A program made the position numbers and the translations under genes. The notes beneath the pieces are model-generated. The model was not told the origin of the DNA and did no database searches. It saw only the letters and a list, made by a program, of their open reading frames with translations. Positions 1 through 59,262 of a DNA stretch of 59,262 nucleotides are shown piece after piece. This stretch comes from Candidatus Daviesbacteria bacterium GW2011_GWA1_41_61 (lineage in GTDB: Bacteria; Patescibacteriota; Microgenomatia; Daviesbacterales; UBA10151): the NCBI GenBank assembly GCA_000997385.1, contig LCBT01000005.1, positions 1-59,262 on the forward strand, given 5' to 3'. Each line of letters begins with the position of its first letter. Positions within the stretch are counted from its first letter, which is position 1.

Positions 1-231
1 ATTGGGATCCAGTTGCTGGTATAAAGAAGAACCATAATCAAACCTGGTCTCTAAATTTTTAGCCAGAGTATCAATATTGGATCTTCTGACTCCATCCCGA
101 GCAGCTTTTTGAACATTGCCAAACAAAGCTAGGGAGACCACTGCCAAAATAGCTATAATGGCCACTACCACCAAAAGTTCAATTAAGGTAAAACCAGCAG
201 CTTTTGGGGCAGAGCTAGACATACTAGACAT
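1..231 (-). CDS. Type IV prepilin-like protein, 3' part runs off the window
   Basis: Manual translation MSSMSSSAPKAAGFTLIELLVVVAIIAILAVVSLALFGNVQKAARDGVRRSNIDTLAKNLETRFDYGSSLYQQLDPN; G|FTLIELLVV prepilin cleavage/methylation motif. Not in ORF track. Confidence 0.9.
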   Translation of the reverse strand, partial: MSSMSSSAPKAAGFTLIELLVVVAIIAILAVVSLALFGNVQKAARDGVRRSNIDTLAKNLETRFDYGSSLYQQLDPN

Positions 232-305
232 AAAAGATAATACTTACTAAAAAGTATAGCATAAAAGGCTGTTGCTTAAGCTTTAAATAATATATAATTT
301 TCTCA

Positions 306-974
306 ATGGACCCAGCTTTTTTATCTTTATCCATAGTTATCCTGCTTTTTTCTGTTATCTTACATGAGGTGATGCACGGCTTTACAGCTTTAAAGTTTGG
401 AGACAGGACTGCCGAGCTTGCCGGAAGACTGACTTTAAATCCCCTGCCTCATATTGATCCTATAGGGACAGTTTTGGTACCCATGTTAGGGTTTTTGCCG
501 GTTTTACTGGGGGGAGGACCGGGGTTTATCATTGGTTGGGCTAAACCAGTCCCGGTTAACCCTTTAAATTTTTCTGATATAAGACGCGGTGAGCTGTTGG
601 TTTCTTTAGCTGGGGTAGCTGCTAATTTTGCTTTAGCTGTTTTAGGAGCTTTCTTATTTCATTTAGCTGTTAACTTCGCTCCAAATACTAATATTAGTTT
701 AATAAATGTACTCAGGTTTACAGTCACTATCAATTTAATATTAGGAGTTTTTAATTTACTGCCTATTCCACCCCTGGATGGGTCAAAAGTAGTTCTATCT
801 TTCCTTCCCTACAAGTTGGCAGCCCGGTATCAATCTTTGGAAAAGTATGGGCTGCTGATTATCTTTGCCCTATGGTTTATCTCCATAGGAGGAGTCTCCT
901 TATTAAGCCTAATCTTAGGCACAGCTGTAGGCATTTTAGGCTCCCTTTTAAATGTCCCCTTAAGGTTGTTTTAA
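306..974 (+). CDS. Site-2 protease, peptidase M50 family
   Basis: HEVMH zinc motif, NLLPIPPLDG motif, hydrophobic helices. Confidence 0.92.
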   Translation: MDPAFLSLSIVILLFSVILHEVMHGFTALKFGDRTAELAGRLTLNPLPHIDPIGTVLVPMLGFLPVLLGGGPGFIIGWAKPVPVNPLNFSDIRRGELLVSLAGVAANFALAVLGAFLFHLAVNFAPNTNISLINVLRFTVTINLILGVFNLLPIPPLDGSKVVLSFLPYKLAARYQSLEKYGLLIIFALWFISIGGVSLLSLILGTAVGILGSLLNVPLRLF

Positions 975-1006
975 TGCTCAGGCACGCAAGGACCAGCCTT
1001 GTGAGG

Positions 1007-2323
1007 CTAAATTATCCACTTCTTTTTTAGTGAGGTAAATTGTTTATCAATAATTGCTTCCCTGATTGATTTGACAAGGTTTACTATAAAGAAAACGTTA
1101 TGAATGGTGGCTAATCTGTAATACAACAACTCCTTAGCTAAATATAAATGTCTTAGATAAGCTCTGGAGAAGTTTTGGCAGGTGTAGCAGGAACACCCTG
1201 GATCTATAGCTTTTTTATCTTCTTTAAACTCTGACCTGGAGATATTAAGAGTAAATTTGTTACTCTCTTTCCCTCTATTAGCTGGACTGATATATAAACT
1301 ACCGTTTCTAGCCCTTCTCATTGGGGCCACACAATCAAACATATCCAAACCCCTTTCAATGCAGGCAAACAAGTCTCTCACCTCTCCAATTCCTAGAGCA
1401 TGTCTGGGTAATTCCCCTGGTAACAAGGGAATTACCCATTCCATAGTTTTGTCAATAGCTTTGGCAGCTGCCCAGTCAACTCCCAAAACCCCAGAATCAA
1501 CAAGGTCTCCCTCCTTCGCCAAGGCTTCGGAGGGCAAAGCAAAAGATCCTCCAATGGAAATTCCAGAAAAATCTTGCTGAACCACCCATCTGGCTTCATG
1601 TTTCCTTATCTCCTCATCAAAAACACCTTGTAATATCCCAAAAAGCTGGGATCGAGGATTTAAGGATTTTCCTACATGCTTTTGAAAATACTCTTTACTT
1701 CTTAGTTCCCAGCGGTGAGTCCTTTCTAAAGACTGCCTGACATACTCCACAGAATGAAGCGGTGATAACAACTCATCTAAAACTAAACAGATGTCTGAGC
1801 CTAAATCCAGCTGGATTTCCATAGATTTTTCCGGGGTTAAAAGGTGCTTGCTGCCATCTAAATGGGATACAAATTGTACTCCATTTTCAGTGATTTTACT
1901 TACCAAAGGCCCCCTTGTCAAACTCTCATCTCGATTCTTCTTTCCTTGTGGCGGGTCCTGCCGCTGCAGTATCCCGTCGTCTCGCCCGCTTTGAATTTTC
2001 TTTACTCCATGCTCAATCATGGCTCCCAGGGAAAAGGCCTGGAAGCCCCCTGAATCGGTCAGAATTGGTCCTTCCCACCCCATGAACTGATGAAGTCCCC
2101 CTAATTTTTTGATTAATTTATTTCCCGGCCTAAGATAAAGATGATAGGTATTACCCAGAATAATTTGAGCCCCTAAGATTTCCAAATCATCTGGACTTAA
2201 AGCTTTAACCGTCCCCTGTGTCCCTACAGGCATAAACACCGGAGTTTGGACCTCTCCATGGGCTGTTTTTAAAACTCCTGCCCTGGCTTTTTTATCTGTA
2301 GCAATGATTTTGAAATTAGACAT
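1007..2323 (-). CDS. tgt: tRNA-guanine transglycosylase, carrying two in-frame palindromic inserts
   Basis: TPVFMPVGT, NTYHL, TDSGGFQ, DMFDCV, CSCYTC...H zinc site. Confidence 0.95.
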   Translation of the reverse strand: MSNFKIIATDKKARAGVLKTAHGEVQTPVFMPVGTQGTVKALSPDDLEILGAQIILGNTYHLYLRPGNKLIKKLGGLHQFMGWEGPILTDSGGFQAFSLGAMIEHGVKKIQSGRDDGILQRQDPPQGKKNRDESLTRGPLVSKITENGVQFVSHLDGSKHLLTPEKSMEIQLDLGSDICLVLDELLSPLHSVEYVRQSLERTHRWELRSKEYFQKHVGKSLNPRSQLFGILQGVFDEEIRKHEARWVVQQDFSGISIGGSFALPSEALAKEGDLVDSGVLGVDWAAAKAIDKTMEWVIPLLPGELPRHALGIGEVRDLFACIERGLDMFDCVAPMRRARNGSLYISPANRGKESNKFTLNISRSEFKEDKKAIDPGCSCYTCQNFSRAYLRHLYLAKELLYYRLATIHNVFFIVNLVKSIREAIIDKQFTSLKKKWII

Positions 2324-2390
2324 CGGTAGTATTATATATATTTAGGCAGAAGTTTAGAATATCAAGTACAATATTAATGTCAAGGGTTCT

Positions 2391-2873
2391 ATGCTAAAAT
2401 CAACTGCTGGCTTTACCATTATCGAGCTTTTGGTAGTAATCTCCATCTTAGCTATCTTATCAACCATAGGATTTCTTTCTTACTTTAATACCATCAATAA
2501 AACCACCACCACTATTGTCAAAGCAGACTTTGTTTCTATCTACAAAAGCATCGCCATCGCCAGACTGGCTAAACAAAAAACCTTTGGCCAAATCACCCAG
2601 AACTTCTGTTCTGAATGCGCAAGCTGCCGGGCCAGCCCTAATGTTTCCCTGGATCAGGCTTGTATTGATGATCTGACCGCTTCCTGGCAAACTATCAGCT
2701 CTGATCTTCTTCCCCGCGATCCTTGGGGCAACCCTTATCTTTGGGATGAAAATGAGTTAGAGGGTGGTAATTGTAACCGAGACAGTCTTCGTACCGTGGG
2801 AGCTGACCATCTCTATGGAACAGCTGATGATATAGTTTCTTATGTGCCCCGCTATATTTGCACTCCACCATAA
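2391..2873 (+). CDS. Type IV pilin / T2SS pseudopilin G-like protein
   Basis: G|FTIIELLVV motif, DPWGNPY and GADHLYGTADDI motifs. Confidence 0.88.
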   Translation: MLKSTAGFTIIELLVVISILAILSTIGFLSYFNTINKTTTTIVKADFVSIYKSIAIARLAKQKTFGQITQNFCSECASCRASPNVSLDQACIDDLTASWQTISSDLLPRDPWGNPYLWDENELEGGNCNRDSLRTVGADHLYGTADDIVSYVPRYICTPP

Positions 2874-2966
2874 CTAACAGTTAGCAAAAGAATATTTTTT
2901 TAGGCCTTTACACATTCCTTCCTCTCTTTTTACATTTAATACTCATTTGTTACGTACTATGGGAGC

Positions 2967-5201
2967 ATGAAGCTATCCCTCAACTCTCCTCCTAAAAACA
3001 AGAAACAATCCAAAAGGAAAAACTCTAGGCTAAACTTAAAAAGAAAATTTTTAGCAATTTTTCTAGCCTTAACCTTATTTTTATCTTTAGTACCAATTAT
3101 TACTTATGCCACCTATATCCCTGATTTAGACAGCAAAGAAGAGATTATGAATAAAAGTAGTACCGGGGTGGTTCTTTTCGACCGGAATAATCAACCCTTC
3201 TTTACCTTTTATCAAGGCAGAGAAAGACAAGCTGTACCACTGGACGAAATCTCACCTTACCTGCAGATGGCAACTGTTGCTTCTGAGGACAAAGAATTTT
3301 ACTCCCACTATGGATTTTCCCCTAAAGCTATCGTCAGGGCTTTAATCACTGATATTAAAAGAGGCAATTTTGCTTCGGGAGGCTCCACTATCACCCAACA
3401 GCTGGTCAAAAATGCTTTACTTTCACCTGACAAAAGCATCACCCGTAAAATCCAGGAGATACTTTTGGCTCAAGAGCTGGAAAGAAGGTACAACAAAAAT
3501 GAGATTTTAGAGATGTACTTAAATTCAGTTTATTTTGGAGAAGGAGCTTTTGGGGTAGAAGAAGCAGCCGGCAGGTATTTTGACAAAAAATCTCCAGACT
3601 TAAATCTGGCCGAGGCAGCACTACTGGTAGGCCTGCTGCCAGCCCCTTCAAAGCTCTCACCGCTGTCCAATGATTTGACCGAGATTAAAAAGAGGCAGGA
3701 GTTAATCTTGCAAAAGATGATGGAACAAAAGATGATCTCTGATGAGGATCGCTTAAAAGCAGAGAAAGAAACACTTAAATTTAAGCCCAAAGCAAATGAT
3801 TTAAACACCACAGGTGTTCATTTTGCCATCATGGTTAAAGATGAGTTAATAGCCCATTATGGAGAAGATAAAGTCTCCCGCTCCGGCTTTAAAGTTAAAA
3901 CCACTTTAGACCTCAACTTCCAAACTCAAGCTGAACAGGTAGTCAAACAGCAGCTTAAAATTCTGGCGCCCAATAACGTTTCCAACGCCGCGATAGTCGT
4001 GGAAGATCCTAAAACCGGAGAGATTAAGGCTTTAGTAGGCAGTAAGGATTGGGGAGCCGAGGGGTTTGGCAAAGTTAATGTCGCAGTTATGCCCCGTCAA
4101 CCTGGATCTTCTTTTAAACCAATTGTTTACGCTGCTGCTTTAGAGGAAAAGGTAATCACTCCAGCCACAATCCTCTGGGACCAACCCACTACTTTTGCCA
4201 CCAACTACCGCCCCAAAAACTATGACGGTAAGTTCCGCGGCCCGGTAACTGCCAGACGGGCCCTGGCCAACTCTTTAAATGTTCCTTCAGTAGAAGTACT
4301 GTCTAAATTGGGAGTCTCTTCAGCAGTAGAGATGGCCCAGAGAGTGGGGATTACCACTATTGAAGATCCCCAAAGGTATGGATTATCCTTGGTTTTAGGA
4401 GCTGGAGAGGTCAAACTTTTAGATATCACCAACGCTTATGCTACCTTTGCTAATATGGGGTTGAAAAATGACCCCAGCTTTATTTTAGAGATTAAAGATA
4501 AATACGATCAGGTCATCTACACCCACCAAGCTAAACCTAAAAAGGTCTTAAACTCCGAAGTCGCCTTTTTAATCTCCTCAATTCTTTCCGATAGCGGTGC
4601 CCGAGCTGAAATTTTTGGGACGGTTCTAAATATCTCCCGAAAGGTAGCGGTTAAAACCGGCACTAGTGAAAGCTACCGGGATTCTTTAACCATAGGCTAC
4701 ACTCCCTCACTGGCTATTGGGGTATGGGTAGGCAATAATGACGGCCGGCCGATGAACAGTGTGGCTGGATCTTTGGGGGCAGCCCCTATTTGGAAACAGC
4801 TGATGGAGAAGTTTTTACAAGGCACCCCCAAAGAACAGTTTATTCAGCCCGAAGGGATTGTTACTTATACCTGCAGGAGAGAATATTTTATTAAGGGAAC
4901 AGAACCAACTGCAGGGTGTGCTTCCTCTACACCCTCACCTACGGTCACTATCAGTCCCACTCCTCCTCAAGAAGGTAAAAAATCAGCTTTAAATCAACCT
5001 TTTCTGCTACTTTTAGGAAGGAATTTTAACTTGACAAAAGCCGCGTTCCTTTGCTATGATGATTATGCCCAACAGGACCATGTACCGGCTGGTACATGGC
5101 AGGGCAAAGTAGATGGTTCTTTATCTGAAGAACCCAACCTGCTTGGCACGTTTGAAAATTTAGGGAATATTTTCCTCCATCGTTGGTGTACAACGGGTTG
5201 A
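2967..5201 (+). CDS. Class A penicillin-binding protein (transglycosylase/transpeptidase); last ~70 aa look like read-through into non-coding DNA
   Basis: EDKEFY, GGSTITQQLVKN, RKIQE, SSFK, SLN and KTG motifs. Confidence 0.93.
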   Translation: MKLSLNSPPKNKKQSKRKNSRLNLKRKFLAIFLALTLFLSLVPIITYATYIPDLDSKEEIMNKSSTGVVLFDRNNQPFFTFYQGRERQAVPLDEISPYLQMATVASEDKEFYSHYGFSPKAIVRALITDIKRGNFASGGSTITQQLVKNALLSPDKSITRKIQEILLAQELERRYNKNEILEMYLNSVYFGEGAFGVEEAAGRYFDKKSPDLNLAEAALLVGLLPAPSKLSPLSNDLTEIKKRQELILQKMMEQKMISDEDRLKAEKETLKFKPKANDLNTTGVHFAIMVKDELIAHYGEDKVSRSGFKVKTTLDLNFQTQAEQVVKQQLKILAPNNVSNAAIVVEDPKTGEIKALVGSKDWGAEGFGKVNVAVMPRQPGSSFKPIVYAAALEEKVITPATILWDQPTTFATNYRPKNYDGKFRGPVTARRALANSLNVPSVEVLSKLGVSSAVEMAQRVGITTIEDPQRYGLSLVLGAGEVKLLDITNAYATFANMGLKNDPSFILEIKDKYDQVIYTHQAKPKKVLNSEVAFLISSILSDSGARAEIFGTVLNISRKVAVKTGTSESYRDSLTIGYTPSLAIGVWVGNNDGRPMNSVAGSLGAAPIWKQLMEKFLQGTPKEQFIQPEGIVTYTCRREYFIKGTEPTAGCASSTPSPTVTISPTPPQEGKKSALNQPFLLLLGRNFNLTKAAFLCYDDYAQQDHVPAGTWQGKVDGSLSEEPNLLGTFENLGNIFLHRWCTTG
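5031..5060 (+). promoter_or_regulatory. Sigma70-type promoter
   Basis: TTGACA (5031-5036), 18-nt spacer, TGnTATGAT (-10 at 5055-5060). Confidence 0.6.
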
Positions 5202-5325
5202 TCTGGGTGGAGATACTGTTATGGTATTTCCTAAGATCCCCACTTTAAAGTCCAGGGGAAAAATCCTTAAAAACACGGTCAAGTAGGCGGTATTATTCTC
5301 CCCCGATCCTTCGGGGGATTTTTTA
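5066..5325 (+). ncRNA. Candidate structured non-coding RNA, family unassigned
   Basis: Between a promoter and a terminator; hairpins 5078-5099, 5115-5134, 5181-5195, 5200-5238; long-range helices 5138-5147/5278-5287, 5159-5166/5264-5271, 5170-5177/5255-5262. Confidence 0.55.
5299..5325 (+). terminator. Rho-independent terminator
   Basis: TCCCCCGA-TCCT-TCGGGGGA followed by a T run. Confidence 0.8.
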
Positions 5326-5392
5326 TTTTAAAATCATTTTATCTCCTGGTTCAAATTCACTCCTAGATTTGGTAAAATTAATTGTCCCTATT

Positions 5393-5467
5393 GCCGGGGT
5401 AACTCAGTGGTAGAGTAGCTGTTTTGTAAACAGCAAGTCGCGGGTTCGAATCCCGCCTCCGGCTCCA
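5393..5467 (+). tRNA. tRNA-Thr(TGT), integration site of element 1
   Basis: Cloverleaf; anticodon arm GCTGT-TTTGTAA-ACAGC, T arm GCGGG-TTCGAAT-CCCGC, 3' CCA. Confidence 0.95.
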
Positions 5468-7050
5468 AAGTGGATTGAAGGGTCGTATTCTGCCTGATTA
5501 GATTGATGTGACGGCCCTTTCTTTAGTCCGACCAAACCGTTTTCTTCAGAAAGCTCATTTTGCTTATTTCTAAGGAACATAAATACCGATTTAGCCTCTA
5601 GGTAAAGCTTTTTGTCTTTTAATTTCAAGTCCGACCCAAGTATTTGTAAAACCATCCTTTTAGTATAGTCGTCTCCGGTGTTAAATAATTCGAGAATATT
5701 CCCGGCAAACTCTAAGGTATTATCAATCATCTGCTCCCAGTAGGAAATTCTATCCGAATTAAGCTGCTCCTTAATATCTGCTTCTTCTTTTAGGATAGCC
5801 GCTTTTTTCTGTTTATACTCATCTTCAGAGTAGAGACCGTCAATTTTCATACTAAATAACTTTTCTTTACTACCATCAATTTCGTGTAATCTTTTAGTTA
5901 GAACTTCCTTATTTTTATGCTCAAATTCAAACTCATCTCGATTTCTTCTTTTGAGCACTTTCCTGACCCAATCAATAAACCTTGGGTTAAGTTCTAAATT
6001 ACTAATGAAAGTCCTAACCTGGCCTTCTAAATCATCAGCCGGTGTATAAGATCTTTGGGTACAGACACCTTTATTTTTCTTACATCTATACCAGAAATAC
6101 TCTCGTGACGTGCCATTTTTATATGTTTTAGTTTTTCTTTCCGAAGTAATAGTTGAGCTACATTCACCACATTTTATAAAGCCAGACAAAGGTAGTGTGC
6201 GTATTTCAGTTCTATCTATATACCGACCGCTAAACTTACCAGTAATGATTTTTTGAGCCTTATTGAATTCCTCCAAGGTGACCACTGGTTCTTGAATACC
6301 CTTGTGAACCTCACCTTGGAAATTAAAATATCCAGCATAAAATACGTTATGAAATAGACTAAATGAGGCAGTCCGAGATACTGGATTACCCCGCCTATCT
6401 CTTAAACCGAGCTTTGTAATTGCAGCTAAGGACTCATCAACAGTATATTGGCCAGTTAGTATCATCTGCCACCACCTCTTTACTAAATCAAACCTTTCTG
6501 GATCGTTAGTAACAGTTTTCTCTCCTTTAACCTCCCCAACATTGAGATAGCCAATTGGGGCTAGTCCTGGCTTGATTCCTTTAGCTACTTTGGATTCCAA
6601 GCCCCTTTTGACGTCTTTAGAGAGCTTTAGACTGAAGTCTGTGGACATACCAAACTCTATTAAGAGCATGAACCAGTTGGACAAATCATATTGAGTGTAG
6701 GGAGTAATAATCCTAAGACCTTTGTGCTGAACTAGGTCAATTATTTCGCTACCATCAATCATATTACGTGCGAGGCGGTTAGCATTCCAGCAAACGACAA
6801 CTTTAGCTTTACCAGCCTTAAGAAGATTGAGCATCCTGTAAAATTCAGTTCTAACTCCGGCTTTTCGACCGCTTTTTTCTTCTTTAAAGTGAGGTACTAT
6901 TAAATTAAGGCTATAATCCTTGATAAGTTTATTACATTCATTTACTTGGTCATTAAGGGATAGAACTTGACGCTTCTTATCTTCTTCGGATTTTCTACAG
7001 TAGGCTAGGGCAATATTACTCATATCATTTTCATTTTTATCTCTATTCAT
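5404..7050 (-). CDS. Large serine recombinase (integrase); C-terminus encoded antisense to tRNA-Thr
   Basis: YCRKS catalytic motif, RLARN, CGEC...YRC zinc ribbon, coiled coil. Confidence 0.93.
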   Translation of the reverse strand: MNRDKNENDMSNIALAYCRKSEEDKKRQVLSLNDQVNECNKLIKDYSLNLIVPHFKEEKSGRKAGVRTEFYRMLNLLKAGKAKVVVCWNANRLARNMIDGSEIIDLVQHKGLRIITPYTQYDLSNWFMLLIEFGMSTDFSLKLSKDVKRGLESKVAKGIKPGLAPIGYLNVGEVKGEKTVTNDPERFDLVKRWWQMILTGQYTVDESLAAITKLGLRDRRGNPVSRTASFSLFHNVFYAGYFNFQGEVHKGIQEPVVTLEEFNKAQKIITGKFSGRYIDRTEIRTLPLSGFIKCGECSSTITSERKTKTYKNGTSREYFWYRCKKNKGVCTQRSYTPADDLEGQVRTFISNLELNPRFIDWVRKVLKRRNRDEFEFEHKNKEVLTKRLHEIDGSKEKLFSMKIDGLYSEDEYKQKKAAILKEEADIKEQLNSDRISYWEQMIDNTLEFAGNILELFNTGDDYTKRMVLQILGSDLKLKDKKLYLEAKSVFMFLRNKQNELSEENGLVGLKKGPSHQSNQAEYDPSIHFGAGGGIRTRDLLFTKQLLYH

Positions 7051-7325
7051 GTTGTACCATCTTCCAGCTCTTTTTTAAAGTCGGACTTCTTATTTTGTAT
7101 CTGTAGTTCAAATAATTGTATTAACCTTGAGCCTTGATCTCTGGCTACTTCATCGCTCAACTCAATCTGGTAAACTTCCTTAACCAACTTCTTGAATTCT
7201 TGAACTTCCTCCGGCTCCAAACAGGGATAAGTCTTATTTTTAGGAGCTCTAAATGTGGCATCCTGGCTGCTACAGACCTCACAAGGGCATTCACCAGATT
7301 CCACCATCTCGTCAACTGTGATCAT
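7047..7325 (-). CDS. Small hypothetical protein coupled to the integrase (possible directionality factor)
   Basis: 4-nt overlaps with both neighbours; CPCEVC; helix motif similar to 19778-19960. Confidence 0.6.
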   Translation of the reverse strand: MITVDEMVESGECPCEVCSSQDATFRAPKNKTYPCLEPEEVQEFKKLVKEVYQIELSDEVARDQGSRLIQLFELQIQNKKSDFKKELEDGTT

Positions 7326-8785
7326 GCCTTACCTCTTTCAGATTCATTAGCCCAACGAGTTCCTTCGCCAAATATTTCTTTACCTAAATCCAGTGACACT
7401 TGTGACTCATGTGACTCTGTTTCTGGTATACCGCTGTCTACTGAAGGGGCTGCTTTATCTGTGCTAGGTATATCTGTTTCAGTGTCAGAAGTGTCATTAG
7501 AGACATTGAAACCATAATTGAGCTTCAATTTCTCTATTAACTCTAGGTTGTAGTAAATTCCTCGTTTGTCTGCCGTCCTTTTCTTTTCAAACCCCAACCC
7601 CTTCAAAATTTTCCCAATGGTATCTTCTGGAAGAGCAAATTTATCTTCCTTACCTTTATTAAACTCTCTAGTAATAGTCTCTACGGATAGGAATCCACCA
7701 TCAACCTGGTTCTCTATGGCTATTACTATCTCAATGATTTTTGCCTCTAGTGTATCTGTAGCATCATCTTTTTTTCGTGACTCAACTGTTTTTAGAAACT
7801 TAAAAAACGATTCTTTTTTGTTGGGGAAAAAGGTAAGCACAATCTTATGAAGGGAGCTTACAATGTCTCCGAGCCTACCTGAAGCTGGTTTGTCCGCCTC
7901 CATTAGTTCATCTTTGTAATGTAAGATCCTAAAAGCTGCGAGCTTACATTTAAGATCAAAGGCACTCTCTGATACAACCGGATTATTAAACCTCCGGCTT
8001 GTTGGTTTCATATCAATTGAGATAGAGCGCGATTCTAAAATGTCATCAACTGGCCTATTAGTAGCAATAATGGTTGGTCCGAAAAGATTAAAAGTTTTAG
8101 TATCTCTAAAAGCTCCTTTTTCAGGCCATAAAGTTCTTGAGGATACAGATCCTTTTTCAAACCTTGCTAAAATAAGATCATCACAATTAGCGCGTTCAAA
8201 CTTTTTAGGAGCATTTTTAACATCAAACCCCAAAGCTGCTTGATGATCGTTACCCCATCTAATTATATCGGCCTCTCTAACAGTTTCTGTCCAAACTCCA
8301 CGCCTGGATACAAAGATTAAACCCTTCCCAGTTCTTGACTTACCACGTTCCTTAACTGCATATAGATACAGAATAGGTGAAAAGTGTATCTTGTCGATTA
8401 GATAGGTGTGAATATCCCATAAAACCAAAAGATCATAGTAAACTTCGTGTGGAAGCTCCGAGATGTTTTGATGGTAGGCAATAAGCTCCTCATATAAATC
8501 TAAAGCATGATGAGGGTTCTCCCTATATTCTTCTAAATATCCCAAAACCTTCTCAGCATCAGCAATTAAATATGGTATCGAGTTAAGAGGTGGCGGTACG
8601 AAGAGTTCATCATTATGTTTTACTGAATCTATCAATTCTAAATTTTCTGTGAGGTAAACTAGCTTTCCTTTACTACTTAAAACATCAATAGTGTTTGGAG
8701 CATCCAGGGAGTATGTTATTTTGTCTTCTTTATTGCTATCTTTTTTGGTTTTTATCTTTTCGTCAATATCGTCAAAATTATCCAT
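7322..8785 (-). CDS. Putative replication ATPase/helicase-like protein (DUF3631-like)
   Basis: P-loop-like KERGKSRTGK, SRSISIDM motif, position downstream of primase. Confidence 0.6.
   Translation of the reverse strand: MDNFDDIDEKIKTKKDSNKEDKITYSLDAPNTIDVLSSKGKLVYLTENLELIDSVKHNDELFVPPPLNSIPYLIADAEKVLGYLEEYRENPHHALDLYEELIAYHQNISELPHEVYYDLLVLWDIHTYLIDKIHFSPILYLYAVKERGKSRTGKGLIFVSRRGVWTETVREADIIRWGNDHQAALGFDVKNAPKKFERANCDDLILARFEKGSVSSRTLWPEKGAFRDTKTFNLFGPTIIATNRPVDDILESRSISIDMKPTSRRFNNPVVSESAFDLKCKLAAFRILHYKDELMEADKPASGRLGDIVSSLHKIVLTFFPNKKESFFKFLKTVESRKKDDATDTLEAKIIEIVIAIENQVDGGFLSVETITREFNKGKEDKFALPEDTIGKILKGLGFEKKRTADKRGIYYNLELIEKLKLNYGFNVSNDTSDTETDIPSTDKAAPSVDSGIPETESHESQVSLDLGKEIFGEGTRWANESERGKA
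7393..7496. repeat. Opposed 9-bp-period repeats, candidate replication origin
   Basis: GTGAC at 7393, 7402, 7411; inverted GTGTCA at 7482, 7491. Confidence 0.45.
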
Positions 8786-9527
8786 TTTTTGTCCTTTCCC
8801 TGGTCAGGAAATTGACTGCACTTTCAAATTTCTGATTGACTTCTTTAGTTACTAGTGGAGGCTGGAAGGTGGAGTTTATAAAGAGCAGGAACTGATAGAC
8901 TAATTTTGATGGGATACCACGAGCCAGTAGGCTACAAGCAGCTCTGTAGAGATTAATATCTCTAGCTCCTTCTGTTTGTCCTAGAATTGACTTCCAATCC
9001 AAATTAGTTGAACCTTTGTTTGTACCCTGAAGATCAATTATCCATTGAGGCATTTCCTGAAATTCATTAACAAATGGTGGAGTGATCCAAATATATTTAT
9101 TGCCTGAGGCGTGAACTGATGGTGGAAGGATTACATAACCGCCATCAGATTTTAGATCAAATCCTTCTTTAACCCCATTCTGGCTATGAATATTAGGGCT
9201 ATATTTATAGAAATGATGTGAACCACCGCCCCCAGTTTGTGATTTAACTGTATCTGTTAGATTATTGGTATTACCACCATGTCTTGGATCAATATCAATC
9301 ACACTAACACCAGATAATTTGCCTGTCACAAGGCCAATATTTGCCCAGGGCCATTTAGTCCACCAATCCGTAACTTCTTCAATTGTAGGTAGTCTTTTTT
9401 GGTATTCAAGCCAAGATTCTAGGCACGGTTTTTTAGAAGATGGACTGATAGGAATTATTGACCAACCTTTTGAAAGGTATTTAAGTGCTGCATTTAATAA
9501 ATCTTTATTTTTATCTTGATTATTCAT
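8778..9527 (-). CDS. Bifunctional primase/polymerase (Prim-Pol) with PriCT-like domain
   Basis: GWSIIPI...KKP, NIGLVTG, VIDIDPRHGG, TGGGGSHHF, GGYVILPPSVHASG. Confidence 0.9.
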   Translation of the reverse strand: MNNQDKNKDLLNAALKYLSKGWSIIPISPSSKKPCLESWLEYQKRLPTIEEVTDWWTKWPWANIGLVTGKLSGVSVIDIDPRHGGNTNNLTDTVKSQTGGGGSHHFYKYSPNIHSQNGVKEGFDLKSDGGYVILPPSVHASGNKYIWITPPFVNEFQEMPQWIIDLQGTNKGSTNLDWKSILGQTEGARDINLYRAACSLLARGIPSKLVYQFLLFINSTFQPPLVTKEVNQKFESAVNFLTRERTKNG

Positions 9528-9529
9528 AT

Positions 9530-9781
9530 TTAACCTCCATAAATTCTACTTTTTAAGAACCTAATTGCCTCCCAAAAAGCATTGGGTTCTGTGCGTAAAC
9601 TCTTTTTCCAGAAATCTTGGATGACTTGATCTAAACCAGGGTTATTAGAACGATCAAATATAAAAACTGACTTTCCGTCTGGGTTTTTAACAACGGAATC
9701 AAGGGAAATTCCAGAGCAAATAATTGCACCAGCTAGGGGTAAACTTGACGTTTCAAATAATGAAGTAACATCTTTTCTCAT
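9530..9781 (-). CDS. DUF5659-like small protein
   Basis: FETSSLPLAGAI...FIF...FW...LKSRIY pattern; paralog of 19561-19791. Confidence 0.7.
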   Translation of the reverse strand: MRKDVTSLFETSSLPLAGAIICSGISLDSVVKNPDGKSVFIFDRSNNPGLDQVIQDFWKKSLRTEPNAFWEAIRFLKSRIYGG

Positions 9782-9917
9782 ATCATTTAATTTTTATAAT
9801 CCGTTACATTGGCTAAGAGCCAAATTCGATATATTTCTAGTTAAATTTTACTAAAGGGATTGTGTATTGTATGTGGCAATGTGGGTATCTATGAAAGTGC
9901 TACACTTTGAATTGATA

Positions 9918-10655
9918 TTATTTCTCCCAGCCTAGATTTCTTAAAATTGAAGAAATATTTGAATACTTTCTATCAATCTCTCTATCAGCTTCTGCATATG
10001 TAATACCAAATTCAGCGGAAATTTTCTCGTAGGTCTTTTTAGAAGTAAGCCCAGTAATTCTTTTGTAACGATATATAGATGCAAAAATCTCAACTTCTCT
10101 CATAGATATATCCTTAATAGTTTCAGGCGCTGGGTCTGATTTTTCGTAATCCTTCATTGCTTCCTCGATTTCGTCCCACTTATCTGATATATACTTGCGT
10201 AGCTCACTTTTGCTGAGCCGTTTGTTAAGTTGAATGATGGGAAGAGCTGGGGTAATGCCTTTGTCTACCAAAGCACGTTTATTTCCTTCATACCATGAAT
10301 CCCAAAACATTTTGTCCTGCAGCCTAGTTGGTGGTGGGACAAGTTTATCATAGTGAAGAAAGCTTCTATTAAGCTGATGTCGTATTCCAAAAATTTGTAT
10401 AGGTTGGTAAACAGAGAAGATTTTCCCAAATTGAATGTATTCCTCCAGTGGGCGGACAAATTTAATGGGAATATGATATTTTTGAAGTAGTGGGATTAAG
10501 GTATCAGGAAATAGTTGTATCTTTTTAGCTTCAAACTGCTTTTTTAAGTCTTCAATTTCGGCTGCGAAATCTTCATAAAATTCTAACAAAAGTAGGTATT
10601 TACGTTCATCCTCACTCAGGTATTTTGCTGCATCGTCACTTATTTTAATCCTCAT
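9918..10655 (-). CDS. Hypothetical protein, possible regulator with C-terminal helix-turn-helix
   Basis: 245-aa ORF upstream of the replication operon; same position as 20001-20618. Confidence 0.55.
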   Translation of the reverse strand: MRIKISDDAAKYLSEDERKYLLLLEFYEDFAAEIEDLKKQFEAKKIQLFPDTLIPLLQKYHIPIKFVRPLEEYIQFGKIFSVYQPIQIFGIRHQLNRSFLHYDKLVPPPTRLQDKMFWDSWYEGNKRALVDKGITPALPIIQLNKRLSKSELRKYISDKWDEIEEAMKDYEKSDPAPETIKDISMREVEIFASIYRYKRITGLTSKKTYEKISAEFGITYAEADREIDRKYSNISSILRNLGWEK

Positions 10656-10732
10656 TTTTATATTAATTTATGGCTAATTATACTCTTTATTAGGGTGGTG
10701 GAAAACTCTTAAATTAGCTTCAAAAATGCTAA

Positions 10733-11479
10733 TTACTGGTATTTAAACTGGAAAGGTTGAACGAGAGGTTCTGAGAAAGGAATAGTTATGCTTACAGCAG
10801 GTACAGATAAGGAAACGAAATCCGTCTCAGCGCAAACCACTGTCTCAGACGAAGGTTCCCACCGAAGTATACTAGTTATGTCTCTTTCGCTTGGAGTCTC
10901 AGTCGGGGAGGTAGTGTAGTAATCTCCGAATTTAGAAGATTGAACATAATCAGACTTAGGCGTAAGATATGGCGTACCGGTACAGTCAGAAGTAGTGAAC
11001 CCGAGACTTGCTTTTGCAACTTCCCAGTGTTGAATATCTATAAATTTGTTGATACTGGGGACAAAGATTGTATTATTACCTTCCGATCCTTTATCTACTA
11101 AAATCCCCAGTTCGTTATTATGGGCATCAAGGACCATTATTGATTTAGACGATTGTACAGGGATATTCTCTAGCTTGTTATTTAAATCGATAATCTCTGC
11201 TGTCTGAGTTGCTACAATTGACTCTAAGTCTCTAACTTTATCATTCGTAGCTAATAAACCTTGGTCTAGTTCTGCTACTTTATCAAACAGATAGCAATTA
11301 ATAGCGTCTGATCTAGATACATTTCTTCTTAAACAATTACGCTGATAATATTCAGTCGCTTTCTGTAAAAATGTACTACTTACTGCTAAGACTGTGGGGC
11401 TCAAAACTACTAATACAAACAATGGTAGTAAAAATAGAGGTAGAATCTTAATTTTAATTCTCATTATATCTGCTTTCAA
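10733..11479 (-). CDS. Secreted/membrane-anchored hypothetical protein with coiled coil
   Basis: N-terminal hydrophobic signal, heptad segment, Cys pairs. Confidence 0.7.
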   Translation of the reverse strand: MKADIMRIKIKILPLFLLPLFVLVVLSPTVLAVSSTFLQKATEYYQRNCLRRNVSRSDAINCYLFDKVAELDQGLLATNDKVRDLESIVATQTAEIIDLNNKLENIPVQSSKSIMVLDAHNNELGILVDKGSEGNNTIFVPSINKFIDIQHWEVAKASLGFTTSDCTGTPYLTPKSDYVQSSKFGDYYTTSPTETPSERDITSILRWEPSSETVVCAETDFVSLSVPAVSITIPFSEPLVQPFQFKYQ

Positions 11480-11611
11480 AAATTTTACTTTTCAGAAAGC
11501 CTTAATCTGATCAACATCATAAAACTTTTTGCTATAGGGGACAAGTAGTTTTTATGTACATCTATATTATCTCAAGCCTTACCTGATCTAAATTCCTATC
11601 TGCTTTTTTAA

Positions 11612-12307
11612 TTAAACTTTTGTTTCATCATTACTTACAGGTATAGGGGGAGCAAAAAGCTCAGGAAGTGCGGGGAAATCATAGTTTTCTTCAGAGCATT
11701 TGGATGATGGAACCTGTACAAAACTGTATATCCAGTCCGATCTTCCTTTTTCTCTTTCCCAAACACTATCATATTTATCTTCTGCTTCCTTGCTTCTTGC
11801 AACTGCTTCCATTACCCTATTGCTTAACTCTCGTTGTTCATCAGGATCTTTTTCTTTGTATTCTGTAGACAAAAAGACTGAAGACTCATAATCTGCCTTA
11901 TACATTTCATATTGATATTGACCCGCCTCCTTGATATATGAATGTATTAATAAGTTAAAGGCTTTGCTATCTAAATATATTCTTTGTTTATCAAGCCACA
12001 ACTTTTCTTCTTTTTGGTAAACATCACTTGCTTGCATGTATTTATCCAGAGCAGCATGATATTCTTCCGCAGTAGCTGTATCACTTCCTGCTTTTAATAT
12101 TAAATTGTATTGATCCAAATATTTATTTTTTCTATCAATTATTAAAGGATTAATTTTTATACAATGCTCATCTGCTAAATAGGATCCCTCGTTAATCAAT
12201 TGTTGATATTTGTATATATAACCTACAAATAACCCAAGACCTAATATTATTGAAATAATGAGAAGCTTCTTTTTAATAGCTTTATTCATTTTCAGGAAGT
12301 AGCTCAT
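11612..12307 (-). CDS. Membrane-anchored hypothetical protein
   Basis: N-terminal TM helix, helical body. Confidence 0.7.
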   Translation of the reverse strand: MSYFLKMNKAIKKKLLIISIILGLGLFVGYIYKYQQLINEGSYLADEHCIKINPLIIDRKNKYLDQYNLILKAGSDTATAEEYHAALDKYMQASDVYQKEEKLWLDKQRIYLDSKAFNLLIHSYIKEAGQYQYEMYKADYESSVFLSTEYKEKDPDEQRELSNRVMEAVARSKEAEDKYDSVWEREKGRSDWIYSFVQVPSSKCSEENYDFPALPELFAPPIPVSNDETKV

Positions 12308-12956
12308 ATAATGCAGGAGTAATTACAACAAATATATGGCCAGGTATTCCAAACACAGGTGTTTTATCATAGGTATACGAAACCTCAACATTTTTCCCAT
12401 TAATTATTTTTTGGTGTCGTGTTCCTGAGGTACTCTCAAATTCCAAAGATTGTTCTATAAACCAACTTGTAATATCTTTGTCTACAGTGTCCGTCAGTTG
12501 GAACATTTGCCGTAACGTATCATTATTTTTTTCTCCATCAGCATAAAGATCGCCAGTAAAACTGATTTGCGTTAAATTCTTCCCCGGCTGCCCTATTAGA
12601 TAAACTGTGACCGTATCAACCTCTCCTCTTTCTACATCCTGACTTTTATCTTCAGGATAATATTTATCAATATCCGAATTAAAAACTACACCTATATTTT
12701 GGGACTGTAACCTATCCTTTAAGGATTGCATTGTAATGCTTAAATCTAGAGTTTTAGTAGCGACTTGAGGTGAAGATAGAGGAGTCTGAGCCTGAGTATC
12801 GATCTGCTGTAAGATAGTTGAGCTTTGAGGTGAAGGTTCAGATCTCACTAAATAATATACTCCAATTATGATCGCGAATATAATAATGACTAATATAGGA
12901 ACAATTCTTTTTTGATCGCGAAACGTTTTTCTATTCATTTTATTTACTTCTTCCAT
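12282..12956 (-). CDS. Membrane-anchored hypothetical protein
   Basis: N-terminal TM helix followed by S/Q/P linker. Confidence 0.7.
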   Translation of the reverse strand: MEEVNKMNRKTFRDQKRIVPILVIIIFAIIIGVYYLVRSEPSPQSSTILQQIDTQAQTPLSSPQVATKTLDLSITMQSLKDRLQSQNIGVVFNSDIDKYYPEDKSQDVERGEVDTVTVYLIGQPGKNLTQISFTGDLYADGEKNNDTLRQMFQLTDTVDKDITSWFIEQSLEFESTSGTRHQKIINGKNVEVSYTYDKTPVFGIPGHIFVVITPALYELLPENE

Positions 12957-12977
12957 ATCATTTATTTTCCCCCTTTT

Positions 12978-13610
12978 CTATAAGCTAGAACAGAATGGTT
13001 TACTACAAAAATTATTAGGTTTAGAACAATACTGATATTTTCTTCCCTCTAATAAACAATTGTTATATTCTCCAAGTTCAGTATTGTATTTACCTATACA
13101 AGAATTATATTCAGTCATTTCCTTCTGACATTCCTGTTGTTCTTCCGACCTTCTTCGTTGTCTATCTTGTTCAAAGGTATCAGTTGTTGTACCTGTTTGT
13201 TGCTCATAATAGCTATTTTGAATTGGCTGTCCTTCTTGTGCCATGATTTTTTGCACACGAGCTTCTTGGTCAGCCATAAGGGCTGGATCTGCATCTAACT
13301 TGAACGCCATTAACCTGATGAATTCCACATTAGTCATATCTACATTTCCCAATCTCTTTTTTGCCTCTATCAATACATCTTTAGAGGTTCTGGCAACTCC
13401 AAAAGCGACTATTTTTAAGGCTTTTCCAGATGGTTGGTTTTGGTTATCTGTAGGCACATTTGTATCTGGGCTGACAATAGACTCATTAACTTCAGATTTA
13501 GTAGGAACCACACCACTAGACATATCTTCCGAGGATTCACTATATCCTCCAAGATATATACCAGTGAGAACAACTACTCCTATAATTACCAAAACTGGAG
13601 TCATTTTCAT
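12978..13610 (-). CDS. Membrane-anchored protein with Cys-rich C-terminus
   Basis: N-terminal TM; EYNxC and CSKP repeats. Confidence 0.7.
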   Translation of the reverse strand: MKMTPVLVIIGVVVLTGIYLGGYSESSEDMSSGVVPTKSEVNESIVSPDTNVPTDNQNQPSGKALKIVAFGVARTSKDVLIEAKKRLGNVDMTNVEFIRLMAFKLDADPALMADQEARVQKIMAQEGQPIQNSYYEQQTGTTTDTFEQDRQRRRSEEQQECQKEMTEYNSCIGKYNTELGEYNNCLLEGRKYQYCSKPNNFCSKPFCSSL

Positions 13611-13940
13611 TTAATTTCCTTTCATAAGGTCTGTAATATCCTTTTTAAGCTGTGTTAATTGTTCTTCAGTGAGATTATCTTCTGTCTCTTTTATTATATC
13701 CTGAGTTTCTTCATCCTTAACTTTAAGTTTCCTTTGAAGACTGATTAACTTAACCTCGTTACTGACATGAAATACTCTAATTAATTTTCTAAGAAAGTTT
13801 ACAGCTACATCAATCTTAAAGACGATTAACAGATAGGCATAAATTAAGAAGATTTTTAGATCCCAGTTAATTAGAATAATTGCGATTATTAACTCTAAAA
13901 GATAGTTCCACCATGATTTTTTTAAAATTTCGCCAAACAT
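13611..13940 (-). CDS. Small membrane protein
   Basis: Two hydrophobic helices plus charged tail. Confidence 0.65.
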   Translation of the reverse strand: MFGEILKKSWWNYLLELIIAIILINWDLKIFLIYAYLLIVFKIDVAVNFLRKLIRVFHVSNEVKLISLQRKLKVKDEETQDIIKETEDNLTEEQLTQLKKDITDLMKGN

Positions 13941-14043
13941 AATTATATTTCCATCTCTAAATCTAATTGCATTCTATACCTGATCAATAAAGATGACAAG
14001 GAGTCTGTCGAGATGATACTGATGGTCTCTTATAGTGTGAGTT

Positions 14044-14271
14044 ATGGGAAAAGCTATTACTCACAAACAAGTATTAGAGAAATTTGGACAGAAGATGCAG
14101 AAGGTGCGTCAATCCTCTGGGGTAACACAAGAAGAATTAGCGGCTAGGTTAGGGATGCATAGAACCTATATTGGCCTTATAGAACGAGGCGAGAGAAACC
14201 CAACTATAAGAACTTTATATAAGATTGCAAAAGCCCTTAAAGTTCCAGCTTCAGATTTGCTACCTTTTTAA
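14044..14271 (+). CDS. XRE-family HTH regulator (controller-protein-like)
   Basis: TQEELAARLGMHRTYIGLIERGERNPT. Confidence 0.92.
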   Translation: MGKAITHKQVLEKFGQKMQKVRQSSGVTQEELAARLGMHRTYIGLIERGERNPTIRTLYKIAKALKVPASDLLPF

Positions 14272-14961
14272 CTAATAGGAACCCCCAGGTATTAATGTTG
14301 GTATTTGTTCTCGTTTTACCCTGATTCGTTTGACTGTTGAGGCACTTACCCTCTTCATACTCCTATGTGTCCTTAAAACAACCCCAAACTTGCTTAGAGC
14401 CTTGCATTCTTGGTCAATATTAATCTTGTATGATTTAACTTCTGGCCATAACTGTGCAACTATGTAGTTATTTTGGAGTGGATCTATATTCCCTACTATC
14501 CAAACCGAAGCGATATTAGGCTTTACAGCCTCAATTTGTTTATTTAAATCGCTTAAGTCCTTTATTGCTTCATCTCTGTTAATCAATCCTACTAAACTTG
14601 TCTTCGGATCATAGACCTTATCTTTTAACTTACGTTTGACAGTATCTGCAATACTTTCTTTTTTGCGATCTTCTATCCGGTATACCTCAACTAACTGAAT
14701 GTTTTTAACTCCAACCTGTTTACTGTTAAGAGACATCGTAGCAGCTAATATATCAGGTGGATCTTCATCTGGCACCTGCAACCACCACATTCTGCCCTCG
14801 TAATGTTTCACACCCAATAAAGCTATTCCTGTTATATAAGCTTCAAGCCCCTTCTTTTTATTAAATGCTTTTTCAACCCCAATCTGTTGAATCAGTTGCT
14901 TGAAGTTATATATTGCGTAGCAAGGTGAGTACCAAATATTTTTTGTTATATCAATATCCAT
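14272..14961 (-). CDS. Hypothetical protein, possible PD-(D/E)xK-like nuclease
   Basis: DPPDIL...QLVEV motif; convergent with the XRE gene. Confidence 0.5.
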   Translation of the reverse strand: MDIDITKNIWYSPCYAIYNFKQLIQQIGVEKAFNKKKGLEAYITGIALLGVKHYEGRMWWLQVPDEDPPDILAATMSLNSKQVGVKNIQLVEVYRIEDRKKESIADTVKRKLKDKVYDPKTSLVGLINRDEAIKDLSDLNKQIEAVKPNIASVWIVGNIDPLQNNYIVAQLWPEVKSYKINIDQECKALSKFGVVLRTHRSMKRVSASTVKRIRVKREQIPTLIPGGSY

Positions 14962-15014
14962 AATTAAATTTTGGAAGTGAAGTATTTGAACACGCGCTAT
15001 ATAAGGGGATTATA

Positions 15015-15380
15015 TCAAAGGGTTTCAATCATACCTTTAAATCTTTGCTTTCTGTATTTTAGTTTTAGACAATTCCTACATCCCAAAATATTTTGTAACG
15101 GGTGTTTATAAAGCGTCCCTACCTTTATTTGGCATATCGGGCACAAGAACCAGAATCTATCGCCATTAAATCTGGTTTTAGAGGTGGTAAGGCTCACCTC
15201 AATCCCTAGAGCCTCAATTTTGGCTCGTAGAAGCCTTATTTTGAGCTCTTTCTTAACGCGGTCTACTAATTCATCGATATTGATTCTCATGGCGTTATCT
15301 GCCAACTGAGAATCTCCTAAATCGTATGGGTTTATTAAATTATTCATGGCTGTTTGCTTGTACCATTTGGTTTTGGCCAA
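15015..15380 (-). CDS. Zinc-finger protein of mobile elements
   Basis: RFWFLCPIC...LY...CRNC...Y. Confidence 0.65.
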   Translation of the reverse strand: MAKTKWYKQTAMNNLINPYDLGDSQLADNAMRINIDELVDRVKKELKIRLLRAKIEALGIEVSLTTSKTRFNGDRFWFLCPICQIKVGTLYKHPLQNILGCRNCLKLKYRKQRFKGMIETL

Positions 15381-15930
15381 TAATAGCTGTGTCTGTTTTG
15401 ATATTTAATTGCATAGGTATTTGTTTCATGGCTTTTAGTGCCTGAATTGAGGTTAAATACTGCCTGTTTGCCCGATCCAGCTCCTTGCTCAAAAAGGCTA
15501 GGAATCTTATACCCATATCTGTAATTGAAGCCGGTGCTAAGTATCTATTAATCCGGCTTTGAATCTCTAAAGTTCGGATATAATTGACTGTGGCTAGTTC
15601 AGCCGTAGCTTTCTCGCTGGTAGTTTCACAAAGATACTCTTTTTGTAACTGCCTCATCATATCTACTCCAAAAGTTTTATAACTCTCTGATATAATTTTA
15701 GTCATCAGAATTCCGTTTTCGAACTCAAAAAGCGTTAATGCCTGAAATGCGTTATCTATATCGATTGTAGCTAATTTATTACTTTTATTATTTATAGACT
15801 CTTCATATACTTTTTGTAGAACAGTGTCTGGATCATTCCAAATTTTACATTTACTGAAAGCATCTCTAAGTTCCTCTGAAGTTTTTGTTTTAACAATCGT
15901 TTTACTGTTTATTTTAGGCTTAGTAGGCAT
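15340..15930 (-). CDS. Hypothetical element protein
   Basis: 196-aa ORF overlapping the next gene; its start overlaps the stop of the orphan integrase tail. Confidence 0.65.
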   Translation of the reverse strand: MPTKPKINSKTIVKTKTSEELRDAFSKCKIWNDPDTVLQKVYEESINNKSNKLATIDIDNAFQALTLFEFENGILMTKIISESYKTFGVDMMRQLQKEYLCETTSEKATAELATVNYIRTLEIQSRINRYLAPASITDMGIRFLAFLSKELDRANRQYLTSIQALKAMKQIPMQLNIKTDTAIIGQNQMVQANSHE

Positions 15931-16042
15931 AACCAGCTTCCTTTAAGCTAGTAACGTTTATGTGGTTTCTAAGAAGTTCTAATTGTGCTGCTAGAGTTTT
16001 TGCTTCCTCTGAGGTATCATTTAGAAGGTTTTGGAGTCCGAC
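15920..16042 (-). other. Displaced 3' end of the element 1 integrase gene (40 codons + stop)
   Basis: In frame with GGG ATT CGA core; reads VGLQNLLNDTSEEAKTLAAQLELLRNHINVTSLKEAGYAY*. Confidence 0.7.
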
Positions 16043-16062
16043 TCGAATCCCCTCTCCCGCTC
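16043..16062 (+). repeat. attR, tRNA 3'-end fragment
   Basis: TCGAATCCCCTCTCCCGCTC versus TCGAATCCCGCCTCCGGCTC at 5447-5466. Confidence 0.75.
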
Positions 16063-16080
16063 TGGTAAAATATTAAACAT

Positions 16081-16152
16081 GCCGAAGTAGCTCAGTGGCA
16101 GAGCACGTTCTTGGTAAGAACGGGGTCACGGGTCCGATCCCCGTCTTCGGCT
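16081..16152 (+). tRNA. tRNA-Thr(GGT)
   Basis: Acceptor GCCGAAG/CTTCGGC; anticodon arm CGTTC-TTGGTAA-GAACG. Confidence 0.93.
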
Positions 16153-16201
16153 CAGGTTAAAACCTTGCATCTCTTCCCCACCTAATATATAATCCCAAGG
16201 T

Positions 16202-16372
16202 ATGGCTAAAAAAGGAAACAGGCAAATATTTCATTTAGAGTGCTCTGCTTGCAAAAGCAGAAATTATGTAGTGCAAAAAAATGTTATTAATACTAAAGAT
16301 AAGTTAGCTTTTAAAAAATACTGTAAAAAGTGCCGAAAAATCACCCTCCACAACGAGACTAAGATTAAATAA
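16202..16372 (+). CDS. rpmG: 50S ribosomal protein L33 (zinc-binding type)
   Basis: Manual translation MAKKGNRQIFHLECSACKSRNY...KKYCKKCRKITLHNETKIK; below the ORF-track length cutoff. Confidence 0.95.
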   Translation: MAKKGNRQIFHLECSACKSRNYVVQKNVINTKDKLAFKKYCKKCRKITLHNETKIK

Positions 16373-16580
16373 TCACCTTCCTGGCTGGTCTAAACTGTTC
16401 CCAAAATCTACGATGTCCATACACGCCTGGTGTTCAAAACATCCATCCCCAAAGATTAAAAGGGCTATTGATTTATCTTCCCCAACTCTCGGGAGGAGAC
16501 CAAGTTGATCCACACTCATATCTTGGATATACAAGGCAGTTTTGAACAAGGGGTGTTTTTAGGTTATACTACACATACTT

Positions 16581-16654
16581 AGGGGCGTCGGTCAGTGGTA
16601 GGCCTGGAGTCTCCAAAACTCCTAACGAGGGTTCGATTCCTTCCGCCCCTGCCA
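16581..16654 (+). tRNA. tRNA-Trp(CCA), integration site of element 2
   Basis: Acceptor AGGGGCG/CGCCCCT; anticodon arm GGAGT-CTCCAAA-ACTCC; 3' GCCA. Confidence 0.95.
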
Positions 16655-18148
16655 ATTCTCACTTTCAGCATACTTGGCTACTATGCTGAATGGTAGTTTG
16701 AGGCTAAAATCAACCTTTTTATCCTTCAAAATAAGGTTCGAGACGACAAATCTCAGCAACTCCCTTTGTAACTCAGGTCTCGAACTGGCAAATAACTTCG
16801 GAGCCATATTGCAGAAGGTCAGAAATCCTTCTATTTCCTGCTTATATACCCTATCTGCAGTCTTGTGCTTCATTATTTCAGCATTTACGAGTTCGGTTTC
16901 CTTGTTGACCTCTGTTGATTTTGAATTGTAGGCTTCGTCTTTGATCTTTCCTTTGAGATATAAGTCCAACAGCTTTGAGGATTGCTCCTGTAGGTCTTTG
17001 TACTGACTGTTGAGAGCATCCAGCGAGTCTTGAAGGTATTCAGTTTCGTCTGCCAAGCTCACACTCATAATGTCTTTTATAGTTTTCAACTTTTTTAGAT
17101 CAAGCGAGGCTGCTTTGATTACCTTTGCTAATTGTTCTGTTATAACTTCCTCCCTCACATACTTCTGATGGCAGAATTGAGCCCCTCTGGGCTTGGTACA
17201 GTGATAATAAACATGACCCTTCTGCAATTCAGCAGTAACTCCGTTATGGCACTCACCACATTCCATAAGTCCAACAAATGAGAAATCGTGTTTATACCCT
17301 TTCTTCTTTTTCGGAGACAAGACCTCCTGCACTTTATCAAATAAGTCCTTTTCAATAATTGGTTCATGTTTTCCTGGTTTCACTTCGCCTTTCCATTCAA
17401 AAAATCCATAGTAAAAATGGGTGTGAAGAATCTTACCTATGGCTGACTTTCCAACTCGATTACCTTTTCGACTTCTGAAACCCTCATCAAAAAGCATCAA
17501 TCCGATTTTCCTTTCCGAGTATTCACCTGTAGCACAGAGCTCAAAGATTCTTTTGATAAAAGGTGCAACTACTGGATCAGGTACTGCTACATGGTCATCC
17601 AGCTTCGTTTTATAACCAATCGGAGGTATGTGGGGGTAGAAACCATCATCCACCAAAATATCATAAGCTTTTTTGACTTCATCAGAGAGATTGTTTAGAT
17701 AGAACCTGGCAAAACCATTTTGGATATCAAACTGTAGCTTTTGGAAACTCTTGGCGTTCTTGTTATAAACCAAAGATTCTTTGATGAAATGTATTTCTCT
17801 GCCTTCATTGTTCACCATATCCTCAATAATCACCCTATCTTTGAGATTGCCTCTCAAAAGTCTGTCCACTTTCTCACACAAGATTCCGAGGATGTTTTTG
17901 TTAGCCTGGATATAAGCCACCATTTCAGAAAACTTTTTTCGACCTTCTTTTTTTGCACTTTCATCAATATCAAACTCTTTGATTACTTCAAAATTATTTC
18001 GCTTGGCATAATCAAGGATTAGCTTCCTTTGGGCTTCAATGGAGACACCTTCTTCACGCTGGCGTTTACTGGAGACTCGATAATAAGCAACAAATTGATT
18101 TGCATTTTCCATATTCATCTTATCTGATTTTAGTAGATTAGTTGTCAT
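16622..18148 (-). CDS. Large serine recombinase; C-terminus encoded antisense to tRNA-Trp
   Basis: YYRVSS, VDRLLR, CGEC...YYHC zinc ribbon; ends WQGRKESNPR. Confidence 0.93.
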   Translation of the reverse strand: MTTNLLKSDKMNMENANQFVAYYRVSSKRQREEGVSIEAQRKLILDYAKRNNFEVIKEFDIDESAKKEGRKKFSEMVAYIQANKNILGILCEKVDRLLRGNLKDRVIIEDMVNNEGREIHFIKESLVYNKNAKSFQKLQFDIQNGFARFYLNNLSDEVKKAYDILVDDGFYPHIPPIGYKTKLDDHVAVPDPVVAPFIKRIFELCATGEYSERKIGLMLFDEGFRSRKGNRVGKSAIGKILHTHFYYGFFEWKGEVKPGKHEPIIEKDLFDKVQEVLSPKKKKGYKHDFSFVGLMECGECHNGVTAELQKGHVYYHCTKPRGAQFCHQKYVREEVITEQLAKVIKAASLDLKKLKTIKDIMSVSLADETEYLQDSLDALNSQYKDLQEQSSKLLDLYLKGKIKDEAYNSKSTEVNKETELVNAEIMKHKTADRVYKQEIEGFLTFCNMAPKLFASSRPELQRELLRFVVSNLILKDKKVDFSLKLPFSIVAKYAESENWQGRKESNPR

Positions 18149-18151
18149 AGT

Positions 18152-18691
18152 TCAAGGCGACTTCTTTATATCTCGAAACAAATCTTTTCTCATTGCTTTC
18201 CATGCATCAGACTTGACTAAATCACCATACTTTTTCCCTATCTCTTGGAGAATGTGCATCCAATAATTCGAATGCATCTCCTCATCCTTGAATACTTCAA
18301 AACGATCAAGATTCAGAGCTCCTTTTGCTTCCCTGTCGAGCTCTGCTATCTGTTCCTTGATTTTTTGTGTGCTTTCAAGCAGTTTGAAAGCTGAATCAGG
18401 ATCAAACTTCTCGGCTTCCACACCAAAAATCTGTCCAAACATATCGTTATAAAAAGTAATTGCGGTATCAGCTCGAATGATGATATAGCCTGAATACAGC
18501 ATTAGTTTTCGGAGGAATAAAGAAATAAGCTTATCAACTTCTTTCTTTGTCTCATTTGGCAGTTGCCTCCTCATCTCTTCAACCAAATCGAAATTACCTT
18601 GAGAAAACGCTTCTACAGCAGCCCTGAAAGCTTCATCAGCAGTCATATTTGCGAATGGTTCATTTAGATTCATTTTTGATTTTGTATGCAT
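18152..18691 (-). CDS. Hypothetical helical protein
   Basis: 179-aa ORF in operon with the recombinase. Confidence 0.6.
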   Translation of the reverse strand: MHTKSKMNLNEPFANMTADEAFRAAVEAFSQGNFDLVEEMRRQLPNETKKEVDKLISLFLRKLMLYSGYIIIRADTAITFYNDMFGQIFGVEAEKFDPDSAFKLLESTQKIKEQIAELDREAKGALNLDRFEVFKDEEMHSNYWMHILQEIGKKYGDLVKSDAWKAMRKDLFRDIKKSP

Positions 18692-19031
18692 ATTCCAATA
18701 CCTCCAATCTTTTTGCTAAATCACTCTGCTCAATAGTTTTGAGTGCGATACCCGATAAGTAACCTATTGCAGTTGCCAGTTTAGTGCTGGTTTTATTTCT
18801 TCGTAGGTCGTTTATGGTCTGTTCTATCAGTTTCAATACATCTTGCGTATTTGAGATTGCTATTTCATCATCCCTTCCATAGCTTCGTTTGGGGCTTTTA
18901 CCACCATCATGTACTGCTTGGGTTCGTTTCTCTCGCATCTTTTCAGAATGCCAGAAACAAAAGCTATCAGCTTGGATCGCCTTGGCTTTGCACCGCTTTT
19001 TATCTGTTTTTATAAAGTTGCATTGATTCAT
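18660..19031 (-). CDS. C3H zinc-knuckle protein (HGGxSTG-like)
   Basis: QCNFIKTDKKRCKAKA...FCFWH...GG. Confidence 0.6.
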   Translation of the reverse strand: MNQCNFIKTDKKRCKAKAIQADSFCFWHSEKMREKRTQAVHDGGKSPKRSYGRDDEIAISNTQDVLKLIEQTINDLRRNKTSTKLATAIGYLSGIALKTIEQSDLAKRLEVLEYAYKIKNESK

Positions 19032-19290
19032 AGTTACATAAGCTAATGGGTGTACCTCCTAATAACTGCTTGTTGAGATAGCCCACCCTTCCTAAAGGTT
19101 TCATCCGCACATGTTTCCGTTTTCTCTCGGTATGCGTTAGCTCATTACCTGTTCCAAACTGCTCCTTTCGGTCAGAAGGGAGGCTCTCGTAATGCGTCAA
19201 GAATAACCCCCACATTTTTCTGTGTCTGCTTTATAGAGACCATTGTTTCCATAGCTCAATGGTAAGCAGTACACCCAAACAGTTAGTTAT

Positions 19291-19548
19291 TTAGCCTCGC
19301 TCCTGTTTATTCCCACGAGTTTTCAATAATTGAGATATTCTATCTTTATAAGCCAATCGTTTTTGGAATGCCTCTTTGGTGTAAATAGCCACCTCCCAAT
19401 CACCAAGTAATTGACTAAATTGCTTTATAAGTACAAAGCCATTGATTTCTTTTTCCTGGTACTGATTTTTTGGGTCAAAAAAGGACAGGAGAAATAATCG
19501 TCTAATCTTATTTAGCCAATTTTGGCTGTGAGTATGTTTCATTTTCAT
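19291..19548 (-). CDS. Hypothetical protein
   Basis: 85-aa ORF in same-strand operon. Confidence 0.55.
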   Translation of the reverse strand: MKMKHTHSQNWLNKIRRLFLLSFFDPKNQYQEKEINGFVLIKQFSQLLGDWEVAIYTKEAFQKRLAYKDRISQLLKTRGNKQERG

Positions 19549-19560
19549 ATCAATTTTTTG

Positions 19561-19791
19561 TTATTTGCTGGCAAATATCCTGTCTTTCAAGGTACGAATT
19601 GCATCTGCATATTCCCTGGCTTTGACAGTCAAAGTATTAGACCAGTAGTCATTAGATATTTTGCGACAGGCTGTCTCACTTTCAAATACAAACCAATAGA
19701 AACCAGAATCAGCTTCCAATCCAGCAATTGTGAGATTCGCAGCTACCAAAGCAGATGCTTCGTAAATGTCTTTGGTTTTATACCTTTCCAT
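19561..19791 (-). CDS. DUF5659-like small protein
   Basis: YKTKDIYEASAL...FVF...YW...LKDRIF; paralog of 9530-9781. Confidence 0.7.
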   Translation of the reverse strand: MERYKTKDIYEASALVAANLTIAGLEADSGFYWFVFESETACRKISNDYWSNTLTVKAREYADAIRTLKDRIFASK

Positions 19792-19960
19792 AAGTCACAG
19801 CCTCCTTTTTCATTTTGTTGAGAACTTTTAGAAATCCAGACAAGTTGAAGTATGCTTCAAAAGCTTGAGAGTCAGTCAAAGGCTGCTTCGAAAGAAGTTC
19901 GAGTTCTTTTTGGAGATTTTCCTTACATCTTTGGCTCAATTTCCGATCCATATGAGCCAA
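19778..19960 (-). CDS. Small hypothetical protein
   Basis: LTDSQAFEAYFNLSGFLKVL resembles LSDEVARDQGSRLIQLFEL of 7047-7325. Confidence 0.55.
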   Translation of the reverse strand: MAHMDRKLSQRCKENLQKELELLSKQPLTDSQAFEAYFNLSGFLKVLNKMKKEAVTYGKV

Positions 19961-20000
19961 GTGTAGAAAAATAGGGGTTGAGAAACGAAGGAGAGAAAAA

Positions 20001-20618
20001 CTACCCTTTTTTATCCCTGGACATGTGGAGTTTCTTTTTCACTAACCTACATCGCTTACTGATTTCAGTCTCATCAAATGGTCTGTTTCCGTAAATCGTT
20101 TCTCCGATTTCTCGCATACTTTTTCCCTGGTTATAAAGTTCTATCATCCGAATATCTGTGTCAGAGATTTCAATGGGCTCAAAATCTTTCAACCATCTGG
20201 ACTGCAATTCTTTTATCAGATTCCAATCTGCTCTTTCTAAATCTTTGGCAGTAGTTTTTCTAAAAATCTGAATAAAAAGCTCCCATTTTTGTTTTTCGAA
20301 GTTGTATGAAAGTATTGGTTGTAAGGAAGAAATCGCTGGCAATTGCAATTTACCTGATTTCAGAAGATTGCGAATTGGCTCCTCCCAGTTCGCGGGCAAA
20401 TTACATTCATTTACAATTCGCTTCGGTTCATGAATAAGTAATCTTTCTTTGACACCAAAATTACGAATCACCATTTTCTTATCTTTAGTTACAATCACTT
20501 CTGATTCATATTTCTGAATCTTTTTCAGAACCTTTTTACACTCTGATAATAATCTCTCGCTGTGCTCAAGAATAAAATGGGTTTTTATTTCGGTAACTGA
20601 ACTTTTTGCATTTTTCAT
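20001..20618 (-). CDS. Hypothetical regulator with C-terminal HTH
   Basis: MIELYNQGKSMREIGETI...ISKR. Confidence 0.6.
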   Translation of the reverse strand: MKNAKSSVTEIKTHFILEHSERLLSECKKVLKKIQKYESEVIVTKDKKMVIRNFGVKERLLIHEPKRIVNECNLPANWEEPIRNLLKSGKLQLPAISSLQPILSYNFEKQKWELFIQIFRKTTAKDLERADWNLIKELQSRWLKDFEPIEISDTDIRMIELYNQGKSMREIGETIYGNRPFDETEISKRCRLVKKKLHMSRDKKG

Positions 20619-20720
20619 ATCAATCTACATCTGTGCTCAATTGTACCAAAAAGAAGCCATAAACCTATAACTTTGGTCTGGTAATTGAGTTATAATAAGG
20701 CTGAAATTGAGATGTAAATT

Positions 20721-22343
20721 ATGACGAACAACACAGATAAACAAAAGGACAATACTACTTCCTCATCTCCTGTTATTACCGAAACTAACCTTGCACAGTT
20801 AGCCAGAGGATTGCTTCTGATGAATATCCAAAAGGAAATGGATGAACCAGGATACACTCCAATTGATAGAATCACGAAAAACCGCAAAGTTGTACAAAGA
20901 CGACAAGAGTACTGTAGCGATATTGAGCGGGTAATTAGCGAGGCGAAGCTTACAATCCATCTCCAATTAGAAGTTCAGAATGAAGTAAAAGTTGGTGAAA
21001 AGTCATACCAACCAGAGGAAATAATAAGTTACTATAATGGGATTTTCCTTGACCAAGTTCATCAGTTGAAAGATAAGCTTTTCAGAATGATTGCACTCCT
21101 GCTTTTAGTACCTGAAACAGCACAAGACAATCAAAAGAAAGACCCTAAAAAGATCGAATATCAGCCATTTCTAACTAAAAACGAAGTGAAACTGAAAGAG
21201 ATTGGTATTTACGACTTACTATCTCAATGGGGCTCTGGCAATCTTGCAAAGGCATTAGATAAGAGAACCTATCATCATCATTTTGTAAGTACATTACGAC
21301 TAAATAGTGACTTCCAAAACATAAAAATGTCCAGGATGATGCTCAACCCACTAACTTCAAATCAGTTGAGCGAATATGGTAAGAAGAGAATGGCGGAGAT
21401 TGGTGAAGAATCTTATAGAAAATGGAGAAAAGAACTCGTAGATAAGCAGCAAGAAATAATCGGTGAAATAGAACAAAACATTGAAGAGATTTCAGAAAAA
21501 CTTATCACCCATTTCAAAGTCCCTGCAACTCCTGTTGAATCTGCACCCATAATCAGTAAGTACATGGAGTTTTTGGCCTCTATGGACATACATAATGAAG
21601 CAAGTATAACCAAGATTCCTACTGACCTGAAACCATTGATAGACGGATTCCTCGAAATTGCTGAAAAAGAAATTGGTGGCACACTTCATCTTCCGTATTC
21701 AGTTTATCTTGTTGGAAGCTGTGCACGAGGAGAGTATATTCCTGGCTGCTCTGACATAAACCTTTATTTTATTTTCGATGCTGATACAAATACGAATCTT
21801 TCAAAGAGCAATCCACTCGTAAATCTTGTTTTTCTATCAAAGAAACAATATCAGTCTAACGCCCACAAAAAGGATCGTTTCATTTGTTGGTCTGATGGTG
21901 TCCTACTCCATGGCAATGGTTTCAAAATGGGAAAGAAGGACTTTCCTAAACCAGGATCACTGCTGTGCCTACTCCTGAACAAGGGGTTTATCGAAAAGCT
22001 TGAGCAGATCAGGAAAGAAGTTGCAGCATTGAAGAATCAAGACCCTGATACTTTGAGGCAGTACAGTGTAAAAATGGTCAAAATTATGCTGGATTTTGAT
22101 TTTGGGGTTGCAATGTCTAATAAACCTTTCTACACCGCAAGCAGGAAAGGTAAAATCGCCTACACCAAGGAATCATGGCCGAATGAACGCAGAACAAACA
22201 CTTTTGAGCAGATTTACTATAAAGGAATCATTCGGCAAGAGGATTTTCCAATGGTAATTGACACCTTCCTTGAAAATGCGAAGAAAAACTATCAGAAACT
22301 ACTTGATGTTGAGGCAGATATTATCAAAAATCCAGCTCGATAA
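20721..22343 (+). CDS. Putative HEPN (Cthe_2314-like) plus nucleotidyltransferase fusion protein
   Basis: RX4H motif RTYHHH; VYLVGSCARGEYIPGCSDIN Pol-beta NTase motif. Confidence 0.6.
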   Translation: MTNNTDKQKDNTTSSSPVITETNLAQLARGLLLMNIQKEMDEPGYTPIDRITKNRKVVQRRQEYCSDIERVISEAKLTIHLQLEVQNEVKVGEKSYQPEEIISYYNGIFLDQVHQLKDKLFRMIALLLLVPETAQDNQKKDPKKIEYQPFLTKNEVKLKEIGIYDLLSQWGSGNLAKALDKRTYHHHFVSTLRLNSDFQNIKMSRMMLNPLTSNQLSEYGKKRMAEIGEESYRKWRKELVDKQQEIIGEIEQNIEEISEKLITHFKVPATPVESAPIISKYMEFLASMDIHNEASITKIPTDLKPLIDGFLEIAEKEIGGTLHLPYSVYLVGSCARGEYIPGCSDINLYFIFDADTNTNLSKSNPLVNLVFLSKKQYQSNAHKKDRFICWSDGVLLHGNGFKMGKKDFPKPGSLLCLLLNKGFIEKLEQIRKEVAALKNQDPDTLRQYSVKMVKIMLDFDFGVAMSNKPFYTASRKGKIAYTKESWPNERRTNTFEQIYYKGIIRQEDFPMVIDTFLENAKKNYQKLLDVEADIIKNPAR

Positions 22344-22345
22344 TC

Positions 22346-22861
22346 TTACTTTTTGACTCTGTAGTGTAATTCAACAATTCCATCGTCAATTTTCTCAACT
22401 TTCATCAATTCCAGCTTGAGCTCGAAATCAGAAAGACTGAATACTGGGATTCCTTCCCCTAAAATTGAGGGGTTCACATCAAATATAACCTCGTTTATCA
22501 AACCTCTTTTTGCAAACTCGCTGTTCAGGGTTGACCCGCCTGTAATAATTGCCTCGTTGAAACCTTCTGATTCGAGAGTTTCAAGAGCTTGTTCTGGTGA
22601 GTTTGCCAATGTAAAACCATTTTTGAGATCAAGATTAGAGGTTGAAACTATAATCTTCTTCACACCTTCAAGTTCAGTGAGATAATCTCCTTCCCACTTG
22701 ATAACTGCCTCATAGGTCTTTCTACCCCAAATAAAACAACCAATCCTTTTAGCCAAACTTACGAATTGTATCCAGTTTGTATGTGACAAGAAATCTTCAC
22801 TACCAGATTTAGAAGCAATAATTCCATTCGCTGAAACTGCCATAGTTAGAATAATTTTCAT
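22346..22861 (-). CDS. Dihydrofolate reductase / RibD C-terminal family protein
   Basis: AVSANGIIA, GRKTYE, GGSTL, PSILGEGIPVF. Confidence 0.88.
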   Translation of the reverse strand: MKIILTMAVSANGIIASKSGSEDFLSHTNWIQFVSLAKRIGCFIWGRKTYEAVIKWEGDYLTELEGVKKIIVSTSNLDLKNGFTLANSPEQALETLESEGFNEAIITGGSTLNSEFAKRGLINEVIFDVNPSILGEGIPVFSLSDFELKLELMKVEKIDDGIVELHYRVKK

Positions 22862-23187
22862 AATTCTTCTTCTGAAATAAGAGGGTAAATGTCAAAAGCC
22901 ACTTCTTCATAAGGATGGACTTTCCTAATTGCTGCGATAACTGCCTTTGCTTTTTTTTGATCGCTAACACATTCAATCCGTTCTTCTTGTACTTGTTCAA
23001 ACTTACCAATTTCGCCAATAGCTGGATGAGCACCTTCCATTGGCTTATATCTGCCTATTCCATCAACTGAATAGCTACAGTGACTGTAAAGCCCAATTTT
23101 CCCTGCCCCTGCGCCTCCTATTGCCTGACGAACTATATCAGTATGAGTTTTAGGTACAAAAACAACAATTTTTACAGTTTTATTCAT
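22858..23187 (-). CDS. Stand-alone NIF3/YqfO PII-like domain protein
   Basis: KIVVFVP, GAGKIGLYSHCS, HPYEEVAFDIYP. Confidence 0.85.
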   Translation of the reverse strand: MNKTVKIVVFVPKTHTDIVRQAIGGAGAGKIGLYSHCSYSVDGIGRYKPMEGAHPAIGEIGKFEQVQEERIECVSDQKKAKAVIAAIRKVHPYEEVAFDIYPLISEEEL

Positions 23188-23567
23188 TTTTCCTCTATCA
23201 CTTGCTTCAATTTCTCTAAAATATCGGTAGTGAATGGCTCCTGTAATTCACCATTTTCCATCCACTCGTAATACTCAAAGTTCGTAGAATTATCGCTAAT
23301 TGGAGTCAGTGTATATTTGACATGATAATTTCCGTCTTTTTGAACCATTGTAAAACTATTATTTTTCAATTCAGTAAGTGTATATTCATTCCAAGTGCCA
23401 TTTTGACTCTGATTCCTGTAGATTGATCCGACTTTTACAGGCCATTCACTCGTTTCTTCTTTCACTAATGAACCAATCCATAAAGGTGTATTTTTCGGAT
23501 TTAGGACAAAGGAGATTATTTCACTTACTGGCTTGTCAATCTGGATCGTCAATCGCTTATCTTTCAT
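23184..23567 (-). CDS. SRPBCC/polyketide cyclase-like protein
   Basis: IQIDKPVSEI...NPKNTPLW; C-terminal helix LEKLKQVIE. Confidence 0.7.
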   Translation of the reverse strand: MKDKRLTIQIDKPVSEIISFVLNPKNTPLWIGSLVKEETSEWPVKVGSIYRNQSQNGTWNEYTLTELKNNSFTMVQKDGNYHVKYTLTPISDNSTNFEYYEWMENGELQEPFTTDILEKLKQVIEEK

Positions 23568-23636
23568 AATTCATATTGTATCAAAACCTAAAGACTTGAG
23601 CGAGACTTTATTGACAATAATTGATACAATCAAATC

Positions 23637-23978
23637 ATGAGTGCAACACCATTTTCTCCCAGTGTAACTAAAGGCAATTTTGTCTTTACATCTGGCCAAA
23701 TCCATCTAAAAGAAGGAAAACTTCTTGAGGGGACAATCGAAGAAAAGACACATCAAGTAATGAAGAACCTTCAGGGAATACTTGAAAAGGCTGGCGTGAC
23801 TTTCAACGATGTTGTCAAAACGACCATTTACACCACAGACTTATCATTATATGGAAAAGTAAATGAGGTTTATTCGACATACTTTACCGACTCTTTTCCT
23901 GCAAGAGAAATGGTTTGCGTAAAAGAACTTCCTCTTGGAGCTGTATTAGAGATCAGCATGGTCGCCTTCAAATCCTAA
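23637..23978 (+). CDS. RidA/YjgF family protein
   Basis: FTSGQI, DVVKTTIY, NEVY, FPAR, LPLGAVLEI. Confidence 0.9.
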   Translation: MSATPFSPSVTKGNFVFTSGQIHLKEGKLLEGTIEEKTHQVMKNLQGILEKAGVTFNDVVKTTIYTTDLSLYGKVNEVYSTYFTDSFPAREMVCVKELPLGAVLEISMVAFKS

Positions 23979-24074
23979 AAGCTAACGCTTGTGGAGGATT
24001 GAGAAATTGTTGAAGTCTCTGAAGATCAAACTGGCTGATTTTGTGCCAAATTGTTCGAAGGTCATGCACTAATG
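23968..24074 (-). other. Displaced 3' end of the element 2 integrase gene (35 codons + stop)
   Basis: In frame with the att core (AAT TGG CAG G); reads ALVHDLRTIWHKISQFDLQRLQQFLNPPQALAFRI*. Confidence 0.75.
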
Positions 24075-24082
24075 CCTGCCAA

Positions 24083-24793
24083 TTAAAAAAGCCCGCCGGG
24101 ACATGATGAATGAAACTGGATAAAAAGGTTTCTCACTTCACCTCCCAAATCCGAGGCTCTAATCTTTTGTACCAGGCGCTGAAATATTTTCTTATCCGCC
24201 TGGGTATCACCCAAGTAAACCAAAGACCTTTCCTGATGTAATTTTTCAAACAAACGCATACGTTTCCCTAGCTTGAGTCTTACCAACTCAGTCCACTTAA
24301 AAAGAGGAAAAATAACTGCTTCGAGTCCCTGGGGATAAAGAATGTCGCCCCGAAAGATCCCCACTTCCTGAAGCTGATTTAAGAGCAAAGTCTCTCTTTG
24401 ATCTTCAGGAAGAGACAGGGAGTTTACCACCCTACCCATTACTCCCCCTGGCATGTTCAAAAACTGAGCATAAGCACCACATAAAGGTCTTGAAGAATAG
24501 ATGAAAACATTGTTTAATTCATCCTCATGCAGTCTTTCCAAAAATGCGTTCTCCTGCCCGGACAACTCGCCTACCGACAATCCAATCCTGAAACCTCGAG
24601 GTTTCAGGATTGGCCCATCAAGGTCAACAATAATGTCGCGTGGTCCGGGTATTTGGTCAATTGCCGCCTCTGAATTTTTCAAGGCGCCGGAATGAGGAAG
24701 CTGGGTGAGGTCAAGGCGCCCGCAGGAGACAGTTCTCCCTTGACTGGTTTGAATATCCCAAGGAATAATTTCGATGCAGCGATTATACACCAC
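24083..24793 (-). CDS. HAD-like hypothetical protein
   Basis: IVDLDGPI and VYLGDT motifs. Confidence 0.5.
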   Translation of the reverse strand: MVYNRCIEIIPWDIQTSQGRTVSCGRLDLTQLPHSGALKNSEAAIDQIPGPRDIIVDLDGPILKPRGFRIGLSVGELSGQENAFLERLHEDELNNVFIYSSRPLCGAYAQFLNMPGGVMGRVVNSLSLPEDQRETLLLNQLQEVGIFRGDILYPQGLEAVIFPLFKWTELVRLKLGKRMRLFEKLHQERSLVYLGDTQADKKIFQRLVQKIRASDLGGEVRNLFIQFHSSCPGGLF

Positions 24794-24837
24794 TGAAGCT
24801 ATACAAGCAAAAACTTTCGGAAACCAAGAAATGTAGA

Positions 24838-25554
24838 CTAAAAATTTACCTTAATCCTGGCATTTTGAATGCCTGCCTCATAACCGGTGTTAGTTTTTAA
24901 CTGAAGTTTATAAATTTTTTTACCTGAAGTTAAGATAAAACCTTGAGAATTTACCCAGGAATAACTTTCAGTAGTTACTGAGACCTCAGATGGCAGCAGA
25001 GCCAACTTATCATCGCTGTTATAGATCCTGGCATAAGCTTTACCATTTCCCTGAAAAACCCGCAATGACACCTCAAGCTGCATGCTTTTGTATCCCGGAT
25101 AATCAGCCGGGTCTAAAGTAATCTGCAGAGCATCGACAGCAGTCCAATCTAAAGCACTGGAGGCCCCTCCTGTACCTAAAGGGATATACAAAGGGGCCTT
25201 AGTAGTGGAAACAGTATCTTTAGGTTCTTTTAAATCATTGACCTGAAGCTGTAAATCAGCCACCGTTCTCTCTAAACTCCTCACCTGGGTCTGCAAAGTT
25301 TTCAAACTAAGATCTTGACTGTCAATTTTAGAAGGAGTGGGGCTAGGTTTTTCCTTCCCGGAAGAAGAAGCAGGGCTGATAACTGCTGGCAGATTCTCGG
25401 GGGTCGGAGAAGCCTGAGTTAACTGAAAGGTCTCAGTTAAAGTAGTCAAAGGATCAATTGGGGAACTTTTATCTGCAACTCTATAAATTCTGACATAAGC
25501 TAACACTCCCATCATCAAAGAGATCAGCAGTACCAAAGGCAGAAACTTCACCAT
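24838..25554 (-). CDS. Membrane-anchored hypothetical protein
   Basis: N-terminal TM, P/S/T linker, coiled coil, beta-rich C-terminus. Confidence 0.7.
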   Translation of the reverse strand: MVKFLPLVLLISLMMGVLAYVRIYRVADKSSPIDPLTTLTETFQLTQASPTPENLPAVISPASSSGKEKPSPTPSKIDSQDLSLKTLQTQVRSLERTVADLQLQVNDLKEPKDTVSTTKAPLYIPLGTGGASSALDWTAVDALQITLDPADYPGYKSMQLEVSLRVFQGNGKAYARIYNSDDKLALLPSEVSVTTESYSWVNSQGFILTSGKKIYKLQLKTNTGYEAGIQNARIKVNF

Positions 25555-25623
25555 AGATTTATCATAACATGTTCATTCTAATTTATTATTAAATTCTAAG
25601 TTTTGATATAATTTCTTGATTAT

Positions 25624-26517
25624 ATGAAAATAATAGTACACAAAGAACAAGAAATCGGGATTCAAGACAGCCTAAACCTAGAACAGCAAAACGGCTCTCG
25701 AAGAAGGGTAAATTATAGCCTTGTTAATGCGGTGGTTAACAGTCGGGTTCTCGAGTTAAGACGATTAGATCAAGATTTAACAGTTACTACCCTCTCTGAA
25801 GAGGCCCAAGCAGCAATCCGAGAACATCGGCAAGAGGTCTTAGGAGATATTATTGACTGCAATATGGGGCTTATTGTTTCTATTGCTAAACAATATGCGG
25901 AAAAAGTAGAGTTGGAAGATCTAAAAGGTGTCGGTATTGTTACCCTGTTAGAAGCAATACCCCATTTTAAAATAGGAAGGGCTAAATTCTCCACCTTTGT
26001 CTTTCCCAGGATAAGAAAGGCTATCCATTGTTACGCCATAGAACAAAGATCTCCCATTAAAGAGACGGATTACCATTACAGAAAAGTCAAAAAAGCAGGA
26101 GGGTCTTCTGCAGCTCAAACTTATACAATCTTCAGTCTTTCTAAAGGCCTTAACCAAACTAATGCCGAAAGTGACCCGATTGAGAATATTCTGCCCAATG
26201 ATTTTATCGGAGATGTCGAACAAGAGGCTTTGTCTCCTCTCACTTTAATAGACTTGATGAATCTTGCTCAAGAAGCCGGGTTAGATTTCCGGCAGCAACG
26301 AATATTATGGCTGAGGGCAGTAATGTCTTCTGATGTATACAGAAGTTTCCCCCTAAGCCTAAGGGATATTGGTAAACTTTTGGTCCCTCCTGTTACTGGC
26401 GCAAGGGTAAAACAAATTGAAGATAAGATAAAAAGTAAGCTTTGCACACCAGCCTTTTTGCCCCGTTTGAGACAAATCCTTTCTCAAGGCACCCGGATCG
26501 ACGACTACTTAGCTTAA
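25624..26517 (+). CDS. Divergent sigma-70 family RNA polymerase sigma factor
   Basis: Region 2 NMGLIVSIAKQY...KFSTF; region 4 SLRDIG...VTGARVKQIE. Confidence 0.8.
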   Translation: MKIIVHKEQEIGIQDSLNLEQQNGSRRRVNYSLVNAVVNSRVLELRRLDQDLTVTTLSEEAQAAIREHRQEVLGDIIDCNMGLIVSIAKQYAEKVELEDLKGVGIVTLLEAIPHFKIGRAKFSTFVFPRIRKAIHCYAIEQRSPIKETDYHYRKVKKAGGSSAAQTYTIFSLSKGLNQTNAESDPIENILPNDFIGDVEQEALSPLTLIDLMNLAQEAGLDFRQQRILWLRAVMSSDVYRSFPLSLRDIGKLLVPPVTGARVKQIEDKIKSKLCTPAFLPRLRQILSQGTRIDDYLA

Positions 26518-26551
26518 AAACTTAACTTTATGTTATGCTAAATATTAGTTT

Positions 26552-27835
26552 ATGGCTGATCAGGCCTCTCATCATAAACATGACCATGCTACCCTAACTT
26601 TCCCGGAAGGTTTTTTATGGGGAACTGCTACCTCTGCCCATCAGGTAGAGGGAGGAAACAGCAATAACGATTGGTGGCAGTGGGAACAAACAAGACCACA
26701 GCAGTTTTGGTCAGGGCCCTCTTGTGACCATTACCATAAATATGAAGAGGACTTCGATTTAGCTAAAAACTTAGGCCACAACGCTCACAGGCTATCTATT
26801 GAATGGTCCAGGATTGAACCCGAAGAGGGTAAGTTTGATTTAAGGGAGATTGAACATTACCAGAATGTTTTAAAAGCTTTAAAGGACAGGGGGCTGAAGG
26901 TGATGTTAACCCTGCACCATTTTACTAACCCTGCCTGGTTTGCCCAAAAAGGGGGCTGGGAGAACAGAAAATCAGCTTTTTATTTTGAAAGGTTTGTCAA
27001 AACCATTGTCCCAGAAATTAAAGATTATGTTGATTTTTGGATCACCATTAATGAACCGGGGGTTTTGGTCTGGGGAAGCTATATTGCCGCCATTTGGCCT
27101 CCCCAAAAAAAAAGTAGGTGGAAAGCTTTAAAAGCGATGTGGAATATCATCCGAGCCCATAAAAAGGCTTACAAAGCCATCCATAAGTTAGTTCCTAAAA
27201 CAGAAGTTGGCCTAGCCCAAAATGTCCAGTCTTACACAGCCTATCATAAACATTCTTTAATAGAACAATTTGGGGTAATCTTTTCTGATTTGGCTTCCAA
27301 CCATATCTTTTATTTTTTAACCAAAGGTTATCATGACTTTTATGGTTTAAATTATTACTTCCATTATCGTTTAAAAGAGCATGGCTTAGGAGTAGAGATT
27401 ACTGATGTGACCCACTTTTCCAAAGATATTTCTGACATGGGGTGGGAAATCTTTCCCGAGGGTATTTTTAATGTCCTAACTGACCTTTCCAACCACATAC
27501 CCATTTATCTCACTGAGTGCGGGATAGCCACCAGTAATGATGACCGGAGGATCAGGTTTTTAATGCAGTATCTACAGGAAGTTTACAGGGCTATCCAGGC
27601 TGGAGTAAATGTTAAGGGTTTTTTCTACTGGAGCCTGCTGGATAACTTTGAATGGGCTGATGGATATGAACCTAAGTTTGGCCTGATTGAAGTAGATTTT
27701 AAAACCCAAAAAAGGACTATTAAACCCTCAAGTTTACTTTATCAAGATATCATCAAACACAATGGCATCAGACATAAGCTAATGAAATTCCTAGGCCACA
27801 GGGTTTCTGTCAAAGAGGTTTTAGAAGAAAAATAG
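26552..27835 (+). CDS. Glycoside hydrolase family 1 (beta-glucosidase)
   Basis: FLWGTATSAHQVEG, TINEP, LTECG, DNFEW. Confidence 0.95.
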   Translation: MADQASHHKHDHATLTFPEGFLWGTATSAHQVEGGNSNNDWWQWEQTRPQQFWSGPSCDHYHKYEEDFDLAKNLGHNAHRLSIEWSRIEPEEGKFDLREIEHYQNVLKALKDRGLKVMLTLHHFTNPAWFAQKGGWENRKSAFYFERFVKTIVPEIKDYVDFWITINEPGVLVWGSYIAAIWPPQKKSRWKALKAMWNIIRAHKKAYKAIHKLVPKTEVGLAQNVQSYTAYHKHSLIEQFGVIFSDLASNHIFYFLTKGYHDFYGLNYYFHYRLKEHGLGVEITDVTHFSKDISDMGWEIFPEGIFNVLTDLSNHIPIYLTECGIATSNDDRRIRFLMQYLQEVYRAIQAGVNVKGFFYWSLLDNFEWADGYEPKFGLIEVDFKTQKRTIKPSSLLYQDIIKHNGIRHKLMKFLGHRVSVKEVLEEK

Positions 27836-27906
27836 CACATATAAAGAGTTGATTAATATCCTCTTCTGTCTTGTCTTAAAGCTTCATTTTGTTATATGGT
27901 TAAAGT

Positions 27907-28812
27907 ATGAGTTTTCTGCCCATAGCAGTTTTAGCCTATGCTTTAAGTGGAGGAGCTATTATCATTGATAAGATCCTCCTTAAAACCTCTCTTCCCAACC
28001 CCCTAACTTATGCTTTCTATATAAGTTTATTGCAGTTGTTAGTCCTACTGCTTATTCCCTTTGGTTTTAGCCTAAATTTGGGAACACCTGCCTATTTAGC
28101 TATCATTTCAGGTATATTTTATGTCTTTGCCCTTTATACCTTTTTTGCCAGCTTAAAGAAAAATGAGGCTTCCGTTGTAGGACCTTTGGTAGGCATGCTC
28201 AATCCCTTTTTTACCATCCTTTTGGGAAGCTTATTTTTAAGCCAAACACTTACCCCTATCCAAAATTTTGCAGTCTTCATCTTAATCTTGGGAGCTTTAA
28301 TATTAACCTTAAATATCTGGAGGAACAAACTTCAGTTCAACCGGAGGATCCTTTGGATCATCACTTCAGGTCTGCTGTTTGCTTTATCTTACCTACTTTT
28401 AAGGGAGGCCTTTTTTACCCTCTCTTTTTTAGACGGATTGATTGTCAGCCGGACTTCCTCAGGATTGTTTGTTTTAACGTTTTTAATTTTCCCCCATATA
28501 AAAAAACAAATTTTCACCTCCAACAAATCCCAACAGACCGTCAGTTCAAAATCTACGCTTATTTTACTGGCGTCAGGACAAACCATGGGGGCTCTCTCAG
28601 GATTACTGATTGCCTATGGTGTAAAACTGGCCAATCCGGCTCTGGTGAATTCTCTTTTCGGGATTCAATATTTGGTCATTTTAACAACTGCCATCTTTTT
28701 GGCTAAAAATAGGCCTCAGCTTCTGGATGAAACACTGAGTAAGGCTGTTATTACCCAAAAAGTGGTTGGGGCAGCAGTCTTAAGTTTGGGACTTTATCTT
28801 TTAGCTGTATGA
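27907..28812 (+). CDS. EamA/DMT family transporter
   Basis: About ten TM helices in two repeats. Confidence 0.8.
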   Translation: MSFLPIAVLAYALSGGAIIIDKILLKTSLPNPLTYAFYISLLQLLVLLLIPFGFSLNLGTPAYLAIISGIFYVFALYTFFASLKKNEASVVGPLVGMLNPFFTILLGSLFLSQTLTPIQNFAVFILILGALILTLNIWRNKLQFNRRILWIITSGLLFALSYLLLREAFFTLSFLDGLIVSRTSSGLFVLTFLIFPHIKKQIFTSNKSQQTVSSKSTLILLASGQTMGALSGLLIAYGVKLANPALVNSLFGIQYLVILTTAIFLAKNRPQLLDETLSKAVITQKVVGAAVLSLGLYLLAV

Positions 28813-38133: not shown

Positions 38134-41100
38134 TCAGGGGGAAGGCGGAGGCGTCGATTCAGTTGATGTGCTGGGAGCAGGTGTAGGCTCACTTGACGAA
38201 GATGTAGTAGTTGTTGAAGTTGAGGGAGCAGGTGTAGGCTCAGTAGAGGTTGATCCCCCGCTGGTGGTGGTAGAACTGCTTCCCCCATCAGCCATACACC
38301 AACCGCCGCTGTCCGACATCCAATGGTAACCGGAAGGACAGGAACCTGAAGATGACCCGCTTGAAGTAGTACTTCCGCCAGAAGAAGTAGTGCCTTCAGA
38401 GGTTGTCGACTGACGGCAGGTACAAGCAGCAGAATCAAAGTACCAGCCGCTTCCGCAACTGGACGCTGACACATTATAACACCCGTCTGATGAAGCTGTT
38501 TTACAAGAACATGAACCAGAATCAAACCAACCGCTACCGCACCCGCCGGCTGGCGGGGAACAACTGGAACTACCAGTAGATGTAGTACTACTAGAGGAAG
38601 AATATTTGCAGCTGCAAGTTGAATAGTCCAAGTAAGATCCTCCGCTACAACTTATACCTTGACAATAATTAGTTGATGAGGGACCACTGCCTCCATAATA
38701 ACTACTGGAGCTTCGGCAAGAACAGGTCCCATAGTCCCAATAGGAATCAGAACCACAGCCGCTTGATGGAGGAGTACAAGTTGAGCCGGACCATCCGGAG
38801 TAGTAACTACCGGAGTAAGAGCTGGAGCTTCCTGAATAAGTTGGAATACAACCTCTCCCATCCCAATAATATCCCGGGCCACAGCTTGATTGGGTTAAGT
38901 TAGGAGAGTAATAATTATAACCACCCGGAGGCGGAGTACTACTTGTAGCAGTCCCGCTGGGAACATAGGTATTACCATCAGCCATACACCACCCACCGCT
39001 GTCAGACATCCAGTGGAAACCGGAAGGACACTGCCCCGGGGCGGTAGGTTTAGGCCCGCTGCCAGGCACTGTCCCCGCCGGCGGTGTAGTAGTGTAATAA
39101 GTTGGCGCCACGCCATAATAATTTGGCGGACTATAGGAATAAGAAGATGACGGATAACTGTTGGGAATACAATTGCCCCTCCCGCCGTCACTATCATATC
39201 CATAAGGACAGCCGTCATTGGGGCTATTATCACCCACCGGATATCCCGAGGTGGCAGGAGGAGCACCGGGGGCGGTGTAGTAAGGAGTGTAAGGTGTATA
39301 GCCGGGAGTAGCTGGACCAGATGGTGTATACGAACTAAAACTATAAGAGGAACTGTAATTACCGCTGTTACTCATACACCACCCGCCGCTGTCATACATC
39401 CAGTGAAACTCACTAGGACAAACACCGGCAGATTTGGAAGCTGGTCCTTGACCGTAAACCAAGGGCTTTCCATCCTTATCCACAGAGGCACCCTGGAACC
39501 CATAACCTCCACTTGCTCCATACCAACCACTCTGGGAAGAACCCCCATAAACCGGGCCTGAAGAAGTCAAAGAGGCAACAGGAATAGCTGCCCCCGGAGG
39601 CGGACAAGGGGTGTTAGCAGGGAAAAGAGGTGTTGGCAGATAACATGGTCCAGCCTCCCATCTGACCCCCAAGTTAAAAGAAAGCGCTTCAATTCTAGCA
39701 AGTTCTAAAGGTAAGGCAGCGTTAGGATTTTTCTTCCTAAACTCCTCTATCTTTTGGATAGCCTCTTTAGTCGGTTTAAACTCTTCCTGCAAAGCAGCTA
39801 CTGCTAAGACGATATCCTTGCGGTTTTGAAAGTCTTCCAGCCGGACAATATCCGGTCTGATGGTTTGAGTTATTTCTTCGATTCTGGTAAACCGTACATA
39901 CGGTCTGATCTCTGCCGGTACCTCTTTACCTGGCTCAAAATTCTTTTGGAAATCTGCCAGTTTTTCAACAATTCCTTCATTCTTTTCTACTGTTTTTTCA
40001 ATCTTCTCCTTTTGATCGCTGATAGTGGCCATCTCTTCAAGTTTTTTGAGTTCTTCAACTTTCCACTGTGTTCCCTGATCCACCTGGCTAAAATCTTCAT
40101 TTAAGAAGGATGTGTCAGTTGGGGTTAATCCTCCTTTGGCTACTAACTCCCCCAGCTTCAACCTCGCCTCTACCCTGGAACTTGCCTGAAGCATCTTCTT
40201 TTTATCCTCTTCGGAGATCATCTGCTCTGGCAAAGCCTCAATTTTGGCTTTAACCTCGTCGGGGATTGGTGGCTCACTGGCAAGATCAGCTGCTTTATCT
40301 ACCCCTAAAATAATAGAGGAAGAGGCTGCACTAATAGCCGCAGCGGACTCATTAGTGGCCACAACTTCAATCTTTTGCAGAATTAGGTTCTGTTCAACTG
40401 CTTCCTTAACTAACCTTTGGCTAATAGCTTTTTTGGCATCCTCAGATAAAGATCCTTCAGAGAGGTCATTGAACATCTCCTGCATCTTGGCAGTGTAGGA
40501 CGCAAGAGCCTGGGCAAAATTTTCCTTCTGACCCTTTTCTAAAGCGGCGTACCCTTCAGCCAATCTTTCCCTGGCTTGAGAGATTCTCACCTCTTGCCTG
40601 GCCTCCGGGGTAAAAGCCGTAGCGAATCGGATAGTCTCACCCAACTGTTTTAAAGGGTACAAGGGACTTCCTGGGGTAGCAAAAGTTGGCCTGAACTCGA
40701 AAGTAGTAACCTTCGAAGCTCCTGACTGATCCTGGTTAAATGGCTCCACCGCGGGGATACATTTACTCTCAGACCAACTCCAATAGTCTCCTGACTCCTT
40801 ACAAGCAGGTGTAGTGTCCTTAGGATAGGGCTCACCAACTTTTGGGGAACGGATACATTTTTGTTCTTCAAAAGAGTAATACTGTCCCCTGGTGCAACGG
40901 TATTGGGAAGAGTCATAGATCGGCTTTCCATCCTTATCCCAAACACAACCATTAGGTATCTTATAGGAAGATCCCTCCGGACAACTCTTTGACCTTTCTT
41001 CAAATTCTTTATCATCTTTAGGTTCCGGCTCAGGCTTGGGGATAGGCAAAGGCAGAGGGCCTCCACCGGTAAATGCCTGACAACTTTGAGTTTCCCAGGC

Positions 41101-43452
41101 CCAAGTATACCCCACAGGACAAATTGGTTGGGCATCATCTTGAAATCCTTTACCCGGTTCATAGGCGACACATTGCCTGGCAGCAAAGGAATAGTATTGC
41201 CTGGGGCCCTCGCATCTGTATTGGTCATAGTCGTTAAGTTTTCTGCCGGTGTCTGCCCAAACACAGCCTTCAAACTGTTTAAAAATCGCTCCTGCCGGAC
41301 AAGCGCTGAGTACGGCATCCTGCGCCCTGGGAGAGGTAGCAGCAGATGGTGTAGCGTCAGGTTTCACCTCAGGCCCAAACTGACCACCATTTATCGGCCG
41401 GGGGGAAGCTACTAATTTCTGATAGGTTTTCGCCAAGTCTTCCCTGCCTCCCAAATCTTCCGGCTTAATAAATGACGTATCAATAGAACTAAACAGCGCC
41501 GTTTCTCTTTGACCTAACGCTGTAATCGTCGCTTTTAAAGCCGGAGTCCGGGCAAATTCACTCTGGACCGATCTTAAGTTTTGCAACTCCTCTACTTTTC
41601 TCACCTCGACCAGTTGGTTGTAGTCACTAGGTGAGGTTAAAACCTGAGCTTCGTCAAGTTTTTTGGAATCGGCCGGCGGAAATGTGCCAATCTCCACTAA
41701 CTTCCTAATCTTTTTCCGGGCTTCTTCCCGGGAATTGGAGCGGACCAATTCTTCCGCTTCCTCAGGTAAAATCAGTCCCTGGGCTTTCAAGTCACCTAAA
41801 CGGTCAAATAAAGCCGGAGGTAAAGCCGGTCTACCTTGTATATCGGCGCTTCTATCCAAAGCATTCTCGGTTGCCTGAATCGCCTCAGTTATTAACTGAC
41901 CATCTACAGGGACAGGCAACAGCCCCTTTTCCAAAACTATCTCATGCCTAGCTGCCTGACTCTCCAATTTTCCTGCCACCTCTTGAGCCTTTTGGTTATC
42001 TTGGGAGTTTTTAAGGTAGGAGGAGGCCTCTTCCATAGCCTGCTGGTAGCTTTTGATTGCCCCCTCATAAAAAGAAGCTGCTTTAGAATCCAAAGACAGT
42101 GCTTGAGCCTCAGCTAAACGGCGTTCGGCTTGCTGCATCTTCAATCTGGCTTTGTCTGCTGGGTCAAAGGTAAAGGTAAACTGTAAGTTTTCACCTAACT
42201 GCTTAATAAAATAAGTCGTTTGCCCGGGTAAAGCCCCACCCGTTTCTCCAAGATAAGAATCAGCTTTGGGGGGAACAGATGTAGCCACAGAAGGAGTTGC
42301 AGATGCACTCTGGTTAGCTGCAGAAGAGGTGGGCGAAGGGCTGGGGGGAGGTATATAAGTAGGATTGCTCACTACTGCTTGAGGATAAAGCTTAGTTAGT
42401 TGTGATTGTTGGTCCGGGGCAAAGTTTGACAGATCAACCTCTTTGGCTAAATCCTGGGCCCGATTATACCAAAGATATGGTTTGATATCATTTGGTGGTG
42501 GAGTGAGGGGGTTTGTCTGCCATTTTTCTATCTCCTCTAAAATCTTGTCTGAAGGCTGGGGAAGGGTTTGATAAACCTTAATCTCAGCTACCTGCAGATT
42601 AGCTGTCATTGTTTGATGGACATCCGGGTAACTTTTAGCTACTGCAGTGTCTAATTTAATAAGCTCTGAGGCAGGAAACTGACCGGAAGAAGCTAGTTTG
42701 TCTAATTCTTCCCTAACCCCACTTCGGCTATCCAAGCTGTATAATTTATTACTCTCTTCCTCAGAGATTAGTCCCTGTTCTTTTAGTTTCTGGATACTGC
42801 CAGACAGATCAGCCGGCAAAGGAGGTTCACCTCTAACTTCGGCAATCTCATCTAAGACTCTTTGGGCTGTTTGGGAAACCGAATTCCACCCTTCGGCTTG
42901 AACAGGAGGAGAGCTTAAACTTAAGGTTTGAGCAACTACAACCTGAGCAGCAGCTACCTCTTCCACTTTATCAGCTAAAACCTGAAATCCTGGATTATTT
43001 TTCTCAGTCAAACCGGAAAGGTTCTGGGTAACCTCCTGGAAAATATCGCGGTAATCGTCAAAGGCCAAAGAAGCAGCCTCAGTTTTACCCTCCTCCATCA
43101 AAGTCTTGGCTTCAGACATCCTCTCAGAAGCAAATCCCAACCTTAGTTCCTCTCTTTTGACAGGATCAAAAGTAAAGGCAATTTGGATATTTTCAGTAAC
43201 TCTTTCCAAAGGATAGAAAGGGCTTCCGGGCAAAAGGCCGGAAGACTTAGGGGGCACTAGATTGTCCGGGATTTTAGGAACAGGCAAATTTTCTAAAGAT
43301 GAAAAAGAAAAACCTAAAATTTGGGGTTGGTTATAGTAGGGACCAAAATCATAATATTGATTCTTTAAAGCATAAAGGGGCTGGGGTCTAAAACTCCAAG
43401 CGATAAGGGTGAATACAGCAATAACAAGGGCCAGCTTTTTTGCACCAAACAT
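38134..43452 (-). CDS. 1772-aa exported protein with three DUF5667-like domains, Cys-rich repeats and S/T/P tail
   Basis: Signal peptide; three LPG/TPGSP.YP....E...FT..P units; CPSGxHWMSDSGGWCM-type repeats. Confidence 0.85.
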   Translation of the reverse strand: MFGAKKLALVIAVFTLIAWSFRPQPLYALKNQYYDFGPYYNQPQILGFSFSSLENLPVPKIPDNLVPPKSSGLLPGSPFYPLERVTENIQIAFTFDPVKREELRLGFASERMSEAKTLMEEGKTEAASLAFDDYRDIFQEVTQNLSGLTEKNNPGFQVLADKVEEVAAAQVVVAQTLSLSSPPVQAEGWNSVSQTAQRVLDEIAEVRGEPPLPADLSGSIQKLKEQGLISEEESNKLYSLDSRSGVREELDKLASSGQFPASELIKLDTAVAKSYPDVHQTMTANLQVAEIKVYQTLPQPSDKILEEIEKWQTNPLTPPPNDIKPYLWYNRAQDLAKEVDLSNFAPDQQSQLTKLYPQAVVSNPTYIPPPSPSPTSSAANQSASATPSVATSVPPKADSYLGETGGALPGQTTYFIKQLGENLQFTFTFDPADKARLKMQQAERRLAEAQALSLDSKAASFYEGAIKSYQQAMEEASSYLKNSQDNQKAQEVAGKLESQAARHEIVLEKGLLPVPVDGQLITEAIQATENALDRSADIQGRPALPPALFDRLGDLKAQGLILPEEAEELVRSNSREEARKKIRKLVEIGTFPPADSKKLDEAQVLTSPSDYNQLVEVRKVEELQNLRSVQSEFARTPALKATITALGQRETALFSSIDTSFIKPEDLGGREDLAKTYQKLVASPRPINGGQFGPEVKPDATPSAATSPRAQDAVLSACPAGAIFKQFEGCVWADTGRKLNDYDQYRCEGPRQYYSFAARQCVAYEPGKGFQDDAQPICPVGYTWAWETQSCQAFTGGGPLPLPIPKPEPEPKDDKEFEERSKSCPEGSSYKIPNGCVWDKDGKPIYDSSQYRCTRGQYYSFEEQKCIRSPKVGEPYPKDTTPACKESGDYWSWSESKCIPAVEPFNQDQSGASKVTTFEFRPTFATPGSPLYPLKQLGETIRFATAFTPEARQEVRISQARERLAEGYAALEKGQKENFAQALASYTAKMQEMFNDLSEGSLSEDAKKAISQRLVKEAVEQNLILQKIEVVATNESAAAISAASSSIILGVDKAADLASEPPIPDEVKAKIEALPEQMISEEDKKKMLQASSRVEARLKLGELVAKGGLTPTDTSFLNEDFSQVDQGTQWKVEELKKLEEMATISDQKEKIEKTVEKNEGIVEKLADFQKNFEPGKEVPAEIRPYVRFTRIEEITQTIRPDIVRLEDFQNRKDIVLAVAALQEEFKPTKEAIQKIEEFRKKNPNAALPLELARIEALSFNLGVRWEAGPCYLPTPLFPANTPCPPPGAAIPVASLTSSGPVYGGSSQSGWYGASGGYGFQGASVDKDGKPLVYGQGPASKSAGVCPSEFHWMYDSGGWCMSNSGNYSSSYSFSSYTPSGPATPGYTPYTPYYTAPGAPPATSGYPVGDNSPNDGCPYGYDSDGGRGNCIPNSYPSSSYSYSPPNYYGVAPTYYTTTPPAGTVPGSGPKPTAPGQCPSGFHWMSDSGGWCMADGNTYVPSGTATSSTPPPGGYNYYSPNLTQSSCGPGYYWDGRGCIPTYSGSSSSYSGSYYSGWSGSTCTPPSSGCGSDSYWDYGTCSCRSSSSYYGGSGPSSTNYCQGISCSGGSYLDYSTCSCKYSSSSSTTSTGSSSCSPPAGGCGSGWFDSGSCSCKTASSDGCYNVSASSCGSGWYFDSAACTCRQSTTSEGTTSSGGSTTSSGSSSGSCPSGYHWMSDSGGWCMADGGSSSTTTSGGSTSTEPTPAPSTSTTTTSSSSEPTPAPSTSTESTPPPSP

Positions 43453-43514
43453 TTAAGTTGCCCGTCTGCTAACTTTAGCTTAAGATACATCTTTTCCTGT
43501 TGTCAAGAGGTTGT

Positions 43515-44108
43515 TTATTCTTCTTTGCTTTCAAAGGAAGCTTCTCTTTTGGTGGTAAGGATATTGGCGTTATCAGAGTTTCTAAAGATGGCTGAGTCTC
43601 CTAAAGTTAGGTTAACTAACCCTGCAGCTTGAGCTTTAAAGATAATTTCTGCCATGATTATTCCTTCCTCCCCTGCCTGGGTTTTAACCCCCGGGCTGGG
43701 GACTCCTCCTATTAAAGTAATTGTCCCTTTACTGTTATCAAAAGACTGTGAAGCCCAGTTGGTAATAAAACTCCTATCTGTTTTGAAACCTTCCACCTTT
43801 AAAAGGTCTGCCGGGAATTTAATTTTGGCAGCAAAAAGGTTGGAAGGGTCACTGTCGGAGTGGATATAAACCACTACCGCTGCTTCCTGCCCTGCTTGAA
43901 CCTCCTGAGGAGCTTTTAAAGATAAGCTGGTCTCTGACCCAGAAATAATTACTGGCTGAACAATACTTTCATAAGCTTTAGGTTGAAAAATCTGCCTTTG
44001 CCCCACCAGATAAACCGCTAAGACCAGCCCCAATAAAACCCCTGTTAAAATCACCAAAGTTAAGACACCTTTTCTATTAAGCTTTAAACCAGTTAATAAC
44101 TCTTCCAT
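43515..44108 (-). CDS. Membrane-anchored cohesin-domain protein
   Basis: TM helix; KFPADLL...DNSKG.I...GG, IIFKA beta-sandwich pattern. Confidence 0.78.
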   Translation of the reverse strand: MEELLTGLKLNRKGVLTLVILTGVLLGLVLAVYLVGQRQIFQPKAYESIVQPVIISGSETSLSLKAPQEVQAGQEAAVVVYIHSDSDPSNLFAAKIKFPADLLKVEGFKTDRSFITNWASQSFDNSKGTITLIGGVPSPGVKTQAGEEGIIMAEIIFKAQAAGLVNLTLGDSAIFRNSDNANILTTKREASFESKEE

Positions 44109-44126
44109 GATCTATTTAAGATAATA

Positions 44127-45023
44127 TCACAATTTTAACTCTCCGCTCTGGGAACTTTCTTCTATAACCTCTTTTTCCAGTAAAATCTTCACTAAAATTG
44201 AAAAATCTATGGAGTTAACATGGCTATCCAAGTTAAGATCAGCTCTCTCCCCTGGGGAAGTTTGTCCAAAACGGCTCAAGAGGGCACTTAAATCTATCAA
44301 ATCCACTATCCCGTCCCCATTAATATCACCTTTGATAGTGAAGATTGGAGTTGGGACAGCCCCGCCGATGGTTAAAGCCAGCTCCTGCTTGGTAACTAAA
44401 ATATTAGCATTATCTAAATTCCTATAGATTGCCGAGGTATCATCAAAAGAGATGGCAGCTGAGCCAGTCTTTTTGGCCTTAAAAAGGATCTGGGCCATCA
44501 AAGCCCCCTCACCCCCCAGAAGAGTTTTAAACCCCGGATCAGGCACTCCTCCTACCAAAGACACTGAACCATCGCTGTTGTCAAAAAAATTTTCCACCCA
44601 GTTGGCAATAAACCAATCAGAGATAAAACCATCCCCTCCGGTAGGTTTAAGATTGATACTGGAAACTTCCAAGATATCTGTAGGGAATTTTAACCTAGCT
44701 ACAAATAAATTGGCTTCTTCTGTTTCTGATTTAACCACCACTGAAACATTGAACTCACTGCCCGCCGGAATAGCTGAACTGGTAGCCAATAAAATATAGC
44801 TGGCCGAAGAAGAAGGGGGAGCCGTTACCACCACAGGTTCCTCTTGGGACCTAAATAAATTCCCTGCCAGAGGAGCTAAAACAACTGCTAACCCCAGCAA
44901 AACCGCTAAGATGCCTCCTCCTATTAAGATCTTTTTGCTTTTTTCTAACATATTACCTTCTATCTTAGGTAGTTGAAGATTTTGGTCATCCATGTCTTTA
45001 AGTATCCAGGAGTCTAAAGTCAT
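44127..45023 (-). CDS. Cohesin plus dockerin domain protein
   Basis: Cohesin paralogous to 43515-44108; GDINGDGIVDLID and ADLNLDSHVNSID. Confidence 0.82.
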   Translation of the reverse strand: MTLDSWILKDMDDQNLQLPKIEGNMLEKSKKILIGGGILAVLLGLAVVLAPLAGNLFRSQEEPVVVTAPPSSSASYILLATSSAIPAGSEFNVSVVVKSETEEANLFVARLKFPTDILEVSSINLKPTGGDGFISDWFIANWVENFFDNSDGSVSLVGGVPDPGFKTLLGGEGALMAQILFKAKKTGSAAISFDDTSAIYRNLDNANILVTKQELALTIGGAVPTPIFTIKGDINGDGIVDLIDLSALLSRFGQTSPGERADLNLDSHVNSIDFSILVKILLEKEVIEESSQSGELKL

Positions 45024-45180
45024 TTGTCAATCAGAAAACTTTATGATGGACATCAGTTTACTGTCGTCCATGAGGCCTACTTTGAGGTGTAAAAGGCCTT
45101 GACAACTTCTGAAGGTTTGTGATATATATTGCAATAGAAGAAACAAAGAAGATCCACTTCGATGTTTTAAGGAAGGTATT

Positions 45181-45396
45181 ATGAGTAGTAAGGTGTCTTT
45201 AGAAAATCTCCCTGATTTGTTAACAGTCAAAGAAGTAGCTGAAGTCTTGCGTGTCTCCCCCTTAACTATAAAGCGATGGGGCAAAAGAGGTAAGCTCCCA
45301 GCTATTAGAATCAACTCCCGGGGGGACCGTCGCTATAAGAAGGAAGCAGTCTTATGGCTTCTGGGCATTACCCAGAAATCAGCCTCTATTGTCTAA
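45181..45396 (+). CDS. Small MerR/excisionase-like HTH protein (BldC-like)
   Basis: LLTVKEVAEVLRVSPLTIKRW...GDRRY. Confidence 0.88.
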   Translation: MSSKVSLENLPDLLTVKEVAEVLRVSPLTIKRWGKRGKLPAIRINSRGDRRYKKEAVLWLLGITQKSASIV

Positions 45397-45481
45397 ACAA
45401 ACCTCATCAACTCTTTTATCACTTAGGATAATCTATTGCTAACCTCTAGTGATTAGATTGTCCTAAGGCTTTAATCATTAT

Positions 45482-45991
45482 TTAAAGTGTAGATATCTGC
45501 GGGTGGATATTATAGTTGGGGTTGGCCTCAAAACCAATCTCTCCTTTTTTATCAATTATATAATAAGCAAAACCATGTTTTTGTTTAACCGGCTCAAAGT
45601 TATGAACTTTAGGATCATTGGGAGAGTTATCAATGGTTACCAAATATGTCTTGCCAACATTTATTAAACAGTGTCCATAGCCCACCGGAATCTCTATTAC
45701 TGAACCTGACCTTACCCCCACCACTTTAAACTCTTTGGCCTCTCCCTCCTCATCATTGCGCTGCATCACTAGCACTCCCTGTCCGTAAACTATATGATAG
45801 ATCTCTATGCCTTGGTAAGTGTGAAAGTGGCCATAAGTCTTATTGAATTCATTACCATTTTTACCGGGAGTTAGAATAGTTACATTTTGTCCGGCCTCAC
45901 CCCTAATCACAAAATATGGCTCCTTAATCCCCTCCCCTTGGGGATCCATCAGCACTTCTTTGACTTGTTGTCTAGTTCTGGTTTGAATCAT
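45482..45991 (-). CDS. Cupin-type glucose-6-phosphate isomerase family protein
   Basis: KTYGHFH, EIY, IPVGYGHCLIN; coupled to a ROK kinase. Confidence 0.85.
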   Translation of the reverse strand: MIQTRTRQQVKEVLMDPQGEGIKEPYFVIRGEAGQNVTILTPGKNGNEFNKTYGHFHTYQGIEIYHIVYGQGVLVMQRNDEEGEAKEFKVVGVRSGSVIEIPVGYGHCLINVGKTYLVTIDNSPNDPKVHNFEPVKQKHGFAYYIIDKKGEIGFEANPNYNIHPQISTL

Positions 45992-46832
45992 CGGCTAACT
46001 TGGCTCCTCCATAAACTCCACTCATCTCATCCAGTTTAGCATAAACAACTTCCACCTCGTCAACCGCCCCCTTCATCCCCACTTTCTTCATAGTATCAAC
46101 AGCCTCAGTTAAAAAATCCCGTCTCTTGTGACCCGGGACTTGATGTTTTAACTTACCTCCCCCTAAAATAATCATTTGAGGGTTAAAAATGTCCACAATA
46201 TTAGCCAAACCATAACCCAAAAATTTAGCCATCTCGAGCCAACTTTTAGAGGCATTAATTAAAGCTTCCAGACAGCCATGATGACCTAGCCCACAAGTAG
46301 GTAAATTTTGAATTTTGAATTTTGAATTTTGAATTTCTAGAAAGGCGTGCCCTATCTCTCCAGCCTTTCCCGACTTTCCATGATCAATCCTTCCCTCTAT
46401 CATAATAGCTCCTCCTATTCCTGAGCCTAAAGTTAACATCACTACATCCTTCATCCCTCTTCCTACCCCCTGCCAAACCTCTCCCAAAAGAGCTAAATTG
46501 GTATCGCGGTCTAAAAATATAGGAGCTTTAAACTCACTTTGGAATTGGTCTCTCAGATCTATCGGTTGGAGATTGCCAATATTAGAAGAAGGCAGCAACC
46601 AGCCATGTTTTAAATCTAACGGGCCGGGAGTACCTAACCCAATAGCCTTAGGGTAAAAACGTTTCTCCGGGATTAGCATATTCAACTGGTCAAGTGTTAA
46701 CTCAGCCAACTGGTTAGGGTGGTCTTTTAAGGGAGAGGCGGTTTGAGAAGCAGCTATAATCTCCCCCTCTAAGTTAAAGATCCCTACCCTCAGGTTAGTT
46801 GCCCCACAGTCCACCCCCACATAGACTTTCAT
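45972..46832 (-). CDS. ROK family sugar kinase (glucokinase-like)
   Basis: GVDCGAT, TLGSGIGG, GEIGH...CGLGHHGCLE. Confidence 0.9.
   Translation of the reverse strand: MKVYVGVDCGATNLRVGIFNLEGEIIAASQTASPLKDHPNQLAELTLDQLNMLIPEKRFYPKAIGLGTPGPLDLKHGWLLPSSNIGNLQPIDLRDQFQSEFKAPIFLDRDTNLALLGEVWQGVGRGMKDVVMLTLGSGIGGAIMIEGRIDHGKSGKAGEIGHAFLEIQNSKFKIQNLPTCGLGHHGCLEALINASKSWLEMAKFLGYGLANIVDIFNPQMIILGGGKLKHQVPGHKRRDFLTEAVDTMKKVGMKGAVDEVEVVYAKLDEMSGVYGGAKLADDSNQN
46304..46336. repeat. Heptamer tandem repeat (AATTTTG)x4.7 inside the ROK gene
   Basis: Encodes IQNSKFKIQN. Confidence 0.9.
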
Positions 46833-46886
46833 ATCTTCAGTCTATCACAATATTTGCTGCAATGGCCACCACTCACCAGGATAACA

Positions 46887-48035
46887 TTAAAACAAGGCTT
46901 GAGCAATTTTTTCAAAATAATTGTCGCTACCTAAAGCGAGAAAGGTATGTTTAATGGGAAAAATATCTTTATTTCCTTTCTCTCCTTGAACCTTTATCTC
47001 TATACAAGTGTAACTTTTCTTGTAATCCTCTATTATCAAATCCACTTCCTTGCCTCCATATTCTCTGTAAAAATACAGATTAACTTTTATATTAGCTATT
47101 TTTCGTTGTTTGGTAATCTCCGACAAAATAAAGTTTTCCCAAACCCCGCCTTTGTCCGGACGAAGGTCAAGAGGCCGGAAATCCCGCACTAAAATATTGC
47201 GTATTCCCAAATCATAAAAGTAAAGTTTTCTATTTTCCGATACGGCACGCCTGATATTGGTTTTAAACGAAGGCAAGGGAATCAAAATATAGTTTTTGAT
47301 AAAAATTTCAATGTAATTTGCAACGGTGGTGACATTTGCTCCCAAACTACCGGCTATTTCTCTTATTGATACTTCCGATCCCAGCTGAAGAGCTATTTTA
47401 GTAAGAATATCCTTGGCAAGCTTAGTATTTTTCAGTTCATAAATGTTAATAATATCTTTTAAGATATAAGTATCCAGGATATTCTGCAAAAGATCGATCC
47501 GCTCCGATTCTGATAATTGATCTTGAGTATATATTTCCGGATAGGCACCAAATATCTGCAGTTTTTCTGCCAAACTACGCTCAAAGATTGGTCTTTCAGA
47601 CCCTCTTGTCTTTTTATTTTCGGCAATCTCGAAAATAGACAGCGGTAAACAGTATGTTTCAAAAAAGCGCCCGGTCATGGTATCAAAATCTTTAGATTGC
47701 TGACGAAGTTCGCTGCTGCCGCTAGCAATCACCTTTACCTTAAACTCATCATGAAGAAGTTTGAGCATCACTGTTGCTTCAGGATAATTTTGGACCTCAT
47801 CGATTAAGATGACCTTATTCTCTTTAACAATTTTTTCCAGGACTTCTTTGCGGGGAGCAAATTTTTCTCTGTCTGATTCAAGATCAAAGTTAAACCTGAC
47901 TACACTTAACTCTTTTGCCAGTTTGGAAAGTAAGGTTGTTTTACCGGAACGCCGGGGTCCCCAGATATACAATATTTTATAATTGTCATCTTTTAAGTAT
48001 TGATTTATGGTTTTTTCAATCGCCCGTTTTAACAT
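46887..48035 (-). CDS. AAA_14 ATPase with DUF4143-like domain
   Basis: GPRRSGKTT, IDEVQ, SGSS, KLYFYDLG, EVDLI...EIK. Confidence 0.9.
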   Translation of the reverse strand: MLKRAIEKTINQYLKDDNYKILYIWGPRRSGKTTLLSKLAKELSVVRFNFDLESDREKFAPRKEVLEKIVKENKVILIDEVQNYPEATVMLKLLHDEFKVKVIASGSSELRQQSKDFDTMTGRFFETYCLPLSIFEIAENKKTRGSERPIFERSLAEKLQIFGAYPEIYTQDQLSESERIDLLQNILDTYILKDIINIYELKNTKLAKDILTKIALQLGSEVSIREIAGSLGANVTTVANYIEIFIKNYILIPLPSFKTNIRRAVSENRKLYFYDLGIRNILVRDFRPLDLRPDKGGVWENFILSEITKQRKIANIKVNLYFYREYGGKEVDLIIEDYKKSYTCIEIKVQGEKGNKDIFPIKHTFLALGSDNYFEKIAQALF

Positions 48036-48113
48036 GAGTTTACTATATCATTTTACTACTAATTTGTATATTGTCAATATATAATTTAATAATAATTTGT
48101 ATAAAAAGGTGGA

Positions 48114-49157
48114 TTAGGGAATACAACCGTTGCCACCATTATACAAATTACTAATTTCAGGGCCAGAAAGAGCCCGGTTATAGACTCTCAAATCATCAAT
48201 TTTGCCTGCGAATAATCCATATCCATCATTGTGTATACCGATAACCAAAGGAACAACACCTAATGGATTCGATACTGATGAATATACTCCGCTAGTTTGT
48301 TCATTTGCGGGATTTCCACCATCAAGATAGAGTCTTAAAAAAGAGCTTCCTTTAAAAGTTGCTGCAACATAATGCCATACACCGGCTGAAACAGAACCTA
48401 TTGGTACCTGCGCTGAATTTCCAGACGTATCAACTCCTGAAGAAACCCAAATCACAAAATTAGCACCCCCATAACTTCTGCCAAAGTAAACACCATAGTC
48501 AATATCACCAACCTCCCGACGCCATTTGGAAAGTATCAGCTCCATATCCTGAGCAGGAAGACCAGTATTCTTCCATGAAGAAACATAAAACCATCCTGAA
48601 ATAGTAAACTCATTAGTAAATAAAGCATTGCTCACTGTACTAATATAATCATTACTTCCATCAAAATTTCCGGCATTTTTAAAAACACCTGTAGGATCTG
48701 GTGTATGCTGCGTTATATTGGCTCCACCATAAGCTGTGCCGTTATTACCATTCCCTGAACTGTCCCTCACTTCTCCAGGGGTACTATTCCAGTTAGTAGT
48801 TTCATCCATCTTCCAATAACCAACCAAACCATCATCTAAAGTACCGTTGGGATCACAAGAAGGAGGATGATAGGTACCATTATAGACTCCAATGGCTGTT
48901 AAATCTCCTCTCATGGAACTTTTACAAAAACAGGTTTGGGAGGGTGAGTTACAAGACCTTAAGGGATGGTTATCTAAAGCAGCACACAGTTGAAAAGAGG
49001 AGGTGGCAGATTGAGGTACACCAAAATAGCTTGATCCGTCCGGATCTTTAGGGATTACTCCTTCCGAAAAATCATTGGGATCCAGCTGCTGGTATAAAGA
49101 AGAACCATAATCAAACCTGGTCTCTAAATTTTTAGCCAGAGTATCAATATTAGACCT
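48114..49157 (-). pseudogene. Headless pilin-body plus LamG domain frame (silent cassette or 5'-truncated paralog)
   Basis: 348-codon frame starting right after TGA (49158-49160); first 28 codons match the pilin at 1-84; LVGYWKMDE...FAGKIDDLRVYNRALS LamG motifs. Confidence 0.8.

Positions 49158-59262: not shown

Follow-up and report, generated by a model that had tools for sequence, protein, structure and literature searches.

Positions 5466 to 16062 comprise an integrative element of 10.6 kb that carries a Prim-Pol replication module. It sits in a Microgenomates-type (CPR) genome, where its own large serine recombinase has inserted it right at the 3' terminus of a tRNA-Thr(TGT) gene. The attachment site lies inside the recombinase frame, 45 codons ahead of the stop, and the explanation that we consider probable as a whole is that the tail of this integrase is swapped at the attachment site, with the isoform of the enzyme and its coupling to the genes downstream differing according to the state of the element. 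The integrated form of the enzyme has 548 amino acids, and the circle must encode a form of 575 amino acids that ends in a conserved helical tail.

Setting and Insertion Site

The window, that is, the whole stretch of DNA analysed here, is one entire contig of 59,262 bases; the genome amounts to 1.06 Mb in 7 contigs. Those homologs that carry a name from their source are members of the Microgenomates group (Levybacteria, Roizmanbacteria, Daviesbacteria, and Woesebacteria).

The host gene for tRNA-Thr(TGT) occupies 5393-5467 on the + strand (ARAGORN); it is whole after the insertion, and its 3' part provides the left arm of attB. Host DNA resumes at 16063-16153 (+) with a conserved leader (TGGTAAAAT...) and the gene for tRNA-Thr(GGT), which ARAGORN places at 16081-16153, and matches in relatives start at query position 21, corresponding to window position 16063. 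A tRNA-Trp gene follows at 16581-16654 (ARAGORN). In five (L006, L007, L010, L011, and L013) of the 11 same-family loci that were taken, tRNA-Thr(TGT) lies directly upstream of tRNA-Thr(GGT) and uninterrupted, with a spacer of a few bases to about 150 between them. Because the two tRNA genes are adjacent in these relatives, the roughly 10.6 kb that separate them in the window represent an insertion.

The Integrase and Its Two Forms

The integrated form of the integrase is encoded at 5404-7050 on the - strand. It is a large serine recombinase, as its Pfam domains show: Resolvase (PF00239, E 5.6e-21, residues 15-158), Recombinase (PF07508, 1.8e-4, 22.1 bits against a cut-off of 21.1), and Zn_ribbon_recom (PF13408, 3e-9, 37.5 bits against a cut-off of 25.3), all of which lie upstream of residue 530. 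In the AF2 model of the 548-aa form (pLDDT 72.6), the zinc-ribbon strands (292-323) are followed by two coiled-coil helices (371-403 and 409-431) and by further helices at 434-450, 452-471, and 488-503; residues 505-548 are disordered.

The initial annotation, which was made from the letters of the DNA, described this integrase as ending in a tRNA-derived tail, and the frame indeed finishes within the antisense strand of tRNA-Thr(TGT), its last 18 codons (5404-5460 with the stop) being antisense to the host gene. At the other end of the element, no stop interrupts the - strand frame between 16066 and 15923, which translates as TRAGEGIRVGLQNLLNDTSEEAKTLAAQLELLRNHINVTSLKEAGYAY and is then closed by a stop. 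Joining both ends in silico yields a single ORF of 575 codons, in which a conserved tail of 45 codons plus stop (15920-16058, -) becomes the C-terminus of the integrase; this is the case only when the ends of the element are joined. The proposed exchange of the tRNA tail for an open one is thus upheld, with its sizes corrected to 18 codons for 45 instead of 13 for 40. The tail stop (15920-15922) overlaps the start of the gene for a 196-aa protein, as had also been claimed: it falls within the first codons after the ATG at 15930-15928.

Place of the Crossover

The ends of the element can be read from public sequencing data. In run X1, as represented in Logan contigs, a single contig of 10,601 nt with a depth of 62.2 spans exactly 5462-16062. 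Two junction contigs of 56 nt each cover 5436-5491 (depth 33.8) and 16033-16088 (depth 26.7), and the host flanks form contigs with depths of 47.7 and 48.2, the right one of which begins at 16059. One contig of run X9 also terminates at 16062; coverage in runs X7 and X14 was too thin for a reading of the junctions. Logan contigs are built from words of 31 letters, and a junction that shares only 4 bases with the other junctions therefore has 26 private words and gives a contig of 56 nt, as is observed. Since the junction contigs fit this 4-nt sharing, the shared core is GCTC, present as a left copy in attL (5462-5465), where the X1 contig boundaries coincide with the break point in homologs, and as a right copy in attR (16059-16062), which is marked by the contig ends in X1 and X9. 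These boundaries show only the four shared bases. From this pattern of sequences, we infer that the crossover takes place in GCTC.

This differs from the original proposal of a crossover at TCGAATCCC, a sequence found solely at 5446-5454 and 16043-16051. That proposal is refuted by the X1 contig boundaries, by the family-wide break point, and by the nature of the DNA around the right-hand copy. The stretch at 16031-16058 (+) resembles, by eye, the 3' half of a tRNA of the Gly type and lies inside the element contig, where it forms the left arm of attP. The acceptor strand in 16043-16062 would pair with GCG..., as in tRNA-Gly, while all tRNA-Thr genes seen in the window and its relatives begin with GCC.... 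By eye, 13 of the 14 bases after the loop match the tRNA-Gly(TCC) of this genome and 11 match tRNA-Thr(TGT). A further comparison is offered by a metagenome contig (L041) whose integrase is 69% identical to that of the window and runs into antisense tRNA-Gly(TCC): positions 16031-16062 equal, again by eye, the 3' part of that tRNA plus 5 extra bases. An account of serine integrases (PMC3783163) describes the distal motif of attP as lying 5 bp further out than in attB, and the 5 extra bases recall this offset rule. On account of its Gly-type acceptor strand and its position inside the element contig, 16043-16062 is also rejected as the 3' end of tRNA-Thr displaced by the insertion. This tRNA-like piece belongs to the element as its attP arm, and the insertion has neither cut nor duplicated the tRNA-Thr gene. 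The main point of the initial annotation survives this correction, because the products of joining at TCGAATCCC and at GCTC differ by one residue only.

Two other features of the ends were set aside. Dyad symmetry of the rebuilt sites, at 11-12 matches in 24, is not above shuffles (mean 11.6), for which reason a TTTGGAG/CTCCAAA dyad noticed by eye carries no weight. Joints from 5449 to 16087 (X1) and from 5433 to 16075 (X9 and X14) might have been taken for the empty site of this strain; they belong to related organisms, with 8 other letters and an extra base.

Mobility of the Element

In run X1, the depth of the element exceeds that of its flanks, and the depth of the junctions is below both. 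In addition, contigs break on either side of both junction contigs, which means that, in this sample, the element ends and the host flanks also have other neighbours. These depths fit a mixture of integrated copies, empty sites, and extra copies of the element; the extra copies need not be circles. The branches in the graph could instead stem from a copy at a second site together with a strain in which the site is empty. In the 90% cluster of the integrase, 8 contigs encode the 548-aa form and 7 contigs a form of 534 aa that is identical over 530 residues and then ends differently. Because the difference begins only after residue 530, the same element is also present at another junction.

These observations demonstrate recent mobility with exact ends, for which a free circle would be a mechanistic necessity. 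No read or contig of the circle junction was found among the matches listed from public runs. The 575-aa protein is absent from the 90% cluster of the integrase, and a word-based search yielded no long proteins that carry the tail; both of these are weak negatives, since elements are mostly assembled in their integrated form and the representative library shows one member per cluster.

One might suppose that the element is a fixed, immobile remnant, in which the tRNA is just where the integrase ends and the tail is a relic in decay. The circle junction has not been seen directly, and decay does occur among relatives, as integrase remnants and frameshifts in a third element and in contig L018, both discussed below, attest. 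However, all ORFs of the present element are intact, the identical integrase occurs with two different junctions, and the contigs break exactly at both ends of an element that is deeper than its flanks, so that we regard immobility as very improbable.

Conservation of the Tail and Its Occurrence in Other Elements

An open frame at the end of the element would not mean much by itself. Of the three frames of the 136-nt segment, one is open, and in-frame openness arises in 5.1% of 20000 shuffles; openness alone is consequently weak evidence, and it is conservation that carries the case. When the 48-aa tail frame was searched with phmmer among the representatives of 1.84 billion clusters (E <= 1e-3), 26 matches were obtained, the best at 9.9e-13, with identities of 55-79% and lengths that all fall between 43 and 84 aa. 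In the alignment, a consensus of about 31 residues is common to them, and the end that comes after it (beyond ...NHL) varies. Their N-termini are mutually unrelated and a conserved start codon is absent; the frames are "headless". By our own count, the [F/L/S]-G-A-G context that integrase C-termini show is present in 17 of these matches, and R-A-G, which occurs at the integrated junction of the window, in 6. In one match, P0131 (77 aa), the first 37 or so residues match the C-terminus of an integrase homolog (P0117) and are followed by the tail; because it runs from an integrase-like C-terminus into the tail, the contiguous form exists in real DNA. Conservation of the tail across many related elements is thus shown, as is its lack of a separate start codon. 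A lack of tail conservation, which had been named in advance as counting against the design, is clearly not what was found.

Contig L018 provides a view of the same arrangement in a relative. It begins within a tail homolog (16 of 23 residues identical), the stop of which overlaps the ATG of a 196-aa homolog, and it ends at an integrase C-terminus just before the core. Over the 23 aligned codons, a small sample, it differs from the window at 7, 3, and 12 first, second, and third codon positions, respectively, with 7 synonymous changes.

The integrated side of the exchange is equally widespread. Of 23 integrase homologs, 21 were fetched, two shorter ones (353 and 425 aa) being left out, and the alignment comprises 20 rows. 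Those that reach the region keep a conserved C-terminal block that closes with the invariant G529-A530; past this point, they diverge into peptides of the kind that different antisense tRNAs encode. In 7 of 8 related loci with an adjoining tRNA, the integrase frame extends 20-69 nt into that tRNA. Among these loci, two (L032 and L033) are the same in sequence and one (L030) has a truncated integrase; no repeat of the tRNA end was found in the eight. Metagenome contigs contributed one integrase relative, the integrated form in L041, and viral contigs none. Antisense-tRNA ends on the one hand and 26 tail counterparts on the other make the split-integrase design a well-supported, family-wide feature, in agreement with what had been proposed from this window.

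The proposal had also counted two independent elements. The second, at tRNA-Trp, encodes a recombinase (int2) that is 25% identical to the integrase considered so far (int1) and whose frame runs 33 nt into the tRNA. Its right end was not found by exact, mismatch, or gapped searches, and comparison of the two elements gave no similarity between the 196-aa and 179-aa proteins or between the 121-aa and 123-aa proteins. This half of the count is thereby left incomplete; a third element in the same genome (contig C3) does show the layout. Here, the recombinase int3 runs 20 nt into an antisense tRNA-Pro. About 3.1 kb away there is a tRNA-Pro-like arm with insertions of 2 nt and 5 nt, after which about 100 nt show homology to the 3' end of int3 itself. 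Judged by these likenesses, arm and 3' end together represent a contiguous attP-like fossil. On the - strand, an integrase-remnant peptide (10 of 21 residues identical to int3 residues 504-524, E 3e-4) reads straight into a tail of 47 codons, and the stop of this tail overlaps the next ATG in the same geometry as in the first element. The 133-aa protein of the third element is not related to the 196-aa family by hhalign and reaches just E 0.17 with Terminase_2.

Predicted Docking of the Tail

What the tail might do was approached by predicting a complex between integrase residues 285-530 and the tail. The docking score was 0.73 (0.73, 0.02, and 0.74 in the individual runs), and the best of 3 controls reached 0.05. 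The mark applied is reached by 58 of 80 solved complexes and by 2 of 110 mismatched pairs, a calibration that is only rough here because the alignments were made for this analysis. The runs agree in at least 6% of contacts, with a partner pLDDT of at least 41. The predicted contacts involve residues 362-369, 437-470, and 487-500, i.e., helices that flank the base of the coiled coil. Directionality factors of large serine integrases are described as binding near this base, and in the SPbeta integrase a helix of the factor is described as packing between the second DNA-binding domain and the hinge region (PMC11722253). Since the docking contacts flank the coiled-coil base, the tail would be a tethered helix at the site of the directionality factor.

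A mechanism may be envisaged along these lines. A flexible linker of about 26 residues would let the tail helix fold back onto both the coiled-coil base and the second of the DNA-binding domains. One isoform would then prefer a different reaction (integration or excision) from the other, or would respond differently to a directionality factor; the enzyme could be said to "know" what state its DNA is in. Put in its strongest form, the conserved tail would be a built-in directionality module at the coiled-coil base: the circle would yield an integrase locked in one reaction, the integrated copy would yield one that is free to carry out the other, the direction would be set by the state of the encoding DNA, and the junction would also gate three downstream genes. 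We put this forward tentatively, as a model-based possibility rather than as our expectation.

A plainer account would treat the exchange as a by-product of a compact genome, in which the att site overlaps a dispensable 3' end of the integrase gene, the isoforms behave alike, and the tail is kept for reasons at the DNA level, namely, as attP arm and as ribosome-binding site and leader of the 196-aa gene. Several features agree with this account: the end of the integrated form is the part that is disordered in the model, elements persist even with the arbitrary tRNA-encoded ends of their integrated forms, the first part of the tail overlaps the attP arm, the sequence AAGGAAG stands (by eye) 8 nt before the ATG of the 196-aa gene, and the end of the tail is variable after ...NHL. 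However, the conservation spans about 31 codons, well beyond a half-site of 25 bp, and takes the form of conservative replacements and synonymous changes, and the docking model passes its controls. We therefore consider a mere by-product unlikely, and continue with the reading in which the swapped tail has a role of its own.

Other Genes of the Element and Proposed Coupling across the Junction

The ORFs on the - strand from about 13940 to 5404 abut or overlap. Those nearest to the integrase are a Prim-Pol primase with a PriCT_1 domain (8778-9527; Pfam 1.9e-33 and 1.1e-7), a 487-aa ORF (7322-8785), and a 92-aa ORF (7047-7325) that overlaps the integrase start and is conserved upstream of the 69%-identical integrase in L041. 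The 487-aa ORF, which had been called "helicase-like", has no family match; a 59%-identical homolog exists in L037. At the other end of the element, also on the - strand, are the 196-aa gene (15340-15930), a 121-aa Cys-rich ORF that is zinc-finger-like and has no Pfam family above threshold (15015-15380), and a 229-aa ORF without family match (14272-14961), with which the array rejoined in the circle would finish. The only gene of the element on the + strand encodes a Cro/CI-type HTH regulator (14044-14271; Pfam HTH_3 6.8e-19), which diverges from the long - strand array and lies far from both ends. The order predicted for the circle (Prim-Pol, 487-aa, 92-aa, and integrase, then 196-aa and 121-aa, all on the - strand) agrees with this map; from the integrase, the array would pass via the tail to the genes for the 196-aa, 121-aa, and 229-aa proteins, and its far end, at 14272, would lie opposite that of the HTH gene.

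The 196-aa protein is all-helical and belongs to a family that is widespread in Microgenomates, with 92 homologs and 25 loci; a 121-aa homolog lies beside the 196-aa homolog in the 25 related loci (tblastn, E <= 1e-3). No Pfam or PHROG match was obtained for it, and PHROGs gave no match for ten proteins of the element. Its AF2 model (pLDDT 73.6) hit nothing among PDB folds at E <= 0.001 and is weakly like the small terminase of HK97 (E 0.64, prob 0.96, TMt 0.60).

Because the tail stop overlaps the 196-aa start, only the circle would place the 196-aa, 121-aa, and 229-aa genes on one transcript with the replication/integrase array and couple their translation to it. That integration may disconnect these three genes from the replication transcript fits the anatomy of the element and is plausible; a search of RNA runs for the stretch gave 0 matches. 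The rival reading is that they have a promoter of their own in or near 15931-16080, are expressed in both states, and overlap the tail incidentally. The Shine-Dalgarno-like AAGGAAG of the 196-aa gene and the TTGTCAAG-like sequences upstream of 196-aa homologs in L034, L036, and L040 (all by eye) would suit such a promoter. Against it, no sigma-70-like site was detected on the - strand at 15931-16262; this is weak evidence, as the scan was a crude one that is not tuned to this phylum and finds 4 sites where 3.8 are expected. The geometry of ATG and stop is, moreover, kept in L018 and in the third element, and 196-aa homologs usually abut an upstream frame, starting -4 to +10 nt from its stop in 14 of the 24 loci with a called start. 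On balance, constant expression from a separate promoter seems possible but doubtful.

Coupling in the circle, to return to the reading that we favour, is nevertheless not a rule of the family, to judge by gene order in the relatives. The frame upstream of the 196-aa homolog is an ORF of about 700 aa in L020, L027, and L038, which matches Prim-Pol in L020 and L027. In these last two, the pair of 196-aa and zinc-finger-like genes lies upstream of the integrase, and integration therefore does not disconnect the pair from the array. A check proposed at the outset, whether 196-aa homologs lie directly downstream of a full-length recombinase, came out negative in all 25 loci, which is expected if all of them are integrated. 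The switch may act on the integrase protein at least as much as on the operon.

Comparison with Known Systems

Several known systems share parts of this design. A phage satellite of the PICI-like type would have integrase, primase, and small terminase but no capsid genes; integrase and Prim-Pol are present here, and the likeness of the 196-aa protein to the HK97 small terminase is weak. In archaeal integrases of the SSV1 type, the gene is partitioned into two large parts by integration into a tRNA gene. Partition of the integrase gene at a tRNA gene is common to both; unlike in the SSV1 type, the catalytic and DNA-binding domains stay intact here, and only the last 45 codons are exchanged.

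[quoted passage not shown] In both cases, attP is inside a gene and integration changes the C-terminus of the product. There, however, a repressor is split and the integrase is of the tyrosine type, whereas here a serine integrase is itself split and the HTH gene at 14044-14271 lies far from both ends. With respect to directionality factors of large serine integrases, as characterized in PMC11722253, the likeness consists in a short helix that is predicted to pack at the coiled-coil base and against the second of the DNA-binding domains. The factors known so far are proteins in their own right; the helix described here would belong to the integrase chain and exist in one state of the DNA only.

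The choice between integration and excision is an active question for large serine integrases, which are also used as genome-engineering tools. If the docking at the directionality-factor site is real, swapping of the helix by recombination itself would be a new kind of directionality control. The element would also be a record of active integrative elements, with their exact ends, from the CPR bacteria, which are little studied. In the main texts of open-access papers, no serine integrase gene with an internal attachment site was found to be described, nor any such case from CPR bacteria.

Two systems are close precedents. For intP/intX of Mx8, attP is reported to lie within the integrase coding sequence, such that integration creates a new 3' end and an altered enzyme (PMC6070905). 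The present element likewise has attP inside the integrase ORF and gains a new C-terminus on integration. It differs in that the Mx8 enzyme is a tyrosine recombinase and the present one a serine recombinase, in that the swapped part is a conserved helix with predicted docking at the coiled-coil base, and in that downstream genes would be coupled to it. For Tn916, the distal genes are reported to be promoterless when integrated and to be transcribed across the joined ends only after circularisation (PMC11658703). The distal genes here would also be read across joined ends, with the difference that in Tn916 a promoter and an antiterminator RNA are read across the joint, whereas here the ORF itself crosses it and its stop overlaps the next start. 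By analogy, the design would thus combine two known ideas, an attP within the integrase gene, as in Mx8, and expression across joined ends, as in Tn916.

Element 1 and the tRNA-Thr Site

The cluster of the element 1 integrase (548 aa, 5404-7050 on the minus strand; proteins P0095 and P0119) includes a 534-aa form of the enzyme, in which 530 residues are identical and only the last four differ. This form occurs on seven contigs, the longest of 59,423 nt, and its identity over 530 residues combined with a different ending points to the presence of element 1 at another junction as well. Partial copies of tRNA-Thr(GGT), comprising 5' or 3' parts of the gene, lie between the tRNA-Thr genes at two loci of relatives (L013:1281-1573 and L014:1342-1574), and insertions seem to recur at this pair of tRNA-Thr genes, an apparent hot spot within the family. 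The end of element 1 is separated from tRNA-Thr(GGT) by 18 nt (16063-16080, TGGTAAAATATTAAACAT) that are kept in several other genera, and this stretch looks like a putative extended -10 promoter of the tRNA gene.

Insertions at tRNA-Trp and tRNA-Pro

The second serine recombinase (16622-18148) reads 33 nt into antisense tRNA-Trp. In relatives, secE/nusG follow closely after tRNA-Trp; in the window the distance is ~16 kb (16581-32805), and this stretch holds a DUF5659 protein, a Cys-rich ORF, a nucleotidyltransferase, glycosyl hydrolases, a sigma factor and a second PBP1-like gene. Exact, mismatch and gapped searches found no right end for this insertion. This single 59-kb contig, from a genome of 1 Mb, carries two class-A penicillin-binding-protein genes, each with transglycosylase and transpeptidase (2967-5201 and 30010-32325), and one of the two falls inside the tRNA-Trp-to-secE stretch.

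A third small element, of ~3.1 kb, is found at tRNA-Pro(TGG) on another contig of the same genome (C3:257060-260310, equivalent to L042:161-3411). Its right end consists of an arm that resembles a tRNA, with insertions of 2 nt and 5 nt, and then of ~100 nt homologous to the 3' end of the element's own integrase. This end is a contiguous attP-like fossil, and it suggests an earlier tandem insertion followed by deletion.

The 196-aa Family

In five relatives, another conserved frame, 51-62 codons long and lacking an ATG, stands directly before the homolog of the 196-aa protein or overlaps it (L019:67-243, L025:9747-9935, L034:9841-9996, L036:9694-9852 and L040:9806-9985). This frame, with a motif like ...LPxPRKERII.ERD..GRIV.S..P..., may be a small gene in its own right or may form the tail of some other gene upstream.

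The 196-aa protein itself (15340-15930) is all-helical in the AF2 model, and among compact PDB matches to this model the HK97 small terminase ranks first, as a weak likeness (E 0.64, probability 0.96). This likeness, taken together with the Prim-Pol and the lack of capsid genes, faintly hints at a satellite-like nature of element 1.

Follow-up and report, generated by a model that had tools for sequence, protein, structure and literature searches.

A recombinase gene that runs into a tRNA gene raises the question of where the gene truly ends, and of what integration does to the protein that it encodes. In the window (the whole 59,262-nt stretch of DNA analysed, contig LCBT01000005.1 of Candidatus Daviesbacteria bacterium GW2011_GWA1_41_61), a recombinase ORF of 508 aa overlaps tRNA-Trp by 33 nt in antisense. 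Its translation (16622-18148, minus strand) has the C-terminus ...ENWQGRKESNPR*, in which antisense tRNA-Trp supplies the final 8 codons, GRKESNPR. That is, the integrated-state protein ends 8 junk codons into the antisense tRNA. A previous sequence-only reading had noticed that the recombinase reads through a 10-bp core into antisense tRNA-Trp, and both the ORF at 16622-18148 and the ARAGORN prediction (tRNA at 16581-16654) bear this out. The following features were located:

16581-16654, plus strand: tRNA-Trp(CCA) with encoded CCA end, proposed integration target and left arm of attB (ARAGORN)
16622-18148, minus strand: large serine recombinase gene in the integrated state, 508 aa (ORF and domain search)
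16631-16636, plus strand: GTTCGA in the T-loop of the tRNA, putative ZD-binding motif for the B arm (sequence and analogy to Rutherford 2013)
16648-16657, no strand assigned: proposed attL core, CCTGCCAATT (sequence repeat)
18152-20618, minus strand: six small ORFs co-oriented with the recombinase, 179, 123, 85, 76, 60 and 205 aa (ORFs)
20721-22343, plus strand: 540-aa ORF with a short NTP_transf_2 (nucleotidyltransferase) match only (domain search)
22346-22861, minus strand: RibD_C-type reductase, cargo-like (domain search)
22858-23187, minus strand: 109-aa ORF, cargo-like (domain search)
23184-23567, minus strand: SRPBCC/Polyketide_cyc2 protein, cargo-like (domain search)
23637-23978, plus strand: RidA family protein, cargo-like (domain search)
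23968-24074, minus strand: putative displaced recombinase 3' end, 35 codons plus stop (translation, tail homology)
24053-24058, plus strand: GTTCGA, T-loop mimic of the P arm (sequence)
24075-24084, no strand assigned: proposed attR core, second CCTGCCAATT copy (sequence repeat)
24083-24793, minus strand: flanking 236-aa ORF, whose stop codon overlaps the last 2 nt of the attR core (ORF list)

As judged from its catalytic serine, its Recombinase and zinc-ribbon domains and the fold of a homolog, the window enzyme is a large serine recombinase (LSR). Pfam searches detected Resolvase, Recombinase and Zn_ribbon_recom: the resolvase-type catalytic domain covers residues 20-161 (PF00239, E 6e-20), and the Recombinase domain (PF07508) and the zinc ribbon (PF13408) matched with E 3.5e-14 and E 3.3e-7. 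Among 44 aligned recombinase sequences, R24, S26 and S27 of the catalytic domain, which include the conserved serine, and the four zinc-ribbon cysteines C297, C300, C317 and C326 were invariant. The fold was taken from a model of the homolog P0035 (59% identical) and not of the window protein. Its helices 337-384 and 390-441 are predicted to form a long coiled-coil inserted in the zinc-ribbon domain, and Foldseek matched the model with a probability of 1.00 to 9y66, 9dxh, 9iu2, 9tep and 4kis, i.e. to the LSR type of fold as seen in SPbeta, Bxb1, PhiC31 and LI integrase structures.

The core that both element ends share takes in the last 7 nt of tRNA-Trp. Exactly two copies of CCTGCCAATT occur in the whole window (16648-16657 and 24075-24084, both on the plus strand); shuffled controls gave a mean of 0.24 matches, with two or more in 2 of 100 shuffles. 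By itself, the 10-mer pair is only weakly beyond chance, and it becomes significant because the tail behind the second copy has homologs. Read on the minus strand from 24084 to 23968, the DNA encodes NWQALVHDLRTIWHKISQFDLQRLQQFLNPPQALAFRI* in the same frame as the NWQ of the recombinase, in agreement with the intact 35-codon tail that had been proposed at 23968-24074. BLASTP aligned this tail over 31 residues with the far-end tail of another element, L130 (E 2e-8), and under a 13-residue tail profile built without the window sequence it ranked third among 90,289 six-frame residues. These comparisons support the prediction that a join of the element ends at the core yields a longer protein (500 + 35 aa) with a tail that homologs conserve. 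The possibility, raised earlier, that homologs end at the WQ position with no conserved tail was thereby not borne out.

In our main reading, to which we give a probability of about 0.7, 16648-24084 is a 7.4-kb integrative element that its own LSR inserted at the very 3' end of tRNA-Trp, with attP inside the end of the recombinase gene and the tail serving the free form. The earlier idea of an integrase gene split by its own att site fits these borders, as the att core lies inside the ORF and the two ends bound the element. The LSR would recombine attP with the tRNA-Trp 3' end; as the sequence shows, a crossover within the 10-bp identity restores the tRNA end and shifts the last 35 codons 7.4 kb off to the other element end. 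The integrated copy thus encodes a shortened protein; the circular copy would encode the longer one, with a conserved helix motif predicted at its end, and the tail-less prophage form would still be an excision enzyme. Overlapping cores of 5 elements narrowed the crossover to 16648-16652, and it most likely falls within this CCTGC, at tRNA positions of about 70-74.

The six small ORFs are candidate regulatory or directionality genes; a sub-threshold DUF5763 hit in the 123-aa ORF was the sole family match among them, and searches against Pfam, PHROG and NCBIfam revealed nothing in the element that could be recognised as a directionality factor. At the far end, the displaced tail and the RidA stop region overlap by 11 nt. 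We saw neither an excised circle nor an empty site: in the contigs assembled from 4 groundwater runs, both junctions are spanned only in integrated form, and the attP junction suggested as a check by the sequence-only reading did not appear among them, but assembled contigs drop rare variants, so that integrated-only contigs do not show absence of the excised form. In relatives, an empty site was not found either, and the flanking 236-aa ORF had no homolog in 60 other genomes.

Sequence comparison indicates that an integrase gene running into antisense tRNA is a family-wide arrangement, shared by relatives in many uncultured bacteria. Among 120 listed homologs, 71 end in an antisense T-arm peptide of the [DE]SN type, 9 stop 0-2 residues after W-x, and the [VILF]R[TS]-aromatic tail is intact in 7. 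The ORF end lay inside an antisense tRNA in 57 of 80 related loci, distributed over 11 amino-acid types (Gln 20, Ser 13, Trp 8, Gly 6, Asp 3, Asn 2, and Pro, His, Glu, Arg and Leu 1 each), and 8 of the 80 had a motif tail and no tRNA, one of which (L069) is doubtful. Both states are seen in a natural pair, P0046 with a tRNA tail and P0048 with an intact one, which share 79% identity as far as NWQ. The family is present in 52 of 401 genomes of the class, and most matches are free of internal stops. With the tail profile, far-end tails were recognised in just about 7 of the 36 loci that have at least 1.5 kb of upstream flank (L007, L006, L037, L074 and L015 with scores of 9.2-21.5, L019 and L016 lower). 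This LSR clade, a large one found in Patescibacteria, Omnitrophota, Zixibacteria and others, uses tRNA genes of at least 11 kinds as targets, each at the 3' end. For annotation this means that the many 'recombinase' ORFs ending in -ESNP- or -DSNL- represent integrated-state isoforms and not true C-termini.

What might such an enzyme recognise in a tRNA gene? On the recombinase strand, the T-loop hexamer GTTCGA of the B arm lies at +18 to +23 from the antisense CCA and is read as (E)SN; its counterpart in the P arm occupies +23 to +28 relative to the antisense CCA-like TGG, and in the tail it encodes (L)RT. All 5 of the 5 elements compared had the hexamer at +18 in the tRNA arm versus +23 in the P arm, i.e. 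5 bp further out; since 4 of these 5 were chosen via the peptide motif, which already holds the R-T codons, only the offset and not the presence of the hexamer is independent evidence. By analogy, this offset matches that published for the zinc-ribbon-domain (ZD) motif of serine integrases: in the passages of Rutherford et al. (2013, NAR 41:8341; PMC3783163) on the Listeria LI integrase, the ZD motif is displaced 5 bp toward the centre in attB versus attP. The geometry is as expected if the ZD of the recombinase reads the T-loop sequence in both sites, which makes the hexamer a putative binding motif. The in-silico attP and attB showed no dyad symmetry (9 and 10 of 22 positions at best), and a T-loop-like motif was not evident in the right arms (P' or B'). 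The T-loop mimic in tail codons is new in this analysis. One hexamer would be a putative binding site and at the same time codons in two reading frames, E-S-N (integrated) versus x-R-T (circular), and the mimic with its 5-bp shift predicts, concretely and at the level of sequence, how tRNA genes are recognised by these enzymes.

The tail motif, W-x-x-L-V-x-D-[VILF]-R-T-aromatic-aromatic, also occurs in those relatives in which the gene end lies outside any tRNA. Since its R-T codons are the T-loop-like putative attP-arm motif, part of the tail conservation can be explained by constraint at the DNA level. This leads to the best of the alternatives, which we consider unlikely: the C-terminal swap would be functionally neutral, the overlap of attP and gene end a result of compactness, the tail conserved as attP DNA and by shared ancestry, and both forms would work alike. 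Consistent with it, the R-T codons are biased to TT-[C/A]GA-AC far above background at the ZD-motif position: of 15 tails, 13 have NTT as the codon that precedes R, and R itself is encoded by CGA in 10 and by AGA in 5 (same ORFs: CGA 87 and AGA 88 of 524 Arg codons, NTT 595 of 1697 V/I/L/F codons). The open integrated genes in the 57 of 80 loci and the scarcity of internal stops would suit two equivalent forms as well. In the AlphaFold model of P0035, moreover, the tail (487-499) has a pLDDT <50, and the close relatives P0035 and P0048 have just 13 residues past NWQ versus the 35-aa window tail, so that most of it would be dispensable there.

However, the tails vary synonymously with residues kept at the L, V, D/E and aromatic positions, and the 31 residues of the alignment between window and L130 exceed any plausible 9-bp binding motif. 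The far-end tails of L130 were located by a 7-nt core search alone, with no peptide profile: TGGTCGG occurs only twice upstream, both copies continue in frame as WSALLDDIRNLW..., and over the first 21 codons the two differ by 6 synonymous and 0 non-synonymous changes. The L130 tail has AGG-AAC (R-N), which means that the hexamer is not universal, and the peptide motif D-I-R-N-L-W is retained despite the altered DNA. Judged by these substitutions, the tail is under protein-level purifying selection, and it seems constrained both as DNA and as protein. Because of this selection, the tail most likely serves the free, integration-competent form, as in our main reading.

We regard as improbable that integration is suicidal, i.e. 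that loss of the tail inactivates the recombinase as in SSV and that the window element is a locked relic unable to excise. The contigs of the 4 runs with the integrated state alone and the lack of a recognisable directionality factor in the element would be in line with this, and SSV-family integrases are described as disrupting their own gene on integration (PMC7253208, abstract). But just 35 of 535 codons are displaced here, and the catalytic, recombinase, zinc-ribbon and coiled-coil parts all remain. The family is also integrated at 11 tRNA types with intact ORFs, across 52 of the 401 genomes, and purifying selection on displaced tails would imply repeated passage through the circular form. 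Finally, that chance produced both the second CCTGCCAATT and the open frame that follows it, with the element ending elsewhere or not existing, is disfavoured to the point of being hardly credible: two or more matches do arise in 2 of 100 shuffles, a 35-codon open run is not rare at 38% GC and the genes at 22346-23978 resemble ordinary metabolic genes, but the tail has homologs among the far-end tails of other elements (E 2e-8), fits the family motif in frame directly after the core and carries the T-loop mimic at the predicted 5-bp offset.

Serine integrases are prized for genome engineering because their direction is controlled. The sequence-only reading had suggested that two state-specific isoforms could control directionality or protein stability, which stays a conjecture here. 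It is a speculative extension of our main reading, and a doubtful one, that the exchangeable tail is a built-in state sensor: the circular element only would make the full-length, integration-proficient (or stabilised) enzyme, the prophage a tail-less, excision-biased one, and direction would be switched without a separate directionality factor. Since the R-T codons are also the putative binding site of the attP T-loop mimic, protein motif and att site would be locked together in evolution, and such a lock, if true, would account for the moves of the clade between tRNA targets. A natural family of enzymes whose C-terminus is rewritten by integration would offer a simple, testable way to couple direction or stability to the state of the element.

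The closest known case is DsiB, the ssrA-specific serine recombinase of Dehalococcoides genomic islands. According to the account of DsiB in McMurdie et al. (2011, BMC Genomics 12:287; PMC3146451), the 3' end of dsiB always overlaps attL, and the authors speculated that full function exists only on the circular element; because they reported this overlap, the novelty of the arrangement for serine recombinases is reduced. By that published description, DsiB resembles the window recombinase as a CcrB-like LSR on the reverse strand that adjoins attL and has its stop codon in the target RNA gene (for the window recombinase CcrB was the best NCBIfam match, E 1e-24, far under the cut-off). Its target is tmRNA (ssrA), whereas the window element uses tRNA-Trp and relatives use 11 tRNA types. 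The Dehalococcoides islands carry a six-gene integration module with the small recombinase DsiA and RecF, ParB and Mom homologs, counterparts of which were not found in the ORFs next to the window recombinase (Pfam, PHROG, NCBIfam). In the portion of the paper that treats the overlap, the overlapping part is called divergent, and neither a conserved circular-form tail nor a T-loop mimic is described.

The tyrosine integrases that the sequence-only reading named as precedents are in print: PMC4383910 states that Mx8 and SSV integrases extend across attP, and the title of Tojo et al. (1996), in its reference list, bears on attP within the ORF of Mx8 IntP. As in the window, attP lies inside the integrase ORF and integration alters the protein, but catalysis is by tyrosine, in a different superfamily, and in SSV-type integration the gene is broken into two large pieces, whereas the window element exchanges the last 35 codons only. 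We rejected membership of the window element in the Mx8/SSV type, as only serine-recombinase domains were found, although it works alike. The Listeria A118/LI integrase shares the domain set, the fold and, as far as the left arms go, a motif shifted by 5 bp between attB and attP; its att sites, in the same passages of PMC3783163, lie outside the integrase gene and its attB is no tRNA gene, whereas the presumed ZD motif of the window element coincides with the universal T-loop sequence and doubles as coding sequence.

With tRNA-targeting islands (Islander, Hudson et al. 2015, PMC4383910, in its description of island signatures) the window element shares an intact tRNA, an integrase gene adjoining it and, at the far border, a short repeat of the tRNA 3' end; the same signature is given for tycheposons in bioRxiv 10.1101/2020.12.28.424599. 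Where that 2015 island-mapping paper turns to serine integrases, it gives tRNA 3'-end targeting as unknown for them. In contrast to tRNA islands in general, a whole LSR clade here uses tRNA 3' ends, with an identity of only 5-10 bp.

The recombinase at the left border of the 7.4 kb element (16648-24084) is a large serine recombinase (LSR) with all canonical domains. Domain matches and a model of its homologue P0035 point to a fold like that of the SPbeta, Bxb1, PhiC31 and LI integrases, and a sequence-based PDB search gave a catalytic domain (3guv) as its sole match. The features of the element are as follows.

16622..18148, minus strand: large serine recombinase ORF, 508 aa, with Resolvase, Recombinase and Zn_ribbon_recom domains
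16581-16654, plus strand: tRNA-Trp(CCA) with encoded CCA, from tRNA call and sequence
Between the two cores: six small ORFs in the orientation of the recombinase, one with a sub-threshold DUF5763 match
Between the two cores: 540-aa ORF with a nucleotidyltransferase fragment match
Between the two cores: four cargo-like genes, encoding a RibD_C reductase, a 109-aa ORF, an SRPBCC protein and RidA

The recombinase ORF enters tRNA-Trp in antisense by 33 nt and ends in ...ENWQGRKESNPR*. The core CCTGCCAATT occurs twice in the 59 kb, at 16648-16657 (attL) and 24075-24084 (attR); shuffled sequences held 0.24 matches on average, and at least two in 2 of 100 shuffles. On the minus strand the second copy is followed by NWQALVHDLRTIWHKISQFDLQRLQQFLNPPQALAFRI*, in the frame of the recombinase residues NWQ (498-500). 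The ORF reading through the core into antisense tRNA-Trp, the second core copy and the in-frame 35-codon tail, on which the sequence-only reading had based an integrase gene split by its own att site, are all present as claimed. A 20-mer search (up to 3 mismatches) for a second tRNA-Trp fragment returned, apart from the tRNA itself, a single site with 3 mismatches at 43659, which we take as a chance match.

We then compared the C-termini of related recombinases, whose organism names are those of Patescibacteria. Among the 120 best of 838 homologues, 71 end as the -GRKESNP- or -RDSNL- type, which is the antisense reading of a tRNA T-arm, and 9 stop no more than two residues after W-x. Seven have a different tail that fits [VILF]-R-[TS]-aromatic (...NWQPYMESIRTFYAQN in P0035 and ...NWQAWMEDIRTWYAQI in P0048, for instance), and 33 end in other ways. 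At the genomic level, the ORF ended inside an antisense tRNA in 57 of the best 80 of at least 502 related loci, with tRNA-Gln (20), Ser (13), Trp (8), Gly (6), Asp (3), Asn (2) and Pro, His, Glu, Arg and Leu (1 each) as targets. The remaining loci run off their contig (4), show other endings (11) or combine a motif-bearing tail with the absence of a tRNA (8, with L069 doubtful). In L069 the recombinase frame crosses a tRNA-like stretch (MRDSNPRYRL) that received no ARAGORN call, and FSVRTWNF, possibly the tail of a neighbouring element, lies further on. Intact tails such as ...IWCSLVHDVRTFY (locus L064) and ...IWGLVDEVRTFYM (locus L062) closely resemble WQALVHDLRTIW of the window. P0046, which has a tRNA tail, shares 79% identity up to NWQ with P0048, whose tail is intact; the two diverge beyond it, so both states exist naturally in one lineage. 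The layout is present across a large clade, in 52 of 401 genomes of the class (E <= 1e-60). In a sister group of recombinases, P0054-P0058, the proteins end ...CPALLRG*, whereas P0058 goes on ...CPALLRLVDEFRTLNW...; apparently this is a second type of junction (L-L-R), again with an intact and a truncated partner.

Displaced tails were then looked for at the far end of other integrated elements. An exact-repeat search (at least 8 nt) between junction and upstream flank of related loci found a motif-bearing tail in one locus only, L015. Alignable cores measure 5-10 nt and span the antisense CCA, the discriminator and the last acceptor bases; since they often have only 5-7 nt, we replaced this search by a peptide profile and a 7-mer search. 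The profile covers 13 residues and was built from 13 natural intact tails, with the window left out. Among the 90,289 six-frame residues of the window the true tail ranked third (score 7.0, i-E 0.93), which is not significant alone; the match lies, in frame, directly after the only second core copy. Applied to 264,770 residues of flank upstream of 36 integrated loci, the same profile detected QAWMESIRTWYAQI in L007 with a score of 21.5, 9.7 kb from the junction, followed by tails in L006 (16.9), L037 (16.3), L074 (11.8) and L015 (9.2) and weaker ones in L019 and L016. In L131 a 9-mer core match had no tail behind it.

Locus L130, which targets tRNA-Pro and whose recombinase end reads as in locus L008, provided a test independent of the peptide profile. 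There, the 17.5 kb upstream contain just two copies of the 7-mer TGGTCGG, each running on in frame into WSALLDDIRNLWPTLNSFDFS..., which matches the window tail in BLASTP with E 2e-8 over 31 residues. Over their first 21 codons, the two tail copies show 6 synonymous and 0 non-synonymous differences; the next 11 codons show 2 synonymous and 4 non-synonymous ones. This homology and the synonymous-only changes in the first 21 codons mark the piece 24074-23968 as the true C-terminus of this recombinase lineage, kept under selection, and the two cores as the element borders. Together with the natural intact tails, this shows the tail to be conserved, the point on which the sequence-only reading could have been refuted, and supports the structural half of its interpretation, namely an att core inside the recombinase 3' end with the tail piece at the opposite border. 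The regulatory half, in which the two isoforms might control directionality or protein stability, is a hypothesis. Purifying selection on displaced tails, as judged from these substitutions, argues that the full-length form matters and that the elements cycle via a circular state. The L130 copies, at 12496-12606 and 15505-15615, are separated by 3 kb and both sit upstream of a single recombinase at tRNA-Pro, suggesting a tandem array or what is left of an earlier element; for arrays, McMurdie et al. (PMC3146451) consider in their account of DsiB that a downstream recombinase gene could regain its full tail without excision.

The tail also carries a signal at the DNA level. In 15 tails compared at the DNA level, the codon before R is NTT in 13, versus 595 of 1,697 V/I/L/F codons in the bodies of the same genes. 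The R codon itself is CGA (10) or AGA (5) and never one of the other four Arg codons (bodies: CGA 87 and AGA 88 of 524), and T is ACN. Owing to this bias the tail DNA reads TT[C/A]GAAC, i.e. the T-loop sequence; as an exception, the L130 tail has AGG-AAC instead of the hexamer. Counted from the TGG antisense to CCA, the hexamer starts at +18 in the tRNA arm versus +23 in the far-end (P) arm in all five elements whose core is defined (at tRNA-Trp the window, L007 and L015; at tRNA-Gln L016; at tRNA-Gly L074), of which four were found via the peptide motif, so only the constant offset counts as independent evidence. For the LI/A118 integrase, the half-site analysis of Rutherford et al. 2013 (PMC3783163) places the motif of the zinc-ribbon domain (ZD) at positions 16-24 of attP half-sites and 5 bp nearer the centre in attB. 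The five cores overlap at +2..+6 (window 16648-16652), so that the hexamers lie some 14-19 bp (attB) and 19-24 bp (attP) away from the crossover, within the published ranges. A displacement of 5 bp moves the reading frame by two, so that a single hexamer encodes E-S-N in the integrated form and x-R-T in the circular form of the tail. In the right arms we saw neither a matching motif nor dyad symmetry, and a dyad scan of the in-silico attP and attB reached 9 and 10 of 22 positions at best, not above chance.

Integration at the last bases of the tRNA would rebuild the tRNA and exchange the 35-aa tail for 8 junk residues; the free element would encode the full-length enzyme. In attB the zinc-ribbon domain may recognise the T-loop sequence itself, and in attP the mimic. 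In the AlphaFold2 model of P0035 the last zinc-ribbon-associated helix is followed by the tail, modelled with low confidence as a terminal helix; no Pfam family covers the tail.

In search of the excised state we found 17 sequencing runs from 8 studies, all as assembled contigs, which cannot show rare forms. Contigs of the four groundwater runs compared with the window bridge attL and attR in the integrated state only, for example:

16087-24611: contig of run X1, integrated state
16059-19301 and 19272-24611: contigs of run X3, integrated state
16100-17118 and 23910-24611: contigs of run X5, integrated state

The joints 24084->16648 and 16647->24085 appear nowhere among those listed for the contigs of these four runs, and since contigs are blind to rare forms, this result speaks neither for nor against excision. 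The loose ends at 16656/16657 belong to contigs that carry 4 mismatches in the tRNA and were assigned to other organisms. A metagenome scan with the single protein (3 loci) and a viral scan (11 loci, of which the best has 36% identity and is truncated by the end of its contig) did not recover the circular form. Two contigs, L085 from a metagenome (100% identical) and one from run X7, stop at 16709, 52 nt before the core. The assembly may branch near the junction, or coverage may just be low; the two contigs may stem from one data set.

The closest precedent is DsiB of the Dehalococcoides ssrA islands. McMurdie et al. 2011 (PMC3146451) report that the 3' end of its gene overlaps attL in every case, describe the overlapping part as divergent, and suggest that full function of DsiB might be confined to the circular element. 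The same principle appears in tyrosine integrases, in the passages on Mx8 and SSV of the Islander paper (PMC4383910) and, for the SSV type, in PMC7253208; the Islander paper also states that tRNA genes are not known as targets of serine-family integrases. In the main texts of openly available articles, our search met no LSR clade that carries attP within the 3' end of its own gene and inserts at tRNA genes, except for the DsiB/ssrA note. Within the same scope, we found none of the breadth of the clade, the 11 tRNA types, the conserved circular-form tail or the dual use of a T-loop mimic with a 5-bp offset. With the arrangement seen here, the speculation of 2011 becomes a sharply testable model, of real interest for the field of site-specific recombination.

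The small ORFs had no matches in PHROGs and NCBIfam, and these searches did not reveal a directionality factor. On the right flank, a 236-aa ORF (24083-24793, minus strand), whose stop codon shares the last 2 nt of the att core, would adjoin the tRNA-Trp end in an empty site. It has no family match and no homologue in 60 related genomes (1/61, the window's own), which precludes a synteny comparison for the empty site in relatives. Between tRNA-Trp and the nusG, L11 and L1 genes (33014-34981) lie about 16 kb (16654-33014), which beyond the element hold a sigma-70-like gene, GH1 and GH42-like genes, an EamA transporter and PBP1.

A second, distantly related LSR (5404-7050, minus strand, 548 aa, 27% identical) crosses an entire tRNA-Thr(TGT) in antisense (region 5393-7050). 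A tRNA-3'-like fragment (TCGAATCCC and 8 further matching bases) is located at 16043-16062 (region 16027-16077); the frame from it is open for about 40 codons (GIRVGLQNLL...AGYAY*) and lacks the R-T motif. Together they are presumably what the sequence-only reading had called element 1, of about 10.6 kb. The third LSR (L003, G000:C3:255622-260127), a 529-aa ORF, ends inside an antisense tRNA-Pro beside tRNA-Leu; hence all three LSR genes of this 1.06-Mb genome (7 contigs) adjoin tRNA 3' ends.
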